A DNA stretch of 64,000 bases from NCBI GenBank assembly GCA_963730935.1, contig CAVSTP010000002.1, forward strand, positions 544,001-608,000. Direction: 5' to 3'. This document shows positions 1 through 64,000 of the stretch, one piece after another. The notes below the pieces were generated by a model. It was not told the DNA's origin. It did not search any database and saw nothing but the letters and a program-made list of their open reading frames with translations. The position numbers were made by a program, and so were the translations under genes. Position 1 is the stretch's first letter; the number at the start of each line of letters is the position of its first letter. Origin of the DNA: an uncultured Nitrospiraceae bacterium (GTDB lineage: Bacteria; Nitrospirota; Nitrospiria; Nitrospirales; Nitrospiraceae).

Positions 1-2
1 GC

Positions 3-701
3 CCTCCTATTCTTGGGTTGATTCTCGCCAGTAATAATTCATCTGATTGCTCGGATTTCAATAATCACGTTTTCGAGTTTTTGAAAAGAGAAAGGTTTGA
101 CGCTGTGGTGCTCAGTGCGAGATGGCGGGTTTATGCCGAAGGGACTCCCTTCGATAACGGTGAAGGTGGTGTTGACACGTTTACATCGAGATACTCTACT
201 TCATCGAAGTTCGCGAACGAAGAGCAAAGATTCGCTTCTGTCATTAATGCTTATGTGGAGTCGATCGAGAAGGTGGCTGCGGCTGTATTTCCCGCCAAAG
301 TTGTTCTTGTTTACCAGATTCCAGAGGTTGGCTTCAATGTTCCCGATGCTTTCTTTAAGACTATTCGTAGAGGAGAACAACCACCAACGGTGCTTACCAC
401 GAGTTATGACATTTACAAAAGTTCAAACAAAAGAGTATCCGATGCGCTTGATCGTATTACGAGTCCAAACTTAGTACGCATCTTTCCACATACTTCATTG
501 TGTAATGCGGATGTTAAAGGGCGATGTGTCGTTGTTAAGGAGGGGCAATTACTTTACATTGATGAAGATCATCTAAGTTTTGACGGGGCTCGTATCGTCA
601 CAGCGACTTATGTCGCAGCAATAAAGCCTCATATCGGAGCTGAAAAACGGATACGCCGCTCGACGATCGGGCAAGATTCCTCTTCTCCCAATCGATTATA
701 G
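3..701 (+). CDS. C-terminal SGNH domain of an acyltransferase-3/SGNH (OafA-like) O-acetyltransferase; 5'-truncated by the window edge
   Basis: Frame is open from base 3. VVLSARW block, PEVGFNVP and a DxxH catalytic motif (YIDEDHLS) with a flanking Cys pair. Visibly AT-richer than the rest of the window. Confidence 0.75.
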   Translation, partial: PPILGLILASNNSSDCSDFNNHVFEFLKRERFDAVVLSARWRVYAEGTPFDNGEGGVDTFTSRYSTSSKFANEEQRFASVINAYVESIEKVAAAVFPAKVVLVYQIPEVGFNVPDAFFKTIRRGEQPPTVLTTSYDIYKSSNKRVSDALDRITSPNLVRIFPHTSLCNADVKGRCVVVKEGQLLYIDEDHLSFDGARIVTATYVAAIKPHIGAEKRIRRSTIGQDSSSPNRL

Positions 702-796
702 CAATTGAGAAGATGGGACCTGAGGGCTCCAACGCGCAGAAACTGAGGGCATAATAGACCTGGCGAAAAACGCCAGCCTCAACTCGAAGATGCCGA

Positions 797-1018
797 CCAT
801 ATCAGGCTAGGCGTGGGAGTCCTCATTAGAACCCCCGCCTGCCTGAACAGGGCCGGGGGGTCTTGTGTCAGGTGTTATTAGGGTGTTACTTTTGCGGCCA
901 GACGGGGATGTATAGAGACAAAGACAGCCGAAGAGAAGCAAATGGCTCTTGGGCATACAGTAAGCGGAAAGAGGGAATCGCCGCTCCTGTCAAGGCGTTC
1001 AGCGATTCCCCCTAATAC
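797..1018 (+). repeat. Conserved non-coding element, copy 1 (inverted copy at 61830-62045)
   Basis: Shares, in the same order, GGAGTCCTnATTAG, GTGTTATTAGGGTGTTACTTT, AGAGACAAAGACAG, AAGAGAAGCAAAT, GGAATCGCCGCTCCT and GTTCAGCGAnTCCCCCTAATAC with the reverse complement of 61830-62045. Confidence 0.9.
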
Positions 1019-1048
1019 AATCCCGCCTTCGGCACCAATCGAGAACCC

Positions 1049-1762
1049 ATGACCCACGGAGCAACGATGCCCCTTGCTGGCGCAACGTCTGTGCGGCGTC
1101 GCAGTGTTCCGCCGACCAAGCCTTCTTCGATCAGGCTGCTCTTGGTCGACGATCATGAAGTTGTTCGAGTCGGCCTGCGCACGGTCCTGCACAACAATCA
1201 AGGCATCACGGTCGTCGGGGAGGCCGACAGCAAAGCGCAGGCAGCCGCGGAGGCCAAGCGCCTTCGGCCGGACGTCATCTTGATGGACGTCCGCCTGCCT
1301 GACGGGTCCGGTGTTGAAGCATGCCGCGAAATCCTGTCTGAACAACCGACGGCGCGGGTCATCTTCCTGACGTCCTACACGGATGACGACTCGGTACTCG
1401 CGGCCGTGTTGGCCGGGGCGTACGGGTACGTGTTGAAGGAAATCGATTCGGCTGCGCTCATTCGCGCAATCAGGACCGTGTCCACCGGCCGCTCCATCCT
1501 GGACCCCGCCGTGACCAAGCGGGCCCTTGAATGGATCAAGACTGTCCCGGCTGCTGAAGGCCCTGCGCGCCCCTCGTCACTCTCACCACAAGAAGAACGG
1601 GTGCTGGCATTAGTGGCCGACGGCTTGACCAACAAAGAGATTGCCTCGACGCTCAAGTTGAGCGATAAGACTGTCAAAAATTACCTGGCCAACATGTTCC
1701 AGAAGCTCCATATTTCCCGTCGGGCTCAAGCGGCTGCATTCTTCGTCAAGCGCACCGTGTAG
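1049..1762 (+). CDS. NarL/LuxR-family DNA-binding response regulator (DevR/DosR-like)
   Basis: REC domain (LLVDDHEVVR, phospho-acceptor in MDVRLPDGSG, YVLKE) plus LuxR HTH (LSPQEERVLALVADGLTNKEIA...SDKTVKNY). Start codon uncertain. Confidence 0.95.
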   Translation: MTHGATMPLAGATSVRRRSVPPTKPSSIRLLLVDDHEVVRVGLRTVLHNNQGITVVGEADSKAQAAAEAKRLRPDVILMDVRLPDGSGVEACREILSEQPTARVIFLTSYTDDDSVLAAVLAGAYGYVLKEIDSAALIRAIRTVSTGRSILDPAVTKRALEWIKTVPAAEGPARPSSLSPQEERVLALVADGLTNKEIASTLKLSDKTVKNYLANMFQKLHISRRAQAAAFFVKRTV

Positions 1763-1777
1763 CAAGGGCGTCCACGC

Positions 1778-2269
1778 GTGGCCGGGGATCACCCCGTGGC
1801 AGCGCAGCCCCAAACACACCCTATCGTGATGCCCTCCTGGACTCTGTACTTCAATGCCGCATTGGGCAGCCTTGTCATCGCCGTGGGCGCATGGCTGGCC
1901 TGGAACGGGCTGTCCCCGTACAGCGCGGCAGGAGTTGCGATCGTCGCGGCGGCGTTCTTATGGTGGCGTGGCACGACCCTCACGCTTATCTGGGCCTGGT
2001 CGTTGCAGTTGCTTGGCCTCGAATGCTTTGCCTGGCCCGTTGTGACTATGCTGCAAATTCGTTCGGCTGGCGGCGAACCATCCGAGGCCGAGATGGGCGC
2101 CATCCTCTCCGCCACACTCATGGGGCTTTTTTCGGCCTGCTTCTGGCTCGCTTTATCCTATGGCCTGTTCAAACGGGCAAAGGAAGGACCGGGCACGGCG
2201 CGACAGGAGAACTCCTCTACGCCGCACCCCAAGGCCAATGGCAGCGCTCACGCGTCAAAGAAGCGGTAA
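1778..2269 (+). CDS. Hypothetical integral membrane protein (about 4 TM helices)
   Basis: Four hydrophobic stretches and a polar tail; directly downstream of the regulator. Start may be at about 1826-1829. Confidence 0.7.
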   Translation: MAGDHPVAAQPQTHPIVMPSWTLYFNAALGSLVIAVGAWLAWNGLSPYSAAGVAIVAAAFLWWRGTTLTLIWAWSLQLLGLECFAWPVVTMLQIRSAGGEPSEAEMGAILSATLMGLFSACFWLALSYGLFKRAKEGPGTARQENSSTPHPKANGSAHASKKR

Positions 2270-2272
2270 CGG

Positions 2273-4531
2273 TCACCACATCTCAATCGGATCCACGTCG
2301 ACGTCGAACTTCACTGTTCGACGGGCATAGAGCGATTCAAGATCGGCTAGTGTTGATCGGATGGTCTGGACGGCGTTGAAGTCCGGTCGGGACTTGATCA
2401 GGATCTGCCGGCGGTAACGTCCGCGCACCCGGGGCACAGGCGACCGAACGGGTCCCAGGATAGTGAGATGCTCGCCTTCAGGCGTGGGCTTCGCCTCACG
2501 GCTGATTGCGTCCGCCCAGGCTTGGGCCGCGTGTGCGACGGTCGGTTCGAGTGCCCCGGAAACGTGAAGGACGATCACGCGAACGGCCGGGGGAAATCCA
2601 AGCGCCGTCCGGTGTAGCAATTCCTCTGCTCTGAAGATCGCATCATCCTGTCGCGCCACCGCCTCGATCACATGGTGCGACGGCAGGTACGTTTGAATGA
2701 TCAGCCGACCGCCCGCCGACATCGGCTGCACCAGACCCGCGGCGTCCTGCAGCAAATGGAACGTGCGTTCAGCCGCTCGAAAGTCGGGAAGGCTCAGCCC
2801 CGCATCCGCCTGCACGGCGCCCGCGAGACCCAGCGGCGGCACCAGATCATCTCTCAACAGTAATTGGGTGCCAATGAGCACATCCCACTCCCGCCGACGA
2901 ATGCGTGTCCGGATGCGATCGGCTTCCTTCGGCCTTCGCATGGTCTCTCCGTCGACTCGCAACACCCGTGCAGAGGGAAACCGTCGTTTTACTTCTTCTT
3001 CCAGACGTTCGGTCCCTTCCCCGACAGGCTGCAGCCGGGCACTCCCGCATGTGGAGCACAGGTCTAGAATCGCATGCGTGGCACCACAGTAATGACAAAA
3101 CAGCACGTTCTTCTGTCGCGAAAACGCGAACGCCACGTCACAGGAGGGACAGCGGGGAACCTGGCCGCAGTCTCGACAGACGAGCGCACCCGCATAGGCT
3201 TTCCGGTTGAGAAATAACAGGATTCCTGCCTGACGCGCCATGGTTTCGCGCATGGCCTCGTGCAGCCGGACGCTTAAGAGCAGTCGACGATCCTCGCGTT
3301 GAAGATCCACGACCTCGACCTGCGGCGAGATGTCCGATCGAACGGGCGCTTTGAGTAGGTGCTTCGGCGCTTCCAGGCCGGTCGCCTCGAGAGAGAGATG
3401 GGCCGAACCCAATACGAGAAGCGCCTCCTCCTTCTGGGCTCTCATCCACGCAACATCCCGCGCATGATATCTCGGCTCCATCGGTTCTTTGAGCGCGGAA
3501 TCCTCGTCGCGGTCAATCCAGATCAGGCCGATGGGATCAAGCGGAAGGAACACGGCGGCTCTCGTGCCAACCACGACGGTAACATGGTTCTGACGAATCC
3601 GCCCCCAGATTTCAGACCTCTTCTCATCAGGCATCATGCTGTGAAGCGCGGCGGTCACCGTGGCCGGGTGAGCCAGCGCGGCTGCGAGTGATTCCGCGCG
3701 GGAGGTTTCACCCGTGATCACGAGCACCTTCCGCCCCAGTTCCACCGTCCTGATCACGGCAGCACGAAGCAAGGCGAGGCGTTCTGTGGGATCAGCCTCT
3801 ACCAACAGACGGGCGGACGTACGGCCCTCCACCGCACGCAGGACGCACGCCTCCCATTCGACGTTTCGCGACGTGCCCCAATCCTGAGAACGCTCGTCAG
3901 CGTGGAAACCGAACAGAGCAGGAGTCTCGGTCGCCGTGCGACCGCGCACTTTGTGTGCCCAGCCTCGATCGAGGATCGACGCCAAGACCTCCTCATGAGT
4001 CCGGTCCTTGCCATGACAAAGGCGAGAGAGCGAAATGCCGAGCGGCCGACGTTTGAGACGCTTCAGAAGTGGCACGAACGCAGGGGGAATCGAATCCTGT
4101 TTGGTCAGAGCTTCTTGACCTTCCTTGGTCAAAATCATGTGGCTCGAGTCAAGCCTGGTCGATTTGGGCGGCAGCACCAGCCTGAGGCATTGTCCCCAGG
4201 GTGCCACATAGGTTTCAGCCACGGTCTTCGCCAGCAGCAGCAGGGGAGGAGGAATTTCAACGGCCCGATCAGCCGTGACCAGTGCGCGAATGAGTTTGAG
4301 CCGTTCGAGCGGCACTGCCGGAGGATGGTGAGGACTGAGCGCAACAACCGCACCTTGAACCAGGGACCGTCCGAACGGCACGAACACTAGGTGACCGACC
4401 CGCAACACCGCTCGTAAATCAGTGGGAATTCGATAGGTAAATGGGCCGGCGAAGTGGCGGGGGACAATGATCTCCGCGAAGAGCGGAGCGTCTGGTTCCT
4501 GTGATGTGATGGTCCGCGGCTCACCGATCAT
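2273..4531 (-). CDS. priA: Primosomal protein N' (PriA) with degenerate helicase motifs
   Basis: N-terminal 3'-DNA-binding domain (FTYRIP, VPFG), GTRAAVFLP, PRYHARDVA, four CxxC zinc motifs, GTERLEEE, LPDFRAAERTF and C-terminal DVDP. Confidence 0.92.
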   Translation of the reverse strand: MIGEPRTITSQEPDAPLFAEIIVPRHFAGPFTYRIPTDLRAVLRVGHLVFVPFGRSLVQGAVVALSPHHPPAVPLERLKLIRALVTADRAVEIPPPLLLLAKTVAETYVAPWGQCLRLVLPPKSTRLDSSHMILTKEGQEALTKQDSIPPAFVPLLKRLKRRPLGISLSRLCHGKDRTHEEVLASILDRGWAHKVRGRTATETPALFGFHADERSQDWGTSRNVEWEACVLRAVEGRTSARLLVEADPTERLALLRAAVIRTVELGRKVLVITGETSRAESLAAALAHPATVTAALHSMMPDEKRSEIWGRIRQNHVTVVVGTRAAVFLPLDPIGLIWIDRDEDSALKEPMEPRYHARDVAWMRAQKEEALLVLGSAHLSLEATGLEAPKHLLKAPVRSDISPQVEVVDLQREDRRLLLSVRLHEAMRETMARQAGILLFLNRKAYAGALVCRDCGQVPRCPSCDVAFAFSRQKNVLFCHYCGATHAILDLCSTCGSARLQPVGEGTERLEEEVKRRFPSARVLRVDGETMRRPKEADRIRTRIRRREWDVLIGTQLLLRDDLVPPLGLAGAVQADAGLSLPDFRAAERTFHLLQDAAGLVQPMSAGGRLIIQTYLPSHHVIEAVARQDDAIFRAEELLHRTALGFPPAVRVIVLHVSGALEPTVAHAAQAWADAISREAKPTPEGEHLTILGPVRSPVPRVRGRYRRQILIKSRPDFNAVQTIRSTLADLESLYARRTVKFDVDVDPIEMW

Positions 4532-4628
4532 GCGGCATTGTAGCAGCAGCAGTCAGGAGGGGAAACCAGCAAGCTCGCGCACGCTGGGACATGCTCACAA
4601 CGGAGCATGTCCCAGCGGAGAGCAGCAA

Positions 4629-6134
4629 TCAGGGTTGCGCTGTTTTGTCCGGCGCGGCCGGCACAGCCTGGGTGTTTTCAGCAGGTGTATCGGAAACGAC
4701 CGGAGGAGTAGGAACTGGTTTTTCGGCATTGTCCGCCTCCGTGGGAACGGTCTTGTCGACCGAAGAAGCGGCCGACACCTGGCCCTGCGATCCGAGACCG
4801 GACACACGATAGCCGTCATCAGCGGCGGCTTCGGCAGGCGCCGTCGGAGGCGCGGGATCAGCCGGTGCGGCGTTGGGAGCATAGAGGACAACGTCGACGC
4901 GGCGGTTTCTTGAACGTCCGGCTTCCGTCGCATTGCTCATCAACGGCTTAGTCGCGCCGTAGCCGATAGACGAGATTCGTGCAGAGTCGATGCCGCCTTT
5001 TTCGACGAGATAGCGCAGAACGCCGGTGGCGCGCGCTTTGGAAAGATCCCAATTTGTCGGGTACTGCGACTTCAGGGAGGGACCGATTTCCATATTGTCC
5101 GCATGCCCCTCGACGCGGATCAGTTGATCGGCCTGCGATCCTTTCAAGAGTTCGACCAACTGGTCCAGCGTTTGATAGCCTTCCGGCTTGATCCTAGCTT
5201 CGCCGGATTCATACTGCAGCTGCTTCATGAGATCGTCCAAAGTGTACCGCGTTTCGCGCGCTGCATTCTGAACCGCTCGCTTACCTGTCGAAGGCTCCGC
5301 GGGACTGTTCATGGACGGCGCGGCCGGCGTGACCGGCTCTGCCGGAGGAACAAGATCCGCCTGATACTTCGTACGGAATTGGTCGCCCTTGAGAATGCGG
5401 GAAATCGATTTCGTGACGAGTGCAGTGGCGCTGCGGCCCTCGGTTGACAACACCTTCACCTCCCCGACCTGGCGAGGCGGCAGCCCCCCTCCGTAACGAG
5501 TCAGCTCCAGGCGGTCTCCAGCCTTGAGCCCATCTTCCCACCCGCGGTCGAGATAGACGATGTTCCGTTGTGCCACTAGGGTCATCTCCAAATCAGCTTG
5601 CAATTCGACGACCATGCCGTTGATGTCGCCCGAAGCAGGCACGGCGGCCGCTTCGCCGGAACTCGGCAGTGAGAACTTGGCGATGGGATCACCGGGAGCC
5701 GCCGCCCCGAATGCCCGCACAACGCGAGCCGTGGTCAATACGTCATCCACTTGAACCACCTGTACGATGGCGAGCCGGGTAATCAGATACCCCAAGTACT
5801 GCCCGGTTGCGGGATGAAAAACCTTTCGGGTTCGCTTGTAGACGGTGAAGAGATCGCCGATCGCCGCCTCTGCAGGATTTTTCAACTTGAGGTAGAGCGT
5901 ATCGTTCTGTCCGAGCCGCATACGGTTTCCGATGGTCTGATTGTCGCCGGTGATGACATTCACCACACCGTCCTGCGGAGTAAACTGCTGGATGGAACCC
6001 GCGGCGTAGGTCCTGGCTGCCTCGCCGTAACGGATACTGTCGAGATCATCGGCCCACGCCGACAACAGTCCCATCGTGGCGATGATCGCGAACAGCGCGC
6101 AGCCTGTGAGGGCTTTCTGTGGATGAATGGTCAT
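4629..6134 (-). CDS. Exported OmpA/MotB-domain peptidoglycan-binding protein with N-terminal FlgT-C-like beta domains
   Basis: Signal peptide, IRVEGHADN, YPTNWDLSKARA, GYGATKP and NRRVDV motifs; Pro/Ala-rich tail. Confidence 0.85.
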   Translation of the reverse strand: MTIHPQKALTGCALFAIIATMGLLSAWADDLDSIRYGEAARTYAAGSIQQFTPQDGVVNVITGDNQTIGNRMRLGQNDTLYLKLKNPAEAAIGDLFTVYKRTRKVFHPATGQYLGYLITRLAIVQVVQVDDVLTTARVVRAFGAAAPGDPIAKFSLPSSGEAAAVPASGDINGMVVELQADLEMTLVAQRNIVYLDRGWEDGLKAGDRLELTRYGGGLPPRQVGEVKVLSTEGRSATALVTKSISRILKGDQFRTKYQADLVPPAEPVTPAAPSMNSPAEPSTGKRAVQNAARETRYTLDDLMKQLQYESGEARIKPEGYQTLDQLVELLKGSQADQLIRVEGHADNMEIGPSLKSQYPTNWDLSKARATGVLRYLVEKGGIDSARISSIGYGATKPLMSNATEAGRSRNRRVDVVLYAPNAAPADPAPPTAPAEAAADDGYRVSGLGSQGQVSAASSVDKTVPTEADNAEKPVPTPPVVSDTPAENTQAVPAAPDKTAQP

Positions 6135-6172
6135 GGCGTGTCCTTCTGGTTAAGGCATAGTCTGCTCAAAAA

Positions 6173-6200
6173 ACCATAGCAAATCATCCCATAGAGTCAA
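6173..6200 (-). promoter_or_regulatory. Putative sigma-70 promoter for the OmpA/MotB gene
   Basis: Minus strand reads TTGACT-N16-TATGGT with an extended -10 TG. Confidence 0.45.
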
Positions 6201-6222
6201 GAATATTGCGGTCTTGTCCCCG

Positions 6223-6251
6223 TTGACCGGGGTGGGGACCTTTGCTAAGGT
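6223..6251 (+). promoter_or_regulatory. Putative sigma-70 promoter pointing toward the nuo operon
   Basis: TTGACC-N17-TAAGGT with an extended -10 TG; divergent from the promoter at 6173-6200. Confidence 0.5.
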
Positions 6252-6300
6252 GCTCGAGTGTTTTAGCCGAGCCGGGCCAGGTGAACTAAACAGAGGCTTT

Positions 6301-6510
6301 ATGCCGCAGAAACCGCCGGAACGCTCTTCTCGTCCTCGATTAGAGACCCAAATTCACAGGCGGAAGAAGGCCAAGGCCTTTTCCCCGCTGCTTCCGGAGT
6401 GGGAACGGAAGGATCAGACCGTTCCTTCCCACCTCCGAATGGACGCAGCCCTCATGGATTCGACGGCCGGTCGGCCGAAACCGGGTCAGGGTAGGACTTC
6501 CGGGTCTTGA
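6301..6510 (+). CDS. Possible small basic hypothetical protein (69 aa) in the nuo leader
   Basis: ATG at 6301 with AGAGG just upstream, downstream of the putative promoter. No recognisable motif. Confidence 0.25.
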   Translation: MPQKPPERSSRPRLETQIHRRKKAKAFSPLLPEWERKDQTVPSHLRMDAALMDSTAGRPKPGQGRTSGS

Positions 6511-6601
6511 GGGTAGGTCCTTTGTGCGCTTGCTATCACGATAACCCCCCGTCTAAGATCCCTTTCTCCTTTGCAACTCAAGGTGTTGAAAGGTGACCTC
6601 C

Positions 6602-6994
6602 ATGAGCGGTCTTGAGTTACTTCTGGAGTATCTGACTAAGTATTTTCCGGTTCTCTTGTTTATCTTCGTCGCCCTGGCCTTCGGGGTCGTGACGCTCTTG
6701 TTGAGCTATCTGGTCCAACCGAAGTATCCGGAACCCGAGAAACTATCCGCCTACGAGTGCGGATCCGAGCCCTTTTCTGATGCCCGGATGCCGTTTCCGG
6801 TTCGCTACTATATTTTCGCCATGCTGTTCGTGATCTTTGATATCGAAGTCATTTTTCTCTATCCCTGGGCCGTGGTGTTCAACGACATCAATAAGGTCAG
6901 CATCATCGGCCTGGTCGAAATGATGATTTTCATCGCGTTGTTCGTCGTCGCCTATGTCTATGCTTGGCGCAAGGGAGCATTGGAATGGGACTGA
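6602..6994 (+). CDS. nuoA: NADH-quinone oxidoreductase subunit A
   Basis: [40 protein letters not shown]. Confidence 0.97.
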
Positions 6995-7512
6995 TTCATT
7001 TGGGACGTCATGACAAAGACAGCGCGCCGGACGTCATCACCACGACGGTAGAGAAAGCCGTGAATTGGGCGCGCAAGGGCTCACTCTGGCCCATGACGTT
7101 CGGGCTAGCCTGTTGCGCCATCGAAATGATTGCCGCCGTCTCGTCACGCTACGACATGGACCGCTACGGCGCCGGGGTGTTCCGCGCGTCTCCCAGGCAG
7201 TCGGATCTGATGATCGTCGCGGGAACGGTGTGCCGCCGGATGGCACCCGTCATCCGAAAGATTTACGACCAGATGCCCGAACCGAAATACGTCATCGCGA
7301 TGGGTTCGTGCGCGACCTCGGGAAACATCTACGACAGTTACAGCGTGGTGCAGGGCGTCGACCGCTTCGTCCCGGTGGATATCTACGTGCCTGGCTGTCC
7401 CCCGACTCCAGAAGCCTTGTTCGACGGTGTTCTCAAACTGCAAGAGCGCATCATGCAAAAACGTGTGTTCGTCAAGCAGCCGGAACAGGTGAAGGCGGGC
7501 CTAAAAGCCTGA
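6985..7512 (+). CDS. nuoB: NADH-quinone oxidoreductase subunit B
   Basis: [31 protein letters not shown] (cluster N2 ligands). Confidence 0.97.
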
Positions 7513-7519
7513 GGATCCC

Positions 7520-8020
7520 ATGTCGCTTCAGCAGTTGTCCGAACGCCTTCGCGAGCATTTCACAGTGGGTTTTGTTCATTCCGTCGAGTGGCGCGGCGAT
7601 CTGGCGATCACCGTCACCAGGGACAAATTGCACGAGGTCGCCCAATTTTTGCGCGACGACCCGGCCATGGATTTCGACTATATCGTGCATGTCAGCTCGG
7701 TTGACTGGCCCGACGACGAAGAGCGGTTCGAAGTCGTCTATGAGTTTTATTCGATCAGGAAGCGGCACCGCATCCGGCTGAAGACCAGGGTGCCGGAATC
7801 AGACTGCATCGTAGATTCCCTCACCGATCTGTGGAAAGGCGCGGACTTCATGGAGCGCGAGGTCTACGATATGATGGGAATTCGTTTCCGCCGCCATCCT
7901 GATCTTCGCCGCATCCTGATGCCGGACGACTACACGGAAGGATATCCCTTGCGGAAAGATTTTCCGGTCCGCGGGAAGGGCTGGCGCGACACGTTTGAGT
8001 TTTTGGACGAAACGAGATAA
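7520..8020 (+). CDS. nuoC: NADH-quinone oxidoreductase subunit C
   Basis: RFEVVY, EREVYDMMGI, HPDLRRILMP, YPLRKDFP. Confidence 0.96.
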   Translation: MSLQQLSERLREHFTVGFVHSVEWRGDLAITVTRDKLHEVAQFLRDDPAMDFDYIVHVSSVDWPDDEERFEVVYEFYSIRKRHRIRLKTRVPESDCIVDSLTDLWKGADFMEREVYDMMGIRFRRHPDLRRILMPDDYTEGYPLRKDFPVRGKGWRDTFEFLDETR

Positions 8021-8031
8021 GCACAACCACG

Positions 8032-9276
8032 ATGGCATTCGAAGATCAAAGAACCACCGTTTACAAAGTCGATCCGACCCATCCAGAGAGCGAAACGCTC
8101 CCCACGTTGCGGACAGAGGAGCTGCTGCTCAACATGGGGCCGCAGCATCCGAGCACGCACGGCGTGTTGAAGGTGATTCTGGAACTGGAAGGCGAGCGTC
8201 TCGTCAAATCGACGCCCGTCATGGGTTTCTTGCACCGCGGAGTCGAAAAGCTCGCCGAGGACGGCACCTACCATCAGTTCATTCCGCACACGGACCGGCT
8301 CGACTACGTGTGTGCCATGTACAACAACTTCGCCTACTGCCGTGCAGTTGAAAAACTCATGAACATCACGGTTCCGGATCGCGCCGAATACCTGCGCACC
8401 ATCGTCGCCGAAGTGCAGCGGATCATCGGTCACCAGTTTTGGCTGGGGACCCAGGCGCTCGACATCGGCGCGATGACGGTGTTTTTCTATTGCTTTCGGG
8501 ATCGGGAAATTCTTCTCGACTGGTTTGACGAATTGTGCGGCGCGCGGCTGACGACGAGCTGGTATCGCATCGGGGGAGTGGAGCGCGATTTCACGCCTTC
8601 ATTGTTTGCCAAGCTCAAACAATTTCTGGACTATTTTCCACCGAAGATCGACGAGTACGTCGTGTTCCTCGAAAAAAACCGCATCTGGCTCGCCCGTACC
8701 AAAGGCGTGGCTGTGATCTCCGCCGAGGACGCCGTCAGTTTCGGACTGAGCGGACCGACGCTTCGCGGTTCAGGAGTGGACTACGACTTACGGAAGGCGG
8801 AACCGTACTCGGCCTATTCGAAGTGCGAATTCAGTGTTCCGCTCGGGAAGAATGGGGATACGTACGACCGGTACTGGATCCGCGTCATGGAGCTCTACGA
8901 AAGCGTCAAGATCATCAAGCAGTGCCTCGAACAGATTCAGGACGGCTCGATCATGGCCGACGTGCCCAGCGTGACGCTGCCTCCGAAGGAGCGCGTCTTC
9001 ACGAATCTCGACTCCATGATTCAGCAGTTCAAGCTCTTTTCACAGGGCTTCAATGCTCCGCCGGGAGAAATCTACTGCGGCACCGAGGCGCACAAGGGCG
9101 AGCTCGGCTTCTACATCGTCAGCACCGGCGGCGGGAAGCCGTATCGGCTCAAGATCCGAGCGCCTTCGTTTATTCATATGGGGGCTTTCGATCACATGTC
9201 GAGAGGGTACATGATCGCTGACGCCATTACCTTGTTCGGCACCTATGACATCGTGATGGGAGAATGCGACCGGTAA
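8032..9276 (+). CDS. nuoD: NADH-quinone oxidoreductase subunit D
   Basis: NMGPQHPSTHGVL, HRGVEK, DRLDY, KGELG, DIVMGECDR. Confidence 0.97.
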   Translation: MAFEDQRTTVYKVDPTHPESETLPTLRTEELLLNMGPQHPSTHGVLKVILELEGERLVKSTPVMGFLHRGVEKLAEDGTYHQFIPHTDRLDYVCAMYNNFAYCRAVEKLMNITVPDRAEYLRTIVAEVQRIIGHQFWLGTQALDIGAMTVFFYCFRDREILLDWFDELCGARLTTSWYRIGGVERDFTPSLFAKLKQFLDYFPPKIDEYVVFLEKNRIWLARTKGVAVISAEDAVSFGLSGPTLRGSGVDYDLRKAEPYSAYSKCEFSVPLGKNGDTYDRYWIRVMELYESVKIIKQCLEQIQDGSIMADVPSVTLPPKERVFTNLDSMIQQFKLFSQGFNAPPGEIYCGTEAHKGELGFYIVSTGGGKPYRLKIRAPSFIHMGAFDHMSRGYMIADAITLFGTYDIVMGECDR

Positions 9277-9311
9277 ACAAGCACGTCATGGAACGCAGTG
9301 TTTGAGGATCT

Positions 9312-11999
9312 ATGGGATTGAAACCCGCAACAAATCCGGATGTCGAAGCCGCGACGATTGAGTTGAACATCGACGGGAAAACCGTCACAGCCAAGGACGG
9401 CGTGTCGCTGTACGACGTGATCTCCAGTACGGGCAAGATCATTCCGGCGATGTGTTACCACTACACGTTCGATCCGTTCGGCTCCTGTGGCATGTGCCTC
9501 GTCATGCAGGAGGGCAAGAAGGCGCCGGTGCGGTCGTGCACGGCCAAGGCCACGGCCGGAATGGTCATCCGCACGGAAGGCGATGACCTCTTCCAAGCCC
9601 GGAAGAAAGCCGTGGAGAAGCATCTCTCCGTCCATCCGTTGGACTGTCCGGTCTGCGACGCCGATGGCCATTGCGAGCTGCAGGACATGGCCTTCCAGCA
9701 CGGTGTGACCAATCTGGCCAATGCCAAGCAGAAATTCATCCCCGAGGATACGCGAAGCCTCGTGCTGGATTTCAATATGAACCGTTGTATCGCCTGCGCC
9801 GAATGCATCAACGTGTGCAAGGACGTGCTGATGATCGACGCCCTACAGTTTATGAAGAAGGGCGGCTTCAACCAGGTCGTGGCGAAGGGCGACCTTCCGC
9901 TCGCTTGCGAGTTTTGCGGAGATTGCCTGGCCGTCTGTCCGGTGGGGGCGATCACGAACAAATTCTCAAAATATCTCTACAAGCCCTGGCAGATGAAAAA
10001 GACGACGACCACCTGCAACTATTGCGGGGACGGCTGTCAAATGTACGTCGAGACCAAAGACACGGAAGTCATCCGCGTGACATCACCGCTGTCCTGGAAG
10101 AACAAATGGGGCGATCGAGCCGACACGGCCAAAGGCCACGGAGGACTCTGCGTCAAGGGACGGTTCGGGTTCGAATACATCGATTCACCGACCCGCTTGA
10201 AGAGGCCGTTGTTGCGCAAGGGCAACCAACTCGTGGAGGTCCCGTGGCTGGAGGCCATGCATGCGGTCGTCGATCGGTTCGCGGACATTCGCAAGAAGCA
10301 CGGCCCCGACGCCATCGCCGGCCTGATCACGGCACGCTGCACCAATGAAGAGCTCTATCTGTTCCAAAAGCTCATGCGGGTGGCGTTCAGGACAAACAAT
10401 CTGGACAGCAGCGCCCGCTACGGGCACATGAACTTCGTGCAGGCCTCCAAGCTGGCGCTCGGAATCGGCCGCACATCGAACGATTGGGAAGATCTGACCA
10501 AAGCGAAAGCGGTCCTCGTCATCGGCTCGAATCTGACCGAGACCAATCCGCTCACCTCCGTCCGGATCAAGGAGGCCATTCGCGTCTATAAAGCGCAGGT
10601 GATGGTCTTCGATTCTGCGATCACCAATCTCGGCAAACTCGCGTCGCACCCGTACGTGATCAAGCCAGGAACAGAGGGGCTGGTCATCGACGGCCTCGTC
10701 AAGGCGACGGTTGACCTGGATCTGGTCGACGAGGAGAGCGTGAAAAAACATCCGCAAGCCTTTGCCGCACTCAAATCCGCCATTGGCTCGATTTCTCTTG
10801 GACAGGTAGCGGCCAAGACCGGCCTGACAGCCGAGCAGTTCAAAGAGGCGGCGTCGATCTTTGCGGAATCTTCACGGTCGATAATTCTCTGCGCCGAAGG
10901 CATCGTGCGGCAGCCGGACGGCTACCAGAACGTCTTGAAGTTAGTCGACCTGGCCTGGATCACCGGCAAGCTCGGACGACCCGGCTGCGGCGTCAACACC
11001 GTAACCGAAGAACCCAACGAGCAAGGTGCGGTGGACATGGGCGTGGCCCCGGAGTACCTGCCCGGCCTGGCCGCCTTCGACGATCAGACTATGCGCGACA
11101 AGCTGGCGAAGGCCTGGGACGCGACGCTGCCCACGGCGGGAAGCGGCGCACATTTGACAGAAATTCTCAAGCACTGCCGCGAAGGACAAATTCGCGCACT
11201 CTATGTCGTCGGGGAGAACCCGTTGGCCACGCTGCCGGCTTCCATGGAAGTGCGGGCCGCATTGGATCGGCTGGAGTTGTTGGTCGTCCAAGACCCGTTC
11301 CTCACGGAAACGGGACAGATGGCGCACGTCGTGCTGCCTGCCACGACCTTCGCGGAAAAGGACGGCACCTTTACCAATCTTGAGGGGCGCGTGCTTCGCG
11401 TTCGGCAAGGGATGGATGCCATCGGGGAAAGCGTGCCCGATTGGCAGATCCTGACCGCCCTGGCCAACGGCATGGGCTGCCAGTGGGAATATGAATCGGC
11501 CAACGATATCCAGTCCGAAATCATGAAGCTGCTCCCTGGTTACTACAATCTGGGGCAGCCGAAAAAAATTGCTCCCACAGCGGACCACTACCTGTCGAAC
11601 GGGTATACGGCTTCGGCGGCGGTGCGCTATAAGGCGGCCCGGTCCGAGAGCACCAGGCCGTTTACGCTGCTGATGGGACAACTGCTGTATCACTCCGGGA
11701 AACTGTCCACGCTCGCACCCGGATTGATCAAGATCGCTCCCAATACCGGCCGGATTCGCATGAACGCGGCGGACATGGAGCGTCTGGGCTTGCAGGACGG
11801 CGCCATGGTCAAGCTCACTTCTGATCGGGGCTCGCTGCAAATAGGCGTGCAAGTCGACCAGAGCGTGGCACCTCAGACGTGCTTTTTCCCAGAACACTTC
11901 AACGAACCGCCCGTGAAAGATCTCATGTCGGTCCACGTGGACGCGATCACCGGTGTGCCGTCCTTCAAGCGAACAGGCGTGACGATCGAAAAGGTGTAG
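9312..11999 (+). CDS. nuoG: NuoG-like Fe-S subunit with a formate-dehydrogenase-like molybdopterin-oxidoreductase fold
   Basis: 2Fe-2S motif (C..GSCGMC..C), HPLDCPVC..C, two CxxCxxCxxxC motifs, CNYCGDGC..C, FAEKDGTFTNLEGRV; located inside the nuo operon. Confidence 0.88.
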   Translation: MGLKPATNPDVEAATIELNIDGKTVTAKDGVSLYDVISSTGKIIPAMCYHYTFDPFGSCGMCLVMQEGKKAPVRSCTAKATAGMVIRTEGDDLFQARKKAVEKHLSVHPLDCPVCDADGHCELQDMAFQHGVTNLANAKQKFIPEDTRSLVLDFNMNRCIACAECINVCKDVLMIDALQFMKKGGFNQVVAKGDLPLACEFCGDCLAVCPVGAITNKFSKYLYKPWQMKKTTTTCNYCGDGCQMYVETKDTEVIRVTSPLSWKNKWGDRADTAKGHGGLCVKGRFGFEYIDSPTRLKRPLLRKGNQLVEVPWLEAMHAVVDRFADIRKKHGPDAIAGLITARCTNEELYLFQKLMRVAFRTNNLDSSARYGHMNFVQASKLALGIGRTSNDWEDLTKAKAVLVIGSNLTETNPLTSVRIKEAIRVYKAQVMVFDSAITNLGKLASHPYVIKPGTEGLVIDGLVKATVDLDLVDEESVKKHPQAFAALKSAIGSISLGQVAAKTGLTAEQFKEAASIFAESSRSIILCAEGIVRQPDGYQNVLKLVDLAWITGKLGRPGCGVNTVTEEPNEQGAVDMGVAPEYLPGLAAFDDQTMRDKLAKAWDATLPTAGSGAHLTEILKHCREGQIRALYVVGENPLATLPASMEVRAALDRLELLVVQDPFLTETGQMAHVVLPATTFAEKDGTFTNLEGRVLRVRQGMDAIGESVPDWQILTALANGMGCQWEYESANDIQSEIMKLLPGYYNLGQPKKIAPTADHYLSNGYTASAAVRYKAARSESTRPFTLLMGQLLYHSGKLSTLAPGLIKIAPNTGRIRMNAADMERLGLQDGAMVKLTSDRGSLQIGVQVDQSVAPQTCFFPEHFNEPPVKDLMSVHVDAITGVPSFKRTGVTIEKV

Positions 12000-12009
12000 C
12001 ACAGCCCGT

Positions 12010-12597
12010 ATGACTGTCCGAACGCTCACAAGAAAATTCCTTCACGCTGCCCTCTTCTACGAGATCTGGGACGCCATGAAAGTGACGTTCAAGCACATGT
12101 TCCATAAGCCCATCACGTTCCAGTACCCGCGGGAGCAACGTGCCATCCCCGATACTCACCGCGGCGCCCTGGGCCTCCTGTGCTATGACGACGGCCGCGA
12201 GCGATGCGTTGGGTGCGATCTCTGCGAAGCCGCCTGTCCTTCTCGTTGCATCAAGGTGATCAGCGCGGAAGACCCGGACCGGCCCCTTCAGCGCTATGCC
12301 ACCGAGTTCTACATCGATATCACCAAATGCGTGTTTTGCGGCTATTGCGTCGAGGCCTGCCCCGTGAACGCCCTGGCCATGACGAAGATGTACGAGTTTT
12401 CGACGCACGACAAGCGGACGCTCATGTTCGATAAGAAACGCCTATATGATATCGGGGAGCGACACCTTGACGACGCCAAGAAATATTTGTACGCGCACAA
12501 CCAGGAAAAGAACCTCGAGGAGAGCCGTGAGTACCGCTACTATTTCCCGCAATCGGTCGTGAAACCGACCCAAGCAACGCCCAAACATCTGAGCTGA
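12010..12597 (+). CDS. nuoI: NADH-quinone oxidoreductase subunit I
   Basis: TFQYP, CVGCDLCEAACP and CVFCGYCVEACP. Confidence 0.97.
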   Translation: MTVRTLTRKFLHAALFYEIWDAMKVTFKHMFHKPITFQYPREQRAIPDTHRGALGLLCYDDGRERCVGCDLCEAACPSRCIKVISAEDPDRPLQRYATEFYIDITKCVFCGYCVEACPVNALAMTKMYEFSTHDKRTLMFDKKRLYDIGERHLDDAKKYLYAHNQEKNLEESREYRYYFPQSVVKPTQATPKHLS

Positions 12598-12604
12598 ACC
12601 CGCT

Positions 12605-13135
12605 ATGATGGTCGTGTTCTTTGCCTATTTTGCCCTGATGAGTATGGCCGCTGCCGTACTCACCGTCGCCTTGAGAAATCCGGTGCATTGCGGCCTGGCG
12701 CTCTTGGCCCTGTTGCTGCACGTGTCCGGCCTGTTTGTTCTGCTCAACGCCGAATTTCTGTGGGCCGTCCAAGTCGTGGTGTATGCCGGCGCCATTCTCG
12801 TGCTCTACCTGTTCGTGCTGATGCTGTTGAATCTCAAAACCGAGGAGCGCTACTTTCACAGTACGTATCTGTACTTTGTGGTTCCCACCGTGCTGGGTTC
12901 GCTCTACGTCCTGGCGTTGCTCTTCAAATCTCCGTATGCCGGCACGAAGGGTAATGCACCGACCAGCGCCGTGCTGCAACAGGGCGACACCTACGCGATC
13001 GGCATGAAAATGTTCAGTGATTATCTGTTGCAGTTCGAAATCGTCGGGATTTTCCTCCTGGGCGCCATCATCGGGGCAATCGTGTTGGCGAAAACACCGA
13101 AACCGATCGGCGGACGAGCGAATGGTGACCTGTGA
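12605..13135 (+). CDS. nuoJ: NADH-quinone oxidoreductase subunit J
   Basis: NPVH, LNAEFL, QVVVYAGAILVLYLFVLML, FEIVGIFLL. Confidence 0.95.
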   Translation: MMVVFFAYFALMSMAAAVLTVALRNPVHCGLALLALLLHVSGLFVLLNAEFLWAVQVVVYAGAILVLYLFVLMLLNLKTEERYFHSTYLYFVVPTVLGSLYVLALLFKSPYAGTKGNAPTSAVLQQGDTYAIGMKMFSDYLLQFEIVGIFLLGAIIGAIVLAKTPKPIGGRANGDL

Positions 13136-13205
13136 CAAGTGATGCGTCGCAGCGGCGGCGAATCACCCACGCGTCAGCGGTAAGCCGTCATCCATCGCAA
13201 GACCT

Positions 13206-13508
13206 ATGATCCCTCTAAGCGCGTACGTTGCGGTCAGCGCCGTGCTCTTCATTACCGGTTTGCTCGGCGTGCTGATCAGGCGGAATTTCATCATCGTGCT
13301 GATGGCGGTGGAGATCATGTTGAATGCGGCGAACATCAACCTCGTCGCCTTTTCCCATTATCTCGAGTCCATGGCCGGCCAGCTGGTTGCGCTGTTCGTC
13401 ATCGCCATCGCGGCGGGAGAGGCCGCCGTGGGACTCGCCATTATCATCGTCGTCTTCCGTGGGAAAATTTCCACGAATGTCGACGAGATGAATCTGTTGA
13501 AATGGTGA
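13206..13508 (+). CDS. nuoK: NADH-quinone oxidoreductase subunit K
   Basis: RRN, EIMLNAANIN, AAGEAAVGLA. Confidence 0.97.
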   Translation: MIPLSAYVAVSAVLFITGLLGVLIRRNFIIVLMAVEIMLNAANINLVAFSHYLESMAGQLVALFVIAIAAGEAAVGLAIIIVVFRGKISTNVDEMNLLKW

Positions 13509-13527
13509 GGAGGTGCCGCAGGCTGAC

Positions 13528-15495
13528 ATGACTGATCTCCTGATCAAGCTGATTCCCGTCTTCCCGCTGCTGGCCGTCATCGCCAACGGCGTCTTCGGCC
13601 GCTATCTCTGGTCGCACGAGTGGGCTCACCGTCTGGCGTGGGGATCGGTTGGCCTCTCGTTCCTCTGCACCATCGGCGTGTTTAGCGACGTCCTGCACAG
13701 TGGAACGGCGCGCGAAGTCGTCGCCTACCCGTGGATTTTCGGCGGGGACCTCACGATCAACATGGCCTTCCTCGTGGATCCGCTCACCTGCGTCATGCTC
13801 CTCGTGGTGACGGGAGTAGGCTTCCTCATCCACGTGTATTCGGTCGGCTACATGCACGGTGAAGAGGGATTCACGCGCTTCTTCACGTACATGAACCTCT
13901 TCATGGTCTCGATGCTGCTGTTGGTGATGGGCAACAACTACGCGGTGCTCTTCATTGGCTGGGAAGGTGTCGGCCTCTGCTCCTATCTCTTGATCGGCTA
14001 CTACTATGACAAGGTGTCGGCGGCCAAGGCAGCGACGAAGGCCTTTGTCGTCAATCGCATCGGCGACGCCGGGTTCCTGCTGGCGATCTTCCTGGTCTTT
14101 ATTAATTTCAAGACACTCGACTATACGAAAGTTTTCGCCCAGGTCGGCCACTTGTCGCCCGAGATGGCCACCGCCATCTCGTTATGCCTCCTGGTCGGGG
14201 CCGTCGGCAAATCGGCGCAGATTCCGCTCTATACGTGGCTGCCGGATGCGATGGAAGGCCCCACGCCCGTCAGCGCGCTCATCCATGCCGCCACGATGGT
14301 CACGGCCGGCGTCTACATGATTGTGCGCAACCATCTCATTTTCGATCTCTCGCCCGTCGCCTTGGGCGTCGTCGGCGTGATCGGCGGCGTCACGGCGCTC
14401 TTTGCCGCGACGATCGGTCTCGTGCAAAACGACATCAAGCGGGTGCTGGCCTATTCGACGGTCAGCCAACTCGGCTATATGTTCCTCGGCGCCGGCATCG
14501 GCGCCTATACGGCTGCGATATTCCATTTGATGACCCATGCGTTCTTTAAAGCCCTGTTGTTTCTGTCGGCCGGCTCGGTCATCCATGCCTTGTCCGGTGA
14601 GCAAGACATCAGGAAAATGGGCGGCCTCAGCCACAAGATTCCCTGGACCCATAAGCTGTTCTTCATCGGCACGATCGCCATCGCCGGGATCCCGCCCTTC
14701 GCGGGATTTTGGAGCAAAGACGAGATCATGGCCCATGCCTTTACCCATCATCACTACGTGCTCTACGGCATGGCCGCCATCGGCGCTCTTCTGACCTCTT
14801 TCTACATGTTTCGCCTGACTTATTTGACGTTCTACGGCAAGTCCCGCATGGACCACCACACCGAGGAACATGTCCATGAATCCCCGATGGTCATGATCGG
14901 TCCGTTGATGGTCCTTGGTCTGCTGTCGCTCGCCGGCGGATTCATCGGCTTTCCGCCGGACCACGGCTGGCTGCACGATTTCTTGGCTCCGGCGGCCGGC
15001 GCCAGCGGCGAACATGAGGTCAGTACCGGCCTGGTCCTCTCCCTCATGATGATCGCCAGCGGCATCGCCCTCTTCGGCTGGGCCTTGGCCCATTATCTGT
15101 ACAGCGTGAATCCGACCGCCCCGGACCGATGGGCAACGAAGGCGGGGGTCCTGTATAAGACGCTCATGAACAAATATTACATCGACGAACTGTTCGATCT
15201 CCTCATCGTCGAGCCGACCAAGAAACTGGGACTGGCGCTCGACTGGTTCGATCGCGTCGTCCTCGACGGTATCGTCCGCGCAGTCGGGCATATGGCCGAA
15301 TTGGGCGCAGCCGGCTCCACCTGGGTGGAAAAGCATGTGATTTACGGCGGCATCAACGTCGTCGGGTATGGCAACCATCTGATGGCCAAGCAGTGGCGTC
15401 AATTGCAGAGCGGGATGGTGCACCACTACGCGGCGATCATCGTGGCCGGACTATTTTTGCTTGCGGTGGTGATTCAACTGATTGTGCAGCGGTAG
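13528..15495 (+). CDS. nuoL: NADH-quinone oxidoreductase subunit L with an extended lateral helix
   Basis: GWEGVGLCSYLLIG, NRIGD, GKSAQIPLYTWLPDAMEGPTPVSALIHAATMV, QSG near the C-terminus. Confidence 0.97.
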   Translation: MTDLLIKLIPVFPLLAVIANGVFGRYLWSHEWAHRLAWGSVGLSFLCTIGVFSDVLHSGTAREVVAYPWIFGGDLTINMAFLVDPLTCVMLLVVTGVGFLIHVYSVGYMHGEEGFTRFFTYMNLFMVSMLLLVMGNNYAVLFIGWEGVGLCSYLLIGYYYDKVSAAKAATKAFVVNRIGDAGFLLAIFLVFINFKTLDYTKVFAQVGHLSPEMATAISLCLLVGAVGKSAQIPLYTWLPDAMEGPTPVSALIHAATMVTAGVYMIVRNHLIFDLSPVALGVVGVIGGVTALFAATIGLVQNDIKRVLAYSTVSQLGYMFLGAGIGAYTAAIFHLMTHAFFKALLFLSAGSVIHALSGEQDIRKMGGLSHKIPWTHKLFFIGTIAIAGIPPFAGFWSKDEIMAHAFTHHHYVLYGMAAIGALLTSFYMFRLTYLTFYGKSRMDHHTEEHVHESPMVMIGPLMVLGLLSLAGGFIGFPPDHGWLHDFLAPAAGASGEHEVSTGLVLSLMMIASGIALFGWALAHYLYSVNPTAPDRWATKAGVLYKTLMNKYYIDELFDLLIVEPTKKLGLALDWFDRVVLDGIVRAVGHMAELGAAGSTWVEKHVIYGGINVVGYGNHLMAKQWRQLQSGMVHHYAAIIVAGLFLLAVVIQLIVQR

Positions 15496-15507
15496 AACGA
15501 CGACACC

Positions 15508-17130
15508 ATGTTAGAACAGCTGGACTCGACGTTTCCGATCCTCACGTGCCTGCTCTTTTTTCCGCTCGTCGGCGCCGCCGTGCTGTGGCTCTTCGACGAC
15601 GAGGACATGGTCCGCACTTCGGCGTTGACCATCGCGCTGGTCGAGTTGGCGTTGGCGATTTTCGTTCTGATGCGATTTGTCCCCGGCTCCCCCGCCATGC
15701 AGTTCGTCGAGCACGTCCCATGGATCCCGGCATTGGGCATCAGTTACCACCTGGCAGTGGACGGCATCAGCGTGCTGTTCGTCGGGCTCACCGCTTTTCT
15801 GACCGTTTTGGTGGTCATTTACTCCTGGGACACCATTCGCTATTCGATCAAGCTATACATGATGGCCCTGTTGGCGCTGGAAACCACGACCATGGGGGTC
15901 TTCATCTCGCTAGATTTGATTCTCTTTTTCGTGTTCTGGGAACTCATGCTGATTCCCAGCTACTTTTTGATCAAGCTCTGGGGCGGTGGTGCGGAACGGC
16001 ATTATGCCGCATTGAAATATGTGCTCTATACGCTGCTCGGCAGCGTGTTCTTGCTGGTGGGCATCGCGCTTCTGGACATCAATTACCATGACTATGCCTC
16101 ACTCCATCACATGGACCAGCCGTATTCCTTCGATCTGCTGGAACTCCTGGCTGTCCCGGTTCCGCTGCATCAGCAGATGCTGATTTTCTGGCTCATGTTC
16201 ATGGGGTTCGCGTTCAAGGCGCCGGTATTCCCCTTTCATACCTGGCTACCGGACGCCCTCCTCGAAGGCCCCATCGGGATGGCCGTCGTGCTTGCCGGCA
16301 TTAAACTCGGGACCTTCGGCTTCATGCGCTTCAGCATTCCGCTGCTGCCCGAAGCCTCGAAGAGTGCGACCGTGGTTTCCGTCATGATGGGCCTCGGGCT
16401 GGCGGCGATCGTGTACGGCGCGATCATGGCGCTGATTCAGCCGGACTTCCGGCGTCTCCTGGCCTACAGCAGCATCAGCCACCTGGGTTTCATCGTAATC
16501 GGCCTGTTCGCGCTGAACTACCAGGGCCTTCAGGGCAGCCTTCTCACGATGATCAATCTCGGCTTCAGCACCGCCGGACTGTTCTTCATCGCGGGCTTCC
16601 TCCAGAGCAGACAGCAGACCACGGAGCTGACGGCATTCGGTGGAATGGCCAAACACACGCCGTTGCTCGCGGCGTTCTTCCTGTTGATCGGATTGGCCTC
16701 CATCGGTCTCCCGGGCACGAACGGGTTCGTCGGCGAGTTTTTGGTCCTCTTGGGCGCGTTCAACGCGCATTGGGTCTATGGAGCCATTGCCGTCACGGGC
16801 GTCATCTTCGGTGCGGCGTATTTTCTCTGGTACTACGAACGCGCCATCCTGGGACCGGTGGGCAAAGCCGTCCGGGAATCGATCGGGGACCTGCATCCCC
16901 GCGAAACCGTCATCGCGCTCTCCTTATCGATCATGATCCTCTGGATCGGGCTGTATCCCGCTCCGTTCCTACGCATGATGAACGGATCGGTGCAGGCTCT
17001 GGTCGACCGGATCGATCATGGAAGGGTCGCCGTTCTCAAAGAGCGGGGACGAGAGATGAGTGCAAAACGGCCGGCGGACCATGAGCCTCTTGCCGCTCGG
17101 TCCGGATCACTCGCCGGGGATTCTCTATGA
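15508..17130 (+). CDS. nuoM: NADH-quinone oxidoreductase subunit M (first copy)
   Basis: YHLAVDGIS, FFVFWELMLIP, AFKAPVFPFHTWLPDA, SIGLPGTNGFVGEF. Confidence 0.95.
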   Translation: MLEQLDSTFPILTCLLFFPLVGAAVLWLFDDEDMVRTSALTIALVELALAIFVLMRFVPGSPAMQFVEHVPWIPALGISYHLAVDGISVLFVGLTAFLTVLVVIYSWDTIRYSIKLYMMALLALETTTMGVFISLDLILFFVFWELMLIPSYFLIKLWGGGAERHYAALKYVLYTLLGSVFLLVGIALLDINYHDYASLHHMDQPYSFDLLELLAVPVPLHQQMLIFWLMFMGFAFKAPVFPFHTWLPDALLEGPIGMAVVLAGIKLGTFGFMRFSIPLLPEASKSATVVSVMMGLGLAAIVYGAIMALIQPDFRRLLAYSSISHLGFIVIGLFALNYQGLQGSLLTMINLGFSTAGLFFIAGFLQSRQQTTELTAFGGMAKHTPLLAAFFLLIGLASIGLPGTNGFVGEFLVLLGAFNAHWVYGAIAVTGVIFGAAYFLWYYERAILGPVGKAVRESIGDLHPRETVIALSLSIMILWIGLYPAPFLRMMNGSVQALVDRIDHGRVAVLKERGREMSAKRPADHEPLAARSGSLAGDSL

Positions 17131-18797
17131 GCGATTACATCCTGCTCTATATCCTTTTTGCACCATTTGCCGGTGCGATCGCACTCATTTTCGCTTCGAA
17201 CCGTCAGCCCTTGCTCGTCAGAGGCATCGCCGCGGTCTCAGCCGGCATTTCGCTGGTCGCCTCGCTATACCTGTTTTACGCCTACGATCCGGTCAAGGGC
17301 GGATTCCAGTTCATTCAAAAGTTTGAGTGGTCGAGGCAGCTCGGCATAGCCCTGCATTTGGGGGTGGATGGCATCGGGACTCCGCTGGTGCTGGCATCAT
17401 CGATCCTCTTGTTCGCCGGCATCTTCGTGTCCTGGCACATCAAGGACCGGACCAAGGAGTTTTATATATGGCTGCTGATCCTGGCCGCCGCCACCATCGG
17501 CGTCTTCATGTCGCTCGATCTGTTCTTCCTGTACTTCTTCTATGAAATGTCCGTCATCCCCATGTATCTGCTGCTGGGCATGTGGGGGAGCCATACGAAG
17601 AAGTATCTCGAGATGACCGACCAGGAAGGCCTGAAGCAGCGAGACTCCGTTGGCTTTATCTTTAATTTTGCCGCCAACAGCAAGGAATACGCGGCGATGA
17701 AGCTCGTGCTGTTCCTGTCGGCATGGGCGGTCGTGGCCCTCATGGGTATCTTATTGATCTACCGCTATTCGGGACTCAACACATTCGATATCTTGCAGTT
17801 GCGCGAACATGCTAAGTTGATGAACATTCCGGTGCTCGGGACGACGCTGGACCGGATCATTTGGGTGCTCATCTTCTTCGGCTTCGCCTCGATTGCCCCG
17901 CTCTGGCCGTTGCATTCGTGGTCGCCCGTCGGCCATGCGGCGGCGCCCGCCGCCACCAGCATGCTGCATGCCGGCGTGCTGATGAAGCTCGGACACTTTT
18001 CGATCATCCGGGTCGCCTTCGAAATTCTGCCGGATACGACCCGCGAACTGATGCCGATCGCGGCCGTGCTCTGCATCTTCAGCATCATCTACGGCGGATT
18101 CGTCGCGTTCTATGCCAAGGATACGAAGTACGTGATCGGCTACTCCAGCTCGAGCCACATGGGCTATGTCTTTCTCGGCATGGCGGCGCTGAATTACATT
18201 GGGCTGAGCGGAGCGGTGATTTATATGTTTGCGCACGCGATGGCCACGGGAATGCTCTTCGCCATGGCGGGATGGGTCTATGATCAGACGCACACACGAG
18301 ACATTCCGTCGCTGGGCGGACTCGCGAACCGCATGCCGTTCATTGCGGGGTGCTTCGTCATCGCCTGCATGGCGTCGGTGGGCATGCCCGGCACGGTGAA
18401 CTTCATCGCCGAGGTCATGATCATAGTCGGCGCCTGGAACAAGTATCCGTTTCAAGTCATCGTAGCGGTGATCGGCATCGTCATCACCCTAGCCTACTTG
18501 TTCCGCATGATGCGGGGACTGTTCTATGGTCCGATGGACCAAAAGTACAGTCACTCGCACGACGCGGTCGCGGTGGTCGACCGGCTTCCGCTGCTGATCA
18601 TGATCCTTGTCAGCATCGGCTTCGGCCTCTCTCCGATGCACATGTACAATGTCGTCCGCTCCGGCGTAGATCCGCTCGTCGCCAAGATCACGTTGGTGCA
18701 CCCGGTGTCGGCGGGTGATCCGGCGTCGCCGGATCTGGTCTCCTCGGCCGCGGATGCGTCCCGCGTCACGTCCCGCGCGGCACGGAGGCCTGAATGA
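17127..18797 (+). CDS. nuoM: NADH-quinone oxidoreductase subunit M (second, divergent copy)
   Basis: HLGVDGIG, FFYEMSVIPMY, WPLHSWSP, LMKLG, SVGMPGTVNFIAE; ATGA overlap with the first nuoM. Confidence 0.92.
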   Translation: MSDYILLYILFAPFAGAIALIFASNRQPLLVRGIAAVSAGISLVASLYLFYAYDPVKGGFQFIQKFEWSRQLGIALHLGVDGIGTPLVLASSILLFAGIFVSWHIKDRTKEFYIWLLILAAATIGVFMSLDLFFLYFFYEMSVIPMYLLLGMWGSHTKKYLEMTDQEGLKQRDSVGFIFNFAANSKEYAAMKLVLFLSAWAVVALMGILLIYRYSGLNTFDILQLREHAKLMNIPVLGTTLDRIIWVLIFFGFASIAPLWPLHSWSPVGHAAAPAATSMLHAGVLMKLGHFSIIRVAFEILPDTTRELMPIAAVLCIFSIIYGGFVAFYAKDTKYVIGYSSSSHMGYVFLGMAALNYIGLSGAVIYMFAHAMATGMLFAMAGWVYDQTHTRDIPSLGGLANRMPFIAGCFVIACMASVGMPGTVNFIAEVMIIVGAWNKYPFQVIVAVIGIVITLAYLFRMMRGLFYGPMDQKYSHSHDAVAVVDRLPLLIMILVSIGFGLSPMHMYNVVRSGVDPLVAKITLVHPVSAGDPASPDLVSSAADASRVTSRAARRPE

Positions 18798-20293
18798 CCT
18801 TCTCGCTGACGCTGTCCTCCTCAGACCTTCTGCTGTTGCTGCCCGAGATCTTCCTGACCTTCTGGCTCTGCATCATCTTGATCATCGACTTTTCGTTTCC
18901 GCGCCTGCCGAAGGAAAACCTGGCGTACCTCAGCGTCGCCGGCCTCCTTGGCACTCTAGGATGCCTCGGCTGGTTTGATTTCGCCGGCATTTCAGGGGCG
19001 CTGTTCTCGAACATGTTCGTCGTCGACCGGATGGCGCTGTTCTTCAAAATTTTTATCGTGGCGGCCACGATTTTGGTCATCCTGGCGTCGATCGAGTTCA
19101 TTCATCGGTTTACGTTTTTCCGCGGTGAATACTATTTCCTCGTCGTGATGTCGGCGCTTGGCATGATGTTCATGGCTTCGGCCAATGATCTGCTCTCCGT
19201 CTTCATTACCCTCGAATTCTCGACTTTCGGCTTCTATGTGCTGGTTTCGTATCTGCGCGAAGACGTCGCGAGCAACGAGGCTGGGCTGAAATTCTTCATT
19301 CTGGGGGTGTTCGCCGCAGGCCTCCTGGCCTACGGCATCAGTCTCGTCTATGGGGAGACGGGCCAACTGGTCTTCTCGGACATGAAATCCCTCCAGCCGA
19401 CCCCCGGCCTGATCATCGGATTTCTACTCATCTTCGGGGCGCTGGGATTCAAGATCGGCGCTGTGCCGTTCCACTCCTGGATTCCCGACACCTATCATGG
19501 CTCGCCGACGCCTGTGACAGCGTTTCTCTCGATTGCGCCTAAGGGCGCGGCCTTCGCCATCCTCTTGCGGATGTTCTTCGTGGCTCTCGGTACGTTCAAG
19601 CCGACTTGGGTGTTCCTCATGATCGGAGCCTCGATCTTGTCGATGACCTACGGCAACATCGTGGCGATCGCGCAAAGGAACATGAAGCGGTTGCTTGCCT
19701 ACTCCGGCATCGCGCAAATCGGCAACATCCTCATCGGGCTGGCGGCGGGGACCAAAATGGGCAACGACGCCATCTTGTTCTACCTGCTGACGTATCTGTT
19801 CGCGAACCTCGGGGCGTTCGCGGTCATCATCGCGGTCGGTCAGGCGATTGGCAGCGAAGAAATCGATGATTACAGTGGCCTCGGCCGACGGTCCCCGTTT
19901 CTCGCGTTTTCCATGTTGATCTTTCTGCTGTCCCTGACAGGAGTTCCCCCGCTGGCTGGGTTCATCGGGAAACTCTACATCTTCGTGGCGGCGATCAAAG
20001 AAGGCTTGTACACGCTTATCACCGTCGGCCTCATCAATATCGTTATCTCGATGTACTATTACTTGATCGTTGTGAAGAAGATGTACATCATCGAGCCGCA
20101 TGATCCGTCGCCCATCCGCGTCTCCGGTCCCATGAAGGCCGTGATTTATGTGGGTCTGGCCGGCACCTTGTTTATCGGCATCTATCCACAACCCGCCGCC
20201 GATTGGGTCGTCGCCGCCACCATGATGTTTGCCAACCTTGGCGGCTCAACCGCCCTGTCCGGAACGGCCGCCGCGATCGCGGCCGGCCACTGA
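18794..20293 (+). CDS. nuoN: NADH-quinone oxidoreductase subunit N
   Basis: EAGLKFFILG, FKIGAVPFHSWIPDTYHGSPTPV, KRLLAYS, GVPPLAGFIGK. Confidence 0.97.
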   Translation: MTFSLTLSSSDLLLLLPEIFLTFWLCIILIIDFSFPRLPKENLAYLSVAGLLGTLGCLGWFDFAGISGALFSNMFVVDRMALFFKIFIVAATILVILASIEFIHRFTFFRGEYYFLVVMSALGMMFMASANDLLSVFITLEFSTFGFYVLVSYLREDVASNEAGLKFFILGVFAAGLLAYGISLVYGETGQLVFSDMKSLQPTPGLIIGFLLIFGALGFKIGAVPFHSWIPDTYHGSPTPVTAFLSIAPKGAAFAILLRMFFVALGTFKPTWVFLMIGASILSMTYGNIVAIAQRNMKRLLAYSGIAQIGNILIGLAAGTKMGNDAILFYLLTYLFANLGAFAVIIAVGQAIGSEEIDDYSGLGRRSPFLAFSMLIFLLSLTGVPPLAGFIGKLYIFVAAIKEGLYTLITVGLINIVISMYYYLIVVKKMYIIEPHDPSPIRVSGPMKAVIYVGLAGTLFIGIYPQPAADWVVAATMMFANLGGSTALSGTAAAIAAGH

Positions 20294-20397
20294 TCGCTCA
20301 CCGACAGGTTCATCTGAAATATTGCTTGCAGGCACAAATGGGCCAGAGTAGAGTTTGTTAGGTTTTCATACTATTTCGGCGTAACGCCAAGACTGTC

Positions 20398-21903
20398 ATG
20401 GAATCCGCAACACAGGACCGTCCGACAACGGGGCCGCCGGCGACGCCTCCAGGTCACGAACCCATATCGCCTCCACGAGCCTCGGCCTGGCTGCGCGTCG
20501 CGTCGGGAAGCGCGAATCGGTTCGCGTTCTGGATCAGCCAGTGGTCGATCGAACAGCGGGTCCTGGCCGGCTTCGGGCTGGTCTTTCTGGGCATCGTCGT
20601 GATCAGTGTCATGTCCTATCGGAACACGGCTGTTGTCGTGAAGAACAGCCGACTCGACACCTCGAGCCATGAACTCGTCCAGCTGCTCGGGTCCATCGAA
20701 GAGGCACTGATTGCGGCGGAAAGCGGCCATCGCCGCTACCTCGTCACGGGCGACGAATCCTATCTGAAAGCCTATCGTGGCCTCGTAGAACAAATGCCGG
20801 AGTTTTCCCGCTACCTCCAGGCGTTGTCCGGTCTTTCCGGACAACAGGAGCGCATCACGCAACTGGAGCAGCTCATCAGGCAGCAGATGGACATTGAGAC
20901 CGAAGCCATCAGCCAGCGGGCGACGCACGGCGCCGAAGCCGTGCGGCACCTGGCGCTTCCTGGCGTCGCGAAGCGCGAGCTTGACGACATCCATCGCCTG
21001 ATTGCGGATCTTGAGAGCTCCGAGCAGCAATCCACCCGAACGAGAGTGTTGCAGTCCGCCGGGATGACCCGCAGTACGATTGCGCTGCTCGCGCTGGGCG
21101 CGCTGCTGCAGTTCGTCCTGCTGGGCTCGGTGTACTTTCTGATCCATCACGACATCACCAATCGTCGTCGGGTCGCGGCCGAATTGCGGCGCCAGGGTGA
21201 ACTCCTGCAGGCGGCCAACAAGGAATTGGAGGCGTTCAGTTATTCGGTCTCACACGACCTGCGGGCGCCGCTACGCCATATCGACGGCTACGCGGCCCTC
21301 CTCTCGAAGACCGCCGGCGAGGCCCTAAATGACAAGGCCCGGCGCTACCTCGAGACCATTTCCGACTCGGCGAAGCAGATGGGGCAATTGATCGACGATC
21401 TCCTTGTGTTCTCGCGCATGGGACGCCAGGAGATGCTTCACAGCACGGTCAGTCTCAATCAGCTCATCAAAACCGTGATTCATGATTTGCGTCTTGACTT
21501 GCAAGGCAACACGATCTCCTGGACAATTGGCTCGTTGCCGGAGGTGCCGGGTGATCCGGCCATGTTGCGGCAGGTGTTCATGAATCTGCTCAGCAACGCC
21601 GTGAAGTTCACCGTGACCCGGCCGAAGCCGCGCATCGAGATCGGCGCGTCCCGGGACAGCGCCGGAGAGGTGACGGTGTTTGTCCGCGACAACGGCGTGG
21701 GCTTCGACATGCAGTACGTGAACAAGCTGTTCGGTGTGTTTCAGCGCCTTCATCGGAACGATGAATTCGAAGGGACCGGCATCGGCCTTGCGAACGTACG
21801 TCGGATCATTCACCGTCACGGCGGCCGGACATGGGCCGAGGGAGCCATTGATCAAGGTGCGACGTTTTATGTGTCGCTGCCCTTGAAAAGGATGTCCTCA
21901 TGA
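20398..21903 (+). CDS. CHASE3-domain membrane sensor histidine kinase
   Basis: TM - CHASE3 (AESGHRRYLVTGDESYL) - TM; H-box SVSHDLRAPL; N, G1, F and G2 boxes. Confidence 0.93.
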   Translation: MESATQDRPTTGPPATPPGHEPISPPRASAWLRVASGSANRFAFWISQWSIEQRVLAGFGLVFLGIVVISVMSYRNTAVVVKNSRLDTSSHELVQLLGSIEEALIAAESGHRRYLVTGDESYLKAYRGLVEQMPEFSRYLQALSGLSGQQERITQLEQLIRQQMDIETEAISQRATHGAEAVRHLALPGVAKRELDDIHRLIADLESSEQQSTRTRVLQSAGMTRSTIALLALGALLQFVLLGSVYFLIHHDITNRRRVAAELRRQGELLQAANKELEAFSYSVSHDLRAPLRHIDGYAALLSKTAGEALNDKARRYLETISDSAKQMGQLIDDLLVFSRMGRQEMLHSTVSLNQLIKTVIHDLRLDLQGNTISWTIGSLPEVPGDPAMLRQVFMNLLSNAVKFTVTRPKPRIEIGASRDSAGEVTVFVRDNGVGFDMQYVNKLFGVFQRLHRNDEFEGTGIGLANVRRIIHRHGGRTWAEGAIDQGATFYVSLPLKRMSS

Positions 21904-22343
21904 CGACCGTGAAACCTATCCTCTTGGCGGAAGACAATCCGCGCGATGCGGAACTGGCGCTGGCCGCGATGGAAGAGCATCACATTGCGGACAAAGTGGT
22001 CGTCTGTCATGATGGAGCAGAAGTGTTGGATTACCTCTACTGTCGCGGAGCCTACAAGAGCCGTGAATGCGGCAACCCCGTCGTGGTGTTCCTGGATCTC
22101 AAGATGCCGAAAGTCGACGGCATCGAGGTCTTGCGAACGATCAAAAATGATGCGAATCTCAAACCGATTCCCGTCGTCATGCTGACGTCGTCACGTGAAG
22201 AACGCGACCTAGCCCAGAGCTACGCGCTCGGCGCCAATGCCTACGTCGTCAAGCCTGTGGAGTTTCAGCAGTTCATCTCGGCGGTGAAAGAACTCGGCGT
22301 ATTCTGGGGAGTGCTCAACGAGCCGCCGCCTGAGGGGAGTTAA
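21900..22343 (+). CDS. Single-domain response regulator (Rcp1-like)
   Basis: ILLAEDN, FLDLKMPKVDG, MLTSS, GANAYVVKP; ATGA overlap with the kinase. Confidence 0.95.
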   Translation: MTTVKPILLAEDNPRDAELALAAMEEHHIADKVVVCHDGAEVLDYLYCRGAYKSRECGNPVVVFLDLKMPKVDGIEVLRTIKNDANLKPIPVVMLTSSREERDLAQSYALGANAYVVKPVEFQQFISAVKELGVFWGVLNEPPPEGS

Positions 22344-22396
22344 GTCCGCTGCACGCGCCAACTCCTGACGCCAAGGAAGCCTGCCCGAGAGGATCT

Positions 22397-24007
22397 GTGA
22401 AAACCCCGCTCCGTCTGCTCCTTCTGGAAGATGACCCTGTCGACGCCGATCTCGTTTCCGCCACTCTGTCGGAGGCAGGACTCGAGTTCACCGCCCGGCG
22501 AGTCGATACGCGCAACGATTTTCTCGCCGCGATTGAAACGGGCGCCTTCGATCTCATTCTCGCGGATTATTCCATCCCAGGCTTCGACGGCATGACGGCA
22601 CTCTTGCTGGCCCGCCAGCAAGCGCCGGACATCCCGTTTCTCTTTGTCTCCGCCACGATCGGCGAGGAATTGGCCATCGATGCGATGCACCACGGGGCGA
22701 CAGACTACGTCTTGAAGCAGCGATTGGGCCGACTCGTCCCCTCAGTGCAGCGCGCGCTTCGCGAACGGGATGAACGTCGCGAGCGCAAGAGGGCCGAGGA
22801 GGCGTTGGTCCAGAGCGAACGGCAGTTCCGGCAGGCGCAGAAGATGGAGGCGGTCGGTCGGCTCGCCGGAGGCATCGCCCATGACTTCAACAACCTCCTG
22901 ACGGTGATCATGGGATACAGCCACGTTCTCGCGACGGAACTGGGCCGCGAGCATCCCCTGTACACCAAGATCGAGGAGACCCAGAAGGCCGGCGAGCGCG
23001 CTGCCATGCTGGTCCACCAACTACTGGCGTTCAGCCGCAAGCAGCCGCTCGAACCGAAGCACTTGAGCCTCAACAATGTCGTCGCCAACCTGGAAGGGAT
23101 GCTGCAGCGATTGATCGGCGCAGACATTCGTCTTGTCATCACGCTCGATCCTGGGAATAGCCAAGTCCGGGCCGACCAGGCACAGCTGGAACAAGTGCTC
23201 ATGAACCTGGTACTGAACGCCCGCGATGCCATGCCCAACGGCGGAACGTTGACGATCGAGACCGCTCAGGTCCAGTTGGCGAAGAGCCCGCTGTATCACG
23301 TCGATCCGCTGCCGCCGGGACCGTATGTCAAACTGTCGGTTGCCGATACCGGAAGCGGGATGGATCGCGAGACTCAGGCCCACATATTTGAACCGTTCTT
23401 CACGACCAAAGAGGAAGGGAAGGGGAGCGGTCTCGGCCTTTCAACCGTCTACGGCATCGTCACCCAATCCGGCGGCGCCATCGACGTGACGAGTCGCGTG
23501 AGCCATGGCACGAGATTCGACATCTTCTTTCCCAGGGTCTCCGCCGACGCGCATCCGGCGTCGTCCCCCAAGGTCTCAGCTCAGCCGGTTGGAGGGAGCG
23601 AGACCATTCTGTTGGTCGAGGACGACGCCAGCGTGCGCATTTTGCTCCGGGACGCTCTGCGAAAGCTTGGATACCGGGTGGTCGAGGCGAAGCAGGGTTT
23701 GGAGGCGTGCCTGCTTGCGTCGCAGGAGCTGGATCGGCTGGACCTGTTGTTGACCGATATGGTGATGCCGGGAATGGGTGGTCGAGAGCTGGCGCAGCAT
23801 CTGATGACGATCAAGCCAGAATTGCGGATCCTTTTTATGTCCGGCTTCACGGACGATGTCGGCATTCTGGCCGGTGATGAGCGAGGCACCAGCGGATTTC
23901 TTCAGAAGCCATTCACGCCGGAGCTTTTGGCCCGCACGGTGAGAAAGATTCTTGATGCTCCTTCGACTGCGCTTCCGCAAACAGCCGCGAAACGGGCCTC
24001 GCATTAA
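22397..24007 (+). CDS. Hybrid histidine kinase (REC-HisKA-HATPase-REC)
   Basis: N-terminal REC, QKMEAVGRLAGGIAHDFNNLL, FEPFFTTK, GSGLGL and C-terminal REC. Confidence 0.95.
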   Translation: MKTPLRLLLLEDDPVDADLVSATLSEAGLEFTARRVDTRNDFLAAIETGAFDLILADYSIPGFDGMTALLLARQQAPDIPFLFVSATIGEELAIDAMHHGATDYVLKQRLGRLVPSVQRALRERDERRERKRAEEALVQSERQFRQAQKMEAVGRLAGGIAHDFNNLLTVIMGYSHVLATELGREHPLYTKIEETQKAGERAAMLVHQLLAFSRKQPLEPKHLSLNNVVANLEGMLQRLIGADIRLVITLDPGNSQVRADQAQLEQVLMNLVLNARDAMPNGGTLTIETAQVQLAKSPLYHVDPLPPGPYVKLSVADTGSGMDRETQAHIFEPFFTTKEEGKGSGLGLSTVYGIVTQSGGAIDVTSRVSHGTRFDIFFPRVSADAHPASSPKVSAQPVGGSETILLVEDDASVRILLRDALRKLGYRVVEAKQGLEACLLASQELDRLDLLLTDMVMPGMGGRELAQHLMTIKPELRILFMSGFTDDVGILAGDERGTSGFLQKPFTPELLARTVRKILDAPSTALPQTAAKRASH

Positions 24008-24041
24008 ACATGCGCACTGATTTCCAATTCAGCGGCCTGGT

Positions 24042-24070
24042 TTGACGCTGGCCCCACGGCTCCCTATACT
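24042..24070 (+). promoter_or_regulatory. Sigma-70 promoter
   Basis: TTGACG-N17-TATACT ending 13 nt before ATG 24084. Confidence 0.65.
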
Positions 24071-24083
24071 TTTATTGAACACG

Positions 24084-24953
24084 ATGAAACGACGTCGCTC
24101 TCGGCTCTGGGCGAGTGCCCTCGCGATCTTTACCGGACTTATTCCTTTCCTCTCGCCCTCCTATCCCGCATCGGCGCAAGCCATTGATTGGGATCATCCC
24201 GCCGAAGGGCTGGCCATCGGGGTCTGGAACCCGTCTTCTGTCTGCAGCGATGTGCCTCCGCTGGTTGTCTCAGAGATCGATCCGCTCCGATACCGGATCT
24301 CCGTGCACTATTTCCGCAATGAGCCGTTTGAAGAACCGCCCGATATTCACGAATGGCAGAGACGAACCGGCCATGACATGGTCTTCAATGCCGGGCTCTT
24401 TCGCGAAAACTTTTCGTATTTGGGACTGCTGTACGCACAGGGAAAGCCGCTGGGAGGCAAACGCCATGCGTCTTGGATGGGACTGTTTGTTGCCGAACCA
24501 ACCGAGGCAGGCACAGCAAGGGCCGGGATCCTGGATCTCTCAATCGATCCATTCAATGAGCAGCGGCCTCCCTATGGGGAAGCGGCACAATCGCTGATGC
24601 TCTTGGACCGCACCGGAAAAGTCCGAGTCAACCCGAGCGGCAAGCAATCACAGCAGACCATCGTTGGCGAACTGAAGAACGGGCACATTCTCCTCATGAA
24701 GACGACCGACCCCGTTTCCCTGCATGCGATCGGGCGATGTCTGCATGAGGCCTATCCCCAGATCCGACAGGCGATGGCGATGGATGGAGGGTCGTCGTCT
24801 GATGTATCGATCGGCCCCGCACTGCAAAAAGCAGTGGAAAAAACCGCAGGAACCCATTCTTGGATGGCGTTTCTGAACAGCGGACCGACGGGTCATATCG
24901 GCCTGCCGGCGGTGATCGGCATCAGCCCGCGCGGGGCCACGTCACGTCCGTGA
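24084..24953 (+). CDS. Exported phosphodiester glycosidase-family (NAGPA-like) protein
   Basis: Signal peptide, FNAGLF and AMAMDGGSSS motifs. Confidence 0.75.
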   Translation: MKRRRSRLWASALAIFTGLIPFLSPSYPASAQAIDWDHPAEGLAIGVWNPSSVCSDVPPLVVSEIDPLRYRISVHYFRNEPFEEPPDIHEWQRRTGHDMVFNAGLFRENFSYLGLLYAQGKPLGGKRHASWMGLFVAEPTEAGTARAGILDLSIDPFNEQRPPYGEAAQSLMLLDRTGKVRVNPSGKQSQQTIVGELKNGHILLMKTTDPVSLHAIGRCLHEAYPQIRQAMAMDGGSSSDVSIGPALQKAVEKTAGTHSWMAFLNSGPTGHIGLPAVIGISPRGATSRP

Positions 24954-25017
24954 GCAGCCCCTGAAGGAGTGCAGACCCCAGCGCACAAATGGCGTTCTGA
25001 TTGGACCGAAGGTGCCC

Positions 25018-25431
25018 TTAGCGGCTCACCGGAAAGCCGGCCTCGACCCAGGCATTCATACTGCCGCGGACATTGTAAACGTGGGTATAGCCGAGATCCG
25101 CCAACGTTTCAGCCGCAATGTTGCTTCGATGGCCGGACTGGCAATAGACCACGATGTGCTCATCCAAGGGGACGCCGATTTCCCGGTGGCGCGTTTTGAT
25201 TTCGCGGAAGTCGATGTTCAGATCAGTGCCGGGGATGAAGCCCGCTGCATGTTCTTCAGGCGAACGGACATCGATGAGCACAAAACCCTTTTCCGCCATC
25301 GACGGCGCTTTGTTGAGGCCAGCACGCAATTGCTGGACGGACAAGAGATATGAATGGTGAGCGGAGACCACGGTCGTGAGCCCGGCGATCAGCAATAGTC
25401 CGAGCAATGAGATGGTAAGTCGGCGAGTCAT
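25018..25431 (-). CDS. Exported rhodanese-domain protein
   Basis: AGGAGG RBS, signal peptide, LIDVRSPEEH, active-site loop VYCQSGHRS, GSMNAW. Confidence 0.92.
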   Translation of the reverse strand: MTRRLTISLLGLLLIAGLTTVVSAHHSYLLSVQQLRAGLNKAPSMAEKGFVLIDVRSPEEHAAGFIPGTDLNIDFREIKTRHREIGVPLDEHIVVYCQSGHRSNIAAETLADLGYTHVYNVRGSMNAWVEAGFPVSR

Positions 25432-25497
25432 GGTAGACCTCCTGAGGACAGTCTTTTCGCGAGATGAAGAGGGTGTTGCGATTATCATAGGAGCCGC

Positions 25498-25806
25498 ATG
25501 AAGAATTGGTCAAGCCTCATGTGCGCCCTCATCCTGCTTCTGTCTGGATGCGCCGAGGGCGCCAAGCTGGTGCAACGCAACGAGGACGGAGGTGTCGTAA
25601 CATATCCCTTCAAGGGGGAGCAAGGTTACATGCTGTCATCGTTTCGGAAGGACGCGCTGAGCCTGATCAAAGACACCTGCGGCGGGAGCTATGTGATCGT
25701 CCGCGAAGGGGAGGCGAAGGGCCGGTCGCGCGTGGTGGGAGGCATCGAAGGGGGACAGGAGGTCGTGCGCGAACGGCGCTGGGGCATCGAGTTTCGCTGC
25801 AAGTAA
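25498..25806 (+). CDS. Hypothetical lipoprotein
   Basis: AGGAG RBS, lipobox LSGC, two further Cys. Confidence 0.8.
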   Translation: MKNWSSLMCALILLLSGCAEGAKLVQRNEDGGVVTYPFKGEQGYMLSSFRKDALSLIKDTCGGSYVIVREGEAKGRSRVVGGIEGGQEVVRERRWGIEFRCK

Positions 25807-25814
25807 TATCACTG

Positions 25815-26396
25815 TTAATCAGCACGCTGTTGTGCGGCGGTCAAATCATCGATCGTCAGCAAGCTGATCACCTTCACGCCCTCCTGCTCGACTTTTGCCC
25901 GCCCTTCCTGTTCTCTTCGATCCACGATCACGAGCGCATGGGTCACCGCAAGTCCCGCTTCCCTCGCTGACGCAACAGCTTTAAGCAAGGAACCTCCGCT
26001 CGTCAGGACATCGTCGACGATCAAGGCGCGGTCCCCCGAACGGATGGCGCCTTCGATCTGCTTCCCTAGGCCGTGATCCTTCGCCTGCTTACGCACGACA
26101 AAGGTTCGCCATTCCCGCTTGGGATCAGCCGCATAGGCGAAATCCGCGATCGTCGTCGCAATGGAAATGGCGCCGATCTCCAACCCGCCGAGACAATCGA
26201 TCTCCATTTCCCTCAGTGCGCTATGAGCAAGTTGACCGACCAGACGTCGGGCGGACGGGTGGGCCATCAACGCGCGGCAATCCACATAAAACGGGCTGAC
26301 GTGGCCGGACGCCAGGGTAAATCCTTTTTGCTGATCCCATTTGAAGGAGCGTGTTTCATGAAACGCGCGAGCCAGTTCCTTTGCTGTCGACATCAT
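25815..26396 (-). CDS. pyrE: Orotate phosphoribosyltransferase
   Basis: FTLASG..SPFYVD, VRKQAKDHG, PRPP-binding IVDDVLTSGGS, IVDR. Confidence 0.95.
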   Translation of the reverse strand: MMSTAKELARAFHETRSFKWDQQKGFTLASGHVSPFYVDCRALMAHPSARRLVGQLAHSALREMEIDCLGGLEIGAISIATTIADFAYAADPKREWRTFVVRKQAKDHGLGKQIEGAIRSGDRALIVDDVLTSGGSLLKAVASAREAGLAVTHALVIVDRREQEGRAKVEQEGVKVISLLTIDDLTAAQQRAD

Positions 26397-26549
26397 CTCA
26401 GTGTTCACTTCCTGCGCATCAGTGGCAGTTTGAGTAGAACTACGTGCGAGAAAATCCAATTTCGTTGACCACATATTCAAACAGAGATACGGTCGCAGCA
26501 TGACTGCACATCTTGAGTTCGCACCATGCATCCGGAGACCAGCACTTGG

Positions 26550-26744
26550 CTAGCATGAACCCCGCATCGCTGGCGGACAGTAGCTATGAGGTGGTTTTGG
26601 CGGAGGAGTCCGTTCGACTTCTTGAGGAGGTTCCGGCTGTTTAGGGTCTGGATCTTGACCTACCGGTATCGGTTCAGGACTGGAGCATCCTAAGAAGTAC
26701 AGCACCGCAACAATCTGCAGCGATCGCAAGAACCAGTGAGCCAT
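26550..26744 (-). CDS. Putative small Pro-rich lipoprotein (64 aa)
   Basis: MAHWFLRSLQIVAVLYFLG-C lipobox, Pro-rich linker and C-terminal Cys pair (CPPAMRGSC). Confidence 0.5.
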   Translation of the reverse strand: MAHWFLRSLQIVAVLYFLGCSSPEPIPVGQDPDPKQPEPPQEVERTPPPKPPHSYCPPAMRGSC

Positions 26745-26856
26745 AGATATCGGACGGACAGACGAATTGGGACGGTCAACTCTATACCACTTGCCTAGGC
26801 ATGGTCCAGCCCCTTGTGCGTAAACCATGACAGCGTGTGACTTGGTTGGAGCAGAA

Positions 26857-28668
26857 ATGAAAGACAGTTCGGCGTGTGGGAAGCGGCATGTCAGCCGCAT
26901 CCGATTGCTCGCAATGTTGCTGCTGTGCGTTGTGCCGCTCACGGCCTATGGCGAAGAACTGCCGATGAACGCCGTCGACGAGCCAGCAACTCCAGCCGCT
27001 CCCGTCGTCGGTCCGGCGATCCCCGAGCCTGCTGAATCATCCGTCTCCCCAACGCAACCGACCAACGAACCACCCGCAGCAGGCACAGCCGACACACCTG
27101 AACCTTCGACACAAGAACCGCAGACCAAGCCGGAGTCGCCAGCGCCTTCGACACAATCGACGACACCACCGGCGCCGGCCGTGATCAATGGCTTCGTGTT
27201 TTCCGGGAACACGGTGATCGGCAATGAACAATTGCAGACTGTCACTCAACCATTCGTCGGCGAAGTGCTCGATCTTCCCGTCCTCGAAAAGGCTGCACAA
27301 TCCGTCACCGACTATTACCGAAAGCAGGGGTACACTCTCGCATTAGCCTATGTTCCCCAGCAACAGATCGAGTTGGGCGTGGTGACGTTGGCCCTGCTCG
27401 AGGGGAGGATCGGCGATGTGACCGTCAACGGGAACCGCCATTATTCGACTGCATTTATCAAGCGGCACTTCGCTCAAGCTGAGGCAGAACCCGTGGCGCG
27501 AAATGAATCGTTGGAGCGGGGACTTCTCCTCTTGAATGAGTATCCGTCCCTGAAGACATCTGCCACCTTGGAGGCGGGGAAATCCGCTGGGGCCACGGAT
27601 GTCCATGTGACCGTGGAAGACAAACGGCCACTGCATTTCATGCTGGACGTGAACAATTACGGCTTCAACACGATTTCTCGTTACCGCTTCGGTGCAGGAG
27701 TGGAAGTCGGCAATGTGCTGATGGATGGCGGCACCCTGACGCTCAATGCCATTTGGGGCAATCATCCGGATCAACTGCTGTTCGGAATGGGGAACTATAG
27801 TCTTCCCCTCGGCGGGCAAGGCACCAAGCTCGTGCTCGGAGGCTCTCACGGAAAGTTCGACGTCGGCGGTCAATTGTCGTCTCTCCAAATCAGCGGCTTG
27901 ACGACCATCGGTGATCTCGCGGTCACCCATCCGTTCATCAAGTCCCGCTTTCAGAATCTACTTGGTGAGTTTGGATTTTCGGCAAAGAACAATACACTGT
28001 CGTTGCTCGACACCACGTTTGCTGACGATGCGATCCGGCTGCTCAAGCTCGGTGTCAATTGGGATCGCCTCGACTTGTCGGGCCGTTGGTATGTGTCCTT
28101 TTACGGATTTCAGGGCTTAGGTGAGTTCCTCGGCGGCATGGACAACAGTTCACCGCAAGCCTCTAGACAGGGCGCGGACAACCGTTTTACAAAAGCCACG
28201 ATGGCGGCCGGGCGCATCCAAAGTCTTGGCCATGATGTGTTATTGGTATTGAAGGGAACAGGCCAAGGAACGACGGCGCCACTCGTGATCATCGAACAGA
28301 TGGTGCTCGGCGGACCGGATTCGGTGCGCGGCTATCCATTGGGCCAACGATTCGTTGACCAAGGCTTTACCCTGTCCGCGGAGACACGCATCCCATTTTT
28401 TCCGTCACTTATGCCCGCCGCCTTACAGCAGACCCAGGGAACCATCTTCATCGACTATGGCTACGGGAGCCTAAAAAATCCGACGCCGGGTGAGCAGCCA
28501 TCAACCAGTCTGACCGGCACCGGCGTAGGGCTACAGACGCTCCTGCCTCGGTACAATACCAATGTTCGTCTTGATCTCGGCTTCCCGCTAGGTCCCAACC
28601 CGATTGGCGGCACCCTTTCCGGCGACCGCTCACCGACCTTCTACTTTTCCATTTCGACACGTTTTTAA
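26857..28668 (+). CDS. TpsB transporter of two-partner secretion (ShlB/FhaC/HecB family)
   Basis: Signal peptide, Pro-rich linker, POTRA (FSGNTV..YYRKQGY..AYVPQQ..EGRIG), GGPDSVRGY loop-6 motif, FIDYG, C-terminal Phe. Start codon uncertain (26827, 26857 or 26914). Confidence 0.95.
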   Translation: MKDSSACGKRHVSRIRLLAMLLLCVVPLTAYGEELPMNAVDEPATPAAPVVGPAIPEPAESSVSPTQPTNEPPAAGTADTPEPSTQEPQTKPESPAPSTQSTTPPAPAVINGFVFSGNTVIGNEQLQTVTQPFVGEVLDLPVLEKAAQSVTDYYRKQGYTLALAYVPQQQIELGVVTLALLEGRIGDVTVNGNRHYSTAFIKRHFAQAEAEPVARNESLERGLLLLNEYPSLKTSATLEAGKSAGATDVHVTVEDKRPLHFMLDVNNYGFNTISRYRFGAGVEVGNVLMDGGTLTLNAIWGNHPDQLLFGMGNYSLPLGGQGTKLVLGGSHGKFDVGGQLSSLQISGLTTIGDLAVTHPFIKSRFQNLLGEFGFSAKNNTLSLLDTTFADDAIRLLKLGVNWDRLDLSGRWYVSFYGFQGLGEFLGGMDNSSPQASRQGADNRFTKATMAAGRIQSLGHDVLLVLKGTGQGTTAPLVIIEQMVLGGPDSVRGYPLGQRFVDQGFTLSAETRIPFFPSLMPAALQQTQGTIFIDYGYGSLKNPTPGEQPSTSLTGTGVGLQTLLPRYNTNVRLDLGFPLGPNPIGGTLSGDRSPTFYFSISTRF

Positions 28669-28811
28669 CTCGCCGACACCGGCAAGTGCCTGTACGCCCA
28701 GTCAAGCTGCCTCCATCTTCACGCTTTTGTATCCCCTCTTCGGAGCGATGCATGGCTGGTAAGCGCCTGCCACACTTGTACTGCGAGGTCTGCTCAGCGG
28801 GGACCACATGA

Positions 28812-28826
28812 TGGCGGCCGGTTTGC
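28812..28826 (+). promoter_or_regulatory. Possible sigma-54 promoter upstream of tpsA
   Basis: TGGCGG-CCGGT-TTGC (GG-N10-GC), about 105 nt before the ATG. Confidence 0.35.
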
Positions 28827-28932
28827 GTGAAGAGGATGTACTAGGAAGCCGTACGAAAAAACTACGACTTTTCTTTGCGGGATGGGACTTGTGGGATAGA
28901 GTGAATTCTCCATTTTCGGGAGAAGGCCGTTC

Positions 28933-31900
28933 ATGTGTTTTAGGTCAGCGCCGAGGATCGTGTCGCGAATCGCTGCGGCACTCGCGATGGTCCTCGTGAT
29001 TCTACAGCTCTGCGCCCCGACGTTTACGCTTGCCCTGCCGGCAGACGGCAAAGTGGTCGCTGGGCAAGCCACAATCCAGCACACGACCCCTACCAGTCTC
29101 GGTATTCAGCAAGCGACTGACAAGGCCATCCTCAATTGGAATAGCTTTTCGATTGCCGCCAACGAAGCTGTCCGTTTCTACCAACCTTCCATTTCCTCCA
29201 TAGCCTTAAACCGTGTGACGGGAATCGATCCGTCCGTCATCTTAGGCCAACTACAAGCGAACGGCCGACTGTTCCTGATCAATCCCAATGGCATCCTGTT
29301 CGGCGCCGGATCACAAATCAATGTGGGAGGCCTGCTGGCGTCGACGCTCCAGATCAAAGACAGCGACTTCATGGCAGGCCGGTATCTGTTTGCTCAAGAT
29401 CCATTAAAGGGACTCAGCACGGTCATCAACAAGGGAACGATCCACGTCTCCGATCACGGATTTGTCTATCTAATCGCTCCGGGCGTGGCGAACGACGGAG
29501 TGATCCTCGCGAATCTCGGGGCTGTGGTGCTTGGCTCGGCTCAGAAGGCTACGATCGATCTGATGGGCGACGGCCTTATCAATTATGCGTTGAGCGACAA
29601 GGTCGCTAGTCAGGTGATGGGGCCCGACGGCAAACCGCTGACCAGTGCCGTCTCGAACAGCGGTACTATCCAAGCCGACGGCGGAAAGGTGATTCTCGCG
29701 GCGAAGGCATCCGGCGATGTCTTCGAATCAGTCATCAACCAAAGCGGCGTTATCCGTGCCAAAAGCCTGGTGAACCATGGAGGCGTTATCCGTCTCGAAG
29801 GCGGAGACCCTGTGCAGAACACCGGCGTCCTCGGTTGGAAACATCATCTCGCTGAAGTGAAAACTTCCGATGGGCGCGTAATCAATACTGGAACGCTTGA
29901 CGTGTCGGCTGCAGAAGCCGGCGCGGCTCAAGGTGAAGTGACCTTGAGCGGCCAAATGATAGGAATCGCCGGCTCAATTCTCGCCCGCGGAGCCGAGAAC
30001 GCCAATGGCGGAAACGTCCTCGCCACCTCGAGCGAAAAAACGATCGTCGCAACAGACGCCGTCATTGATACATCAGGCGTCGGGAACTCGAGCGCAGGCA
30101 ACACGGTGGTTTGGTCGGATCACATGACTGCCTTCCGGGGGACCATCCTTGCGAAGGGCGGTGAAACAGGCGGGAATGGCGGTCAGATCGAGACCTCGGG
30201 TCATGAATTGTTGGAGTTTACCGGCAAAGTCAATGCACTCGCACCGCATGGAACAACAGGTTCGGTTCTTCTTGATCCCACGAATATCACTGTGGCCAAT
30301 GGTGGCACAGCCACACTTGCTCAAGTTGATCAATTCGCCGATCCCGATTGCGTTGCGGGCGGCTGCACGATCGCCCCGGCCACAATCAACCCGGCTGCCG
30401 CGACCGTCAATCTTCAAGCGGACAATGACATTACTATTACGGATCCCATCGCGATGACGGGCGCCGGCATCGGCATCACCATGCGTGCCGGCCGTGACAT
30501 CAATGTCAACAATGGCGTCTCCACAAACAACGGCGCGATTTCCATGACGGCTAACGATGCCGGCGCGGGAGTGGGGAGGGCAGCAGGAACCGGCGATATC
30601 ACAGGAGCCGGAAACATCAATGCAGGAAGCGGCGCTCTTAATTTGACCATCGGCACGAACGCCGGTGGCGCAGGAAATATTAATTTGACAGGAACCGTCG
30701 TCTCGAGCGGGACAACGACTCTGAACGCCGGAGCGACCGGCGACATCTCTCTCGCGAACGTCAACAACGATTTCAACACCATCAACATCACAAACGGGCG
30801 CAATGTCACGATCTACGATACAACGGGCGGAATGACGATCGCTTCGGCCACCACCACTGGCAACATGACATTGACAAGTGACGATGGTCTCACAATCGCC
30901 GGCGCCATCAATGTCGGTTCCGGTACGTTCGCAGGGACGATCAATAATGACGGCGGAACGGTCGGCGACTTCGTGATGAACGCAGGGTCCTCGATTGCGA
31001 CGACAAACACCACCGCGACTGCCGTCGTGATCACCGCGAACGTCAACCCTGACCCTGCACCAGGTCAAAATGACAGGGGAATCATCCTGGGCAACATCAC
31101 GACCGGTAACGGAGGAACGATCACCGCACAGACGAACCCCGGCGGCATCACCACCGGCGCCTCCATTGACCAGATTGCAGGAACCGTCTTGAATACGGGG
31201 TCTGGATCCGTCGTTCTCACGACATCGACAAGTGGCACACAACATATCGGGACGGCCGCTGCTCCTATTCAGACAACCGCCGGCACGGTTACCGCCAGCA
31301 CGGGAACCGGTGGCGTGTTTGTTCATGAGACAGATGGCGCAAACATGACCGCGACGGCGCTCGGCGCCGGGACGGTGTATCTCGGAACCGATTCCGGAAC
31401 GCTCACTGTGGCAGGGGCGACGTCATCCGTCAGTGGTGCCGTCACGTTGGATGGGGGGGCTGCCGGCAACCTCGCCGTCAACAATGCGGTCTCAACGACT
31501 GGCACCGTGCGTATTACGGCGCCCGGCGGGACGGTCACGGAAACGGGATCGATCACTGCCACCAGCCTCGGGGTTCGCGCATTAGGGCCCGTGGCCCTCA
31601 ATGGCGCAAACAACGTCACGACCGTCGCCGGCAATGTGACGGGAGCAGGGAATGCGTTTTCTTATAATGATGCGAATACTCTGACGATCGGCTCTGTGGC
31701 TGCCTTGGCGTCGCCGCCGGTGGCGTTTGCGGCCGTCGACGGCGTCAGCACGAACAATGGACCGATCACGGTAACCACAACCAACGGCCCCATTACGGTC
31801 AGCAACACTGCTGCAGCCGCCGACGTGAATGCAGGTACCAGCACAGTCGCGTTAACCACAGGCGGAGCCAACCAACTGCTGACTATCGCCGCTTCGGCGA

Positions 31901-34900
31901 ATGTCACGGGCACCGGCGGAGTGACCTATACGGCCGACAACATGACGTTGACCGGTACGACGACTGCCACTGGCGCCATTGCCACGTTGCAACCCACTAA
32001 TGCCGGCCAATTGGTCAACCTTGGCGCTGCCGATGCGGCCGGCACGCTCGGCATCACTGATGCTGAGCTCGATACTGTCACCGCCGGCACGGTTCGCGTG
32101 GGCCGTGCCAATAGCGGCAACATGACGATTTCTAATCCAATCTCCCCTGGAGGCACGAATACACTGTCCCTGATTTCCGGCGGCACCATCACGCAAGGCG
32201 CTGGCGACACCATTACAGAGACCAATCTCCGCGTGAGTGCCGTCAATGCGGTCACGCTTACTCAAGCAAACGACGTGACGACATTCGCTGGAACGGTGAC
32301 CACGGCTGGTCAAGCCCTGCAGTTTACTGATGCGAACGGCTTCACAGTTGGTACCGTCGATGGGGTAATCGGCGTCACGACAAACAATGCTAATGCCGCG
32401 CTGATCGCTACAACCGGCAATATCACGATAGACGATGACATTGCGGTCGGCACGGGTAATGTCGGCATCCAAGCTACGGCTGGAACGATTTCCCAGAATG
32501 CCGGAGATGTGATCACCGCAGCCGGTTTGACCTTGAGGAGCCAAGGGGCCATTACGCTTAACGAAGCCAACGATGTCGATACTCTCGCAGGAAACATTTC
32601 CGGAGCCGGCAACGCCTTTCAGTTCACGGACAGCGATGGCCTCACAATCGGCACCATGGCTGCAGTGGGAGGGGTGGCGGCCACGAACGGCATCACGACG
32701 ACAAACGGCGCAATCACAGTGACCGCGACGAATGGGCCCCTGACCGTGGCCAACACCGCTGCCGCACAGGATGTGAATGCCGGCACGAGCACCGTGGCTC
32801 TGACGGCCGGCGGCGCTAATCAACTGTTGACTGTTACCGGCGCGGTCACCGGCACCGGCGGCGTCACCTACACGGCCGACAACATGACCTTGACCGGCGC
32901 TACGACGGCCACGGGGGCCATTGCCACCTTGCAGCCCAACACCGCCGGGCAACTTGTGAACCTGGGCGCCGCAGATGCGGCCGGCACCTTAGGCTTGACC
33001 GATGCCGAACTCGATACCGTCACCGCAGGCACCTTGCGCGTGGGCCGCGCCAACAGCGGCAACATGACGATCTCCGCCGCGATGACGCCCGCCGGCTCAA
33101 CTACTCTCTCCCTCATCTCAGGTGGCAGCGTCAGCCAGAACGCGGGAGCCACAATCACCGAGACGAACCTTGCCATCAGTGCAGTTGGGGCGGTGACATT
33201 AAATGAAGCGAACAATATGACGACGATCGCGGCGAATGTCACCGGCGCCGGCAACGCCTTTTCCTATACCGATGCCAACGCCCTCACCATCGGCTCCGTC
33301 GATGGGATCAACGGCGTGAGCACCAACAACGGGACGATCACCGTCACCGCGACCAACGGCGCACTGACCGTGAGCAACACGCCGGCCGCCCCCGATGTGA
33401 ACGCCGGCACCAGCACCGTCGCCTTGACCGCCGGCGGGGCCAATCAATTGCTCACCGTGACCGGCACGGTCACGGGTACCGGCGGCGTCACGTACACGGC
33501 CGATAACATGAGCTTGACCGGCGCCACCACGGCCACCGGCGCGATTGCTACGCTACAGCCAAACACGGCTGGCCAACTCGTCAATTTAGGCGGCGCCGAT
33601 GCGGCCGGCACCTTGGGCCTCACCGATGCCGAGCTCGATACCGTGACCGCCGGCACCTTGCGCGTAGGCCGCGCCAACAGCGGCAACATGACGATCTCCG
33701 CTGCAATGACGCCCGCAGGCACGAGCACCCTCACGCTGCTCTCCGGTGCTGCGGTTACGGAAACCGCCGGCTCGACCATTACCACGACCAACCTGCGAGT
33801 CAGCAGCGTCGGTGCGGTCGACCTGACACAGAATAATGACATAACCACCCTGGCCGGCAATGTGAGCGGAGCCGGCAATACGTTCGGTTTTGTTGACACC
33901 AACGGTTTTGCCGTTGGAACTGTCGACACTGTCACGGGCCTCACTACAAACAACGGCACAACCCAACTCCGCACTACAGCAGGCAACCTCGACATTAATC
34001 AACCGATCAATGTCGGAACGGCTAACCTAGGTCTCCAAGCTGCCGCGGGCACGATCACACAGAGTGGACCAGGCACAATCACCGCAGATGGCCTTGGCAT
34101 TCGAGCCCAGAACAATGTGTCGCTGACGCTCGCCAACGACGTCAATACGATCGCCGCGAACATCACGGGAGCGGGCAATAGCTTCACTTATAACGACGCG
34201 ACGGGCGTCACCATTGGATCGATCCCAGCCATCGGCGCGATCGCAGCCATCGACGGCGTCACGACAAATAATGGCGCGATCAGTGTCGCGACGACCAACG
34301 GGGCCTTGACCGTCAGCAACACCCCGGCCGCCCCCGATGTGAACGCCGGCACCAGCACGGTGGCCTTGACCGCCGGTGGCGTCAACCAACTGCTCACCGT
34401 CACCGGCACCGTCACCGGCACCGGGGGCGTGACCTATACCGCCGACAACATGACCTTGACCGGCGCCACCAACGCCGGCGCCAACATCGCCACCCTGCAA
34501 CCCAACACCGCCGGCCAGCTCGTGAACCTCGGCGCCGCCGATGCGGCCGGTACGCTGGGCTTGACCGATGGCGAGCTCGACACCGTCACCGCCGGCACCG
34601 TGCGCGTGGGCCGCAATAATAGTGGCAACCTCACCATCTCGGCCGCCATCGATACGGCGAACACCACGACGACCACCTTGATCTCTGGCGGCACGGTGAC
34701 GCAGACCGCGCCCATCACGGAAACCAATCTCGCCGTCAGCAGTGTCGGCGCCGTCACCTTAACGAACGCCGGCAACGATGTGACGACGCTCGCCGCCAAT
34801 GTCACCGGCGCCGGCAATGCCTTCAGCTATACCGATGCCAATGCCCTCACCATTGGCACCGTCGATGGGATCAACGGCGTGGCCACCAACAACGGGGCCA

Positions 34901-37900
34901 TCACGGTGGCCACCACCAACGGCGCCTTGACCGTCAGCAACACCCCGGCCGCCCCCGATGTGAACGCCGGCACCAGCACGGTGGCCTTGACCGCCGGTGG
35001 CGTCAACCAACTGCTCACCGTCACCGGCACCGTCACCGGCACCGGGGGCGTGACCTATACCGCCGACAACATGACCTTGACCGGCGCCACCAACGCCGGC
35101 GCCAACATCGCCACCCTGCAACCCAACACCGCCGGCCAGCTCGTGAACCTCGGCGCCGCCGATGCCGCCGGTACGCTGGGCTTGACCGATGGCGAGCTCG
35201 ACACCGTCACCGCCGGCACGTGCGCGTGGGCCGCCACAAGTGGCAACCTCACCATCTCGGCCGCCATCGATCCGGCCGAACACCACGACGACCACCTTGA
35301 TCTCTGGCGGCACGTGACGCAGACCGCGCCCATCACGGAAACCAATCTCGCCGTCAGCCAGCGTCGGCGCCGTCACCTTAACGAAGCCGGCAATGATGTG
35401 ACGACGCTCGCCGCCAATGTCACCGGCGCCGGCAATGCCTTCAGCTATACCGATGCCAATGCCCTCACCATTGGCACCGTCGATGGGATCAACGGCGTGG
35501 CCACCAACAATGGGGCCATCACGGTGGCCACCACCAACGGGGCCTTGACCGTCAGCAACACCCCGGCCGCCCCCGATGTGAACGCCGGCACCAGCACGGT
35601 GGCCTTGACCGCCGGTGGCGTCAACCAACTGCTCACCGTCACCGGCACCGTCACCGGCACCGGGGGCGTGACCTATACCGCCGACAACATGACCTTGACC
35701 GGCGCCACCAACGCCGGCGCCAACATCGCCACCCTGCAACCCAACACCGCCGGCCAGCTCGTGAACCTCGGCGCCGCCGATGCGGCCGGTACGCTGGGCT
35801 TGACCGATGGCGAGCTCGACACCGTCACCGCCGGCACCGTGCGCGTGGGCCGCAATAATAGTGGCAACCTCACCATCTCGGCCGCCATCGATACGGCGAA
35901 CACCACGACGACCACCTTGATCTCTGGCGGCACGGTGACGCAGACCGCGCCCATCACGGAAACCAATCTCGCCGTCAGCAGTGTCGGCGCCGTCACCTTA
36001 ACGAACGCCGGCAACGATGTGACGACGCTCGCCGCCAATGTCACCGGCGCCGGCAATGCCTTCAGCTATACCGATGCCAATGCCCTCACCATTGGCACCG
36101 TCGATGGGATCAACGGCGTGGCCACCAACAATGGGGCCATCACGGTGGCCACCACCAACGGCGCCTTGACCGTCAGCAACACCCCGGCCGCCCCCGATGT
36201 GAACGCCGGCACCAGCACGGTGGCCTTGACCGCCGGTGGCGTCAACCAACTGCTCACCGTCACCGGCACCGTCACCGGCACCGGGGGCGTGACCTATACC
36301 GCCGACAACATGACCTTGACCGGCGCCACCAACGCCGGCGCCAACATCGCCACCCTGCAACCCAACACCGCCGGCCAGCTCGTGAACCTCGGCGCCGCCG
36401 ATGCCGCCGGTACGCTGGGCTTGACCGATGGCGAGCTCGACACCGTCACCGCCGGCACCGTGCGCGTGGGCCGCAATAATAGTGGCAACCTCACCATCTC
36501 GGCCGCCATCGATACGGCGAACACCACGACGACCACCTTGATCTCTGGCGGCACGGTGACGCAGACCGCGCCCATCACGGAAACCAATCTCGCCGTCAGC
36601 AGTGTCGGCGCCGTCACCTTAACGAACGCCGGCAACGATGTGACGACGCTCGCCGCCAATGTCACCGGCGCCGGCAATGCCTTCAGCTATACCGATGCCA
36701 ATGCCCTCACCATTGGCACCGTCGATGGGATCAACGGCGTGGCCACCAACAATGGGGCCATCACGGTGGCCACCACCAACGGCGCCTTGACCGTCAGCAA
36801 CACCCCGGCCGCCCCCGATGTGAACGCCGGCACCAGCACGGTGGCCTTGACCGCCGGTGGCGTCAACCAACTGCTCACCGTCACCGGCACCGTCACCGGC
36901 ACCGGGGGCGTGACCTATACCGCCGACAACATGACCTTGACCGGCGCCACCAACGCCGGCGCCAACATCGCCACCCTGCAACCCAACACCGCCGGCCAGC
37001 TCGTGAACCTCGGCGCCGCCGATGCCGCCGGTACGCTGGGCTTGACCGATGGCGAGCTCGACACCGTCACCGCCGGCACCGTGCGCGTGGGCCGCAATAA
37101 TAGTGGCAACCTCACCATCTCGGCCGCCATCGATACGGCGAACACCACGACGACCACCTTGATCTCTGGCGGCACGGTGACGCAGACCGCGCCCATCACG
37201 GAAACCAATCTCGCCGTCAGCAGTGTCGGCGCCGTCACCTTAACGAACGCCGGCAACGATGTGACGACGCTCGCCGCCAATGTCACCGGCGCCGGCAATG
37301 CCTTCAGCTATACCGATGCCAATGCCCTCACCATTGGGACGGTGGACGGGATTAATGGCGTCACGACAAATAATGGAAACATCGGCCTGCAGACCGGAGG
37401 CGCCCTCGCCATCAATCAAGCATTGAGTGCCGGGACGGCGACTGTCGGATTGAATGCAGGTGGAGCCGTGACGCAAGGTGCGGCAGGCATCATCACAGCT
37501 AACGAACTGAATCTGCGCGGCTCCGGGCCCTTCACACTTACGAATGCATCCAATGACGTAAATGCAGTTGGAGCGAATACGACGGGCGCAATCCAGTTGA
37601 CGGACGTCGATGACCTTACCGTTGGCTCTGTCAGTGCGGTTGGGACGATTGCCGCAAGTACTGGCATCACGGCGGCGGGCAATGTGACGCTGACGACGAC
37701 CAACGGTGGGGCGCTCACGATCGATCAGCCGATTACGACGACCACTAACGGCACGCTGACGCTGACCAATGCGGGCCTCTTAGCGCTTAATGCCAATCTC
37801 GATGCCGATGGAGCGATCACCCAGAATGGGGCGGGGGCGACCACGACGACAGGCACCCGGACCCTCACCACGACCAATGATGCCGTGACCTTGACGCAAG

Positions 37901-40900
37901 GGCTCACGCTTGGCGGCGATCTCACGATTTCTACCGGTACGGGCCCGATTGCGTTTAACAGCACCGTCAACGGCGGCGGAAATCTCACGGCCAATAGCAC
38001 CGGGACCACGACCTTCGCCGGTCCAGTGGGCGGCGGCACGCCGCTCACGAGCCTCACGACCAATGCGGGCGGCACGACGGCCCTCAATGGCGGCGCCGTC
38101 ACCACCACTGGGGCACAAACTTATAATGATGCAGTCACTTTGGGCGCCGATACGACGCTCACGAGCACCGGCGCGGGGGCGATCACGTTGGGCAGCATCG
38201 TCAACGGCGCGCAGAGCCTGATCGTCAACACCATTGGCCTGACGACCTTCGCGGGCCCAGTGGGCGGCATCACGCCGCTCACGAGCCTCACGACCAATAC
38301 GGGGGGCACGACGGCCCTCAACGGCGGAACAGTCACGACGACGGGGGCGCAGACCTACAATGATGCGGTCACGTTGGGGGCGGATACGACGCTCACGAGC
38401 ACGGGCGCCGGCACGCTCACGTTAGGCAGCACGGTCAACGGCGCCCAGAGCCTGATCGTGAACACCACGGGCCTGACGGCGCTCATGGGCCCCATTGGAG
38501 GCACCACACCGTTAACGACGTTGACCACGAACGCGGGCGGCACGACCGATCTGAACGGCGGGACGGTGGTGACCACGGGCGCCCAGACCTATAACGATGC
38601 CGTGCTGCTCAGTGCCGACACGACGCTCACGGCGGGGGTCGGCAATATTACGTTTGGGAACACGGTCGACAGTACGGCGGGCAATACGTTTAGCCTGACC
38701 GCCAACAGCACGGGCACGACGACCTTCAGCGGCGCCGTGGGGACCACCGATGCACTCACGAGCCTGACGACCAACGCGGGGGGCACGACGGCCCTCAACG
38801 GCGGGACCATCACGACGACGGGGGCGCAGACCTACAATGATGCGGTCACGTTGGGGGCGGCCACCACGCTCACCAGTACCGGCGCGGGCACTATCACGCT
38901 GGGCTCCACCGTCAACGGCGCGCAGAGCCTCGCCGTCAATACGGCGGGCCTGACCACGCTGACCGGTCCCGTGGGCGGCGTCACGCCGCTCACCAGCGTG
39001 ACGACCGATCAGCCGGGCACGGTCACGGTGGGCAGCGTCACCACGACCGGGGCACAGAGTTATCAGGAGAATACGGTGAGCTTGAACGGCACCTACACCA
39101 CCACCAACAGCCCGGTCACCGTCGGCACCGCGGCCGCCGCGATCACGCTGGGTGGGAACACAACGGTGACGACCGGCGCCGGCAATATTCTCTTCAATGG
39201 CACGGTGGATGGCGCGCAGAGCCTGACCCTGAACAGTACGGGCACGACGACCGTCAGCGGGGCAGTGGGCGGCACGACGCCGCTCACGAGCCTCACGACC
39301 AATGCGGGCGGCACGACCGCGGTCAATGGGGGCAGCGTCACGACCACGGGCAACCAGAGCTACGGCGATGCCGTCACGATGAATCAAGCCACCACCTTCA
39401 CGACCACCGGCGGCGGCAGCAGCGTGAGCTTCGGCAATAACGTGACCAATACGTTGGCCGGGGCCTCCCTCACCGTGAATACGCCGGCCCTCAGTTTGGC
39501 CAACGGCAGCACGGTGGCGACCACGGGTAACGGCAACATCAGCTTTATCGTCGATGGCCTCACGCCCGGTACCGCCAGCATCAATGCGGGCACGGGCACC
39601 TTCCAGATCAGCCCCTCCACGCCGACCAAGACCATTGAGTACGGCGATGTGGATACGGCGCGCGTGACGGATGTCTATTACGGCTCGACGTTCACCAACA
39701 TTACCGCCGGCCAGTTCACGATCGGCGGGGCGACCCAGACGGGCGACATCTTTGTGACGGGCGTGGCCGCAGCCCCGGCCGCCACGACGCTGCAGACCAC
39801 CGGGACCGGCGCCGTCACCTTCGAGACGGCCCCCTATGTGACGGGCAATCTGGATCTGGGCGTCGTCAGTGGGAGCGGGGGCATCACGCTGGGCCAGAAC
39901 GTGACCCTGGGCACCGGGACGCTGCGGCTCACCACCACCGGCGCAATCACGCAGACTGGGGGCAGTCTCACGGCGGATCTCCTCGGCGCCTCGGCCGGCA
40001 CGAGCATCACGCTCAATCAGGCGGGCAACGATGTGAATGTCGTGGCCGCGCAAAGTGCGGCCGGCGGGATCACCCTGCGCGATAGCGACGATCTGGTCCT
40101 TGGTGCCGCGCCCGCGGTCGCCGGCCTGCATCCCGCGATCAATGGGCTCACCGCCCCCGGGCAAAGCGTGACCCTGACCACGGACGGCGCCTTGAGTCAG
40201 ACCCAGCCCATCGTCGCCGACAGTCTCACGGCCACGACGCTCAATAATGCGGGGGCCGCGATCACGCTGACCGATCCGGGCAATGCGGTCACCACCGTGA
40301 CGCTCCAGGCCCGCAATGCCGCCAATACGACCGATGCCGCCGGAGCCATTGCCTATCGCGATAGCGATGGCGTGGATATCGCCGGTGTGCGCACGACCAG
40401 TACCTTCGATCTCACGACCGCTGGGCCGATCACCAGTAGCGGCGCCCTGATCGTGGGTGGCACGACCACGCTCACCGCTGGCGCGGCCAACAACATCACA
40501 CTGAACAACGCCAACGACTTCAGCACGGTGAGCGTCGTGAGCGGCAACAACGTGACGCTCAACGATGTGAATGCCCTGGATCTCGGCGCCTCGACCATCA
40601 GTGGCGGGCTCACCGTCACCACCAATGGCGCGATTACGGATAGCGGCAATCTCACCGTGGCCGGCACGACGACCTTGGCGGCCGGGGCGGGCAACAACAT
40701 CACCTTGAATAACGCCAACGATTTCAGCACGGTCGCCATCACCAGCGGCAACACCGTCGTATTGAACGACATCAATGCGCTCGATCTCGGGGCTTCCACC
40801 ATCAGCGGCGGGCTCACCGTCACCACCAATGGCGCGATTACCGATAGCGGGAACGTGACCGTGGTTGGCACGACGACCCTCGCCGCCGGGGCGGGCAACA

Positions 40901-43900
40901 CCATCACGCTCAACAACGCGAACGACTTCAGCACCGTCAGTGTCGTGAGCGGCAACACCGTGACCCTCAACGATGTGAATGCCCTGGATCTCGGCGCCTC
41001 GACCATCAGTGGCGGGCTCACCGTCACCACCAATGGCGCGATTACCGATAGCGGCAATCTCACCGTGGTCGGCCCGACCACCTTGGCCGCCGGCGCCGGC
41101 AACAACATCACCTTAATAACGCGAACGACTTCAGCACGGTGAGCGTCGTGAGCGGCAACAATGTCGTGTTGAACGACATCAATGCGCTCGATCTCGGGGC
41201 TTCCACGATCAGCGGCGCGCTCTCCGTCACCACCAATGGCGCGATTACCGATAGCGGCAATTTGACCGTGGTTGGCCCGACCACCTTGGCCGCCGGCGCC
41301 GGCAACAACATCACCTTGAATAACGCCAACGACTTCAGCACCGTCAGCGTCGTGAGCGGCAACAATGTCGTGTTGAACGACATCAATGCGCTCGATCTCG
41401 GGGCTTCCACCATCAGCGGGACGCCTCACGTTACCACCAACGGCGCGATTACCGATAGCGGCAATTTGACCGTGGTTGGCCCGACCACCCTCGCCGCCGG
41501 CGCGGGCAACAACATCACCTTGAACAACGCCAACGATTTCAGCACCGTCAGCGTCGTGAGCGGCAACACCGTCGACGTTGAACGACATCAATGCGCTCGA
41601 TCTCGGCGCTTCCACCATCAGCGGGACGCTCTCCGTTACCACCAACGGTGCGATTACCGATAGCGGCAATTTGACCGTGGTTGGCCCGACCACCCTCGCC
41701 GCCGGGGCGGGCAACAACATCACCTTGAACAACGCCAACGACTTCAGCACGGTCAGCGTCGTGAGCGGCAACACCGTGACGCTCAACGATGTGAATGCGC
41801 TCGATCTCGGCGCTTCCACCATCAGCGGCACCTTGAGCATCACCACCAACGGGGCCATTACCGACAGCGGTGCGCTCAGCGTCGTGGGGACCACGACCCT
41901 CACCGCCGGGGCCGCCAACAACATCACCTTAAACAACGCCAACGACTTCAGCACGGTCAGTGTCGTGAGCGGCAACACTGTGGTGCTCAACGACGTGAAC
42001 GCGCTGGATCTCGGCGCCTCCACCATCAGCGGGGATCTGAATGTCACCACCGGCGGGGCCGTGACGCAGTCGGGCGCCCTGACCGTGGCCGGCAATGCCG
42101 CCTTCGATACCTCCGCCGCGGCCACCTTAGGCTCGGTGAGCTTCACCGATAGCAATGCGTTGACGTTGAACAACTCGCTGGTGGGCGGCAACCTGACCGT
42201 CACCACGGGCGCCGGCGATATCACGCTGCCCGCGGGCCAGACCCTGACGGTGGCGGGCAATATCACCTTGACCCCGGCCGGGGCAGTGGATCTACAAGGC
42301 ACCACCCAGATCGGCGGCACCCAATCCTATGTGGGCGGCACGGGCTCCACCTTTGTGCTCGGCGCGGATACCAATCTCAATACCTTGCCGTTGCCCGCGT
42401 CCGGCTCCGTCACGGTCAATACGACCGGCACCACCACGACCTTTGGCGGTCCGCCGATCCTGGGCCAAGCCATTGATCTCCCCCATGCCGGCAATAGCAT
42501 CGGCGGCACCGTGCGGTTTACCACTGCCGCCCCGGCCGTGACCGGCGCGACCCAAAACACCTATAACCTCACGCAGAGTGCTCCGGTCACCTTCAATCCC
42601 GGGCAAACCTTGACGGTCACGGACTTGGGCGGCACGGCCGGCAAGCGCGGCAATATCAGCCTGCCCAATGCCGCCAACACGTTCCAGGATGTGAATCTGC
42701 TCGGCGGCAATCTGGCCCTGACCGATAGCGGCCCGCTGAATATCGGCGCCACCGGCCTCAGTGCCAATGCCGGCACCACCAGCACGGGCACCCTCGCCTT
42801 GACCAGCACCGGGGCGATCACCCAGAGCGGCCCGATCACCGCGGCCGGCCTCACGACGCTTACGGCGGGCGCGGCCAACAACATTCTGCTCAATCACGCC
42901 GCCAACGACTTCAGCACCGTCAGTGTCGTGAGCGGCAACAATGTCGTGTTGAACGACATCAATGCGCTCGATCTCGGGGCTTCCACGATCAGCGGGACGC
43001 TCTCCGTTACCACTAACGGCGCGATTACCGATAGCGGCAATCTCACCGTGGTCGGCCCGACCACCTTGGCCGCCGGCGCCGGCAACAACATCACCTTGAA
43101 TAACGCCAACGACTTCAGCACGGTGAGCGTCGTGAGCGGCAACAATGTCGTGTTGAACGACATCAATGCGCTCGATCTCGGGGCTTCCACGATCAGCGGC
43201 ACCTTGAGCGTTACCACCAACGGCGCGATTACCGAGAGCGGCAATTTGACCGTGACCGGCCCGACCACCTTGGCGGCCGGGGCGGGCAACAACATTACCT
43301 TGAACAACGCCAACGACTTCAGCACGGTCAGTGTCGTGAGCGGCAATAATGTGGCGTTGAACGACATCAATGCCTTGGATCTCGGCGCTTCCACCATCAG
43401 CGGCGCCCTCACCGTCACCACCAATGGGGCGATTACCGAGAGCGGCAATTTGACCGTGACCGGCCCGACCACCTTGGCCGCGGGGGCCGGCAACAACATT
43501 ACCTTGAACAACGCCAACGACTTCAGCACGGTCAGTGTCGTGAGCGGCAATAATGTGGCGTTGAACGACATCAATGCCTTGGATCTCGGCGCCTCCACCA
43601 TCAGCGGCGCCTTGACCGTGACCACCAATGGGGCCATTACCGAGAGCGGCAATTTGACCGTGACCGGCCCGACCACCTTGGCCGCCGGGGCCGCCAACAA
43701 CATTACCTTGAACAACGCCAACGACTTCAGCACGGTGAGCGTCGTGAGCGGCAATAACGTGACCCTCAACGATGTGAACGCCTTGGATCTGGGCACCTCC
43801 ACCATCAGCGGCACCTTGAGCATCACCACCAATGGCGCGATCACCGACAGCGGTGCGCTCACCGTCGTGGGTCCGACCACACTGAGTGCCGGGGCGGGCA

Positions 43901-46900
43901 ACACCATCACGCTCAATAACGCGAACGACTTCAGCACCGTCGCCATCACCAGCGGCAACACCGTCGTGTTGAACGACATCAATGCGCTCGATCTCGGGGC
44001 TTCCACGATCAGCGGCACCTTGAGCGTCACCACCAACGGCGCCATTACCGATAGCGGCAATCTCACCGTGGTCGGCACGACCACCTTGGCCGCCGGCGCC
44101 GGCAACAACATCACGCTCAACAACGCGAACGACTTCAGCACCGTCGCCATCACCAGCGGCAACACCGTCGTGTTGAACGACATCAATGCGCTCGATCTCG
44201 GGGCTTCCACGATCAGCGGCACCTTGAGCGTCACCACCAATGGGGCGATTACCGAGAGCGGCAATCTCACCGTGGTCGGCACGACCACCTTGGCCGCCGG
44301 CGCCGGCAACACCATCACGCTCAATAACGCGAACGACTTCAGCACGGTGAGCGTCGTGAGCGGCAACAATGTCGTGTTGAACGACATCAATGCGCTCGAT
44401 CTCGGGGCTTCCACGATCAGCGGGACGCTCTCCGTTACCACTAACGGCGCCATTACCGACAGCGGCAATCTCACCGTGGCGGGCACCACGACCCTCGCGG
44501 CGGGCGCCGCCAACAACATCACGCTCAACAACGCGAACGACTTCAGCACGGTGAGCGTCGTGAGCGGCAACACCGTCGTGTTGAACGACATCAATGCGCT
44601 CGATCTCGGGGCTTCCACGATCAGCGGGACGCTCTCCGTTACCACTAACGGCGCCATTACCGACAGCGGCAATCTCACCGTGGCGGGCACCACGACCCTC
44701 GCGGCCGGCGCCGCCAACAACATCACGCTCAACAACGCGAACGACTTCAGCACCGTCGCCATCACCAGCGGCAACACCGTGACCCTCAACGACGTGAATG
44801 CTCTGGATCTTGGCCCTTCCACAGTGGGTACGACCTTGACCGTGACCACCGGAGGGCCGCTGACGCAGAGCGGGCCGATCCTGGTCCCGAATCTTGCGGT
44901 GACCAGCAACGGACCTGTCACTCTGACCAACCCCAGTAACGATGTTGATACCTTCGCAGCTCAAGTGAGCGGTGCAGGAAATGGCATCCAGATGACAGAT
45001 ATCGATAGTCTCACGGTAGGTACGGTGGGGGCACTTAGCGGGATCACCACAAACAATGGCGATATTGCGCTCATCACCGGTGGCGCACTCACCATCAATC
45101 AAGCCTTAGCGGCCGGCACGGCCAACGTGGGCTTAGATGCCGGCGGCGCCGTCACTCAAGGCGCGGCCGGCATCATCACAGGCAACGAACTGAATCTGCG
45201 TGGCTCCGGCCCATTCACGCTCACAAATGCGTCGAATGATGTGAACACCGTTGGAGCCACTACCACGGGGGCCATTCAACTCACCGACGTCGATGATCTC
45301 ACCGTGGGATCGGTCAACGCCGTGGGGACGCTGGCCGTAAGTAGCGGCATCACGGCGGCGGGCAGTGTGACGCTGACGACGACCAACGGTGGGGCACTCA
45401 CGATCGATCAGCCGATTACGACGACCACCAATGGCACGCTCACGCTGACCAATGCGGGCCTCTTAGCGCTTAATGCCAATCTCGATGCCGATGGGGCGAT
45501 CACCCAGAATGGGGCCGGGGCGATTACCACCACGGGCACCCGGACCGTCACCACGACCAATGATGCGGTGAATGTGACTCAAGCCGTCACGCTTGGCGGC
45601 GATCTCACGATCAGCACCGGCACAGGCCCGATTAGCTTTAATAGCACGATCAATGGCGGCGGCAATCTCACGGCCAATAGCACCGGGACCACGACCTTCG
45701 CGGGCCCAGTGGGCGGCATCACGCCGCTCACGAGCCTCACGACCAATACGGGGGGCACGACGGCCCTCAACGGCGGAACAGTCACGACGACGGGGGCGCA
45801 GACCTACAATGATGCGGTCACGTTGGGGGCGGATACGACGCTCACGAGCACGGGCGCCGGCACGCTCACGTTAGGCAGCACGGTCAACGGCGCCCAGAGC
45901 CTGATCGTGAACACCACGGGCCTGACGGCGCTCATGGGCCCCATTGGAGGCACCACACCGTTAACGACGTTGACCACGAACGCGGGCGGCACGACCGATC
46001 TGAACGGCGGGACGGTGGTGACCACGGGCGCCCAGACCTATAACGATGCCGTGCTGCTCAGTGCCGACACGACGCTCACGGCGGGGGTCGGCAATATTAC
46101 GTTTGGGAACACGGTCGACAGTACGGCGGGCAATACGTTTAGCCTGACCGCCAACAGCACGGGCACGACGACCTTCAGCGGCGCCGTGGGGACCACCGAT
46201 GCACTCACGAGCCTGACGACCAACGCGGGGGGCACGACGGCCCTCAACGGCGGGACCATCACGACGACGGGGGCGCAGACCTACAATGATGCGGTCACGT
46301 TGGGGGCGGCCACCACGCTCACCAGTACCGGCGCGGGCACTATCACGCTGGGCTCCACCGTCAACGGCGCGCAGAGCCTCGCCGTCAATACGGCGGGCCT
46401 GACCACGCTGACCGGTCCCGTGGGCGGCGTCACGCCGCTCACCAGCGTGACGACCGATCAGCCGGGCACGGTCACGGTGGGCAGCGTCACCACGACCGGG
46501 GCACAGAGTTATCAGGAGAATACGGTGAGCTTGAACGGCACCTACACCACCACCAACAGCCCGGTCACCGTCGGCACCGCGGCCGCCGCGATCACGCTGG
46601 GTGGGAACACAACGGTGACGACCGGCGCCGGCAATATTCTCTTCAATGGCACGGTGGATGGCGCGCAGAGCCTGACCCTGAACAGTACGGGCACGACGAC
46701 CGTCAGCGGGGCAGTGGGCGGCACGACGCCGCTCACGAGCCTCACGACCAATGCGGGCGGCACGACCGCGGTCAATGGGGGCAGCGTCACGACCACGGGC
46801 AACCAGAGCTACGGCGATGCCGTCACGATGAATCAAGCCACCACCTTCACGACCACCGGCGGCGGCAGCAGCGTGAGCTTCGGCAATAACGTGACCAATA

Positions 46901-49900
46901 CGTTGGCCGGGGCCTCCCTCACCGTGAATACGCCGGCCCTCAGTTTGGCCAACGGCAGCACGGTGGCGACCACGGGTAACGGCAACATCAGCTTTATCGT
47001 CGATGGCCTCACGCCCGGTACCGCCAGCATCAATGCGGGCACGGGCACCTTCCAGATCAGCCCCTCCACGCCGACCAAGACCATTGAGTACGGCGATGTG
47101 GATACGGCGCGCGTGACGGATGTCTATTACGGCTCGACGTTCACCAACATTACCGCCGGCCAGTTCACGATCGGCGGGGCGACCCAGACGGGCGACATCT
47201 TTGTGACGGGCGTGGCCGCAGCCCCGGCCGCCACGACGCTGCAGACCACCGGGACCGGCGCCGTCACCTTCGAGACGGCCCCCTATGTGACGGGCAATCT
47301 GGATCTGGGCGTCGTCAGTGGGAGCGGGGGCATCACGCTGGGCCAGAACGTGACCCTGGGCACCGGGACGCTGCGGCTCACCACCACCGGCGCAATCACG
47401 CAGACTGGGGGCAGTCTCACGGCGGATCTCCTCGGCGCCTCGGCCGGCACGAGCATCACGCTCAATCAGGCGGGCAACGATGTGAATGTCGTGGCCGCGC
47501 AAAGTGCGGCCGGCGGGATCACCCTGCGCGATAGCGACGATCTGGTCCTTGGTGCCGCGCCCGCGGTCGCCGGCCTGCATCCCGCGATCAATGGGCTCAC
47601 CGCCCCCGGGCAAAGCGTGACCCTGACCACGGACGGCGCCTTGAGTCAGACCCAGCCCATCGTCGCCGACAGTCTCACGGCCACGACGCTCAATAATGCG
47701 GGGGCCGCGATCACGCTGACCGATCCGGGCAATGCGGTCACCACCGTGACGCTCCAGGCCCGCAATGCCGCCAATACGACCGATGCCGCCGGAGCCATTG
47801 CCTATCGCGATAGCGATGGCGTGGATATCGCCGGTGTGCGCACGACCAGTACCTTCGATCTCACGACCGCTGGGCCGATCACCAGTAGCGGCGCCCTGAT
47901 CGTGGGTGGCACGACCACGCTCACCGCTGGCGCGGCCAACAACATCACACTGAACAACGCCAACGACTTCAGCACGGTGAGCGTCGTGAGCGGCAACAAC
48001 GTGACGCTCAACGATGTGAATGCCCTGGATCTCGGCGCCTCGACCATCAGTGGCGGGCTCACCGTCACCACCAATGGCGCGATTACGGATAGCGGCAATC
48101 TCACCGTGGCCGGCACGACGACCTTGGCGGCCGGGGCGGGCAACAACATCACCTTGAATAACGCCAACGATTTCAGCACGGTCGCCATCACCAGCGGCAA
48201 CACCGTCGTATTGAACGACATCAATGCGCTCGATCTCGGGGCTTCCACCATCAGCGGCGGGCTCACCGTCACCACCAATGGCGCGATTACCGATAGCGGG
48301 AACGTGACCGTGGTTGGCACGACGACCCTCGCCGCCGGGGCGGGCAACACCATCACGCTCAACAACGCGAACGACTTCAGCACCGTCAGTGTCGTGAGCG
48401 GCAACACCGTGACCCTCAACGATGTGAATGCCCTGGATCTCGGCGCCTCGACCATCAGTGGCGGGCTCACCGTCACCACCAATGGCGCGATTACCGATAG
48501 CGGCAATCTCACCGTGGTCGGCCCGACCACCTTGGCCGCCGGCGCCGGCAACAACATCACGCTCAACAACGCGAACGACTTCAGCACGGTGAGCGTCGTG
48601 AGCGGCAACAATGTCGTGTTGAACGACATCAATGCGCTCGATCTCGGGGCTTCCACGATCAGCGGCGCGCTCTCCGTCACCACCAATGGCGCGATTACCG
48701 ATAGCGGCAATTTGACCGTGGTTGGCCCGACCACCTTGGCCGCCGGCGCCGGCAACAACATCACCTTGAACAACGCCAACGACTTCAGCACGGTGAGCGT
48801 CGTGAGCGGCAACACTGTGACGCTCAACGATGTGAATGCGCTCGATCTCGGCGCTTCCACCATCAACGGCGCCTTGAGCGTCACCACCAATGGCGCCATT
48901 ACCGATAGCGGGAACGTGACCGTGGTTGGCCCGACCACCCTCGCCGCCGGCGCGGGCAACAACATCACCTTGAACAACGCCAACGACTTCAGCACCGTCA
49001 GCGTCGTGAGCGGCAACACCGTCGTGTTGAACGACATCAATGCGCTCGATCTCGGGGCTTCCACCATCAGCGGGACGCTCTCCGTTACCACCAACGGTGC
49101 GATTACCGATAGCGGCAATTTGACCGTGGTTGGCCCGACCACCCTCGCCGCCGGGGCGGGCAACAACATCACCTTGAACAACGCCAACGATTTCAGCACC
49201 GTCAGCGTCGTGAGCGGCAACACCGTGACGCTCAACGATGTGAATGCGCTCGATCTCGGCGCTTCCACCATCAGCGGCACCTTGAGCATCACCACCAACG
49301 GGGCCATTACCGACAGCGGTGCGCTCAGCGTCGTGGGGACCACGACCCTCACCGCCGGGGCCGCCAACAACATCACCTTAAACAACGCCAACGACTTCAG
49401 CACGGTCAGTGTCGTGAGCGGCAACACTGTGGTGCTCAACGACGTGAACGCGCTGGATCTCGGCGCCTCCACCATCAGCGGGGATCTGAATGTCACCACC
49501 GGCGGGGCCGTGACGCAGTCGGGCGCCCTGACCGTGGCCGGCAATGCCGCCTTCGATACCTCCGCCGCGGCCACCTTAGGCTCGGTGAGCTTCACCGATA
49601 GCAATGCGTTGACGTTGAACAACTCGCTGGTGGGCGGCAACCTGACCGTCACCACGGGCGCCGGCGATATCACGCTGCCCGCGGGCCAGACCCTGACGGT
49701 GGCGGGCAATATCACCTTGACCCCGGCCGGGGCAGTGGATCTACAAGGCACCACCCAGATCGGCGGCACCCAATCCTATGTGGGCGGCACGGGCTCCACC
49801 TTTGTGCTCGGCGCGGATACCAATCTCAATACCTTGCCGTTGCCCGCGTCCGGCTCCGTCACGGTCAATACGACCGGCACCACCACGACCTTTGGCGGTC

Positions 49901-52900
49901 CGCCGATCCTGGGCCAAGCCATTGATCTCCCCCATGCCGGCAATAGCATCGGCGGCACCGTGCGGTTTACCACTGCCGCCCCGGCCGTGACCGGCGCGAC
50001 CCAAAACACCTATAACCTCACGCAGAGTGCTCCGGTCACCTTCAATCCCGGGCAAACCTTGACGGTCACGGACTTGGGCGGCACGGCCGGCAAGCGCGGC
50101 AATATCAGCCTGCCCAATGCCGCCAACACGTTCCAGGATGTGAATCTGCTCGGCGGCAATCTGGCCCTGACCGATAGCGGCCCGCTGAATATCGGCGCCA
50201 CCGGCCTCAGTGCCAATGCCGGCACCACCAGCACCGGCACCCTCGCCTTGACCAGCACCGGGGCGATCACCCAGAGCGGCCCGATCACCGCGGCCGGCCT
50301 CACGACGCTTACGGCGGGCGCGGCCAACAACATTCTGCTCAATCACGCCGCCAACGACTTCAGCACCGTCAGTGTCGTGAGCGGCAACAATGTCGTGTTG
50401 AACGACATCAATGCGCTCGATCTCGGGGCTTCCACGATCAGCGGGACGCTCTCCGTTACCACTAACGGCGCGATTACCGATAGCGGCAATCTCACCGTGG
50501 TCGGCACGACCACCTTGGCCGCCGGCGCCGGCAACAACATCACCTTGAATAACGCCAACGACTTCAGCACGGTGAGCGTCGTGAGCGGCAACAATGTCGT
50601 GTTGAACGACATCAATGCGCTCGATCTCGGGGCTTCCACGATCAGCGGCACCTTGAGCGTTACCACCAACGGCGCCATTACCGAGAGCGGCAATTTGACC
50701 GTGACCGGCCCGACCACCTTGGCGGCCGGGGCGGGCAACAACATTACCTTGAACAACGCCAACGACTTCAGCACGGTCAGTGTCGTGAGCGGCAATAATG
50801 TGGCGTTGAACGACATCAATGCCTTGGATCTCGGCGCTTCCACCATCAGCGGCGCCCTCACCGTCACCACCAATGGGGCGATTACCGAGAGCGGCAATTT
50901 GACCGTGACCGGCCCGACCACCTTGGCCGCGGGGGCCGGCAACAACATTACCTTGAACAACGCCAACGACTTCAGCACGGTCAGTGTCGTGAGCGGCAAT
51001 AATGTGGCGTTGAACGACATCAATGCCTTGGATCTCGGCGCCTCCACAGTGAGTAGCACGCTGACGGTGACGACCGGCGGCGCCCTGACCCAGAGCGGGA
51101 CGGTGGTTGCCCCCAATCTGGCCGTGACCAGCAGTGGCCCCGTCACCTTGACCAATGCGGCCAATGATTTCGATACCGTGGCGTTCCAAGTGGCAGGCGC
51201 GGGCAACGGCGTACAGCTCACCGATGTCGATGGCCTCACGGTGGGCACGGTCGGCGCGGTCACGGGCATCACCGCCGCCGGCAATGTGGCGCTGACGACG
51301 ACCAACGGCGGGGCGCTCACGATCGCTCAACCGATCACGACCACCAACACCGGCACCCTCACGCTCACCAATGCCGGCACGCTGGCGCTCAATGCCAATC
51401 TCGATGCCGATGGCCCGATCACGCAGAACGGGGCAGGCGCGATCACAGCGACCGGCGCCCGCACGGTCACCACGACCAACGATGCGGTGACCTTGACGCA
51501 AGGCCTCACCTTGGGCGGCGATCTCACGATCAGCACCGGTACGGGCCCGATTGCTTTCAACAGCACCGTTAACGGCGGCGGCAATCTCACGGCCAATAGC
51601 ACCGGTACCACCACCTTTGCCGGCGCGGTCGGCGCCGTCACGCCGTTGACCTCACTCACGACCAATGCGGGCGGGACGACCGCCCTCAACGGCGGCACGG
51701 TCGTGACGACGGGCGCGCAGACCTACATTGATGCGGTGACGCTCGGCGCGGATACGACGCTGACCAGCACGGGCGCGGGCGCGATCACCCTGAACGGCAC
51801 CGTCAACGGCGCCCAGAGCCTGACCGTGAACACCGCGGGCGCCACGACCTTGGCCGGCCCGATCGGCGGCGGCACGCCGCTCACCAGCGTCACGACCGAT
51901 CAGCCGGGCATCGTTACGGTGGGGAGTGTGACGACGACCGGGGCGCAGAGCTATCAGGAGAATACGGTCAGCTTGGGCGGCACCTATACGACCACCAATA
52001 GTGCGTTCACCGCGGGCACGGCCGCGGCCGCGGTGACGTTGGGCGGCGCCACGACCATCACGACCGGCACCGGCACGATTCTCGTCAACGGCACTATTGA
52101 TGGCGCCCAGAGCCTGACCCTCAATAGCACCGGCACGACGACGCTCGCCGGCGCGGTGGGCGGCACCACGCCGTTGACCGCGCTCACGACCAATGCGGGC
52201 GGCACCACGGCCGTGAACGGCGGCAGCGTCACCACGACCGGCAATCAAACCTATGGCGATGCCGTCACGATGAATCAAGCGACCACACTCACGAGTACGG
52301 CTGGAACCGTGCAGTTCGACAATACGGTCACGAACTCCGTCGGCGGCGCCAGCATTACAGTGGATGCCCTGACGATTACCTTGAATGCCGCCACGACGAT
52401 GGCGACCACCAATGGCAACCTCAGCTTCTTTACCGATACGCTCAACACGAATGGCGCAAGCATCAATGCCGGCACCGGCGCCTTTGCGATTGCGCCCAGT
52501 ACCGTGACGAAGACGATTGAATTCGGCGATGTGGATACCGCCCGCACGACCGATGTGTACTACAGCTCCAACTTCGGCAGCATCGTGGCCGGAAGCTTTA
52601 CGGTCGGTCGTCCCGCTCAGACTGGAGATATTTTTGTCACCGGCGTGGCTAGCTTGACGACACCACTCACGGTCATCAACGGAGGGACCGGTGCTCTGAC
52701 CGTAGAAAACGCGGCTCTCACGAGTCCGAACAACAGCTCTGTGGGTCTTGTCAGCGGGTCCGGTGGGACGACCTTGGCTGCCGATGTGAACGTCGGCACC
52801 GGTACATTGCGGATCACAAGCACAGGCGCCATTGCTCAAAGCGGGGGAGCAATTACGGCCGATACACTTGCTCTGGCCGCAGGAACCGGCATCAACGTTG

Positions 52901-54207
52901 CGCAAGCCGGAAACGATGTCACAACACTCGCCGCTCAGACGGCAGTAGGTGGATTGGCCTTCCGCGATAGTGACGGCTTTATCATTGGCAGCATCGTGGC
53001 CAGCGGCGACGGGTTCCATCCGGCCATCACCGGTCTCAACGCCGGCGTTTCGGATGTGGCCTTGTCCGCTGGCGGACCAGTGACGCAGACCGCACCTATT
53101 AATGCCGGTGGACTGAGCCTTCAGGGAACTGGTCCCTATACGCTGACTCACGGTGCCAACGACGTTGAAACGATCGCGGCCAACACCACGGGAACCATTG
53201 AGTTCACCGACGTCGATGATCTCACCGTTGGCGCTGTGGCCGCAGTCGGCACGATCCCGGCCTCCGGCGGCCTCACCAGCGGCAACAACGATATCGCCCT
53301 CATCACCGGCGGGGCCCTCACGCTTAATCAGGCCGTTAATGCCGGTACGGCCGATGTGGGCTTGCAGGCCAATGGCCCCGTCACTCAAGGCGCGGCCGGC
53401 AACATCACCGCCAATGAACTCAATCTCCGCGGCAGCGGGCCCTTCACGCTCACGAACAATGCCAATGATGTGAACACCGTGGGCGCAACCGTCACCGGCA
53501 CGCTCCAGCTCACCGACGTCGATGATCTCACCGTTGGCGCTGTGGCCGCAGTCGGTACGATCCCGGCCTCCGGCGGCCTCACCAGCGGCAACAACGATAT
53601 CGCCCTCATCACCGGCGGGGCCCTCACGCTTAATCAGGCCGTTAATGCCGGTACGGGCAACATAGGGATTGCGTCGGGAGGATCCACGACTCAAGGTGGA
53701 GCCGGTCAATTAACGGGAGATAATTTGAATCTCCAAGGCAATGGACCATACGTCCTGACGAATCCAAATAACGACATCAACACCGCCGGCGGAACCGTGT
53801 TGGCTTCTCTCGTATCGATTGCCGACATCAATGGCTTCACGGTTGGTAACGTGCCGGCGGTGGGGACGTTACCGGCCGCCGGACCGTTCCCAAACGCTCC
53901 ACCATCTATTTTCGCAACCGTCGGCGGCCGCGGACTCTTGCAGGGGGTGGAAAGCACATTCGTTTACTTGAACCCGGAAACATTCATTCCCCTTTACTAT
54001 CCTTTCGGCCATCCAATGTTGGGATGGACAATCCGGAGTGTCACATCACTGTATGTGCCTACCACTCCGCTCAATTTGCCCTTGTTTGACAACAGGGCCT
54101 CCGGGACGCAATCGGTTGGTGGTTCTGGAAGTTGTGGTGAGCGATCCGGCGAGAAGGAAGACCAATCGGCGCCCAGAGGCGGCTGTGAGGAGGGCGTCAT
54201 TAAGTAG
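28933..54207 (+). CDS. Giant filamentous-haemagglutinin-type TpsA adhesin, about 8,424 aa once two compensating 1-nt indels (about 41115 and about 41574) are corrected
   Basis: Signal peptide, TPS domain (ILNWNSFSI, LNRVTG, INPNGILFG), GGQIETSG, LLDP, then Gly/Thr/Asn/Ala beta-helix repeats. ORFs 28933-41142 and 41578-54207 share one frame and the same 68-aa repeat continues through the frameshifted 41139-41663 ORF. Confidence 0.9.
34294..37337 (+). repeat. About 5 near-identical tandem 621-bp (207-aa) units within tpsA
   Basis: Unit starts at 34294, 34915, 35533, 36154 and 36775 (periods 621, 618, 621, 621; last unit truncated). Older diverged units lie at about 31780-33900. Confidence 0.95.
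38242..43598 (+). repeat. 5.36-kb direct duplication, copy 1 (offset 7449 bp)
   Basis: Near-identical to 45691-51047; identical antisense ORFs recur at +7449 (e.g. 38512/45961, 42327/49776). Confidence 0.95.
40489..42033 (+). repeat. 204-bp (68-aa) tandem repeat block A, about 8 units
   Basis: NNITLNNANDFSTVSVVSGN..LNDINALDLGASTISG.L.VTTNGAITDSGNLTV.G.TTLAAGAG recurring at 204-bp period. Confidence 0.95.
42877..44815 (+). repeat. 204-bp tandem repeat block B, about 10 units
   Basis: Same unit; starts at 43084, 43288, ... 44716. Confidence 0.95.
45691..51047 (+). repeat. 5.36-kb direct duplication, copy 2; contains 204-bp blocks C (47938-49482, about 8 units) and D (50326-51047, about 4 units)
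   Basis: Near-identical to 38242-43598 and free of frameshifts. Confidence 0.95.
53206..53656 (+). repeat. 145-bp direct repeat near the tpsA 3' end (53206-53350 and 53512-53656)
   Basis: Near-identical segments at 306-bp offset (TDVDDLTVGAVAAVGTIPASGG...). Confidence 0.9.
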
Positions 54208-54365
54208 TTATGCATAGCTGATCGATGCGAAAGACAGACTCTAGAGACCCAATTGCCTTTATAAGACTATGATTATATTAGTAGTTTTTGGTATTTTCTC
54301 CTCCATCCTTCCGTAGCCCCTCTTCAGGGCAATGCGCTTTTCCTGAAATCTGCGACACTTTTAGT

Positions 54366-55622
54366 ATGGACAGGATCGATCACAGACCGGCCCTACGCCC
54401 TGCCATACGATTATGTCCTACACAAATAGGTGTGGTTTGGATCATCACACTCACCCTCGCTATGGGGGTGCTGACCACAACGGCCGCCGCTCAGGATCAA
54501 TCCGAGCATCGCACGATTCTTAACCAGAAGAGTTTCTCATTCGTCGTCGACGAGATTAGTCGGTTACTGGGGCCGAGGGAGCAGCCTATTGCCTTGCACC
54601 GGGTCATCGGGATCGACCAGTCGCTGACAATGAGTCAACTCTCGAAGGACAACCGACTGGTTGTGATCAATCCTCATCGAGTGTTATTCGCCGATTTTGG
54701 ATTCGTCGATACGGGCGAATTCCTGGCGACCACGTTGCGGGTCCGTGGCAGCCGCGACGCCAAGGCTGCCGTCAGCACCAGTACCGTCCGCGTCTCCGAA
54801 CACGGATATATTGCATTGATGACACCTGGTGTCACAACCGAAGCCGTCGTCATTGCAGCCGTGAGCACGGCACCATCGGATGCTGAACAGAAGATCCTGT
54901 TTGATTTCATGAGCGATGGCCTCATCCGGTATGCCATCGGGGAAAGCGAACTGAATCACTTCACCGGGGTCGATGGAAAGGCCTTGATCAAGGCCTCATC
55001 TGACGGAGAGCGGCTCGAAGCTGGCTCCGGGCAGATGTTGATGAATGCCAGGTCGGCCGCCGACATCCAACGGTCCGTGATGAATATCGGCAATGTCACT
55101 CGTGCTCGACGCTTGGTGGTTGAAAACAGCTCAATCCGACTTGAGGGAGAGAGCCCACTTGCGGCGAGCGTGAGGCGGCCAAGCAGCTCGCTCTCCCATG
55201 AAAATGCAAGCAGCAAACCCCTTCACAAGGAGCTTGAAAACAAGGCGGCTCAAGCGGATATAGCCACCGCGAAGGTCAGTCCCATGTCATCGAGCTCAAA
55301 TCACGATGCGCTGCATACGTCTGACAACAAGGGTACACCTATGAACAGCACGTCTCTCCTGCACAAGCGGTTGCAGAGTCGGCCACCAGCTGTAGCGAAC
55401 AAACCCCTCCCACGATCCAGGGAGTCCACACTTCAGCAAGCCGGCCGAACCGAAGGCAAGAGCGGAGCAAAAGGCAAAATGAAAGCCCAAAAGTCGACCC
55501 CTCACGCACGAGCTCAGCAACCACCGTCTGCGCTGTCGATCCCTCATCAGCCGGTTCTGCCGGATTGGATGAAGTATCTTCCGAAGAGTGAAGGCACCAC
55601 TGACAATCCAGCGGTCCCCTAG
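54366..55622 (+). CDS. Exported protein made of a degenerate TPS (haemagglutination-activity) domain and a low-complexity basic tail
   Basis: Signal peptide (TTTAAA-Q); colinear similarity to the TpsA N-terminus from ILNQKSFSF to SSIRLEGESP. Start codon uncertain. Confidence 0.8.
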   Translation: MDRIDHRPALRPAIRLCPTQIGVVWIITLTLAMGVLTTTAAAQDQSEHRTILNQKSFSFVVDEISRLLGPREQPIALHRVIGIDQSLTMSQLSKDNRLVVINPHRVLFADFGFVDTGEFLATTLRVRGSRDAKAAVSTSTVRVSEHGYIALMTPGVTTEAVVIAAVSTAPSDAEQKILFDFMSDGLIRYAIGESELNHFTGVDGKALIKASSDGERLEAGSGQMLMNARSAADIQRSVMNIGNVTRARRLVVENSSIRLEGESPLAASVRRPSSSLSHENASSKPLHKELENKAAQADIATAKVSPMSSSSNHDALHTSDNKGTPMNSTSLLHKRLQSRPPAVANKPLPRSRESTLQQAGRTEGKSGAKGKMKAQKSTPHARAQQPPSALSIPHQPVLPDWMKYLPKSEGTTDNPAVP

Positions 55623-55636
55623 CGATCTACCACGGG

Positions 55637-56134
55637 TTACGTGAACCGTCGTACCTGCTCGTTGAGGATTTGAGCAATCATGGAAGTGTCGAACGGCCAC
55701 GCGTATTGGATCGAGACTTCCGGATGTCTCGCTCTCACGCCATGAAGTATTTCCGGAATCTCGATCTCCGAATGGGCGCCCCCGGGTGTGAACATCGTGG
55801 TCGCCACGGTGATGCGAGTCGCGCCTTGCCTGATGAGGTCTTCGATCGATTCCTCCACACTGGGGGCGCAGAATTCGTTGTAGGCTAACGCAAAGAGAGC
55901 GCCATCCAGCAGCGGCCGCAAAGCGGCGCCGACCGCTTCCAACCCAGCTCGATAGGGATCAGTGGCGGCCGTCCTTGGCCACTGGCGGATGGTGGCGTCC
56001 AGTTCCCGTTCTTCGGCCGACGGAGGTGTGCCGGCAGCGCGCCGTTGGGCCTCTAAGCGTTTAAATTTGCTGACGAGTTCAGCCGGACAATCCTTCGCAA
56101 TGCCCCCGTGACCGACCAATACCACGCCACGCAT
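55637..56134 (-). CDS. CbiX/SirB-family sirohydrochlorin chelatase (short form)
   Basis: VLVGHG, AYNEFCAPS, MFTPGGAHSEIEIP (two metal-binding His). Confidence 0.85.
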   Translation of the reverse strand: MRGVVLVGHGGIAKDCPAELVSKFKRLEAQRRAAGTPPSAEERELDATIRQWPRTAATDPYRAGLEAVGAALRPLLDGALFALAYNEFCAPSVEESIEDLIRQGATRITVATTMFTPGGAHSEIEIPEILHGVRARHPEVSIQYAWPFDTSMIAQILNEQVRRFT

Positions 56135-56153
56135 GACACGCTCCTTGTCTATG

Positions 56154-57149
56154 CTACACGTAATTCCGCAACATCAGTTCTTTTGGATGCGGATTCAGAT
56201 AGACCTGGTTCTGAATGTACCCGACCTCATGCATCGTCACATGGTGCTTGATGAGCGTGACCGGGACGATGAGGGGCACCAGCCCATGATGATAGTCCCT
56301 GAGAACGCCGTGGAGTTCCGCGAGCTCCTTGGGCGTCAGCTGCTTTTTCAAATGCCCGATTAGATGCTGCAAGACGTCCACGTGTTTGCGTCTCGTCGCC
56401 TTGACTGCCAGTGTGGTCATGAACAGGGGTCCGTAAAGCGCAGCCAATCTCTTTGGCGAATGGCAGTGCGCCTGGGCGACCAACCGACCCAATGACTGAT
56501 AGCCCTCGCGGCTATGGGCCATCAACAAGTACTTATGAGCGGTATGAAACGCGACAATCGATCCGCGAGTCAGCGGACCGCGAACGAGAAGTTGCCATTG
56601 GTGGTAGCAAAAGATCCTTTCAATAAAGCTATCTCGTAGGGCAGGGTCGAACAACCGGCCTTCGTCTTCGATGGGTACTAGCGGGAACCGTTCCTTGAAG
56701 GCTCGTGCAAACAGGCCCACCCCGGTGCGGCTCAGCATGCCGTGAGCATTGAAGAGCTTGACTCGCTCGATCCCGCAACTCGGGGAATCCTTCTTAAAAA
56801 TGTATCCCGACAGCTCCGTCTGCTCGAGCGTCTCAAGCCTCCGCTTCGAAAACACGGTTAACGGTGTCGTCATGTCCCGTTCGCTCGTAACCGTAATGAG
56901 CTGCGTGTGTTCGGCATCGCCGACCAGCCGCATGGCTTCGCGGGGAGTGCCGAATCCCGCTTCAACCTCAGGACAGACAGGCACCCACTCGACATGCCGC
57001 CCTAGGACATCGGTCAGGAATCGATCCCGCTTGTGTCCTCCGTCGAAACGGACTTCTTCCCCCAACAGACAACGACTGACGCCGACACGGATCGGTAGTG
57101 CAGGCTGCCTTCGAGCGTCAGATAATCGGCCTGATTTTCCTGGCATCAT
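56154..57149 (-). CDS. DUF523 + DUF1722 (YbgA-like) Fe-S protein
   Basis: VGVSRCLLGEEVRFDGGHK, VCPEVE, KKDSPSCG, FHTAHKYLLMAHS, QVYLNPHP.ELMLRN. Confidence 0.9.
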   Translation of the reverse strand: MMPGKSGRLSDARRQPALPIRVGVSRCLLGEEVRFDGGHKRDRFLTDVLGRHVEWVPVCPEVEAGFGTPREAMRLVGDAEHTQLITVTSERDMTTPLTVFSKRRLETLEQTELSGYIFKKDSPSCGIERVKLFNAHGMLSRTGVGLFARAFKERFPLVPIEDEGRLFDPALRDSFIERIFCYHQWQLLVRGPLTRGSIVAFHTAHKYLLMAHSREGYQSLGRLVAQAHCHSPKRLAALYGPLFMTTLAVKATRRKHVDVLQHLIGHLKKQLTPKELAELHGVLRDYHHGLVPLIVPVTLIKHHVTMHEVGYIQNQVYLNPHPKELMLRNYV

Positions 57150-57982
57150 GGCAAGACTGTGATAAGGCTCAACGTAGGCAGGCCGCTCTTGATGACTCCC
57201 TGCACGTGCGATCCACACTCTCAACAATCAGTATAGACCTCGCGTGCGCCGTCTTCATCCTGTTTGCTATACGATCGAATCCGATGCGAAGCCACGGGGG
57301 GGGTGTGTTACTACGTCCAACGCGGGGGCGGACTAGGAGGAAGGAAGCAGATGTGCTCAGCGCGGCCGGGAGAGCCGATTTGGCTGGGTGATAGATTTCG
57401 CTTGTGGCTGCGAATTTTGTCCGCAGCGGCATACCTCAGTAATAGACGTAGCGTTTCGTATCGCGTTTCGCTAGGAGTTCCTAATGCTCCTTGGGCTCTT
57501 GACTAATTAAGGTTCCCCTTCCACTGCAGCTTGTTCTTAAGACTGACTCCTGCTTTGCACGAGCGTTGCGGCGATCGCTCTGAAAATGGTCTGCTGGTCA
57601 GGTACGTCTATCTTTGCCTGCCCCTCACGGGTAGTAGTCCAAGCATCATTTAACAGAGCTCCCGATTGAGCCACGCTGCTCGTGCTTTCGCTTGCGCCCT
57701 AGCACGCTGTCCTTGAAACCAATAAACGCCGGCGACAATAATTACAAAGTATGGTGAGCAGATTCATCGCAGCCGTAGCTAAAACTTTTGGCAGATTGTA
57801 CTCCGGTACGTCTGAAAGCTCACCACTACTTCAAGCAAGTCCCTGTGAAATGTGATCCCTTCTTATTTAGGAAAACGCTAGAACTATCCAACGAGCTACG
57901 GGGGCTTCGAATTTAATCATATAGTTAGCGGCCCCTAATCTACTGGTGTCAAGAATTCCCCCCAACCGTAGGGGGCGAGACA

Positions 57983-58030
57983 GACATCCTTGACATCCCT
58001 AAGTCGTGGGAATACGTTCCCAAGGATGTC
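57983..58030 (+). promoter_or_regulatory. Sigma-70 promoter overlapped by palindromes (putative operator)
   Basis: TTGACA(57990)-N17-TACGTT(58013); TGGGAA-TACG-TTCCCA (58007-58022); GACATCCTTG (57983) / CAAGGATGTC (58021) inverted repeat. Confidence 0.65.
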
Positions 58031-58841
58031 CAGCAAGGGACTGCCTGCTGCAATCCGTCAGATGCTCTCGCCGCTTGTCCGCATCCTACTTCGCAATGGG
58101 ATGGCGGCCAAGTCGTTCTATGAATTGGCGAAAGAAACCTACGTGGCGGCGGCGCGCGATGAATTCGGGATCGGCAAGAAGCAGGCTACGATATCGCGCA
58201 TTGCCATCCTCACTGGGCTGACACGCAAGGAAGTACAAGCGCTACTCGACACGCCTGCTCGGAGAGATGAAGGGTTTATAGACGAATACAATCGCGCGGC
58301 TCGTGTGATTACCGGATGGCTCCGTGATCCGGATTTTGGAGATGGGAAAGGTCATCCACTTCCGCTCCGCATGATTGGGAAGCGACAGTCCTTCGGCGCG
58401 CTGGTCAAACGCTACAGCGGGGACATCCCTGTCCGAGCCATGCTCGATGAACTCGTGCGCGTGGGAGCTGTGAAGCAGTTAAAGGACGGTCGAATCGGGC
58501 TAGCGGTGAGAGGGTATGTCCCGCAGAAGGGCTTGGATCAAAAGTTGGCCATTCTCGGACAGGACACGGCCGACCTCATCGCGACGATCGACCATAATGT
58601 GCACGGAAACCCGTCCTCTCCCAGAATGCAACGAAAGGTGATGTACGACAATGTCCCGTTGGAATCGGCTAAGGCATTCCAGGCAGTCGCTCAGGCGCGT
58701 GCCCAAGAAATGCTTGAGGCGCTGGATCGCTGGCTTTCCCATCGCGACCGGGATGTCAATCCGACGGTCAAGGGCAAGGGACGGCTTAGGGTGGGACTGG
58801 GTGTGTACCATTTCGAAGAACGGCTCGATCAGGACGAATAA
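58026..58841 (+). CDS. DUF6502-family protein (predicted DNA-binding)
   Basis: PLVRILLRNG, TISRIAILTGLTRKEV (HTH-like), RVITGW..DP, SFGALV, DIPVRAMLDEL, RVGLGVY; typical position before a DUF5666 gene. Confidence 0.8.
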   Translation: MSSKGLPAAIRQMLSPLVRILLRNGMAAKSFYELAKETYVAAARDEFGIGKKQATISRIAILTGLTRKEVQALLDTPARRDEGFIDEYNRAARVITGWLRDPDFGDGKGHPLPLRMIGKRQSFGALVKRYSGDIPVRAMLDELVRVGAVKQLKDGRIGLAVRGYVPQKGLDQKLAILGQDTADLIATIDHNVHGNPSSPRMQRKVMYDNVPLESAKAFQAVAQARAQEMLEALDRWLSHRDRDVNPTVKGKGRLRVGLGVYHFEERLDQDE

Positions 58842-60301
58842 TGTATCTCCAGGGCGCCAAACGATTCCTGGCCTTGACCCTGCCTTGCTTGGCTTTTGTT
58901 TCGTGCGGCCCTAGCCCTCAGGCGGGTGGCGGTATTGGGGGAACCGGCTCCGTTTCAAGCGTCTCCTCGGGACCGGTGACCAAGCTGGGCAGCGTGTATG
59001 TCTCTGGGACGCAATACGACAATTCCAATGCCTTCTACTGTATCAACGACGAGCCCTGCACCACGGAGAACAGCCTGAAACCCGGTATGGTTGTAGAGGT
59101 CCAGGGAATGGCGCAATCGTCGGATCAGGGTGCAGTGACCCGCGTGGCCAACACAATTACCTTCCAAGACGCCGTGGAAGGGGTCGTACAATCTGTCGCC
59201 CAGGACGGGTCTAGCCTAATCGTGCTTGGGCAATTGGTCACACTGAACCCAAAAACGGTGATCGACGCCAGTATCCCCGGCTTATCTATTCGCAACCTCA
59301 CGCCAGAACTTGATGTAATCGAGGTCAGTGGACTGGTCGTGAGCGACGGCCATATTCTAGCTACCTTGATTATGAAGCGCACAGGCAAGCCGCAGTATGA
59401 AGTTCAGGGCGTCATCAAGAACCACGATGGGGCAGGTAGACGGTTCCAAATCGGACAACTGATGGTAGAGTACTCTTCTGCAGACGTCAGTGCCATCACA
59501 GCTGGCGGCGCCGCGAATTGGAACAACCAGGTCGTCCATGTACACGGAGACGCGTGGCAACCGGGCAGCGAAGCGCCTTATGGGGGCACGCTCCGGGCCA
59601 CGAAGGTTAAGCCACTGAGCCTCACGGTCGAAGACAGCGCCGAGGCAAAACTAGAAGGCTTCATCACCAACGTGACGCAGTTAGGCGCCTTCACAATCAA
59701 TAACCATCCAATCGAAGTATCATCCGCGACAGCGTTCGAAGGCGGCACGGCAAACGAGCTCGTCCTCGGCACGCATGTGTTCATCCATGGAGCGCTGGCA
59801 CGCGGAGTATTGGGTGCTCAACAAGTCATCTTCAAAGAAAACCTTCAAATGGAGTCGAATGTCGGATCGATCGACCTTCAATCCCTTACTCTGACCCTAA
59901 CCGGTCTGCCGGGCCTCTCGATTGAAGCTGATGCTCGAACCCAGATTGAAAACGGAGGCACCGTCATCCGCCTTGAGGAAATTCGGATTGGCGACCACCT
60001 CAAAATCCACGGGAAACTGCTCGATGGCAACCGCATAGTCGCGACCGAACTAGAGCGGACAGGCCCCTCTACCACCATCGTGCTAGAAGCGCCTTTGCAA
60101 TCGGCGATTGATCCCCGGATCCTGTTAGCTGGTGTGAATATCGAGACGTCAGGGATTCCAGAGAACGGATTTGTAGGGAATTACGGGCCAATTGGACGCA
60201 AGACATTCTTTGAGAAAGCCCTGACAGGGCGGCCAGTATGGGCCGAAGGAACTCTTACGGGTAGCAACGTGACCTGGAGCAGTGTCGGCATCCGTAGATA
60301 G
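58841..60301 (+). CDS. DUF5666 repeat lipoprotein
   Basis: Lipobox FVSC, GGGIGGTG, GPVT.LGSVYVSG, repeated L..G..VEV.G beta modules; TAATG coupling to the upstream gene. Confidence 0.85.
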   Translation: MYLQGAKRFLALTLPCLAFVSCGPSPQAGGGIGGTGSVSSVSSGPVTKLGSVYVSGTQYDNSNAFYCINDEPCTTENSLKPGMVVEVQGMAQSSDQGAVTRVANTITFQDAVEGVVQSVAQDGSSLIVLGQLVTLNPKTVIDASIPGLSIRNLTPELDVIEVSGLVVSDGHILATLIMKRTGKPQYEVQGVIKNHDGAGRRFQIGQLMVEYSSADVSAITAGGAANWNNQVVHVHGDAWQPGSEAPYGGTLRATKVKPLSLTVEDSAEAKLEGFITNVTQLGAFTINNHPIEVSSATAFEGGTANELVLGTHVFIHGALARGVLGAQQVIFKENLQMESNVGSIDLQSLTLTLTGLPGLSIEADARTQIENGGTVIRLEEIRIGDHLKIHGKLLDGNRIVATELERTGPSTTIVLEAPLQSAIDPRILLAGVNIETSGIPENGFVGNYGPIGRKTFFEKALTGRPVWAEGTLTGSNVTWSSVGIRR

Positions 60302-60329
60302 CGAAGTGGACCGTTTATAAGCAGGGAGT

Positions 60330-60795
60330 ATGAATGTCCTGTAGGCAATCAGTTGCGCAGGCGGGTTAATGCTGGTCGCCTCATATGGTATGGCCCAAAC
60401 AGTGGGCACTCAGGTACAACGTGATCTCAATCAGCAAAATCGGATCGAAGAGGGTTGCAGTCGGGGCTATATACGCGAGGCAGCGGAGAAGCCGTAATAG
60501 AGAAAATGGAATCAAGAGCGCTCAAGGATGGAACACTTTCTTCACAAGAAGCTGCACGCATCCAACGGGCACAGAATCAGGAGTCCGGGACCATCAAAAT
60601 TCGAAACACAACGATGTGACGGGCAATCCTTCGTTGGCCTGATCTCAGCGCATGCAGGCCGATGTGCAACGAAACATCAATCAGCAGAATCGCGTCGAAC
60701 AGGGCGTTCAATCCGGACAGCTCACCAACAAGGAAGTTTCCAATCTGGAGCGGGGACAGTCTCGCGTAAACCGGGCAGAGGCTATCAAGAATTAG
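60330..60795 (+). pseudogene. Disrupted gene for a secreted Gln/Arg-rich repeat protein
   Basis: GGGAG RBS and ATG 60330; TAG at codon 5 (60342), frameshifts at about 60455-60495 and 60600, TGA at 60640. Reconstructs to a signal peptide plus two repeats, QRDLNQQNRIEEGLQSG and QRNINQQNRVEQGVQSG. Confidence 0.75.
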
Positions 60796-60977
60796 CCAGT
60801 ATCAGGCCTAATCAATTTACACGAAGGTTAAAAGATGTCTCCATAGAACTTAAGAGGGGCAAACTACACCTTCTGACAATCAAGCGGATCAAGCCCTTCA
60901 GGATGCGGACAATCGATAAACAGGCGCAACTCCCTGGCATCAAAGGTAAATGCCACGTTAAACGGGAACCTCTTACA

Positions 60978-61751
60978 CTAGTCGCCTGGCAATGACCGTG
61001 TAAAACGGTCCCGCCATTCGAGGGATTTTCCGAAAGCAGTCTTTCCATATTGCTCTGCTTCTGATTGTAAAACATCCTCCGTTGCTGGGAGATGTTCAAA
61101 GAACTCGTACCTGCAGAGAAGCGGGAGGAACGTTTCACGATCAAAGCGGCTTAATCCGCTGTAAAAGAGCATGAACAATTCGTTACTTGAGAGTTGTGCT
61201 CGGACAATATTTGTATAAAATTTTCTCTTTTCTATTTTGGCTTCATCAACGTATTTAATGATTTCATATAAATTTCTAAAATAACGGTCTAACTCATGGG
61301 GCCCATACTTCAAAGAAAACATTTCGTACCTTTCGGACGGAGAATGTCCCCAGTTCTCGCTCATTAGTGCAACTCTTACGAAGTCTTTCCGCATTGCCTC
61401 GATGCAGTCCTTCCCAGTCTGCTCGTGACCTCCTCCATGTTCGCTCTTGTAATGCAATCCTCGAACTATCTCGTTGCTTAGATGCAGCAATCGAAAAAAA
61501 GTGCTTTCAAAACGTTCTCTATAACCCTCCGCCTTTTGTTCGGAGAGGTCGGACTTGATCTGGACCAATCCTCGGGCATGAACAAATAGGGAAATTACGA
61601 TACCAGCAAACGCCATGCCTATGAACAGCGTGTTCAACCCAGTTCGGTCTCCGAGAAAAATGGGAAGAAGGAAATGTGGATAGGCGAGCCAAGCCATGCC
61701 TACAAGTACAAAGGGAACGGTGTAGAGCCAACTAAACCTTTTATTATTCAT
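60978..61751 (-). CDS. Putative phage abortive-infection protein (putAbiC-like) with two N-terminal TM helices
   Basis: FESTFFRLL, YFRNLYEIIKYVD and YTNIVRAQLSSNELFMLFY motifs; AT-rich. Confidence 0.75.
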   Translation of the reverse strand: MNNKRFSWLYTVPFVLVGMAWLAYPHFLLPIFLGDRTGLNTLFIGMAFAGIVISLFVHARGLVQIKSDLSEQKAEGYRERFESTFFRLLHLSNEIVRGLHYKSEHGGGHEQTGKDCIEAMRKDFVRVALMSENWGHSPSERYEMFSLKYGPHELDRYFRNLYEIIKYVDEAKIEKRKFYTNIVRAQLSSNELFMLFYSGLSRFDRETFLPLLCRYEFFEHLPATEDVLQSEAEQYGKTAFGKSLEWRDRFTRSLPGD

Positions 61752-61829
61752 TTAGTGCAAAGAAGCCCTCTGGTGGACAGGTGAGGCATTGTAAGAGGCT
61801 CATTAACTAGTGCGCAAGGGGTAGGTAAC

Positions 61830-62045
61830 GTATTAGGGGGAGTCGCTGAACAACTTGATAGGAGCGGCGATTCCTCCTTTCCCCTTACCGGACGCTGAAA
61901 GAACTATTTGCTTCTCTTTTGCCTGTCTTTGTCTCTCTCCACCCTCATTAGGCTGTTAAAGTAACACCCTAATAACACTGGCGGAAGACCCCCGGGCTTT
62001 TCGGGCGGGAGCCTAATCAGGACTCCAACGTCTCGCCGAAAATGG
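61830..62045 (-). repeat. Conserved non-coding element, copy 2 (inverted relative to 797-1018)
   Basis: Reverse complement aligns block by block to 797-1018. Confidence 0.9.
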
Positions 62046-62828
62046 GAACAAGGCCTTATCTGTGAAGCGCCGACAGCCGAACAGCGTACGGCACAGCATG
62101 CCCGGGGAGTTGGTTCAACAATGCGCGTTCGGCAGTCGCGTCGACAGCTTGATCGAAGCGTGGGACGACCGACAGAAACGGACATGAGCCCTATTGGAGC
62201 GCACGGTGCGGTTATCTCCGTGGACTCGGCTAGGGGAGAAGGCTACCAATAAGGCTTTATGGATAAATGCGAACCGCTGATCCCATCTTCACTGCGTATG
62301 CCCGGCCTTTACAATCTATGCAGACATAACGCAGCACCAAATCTCATTCTTCAGGGGAATCGCACGGTCGGGCAAGAGGATACCTTCACACTCACAGCAC
62401 TGCAGAGGATCACTTTTTGGGGTTTCCATGTTATTGCTCTTCAATCGCCCTGGGCATGTTCGAGCTGCAGGCTTAGGTAACCATGCCCTAGCCTGACACC
62501 CGGGACGCTCTCCGTCAGGCTCACTTCGCGTTCACTCTTCCAGGTGTTCCCCCGGGGGGCCTTCAGCGCCGGCATATCGTTAGCATAGGTCTTCCAGAGC
62601 AGTAACGAGTCCCTTTCCCTGCGGACTGTTGGGCGAGCTATCGCAAGGAGGCGGCGGGGGACGGAAGCTGGAGCCGTTTGCTCACGTGGTTCAAGGAACA
62701 TGGGGTTGCCTGATCCCGCTGCCTACTAGCCCGCCTCTATGCCCACAATGCCGTTCAAACCTGTGCCGCTCCGTTGGTCTCTGCCTGCAGTGTCTCCATC
62801 CTGGGCCGCATGGACGCGGAGTTAGGAG

Positions 62829-62843
62829 TGGCACTGCTTTTGC
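62829..62843 (+). promoter_or_regulatory. Sigma-54 (-24/-12) promoter
   Basis: TGGCAC-TGCTT-TTGC, an exact consensus match, 88 nt before ATG 62932. Confidence 0.7.
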
Positions 62844-62931
62844 GAAGACCGATATGGATCTCGTTGGCAACGAATCCACACTAAGTAACTGCGCGTAGTA
62901 TTGGCTGAACGGGCCGCATTAGGGGGTGTCC

Positions 62932-64000
62932 ATGAGAAAGGTAGTGATCGGACTCGCAGTGTCCTGGCTCACGGTAGGGTTATTCGTTTCAGTCGGTCTG
63001 GCCACCGATTTCTTTATGTCCACCACGGGCAGCGATGCGAATAGTTGTACCGCCGCCCAGAATCCCGCGACTCCCAAGGCCACGTTTGCCTCAGCCATCC
63101 CATGTGTCACCGCTGGCAATCGGCTCTATGTGCGAGGGGGCACCTATAAGCAGTCCATCAATAGCAATTACATTGCCATTGCCTCCGGGACATCATGGAC
63201 TAATGCGGTGACCATTGCGGGCTATCCGGGAGAAACCGTCGAACTGAATCCTGATGTCGTGGAGATTATCAACATCCCAGGCCCCAGCACGCGGCAGTTT
63301 ATCAGCATCGAGCGTCTGGTGCTGAATGGCACCAACAGCAATGGGGCTCGCAGGGTCGATCAAGCCATTTCCGTGGGGGCCAATAGCTCACATGACATTC
63401 GCTTTGTGGATGTGGAAGTCAAAAACACGGGCCATCATGGAATCTTTTTTCACTGGCCAGGCCATCACTTCTCCTTCATTCGCGGCTACATTCACGATAT
63501 TGGGAATATCACGAACTTTCCTAGCCCAGCCAATTATCACTATGGCTGCTACTGCGAAGCGTCATACAATCTCATTGACGGCGCGCTGATTGAAAACACC
63601 TTGGAGTACGGCATCCATAATTCCAACTCTAACGGCGGCGGGGCCAATACCAATGGCAGCATCTACCGCCATAACATTCTGCGTAACAATAATCTGGCGG
63701 CAAGCGGCGGATTCTCGTCCGCCGTCATCACCTCATGCAGCTCCGGGTGCAAGTTCTATAACAATATTGTGTATGGCGCCGTGGGACATGGCGTGCAAGT
63801 TGCCGCCGGATGCACTGGATGCGAGATTTCACACAATACCATCCATGGTGGGCCGCAAGATGGCATCAGGATTGAAGCTAACGCGACGAATAATGTCATC
63901 AGAAACAATATCAGTTATGGCAATGTGACGAATATCAATGATAGCGGGAACGGCACCACGCTCTCCACGAATCTGTGCAACAGCGGCTGCACGATTAATA
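62932..64000 (+). CDS. Secreted right-handed parallel beta-helix protein (DUF1565/pectate-lyase-like); 3'-truncated by the window edge and absent from the ORF track
   Basis: Open from ATG 62932 to the end: MRKVVIGLAVSWLTVGLFVSVGLA-TDFFMSTTGSDANSC..LYVRGGTY..TIAGYPGETV..YNNIVY..HNTI..IRNNISYGN. Confidence 0.85.
   Translation, partial: MRKVVIGLAVSWLTVGLFVSVGLATDFFMSTTGSDANSCTAAQNPATPKATFASAIPCVTAGNRLYVRGGTYKQSINSNYIAIASGTSWTNAVTIAGYPGETVELNPDVVEIINIPGPSTRQFISIERLVLNGTNSNGARRVDQAISVGANSSHDIRFVDVEVKNTGHHGIFFHWPGHHFSFIRGYIHDIGNITNFPSPANYHYGCYCEASYNLIDGALIENTLEYGIHNSNSNGGGANTNGSIYRHNILRNNNLAASGGFSSAVITSCSSGCKFYNNIVYGAVGHGVQVAAGCTGCEISHNTIHGGPQDGIRIEANATNNVIRNNISYGNVTNINDSGNGTTLSTNLCNSGCTIN

Follow-up and report, generated by a model that had tools for sequence, protein, structure and literature searches.

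A TPS-derived gene downstream of a giant tpsA in Nitrospiraceae: a plausible third component of a two-partner secretion system

In the text available from a review of two-partner secretion (PMC5422565), the NPNG motif of the TPS domain is called crucial for folding and secretion, extended amphipathic TPS segments are described as bound by POTRA domains, and the H1 helix and linker of FhaC itself are described as gating the site. The first Asn of NPNG is called essential for the secretion of FHA and ShlA in the available portion of PMC10284417, where the mutational data are second-hand. The accessible text of the review leaves two points open, namely which property lets the TPS domain serve as a secretion signal and whether folding is nucleated by it; templating in trans is reported there solely for engineered fragments in vitro, those of ShlA and HpmA templating the folding of the full-length protein (PMC5422565). 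Nothing TPS-derived is included in the extra genes that the same text lists. HMW1C/EtpC, HxuC, CdiI/CdiO/CdiC, SphB1, LapG and the orphan CdiA-CT cassettes each represent a further gene accompanying a TpsB/TpsA pair (PMC5422565, as far as its accessible text goes).

The locus described here lies in a 64-kb window (the whole stretch of DNA analysed; C2:544001-608000 of genome G000) and contains, in this order, pyrE, tpsB, tpsA, a short gene and cbiX. The short protein shares a signal peptide, a TPS-derived domain and a tpsB-tpsA locus with the TpsA passengers of the HMW1/EtpA/HxuA subfamily (type Vb) but has no stalk or effector domain, NPNG, cap or Cys anchor, and its C-terminal part is a basic linker followed by a unique motif. 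A lone TPS domain is also common to the engineered TPS-only fragments (Fha30, HpmA265 and the ShlA N-terminal fragment) and the HMW1 pro-piece; however, these are truncations or cleavage products of native sequence, whereas the short gene is a separate natural gene with 34% identity. The HMW1 pro-piece (HMW1-PP) is presumably a cleaved-off piece. Orphan CdiA-CT cassettes duplicate the 3′ end of tpsA, whereas the short gene duplicates the 5′ end. With the H1 helix and linker of FhaC and CdiB, the short protein would share occupation of the pore or POTRA groove at rest (PMC5422565, text available in part); H1 acts in cis within TpsB, whereas the equivalent that we infer here would act in trans. 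Neither a TPS-only paralog nor such a Nitrospiraceae locus was found described in the full-text literature searched, in which subscription journals are sparsely covered and supplements are not included.

Layout of the locus and the short gene product

The features of the locus are listed in Table 1. The short gene is an uninterrupted ORF (54288, TTG, to 55622), and ATG 54366 is likely its start, giving 418 aa, because the gene call on the contig has this length and the 74 nt upstream are conserved as DNA, without an in-frame start in L036. The first-pass annotation had reported the uninterrupted frame, a colinear alignment with the TPS domain of the neighbouring TpsA, a retained signal peptide and the loss of the first β-strands, all of which were borne out. 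BLASTP aligned the short protein with the N-terminus of TpsA at 34% identity over 235 aa (E = 5e-43), and all seven peptide pairs quoted by that annotation are present, in order; by eye and hydropathy, Sec signal peptide features (hydrophobic residues 21-35, then AAA followed by Q at 42/43) were found, as in orthologs; and the N-terminal cap strands are missing from the alignment. Three features had been overlooked: the loss of 15 residues, the motif at the C-terminus and the conservation of the element upstream.

Table 1. Coordinates of the features identified in the window.
Feature	Position	Strand	Evidence
tpsB transporter: POTRA and ShlB barrel	26857..28668	+	Pfam PF08479, PF03865
Promoter-like element upstream of tpsA, homologous to the upstream element of the short gene	28715..28780	+	nhmmer E 2.4e-4
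Giant tpsA adhesin gene, DUF5649 repeats, 8425 codons if bridged	28933..54207	+	
Canonical TPS domain of TpsA, NPNG intact, HMW1/EtpA/HxuA-like	29059..29826	+	PF05860 E 1.2e-34; EtpA E 1.3e-43
C-terminal segment of TpsA: LPLFDNR signature and Cys pair, likely periplasmic anchor (role after PMC5422565, text available in part)	53953..54186	+	
Conserved 74-nt non-coding element, likely the short gene's own promoter	54292..54365	+	DNA conservation in L034-L037
Predicted Sec signal peptide, 42 aa, AAA then Q	54366..54491	+	sequence, hydropathy, alignment
Remodelled TPS-derived domain	54492..55160	+	no cap strands, 15-residue flap deleted, dN/dS 0.12-0.41
NPHR in the TPS-derived domain	54669-54680	+	
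Extra-helical hairpin (MSDGL), kept in the short protein	54909-54923	+	
Basic low-complexity linker, likely disordered; conserved length and net charge	55161..55556	+	19/19 crown proteins
Conserved C-terminal motif LP[DE]WMKYLP of the short protein	55557..55583	+	
cbiX, convergent neighbour and locus boundary	55637..56134	-	PF01903, synteny

An HMM search for the haemagglutination domain, proposed earlier as a check, recovered the TPS homology, although in the window protein the score stays below the curated cut-offs (14.6 versus 33.5 bits for Pfam PF05860 and 12.6 versus 29.1 bits for TIGR01901); both cut-offs are passed by the early-branching members P0020, P0168 and P0173. This sub-threshold TPS match was the only one in the Pfam scan, NCBIfam gave no other credible match, and diagnostic domains of known TPS accessory proteins (glycosyltransferase, TonB receptor, immunity, protease) were found with neither. 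A profile of the short family matches 6830 proteins at E ≤ 0.001, reflecting TPS homology, and, among structures, EtpA (8cpk, E = 2e-6) and HMW1-PP (2odl, E = 0.69). Language-model features match TPS clusters at 0.94 and 0.92, with weak recognition (2173 versus the 2300 mark). AlphaFold2 models were of too low quality for judging a right-handed β-helix (mean pLDDT 31.5 with 20 rows and 54.7 with 87 rows), the best-predicted part being the extra-helical hairpin (pLDDT 68-77), and searches with these poor models gave no Foldseek match at E ≤ 0.001 and no VIA-align match at Z ≥ 5. The complex predicted for TpsB, the TPS-like domain and the C-terminal 36 aa scored 0.00, which is evidence neither way. 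As to RNA, four of four runs yielded contigs with small shares; in one run, two 151-nt pieces cover 54212-54514 at depth 2, the rest of the short gene being uncovered, and this does not count as evidence of expression.

The tpsB-tpsA pair is present in the locus of the short gene. The tpsB ORF opens at 26827, its start at 26857 being chosen by reading. A comparison of N-termini revealed a 75-aa acidic Pro/Thr/Glu linker ahead of POTRA1 of TpsB. Such a long linker occurs in 5 of 18 readable TpsB N-termini, including all three carriers of the short gene and G368, which lacks it; the idea that the linker depends on the short protein is rejected by the latter case. The TpsBs of G000, G030, G006, G082, G368 and G300 form a long-linker clade (window 26950-27175; L114-L132), and in the other group the mature protein begins almost at POTRA1. 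By eye, an H1 plug helix was recognisable in none of the 18 N-termini. Elsewhere in G000 (C4:28780-30675 and C4:34945-35499), a second tpsB-like gene (E = 8e-33) is located near a weakly TPS-like frame (E = 1e-5).

Origin, distribution and constraint

The sequence search identified 21 proteins, 19 of them with 48-92% identity over 60-94% of the query, and profile and distant-member searches brought the short family to 33 proteins, some fragmentary. In quick trees of 69 and 37 rows, with SH-aLRT support alone, all short members fall on the same side of a 100% branch. With five distant TpsAs as the root, they nest beside TpsAs of the P0021/P0174/P0177 type (SH-aLRT 94), a placement that the larger tree leaves open and that long branches weaken, the path to the window protein comprising ~1.9 changes per column compared with ~0.02 for the sister TpsA type. 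Derivation from its own neighbour, the G000 TpsA, was considered separately and rejected (p-AU = 3.9e-6).

The first-pass annotation held that the 8,000-aa stalk of TpsA had been replaced by a Ser/Lys/Pro tail of ~150 aa. The tail itself stands (153 aa, low-complexity, with 23 Ser, 18 Ala, 17 Pro and 14 Lys), whereas its origin appears to differ. In all seven early-branching members tested, the first ~90 aa of the tail align with the TpsA stalk just after the TPS domain, in six of the seven best with the P0021/P0174/P0177 type. The tail of P0168, for example, shows 42% identity to the stalk (E = 2e-19), with 69.7 bits against 22.7 bits for the best of 200 shuffles; none of nine other tails tested aligned with the stalk at E < 0.2. 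These alignments indicate that the tail did not simply replace the stalk and is, in the early-branching members, eroded stalk. Thus the probable promoter, the signal peptide, the TPS domain and some stalk were duplicated and then eroded, and the comparisons as a whole point to a tpsA gene of another type whose 5′ part was copied long ago. The short gene is a clear example of a gene born by partial duplication of a 5′ end together with its promoter. A birth of the C-terminal motif by frameshift from the tpsA stalk, also considered, was unsupported by comparison, and the motif LP[DE]WMKYLP was found in no other protein among the 34,786 six-frame ORFs of the genome.

In all seven loci with flanks (the window, G030, L035-L038, and L039, the G082 locus), the short gene directly follows the 3′ end of tpsA, and in six of them cbiX comes next. 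Among 371 genomes of the family, scored with at most four candidates per genome and many of them incomplete, 51 places with E < 1e-40 were found, of which 30 were inspected; they comprise 3 short genes (G000, G030 and G082) and 48 TpsA-type sequences in 48 genomes. Thus 3 of the 48 genomes with this TpsA type carry the short gene, one of them with a stop, and the gene is accessory, optional and lineage-restricted. The whole TPS cassette lies between pyrE (25815-26531) and cbiX. The genus provided 24 cbiX loci, of which 10 adjoin pyrE without TPS genes (L044-L046, L048 and L050-L055), 7 have a tpsA end without the short gene, 2 have the short gene and 5 have other neighbours; since pyrE and cbiX are directly adjacent in those 10 genomes, the cassette is a gain/loss module at a fixed site. 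Among 27 loci selected by their tpsA end, of which one is probably a chance match, the family HMM matches 6. Locus scans by sequence pattern, which are insensitive, gave one locus in genome contigs and five in metagenome contigs, and a search with a short degenerate pattern gave chance matches alone.

The TpsA end carries LPLFDNR in seven of seven loci with the short gene and in none of 10 printed tpsA ends without it, and this holds across two genera (G000 and G082). A short protein that binds the periplasmic C-terminal segment of TpsA, helping to retain or release the giant adhesin, would account for this, as it would for the G082 TpsA end (L039:1-1093), which has no Cys pair. We consider such binding quite improbable, because the loci are kin and the genes adjacent, so that a single event may lie behind the co-occurrence, which kinship and linkage may explain, and because six of the seven TpsA ends keep a Cys pair able to anchor alone. 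In the window, the two Cys are 17 residues apart (54133-54186), as in the HMW1/HxuA anchors.

The TPS-like residues 43-265 show dN/dS values of 0.12-0.41 (median 0.19; 15 pairs from six sequences, dS up to ~2), the highest being that of the G000-G030 pair; cbiX gave 0.11-0.17 (four pairs) and the linker of the short protein 0.5-1.0. In the 26-codon C-terminal end region, values of 0.15-0.96 come from few sites, and its core alone is invariant: P-[DEK]-W is present at the end of all 31 members that reach it, the close group having LP[DE]WMKYLP and the early-branching members mostly WRQPKWNF-like sequences. The linker is 117-139 aa long with a net charge of +5 to +14 in each of the 19 crown proteins. 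Of the 74 nt upstream, 72, 71, 68 and 62 are identical in L034-L037, against a neutral expectation of ~49% at dS 0.85. An nhmmer profile of this element found one other significant site in the genome, located upstream of tpsA, and in several other tpsA upstream regions the core aligned with it is TATAAT; there was no Rfam match and no match to the sigma-70 consensus. The element is likely a duplicated promoter.

Taken as evidence on a non-functional, slowly decaying partial duplicate, these data render it very improbable. The gene is missing from most relatives, the G082 copy has an in-frame TAA, and frameshifts interrupt three assemblies of cluster 1, which has 16 members (P0197, P0198/P0199 and P0200), all as decay would produce. 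However, Glu takes the place of the stop in P0173 and P0238, which are related to the G082 protein, and frameshifts affect tpsA itself in both G000 and G030, which makes assembly errors the likely source of such breaks; moreover, decay is opposed by the low dN/dS over a wide range of dS, the invariant derived motifs, the conserved length and charge of the linker, and the conserved upstream element. The substitution pattern thus argues that the short gene is kept by purifying selection and is not a decaying copy. The first-pass annotation had suggested a retained function and had named synteny and dN/dS as checks; both came out in its favour, with orthologs behind tpsA in seven of seven loci and dN/dS far below 1 in the TPS-like part.

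Remodelling of the TPS domain and possible roles

NPHx replaces NPNG in all 29 members covering the site, including the early-branching ones that pass Pfam, whereas N, P and G of the motif are 100% conserved in 44 TpsA rows. The change from NPNG to NPHR noted at first extends to the family as NPHx; that from LNRV to LHRV holds for 72% of 18 crown rows, Arg being retained in all. The accompanying argument for a secretion defect is weaker than it was put, since every member retains the first Asn. Of 95 columns conserved at ≥85% in the 44 TpsAs, the 18 crown rows keep 35, have fixed a change in 35 (a deletion in six) and vary in 25. The TpsAs contain 12.7% Gly, 6.7% Asn and 14.5% charged residues, compared with 7.4%, 3.8% and 21.3%, respectively, in the crown rows; in the aromatic columns, W became Q, F became L and F became V, one F being retained. 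When mapped onto EtpA (through the EtpA alignment and the numbering in the available part of PMC10284417), the losses comprise the cap strands, three of the four aromatic-cluster residues, NG of NPNG and the α1/β13 flap, and the retained elements are the first Asn, Arg of LNRV and the extra-helical β20/21 hairpin, which is nearly invariant.

It is possible, and the best explanation at hand although a tentative one, that the short protein is a substrate mimic that engages TpsB without completing export. The single origin, the NPNG to NPHx change, the linkage to tpsA in seven of seven loci, the shared upstream element and the absence of a recognisable H1 all speak for it. Export of the product to the periplasm is predicted, and the loss of the cap, the aromatic cluster, NG and many turn Gly and Asn residues would impair folding-driven secretion. 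The remaining amphipathic segments could then bind POTRA domains or become stuck in the pore, a tether on the periplasmic side could be provided by the basic linker together with the C-terminal motif, and the protein might gate idle TpsB or tune the amount of giant adhesin threaded. Engagement without finishing export is suggested because the earliest universal change hits the turn called crucial and because POTRA domains bind extended amphipathic segments, according to the available text of PMC5422565.

Several observations weigh against such a mimic. A folded domain that has acquired a new surface agrees better than an unfolded decoy with a dN/dS close to the cbiX values, and the highest value, in the G000-G030 pair, would also count against it. 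The retention of the first Asn of NPNG and of Arg of LNRV is likewise adverse, and a gate in trans is not required, a TpsB without H1 being the rule in these loci, mostly without the short gene. The C-terminal type of TpsA tracks the gene better than TpsB phylogeny does, and recognition by TpsB may have been lost after ~1.9 changes per column since the split.

Instead of being halted, the short protein might be a second, miniature passenger that TpsB exports and that folds outside as a capless TPS β-helix, tail-tethered or released, to serve as a folding template for TpsA or as a small adhesin. The protein still extends over the entire TPS region as far as IRLEG and retains the first Asn, the essential one in the available text of PMC10284417; the nearly invariant hairpin is also the best-predicted part (pLDDT 68-77), and language-model features match TPS clusters at 0.94. 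Furthermore, secretion of N-terminal truncates is known, more than one TpsA can be exported by certain TpsBs, and ShlA and HpmA TPS fragments template folding in vitro, as far as the accessible text of PMC5422565 goes. Export of this kind is nevertheless unlikely, given the scores below both curated cut-offs and the atlas recognition mark, the loss of the cap, aromatic cluster, NG and α1/β13 flap, and the lack of a Cys anchor in 32 of 33 mature sequences.

The extensive remodelling, in which new charged and aromatic residues were fixed, and the absence of the gene from most TPS loci would also suit a new periplasmic or envelope role unrelated to TPS export, the gene staying by tpsA because it arose there and travelling with it; linkage alone can explain both the synteny and the C-terminal signature of TpsA. 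This we regard as unlikely, as the gene is never found away from tpsA (seven of seven loci), a tpsA-type upstream element is kept under strong constraint, and 35 TpsA-conserved columns are still kept.

At a more general level than mimicry, we lean slightly towards a stand-alone TPS domain with an effect in trans on the secretion system to which it belongs, be it by gating TpsBs without H1, as a folding template or as a retention clamp for the 25-kb adhesin. The short gene is likely an optional helper or brake on adhesin export, and a third component of the TPS system, as first proposed, is plausible for its product from these comparisons. If true, this would be a TPS-derived third component of two-partner secretion with extant intermediates that grade from an intact TpsA into the remodelled protein. 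The family provides natural variants in which the supposedly crucial NPNG was changed first and the cap and flap were then lost stepwise.

The giant tpsA, described at first as encoding ~8,000 aa, is here split into two ORFs of 4069 and 4209 aa, the reading frame shifting by -1 near 41115 and by +1 near 41572, both inside repeats; the size holds if they are bridged (Table 1). The two shifts (41113-41117 and 41570-41574) compensate each other and lie in near-identical repeats. In G030, tpsA is broken at many places, across two contigs, and the frameshifts in both genomes are likely assembly errors. A 5.36-kb block is duplicated within tpsA at 99.3% identity and an offset of 7449 (window 38242-43598 versus 45691-51047), and 621-nt tandem units at 98% occupy window 34249-37361; these represent either recent expansion or an assembly artefact.

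Elsewhere in the window, a DUF6502-DUF5666 pair (57990-60301, +), a putative abortive-infection gene, putAbiC (60978-61751, -), and a gene for a β-helix protein (62926-64000, +) are located downstream. Four consecutive Proton_antipo_M genes are found in a nuo operon (13513-20293), which we take to fit the extra-NuoM complex I of Nitrospira.
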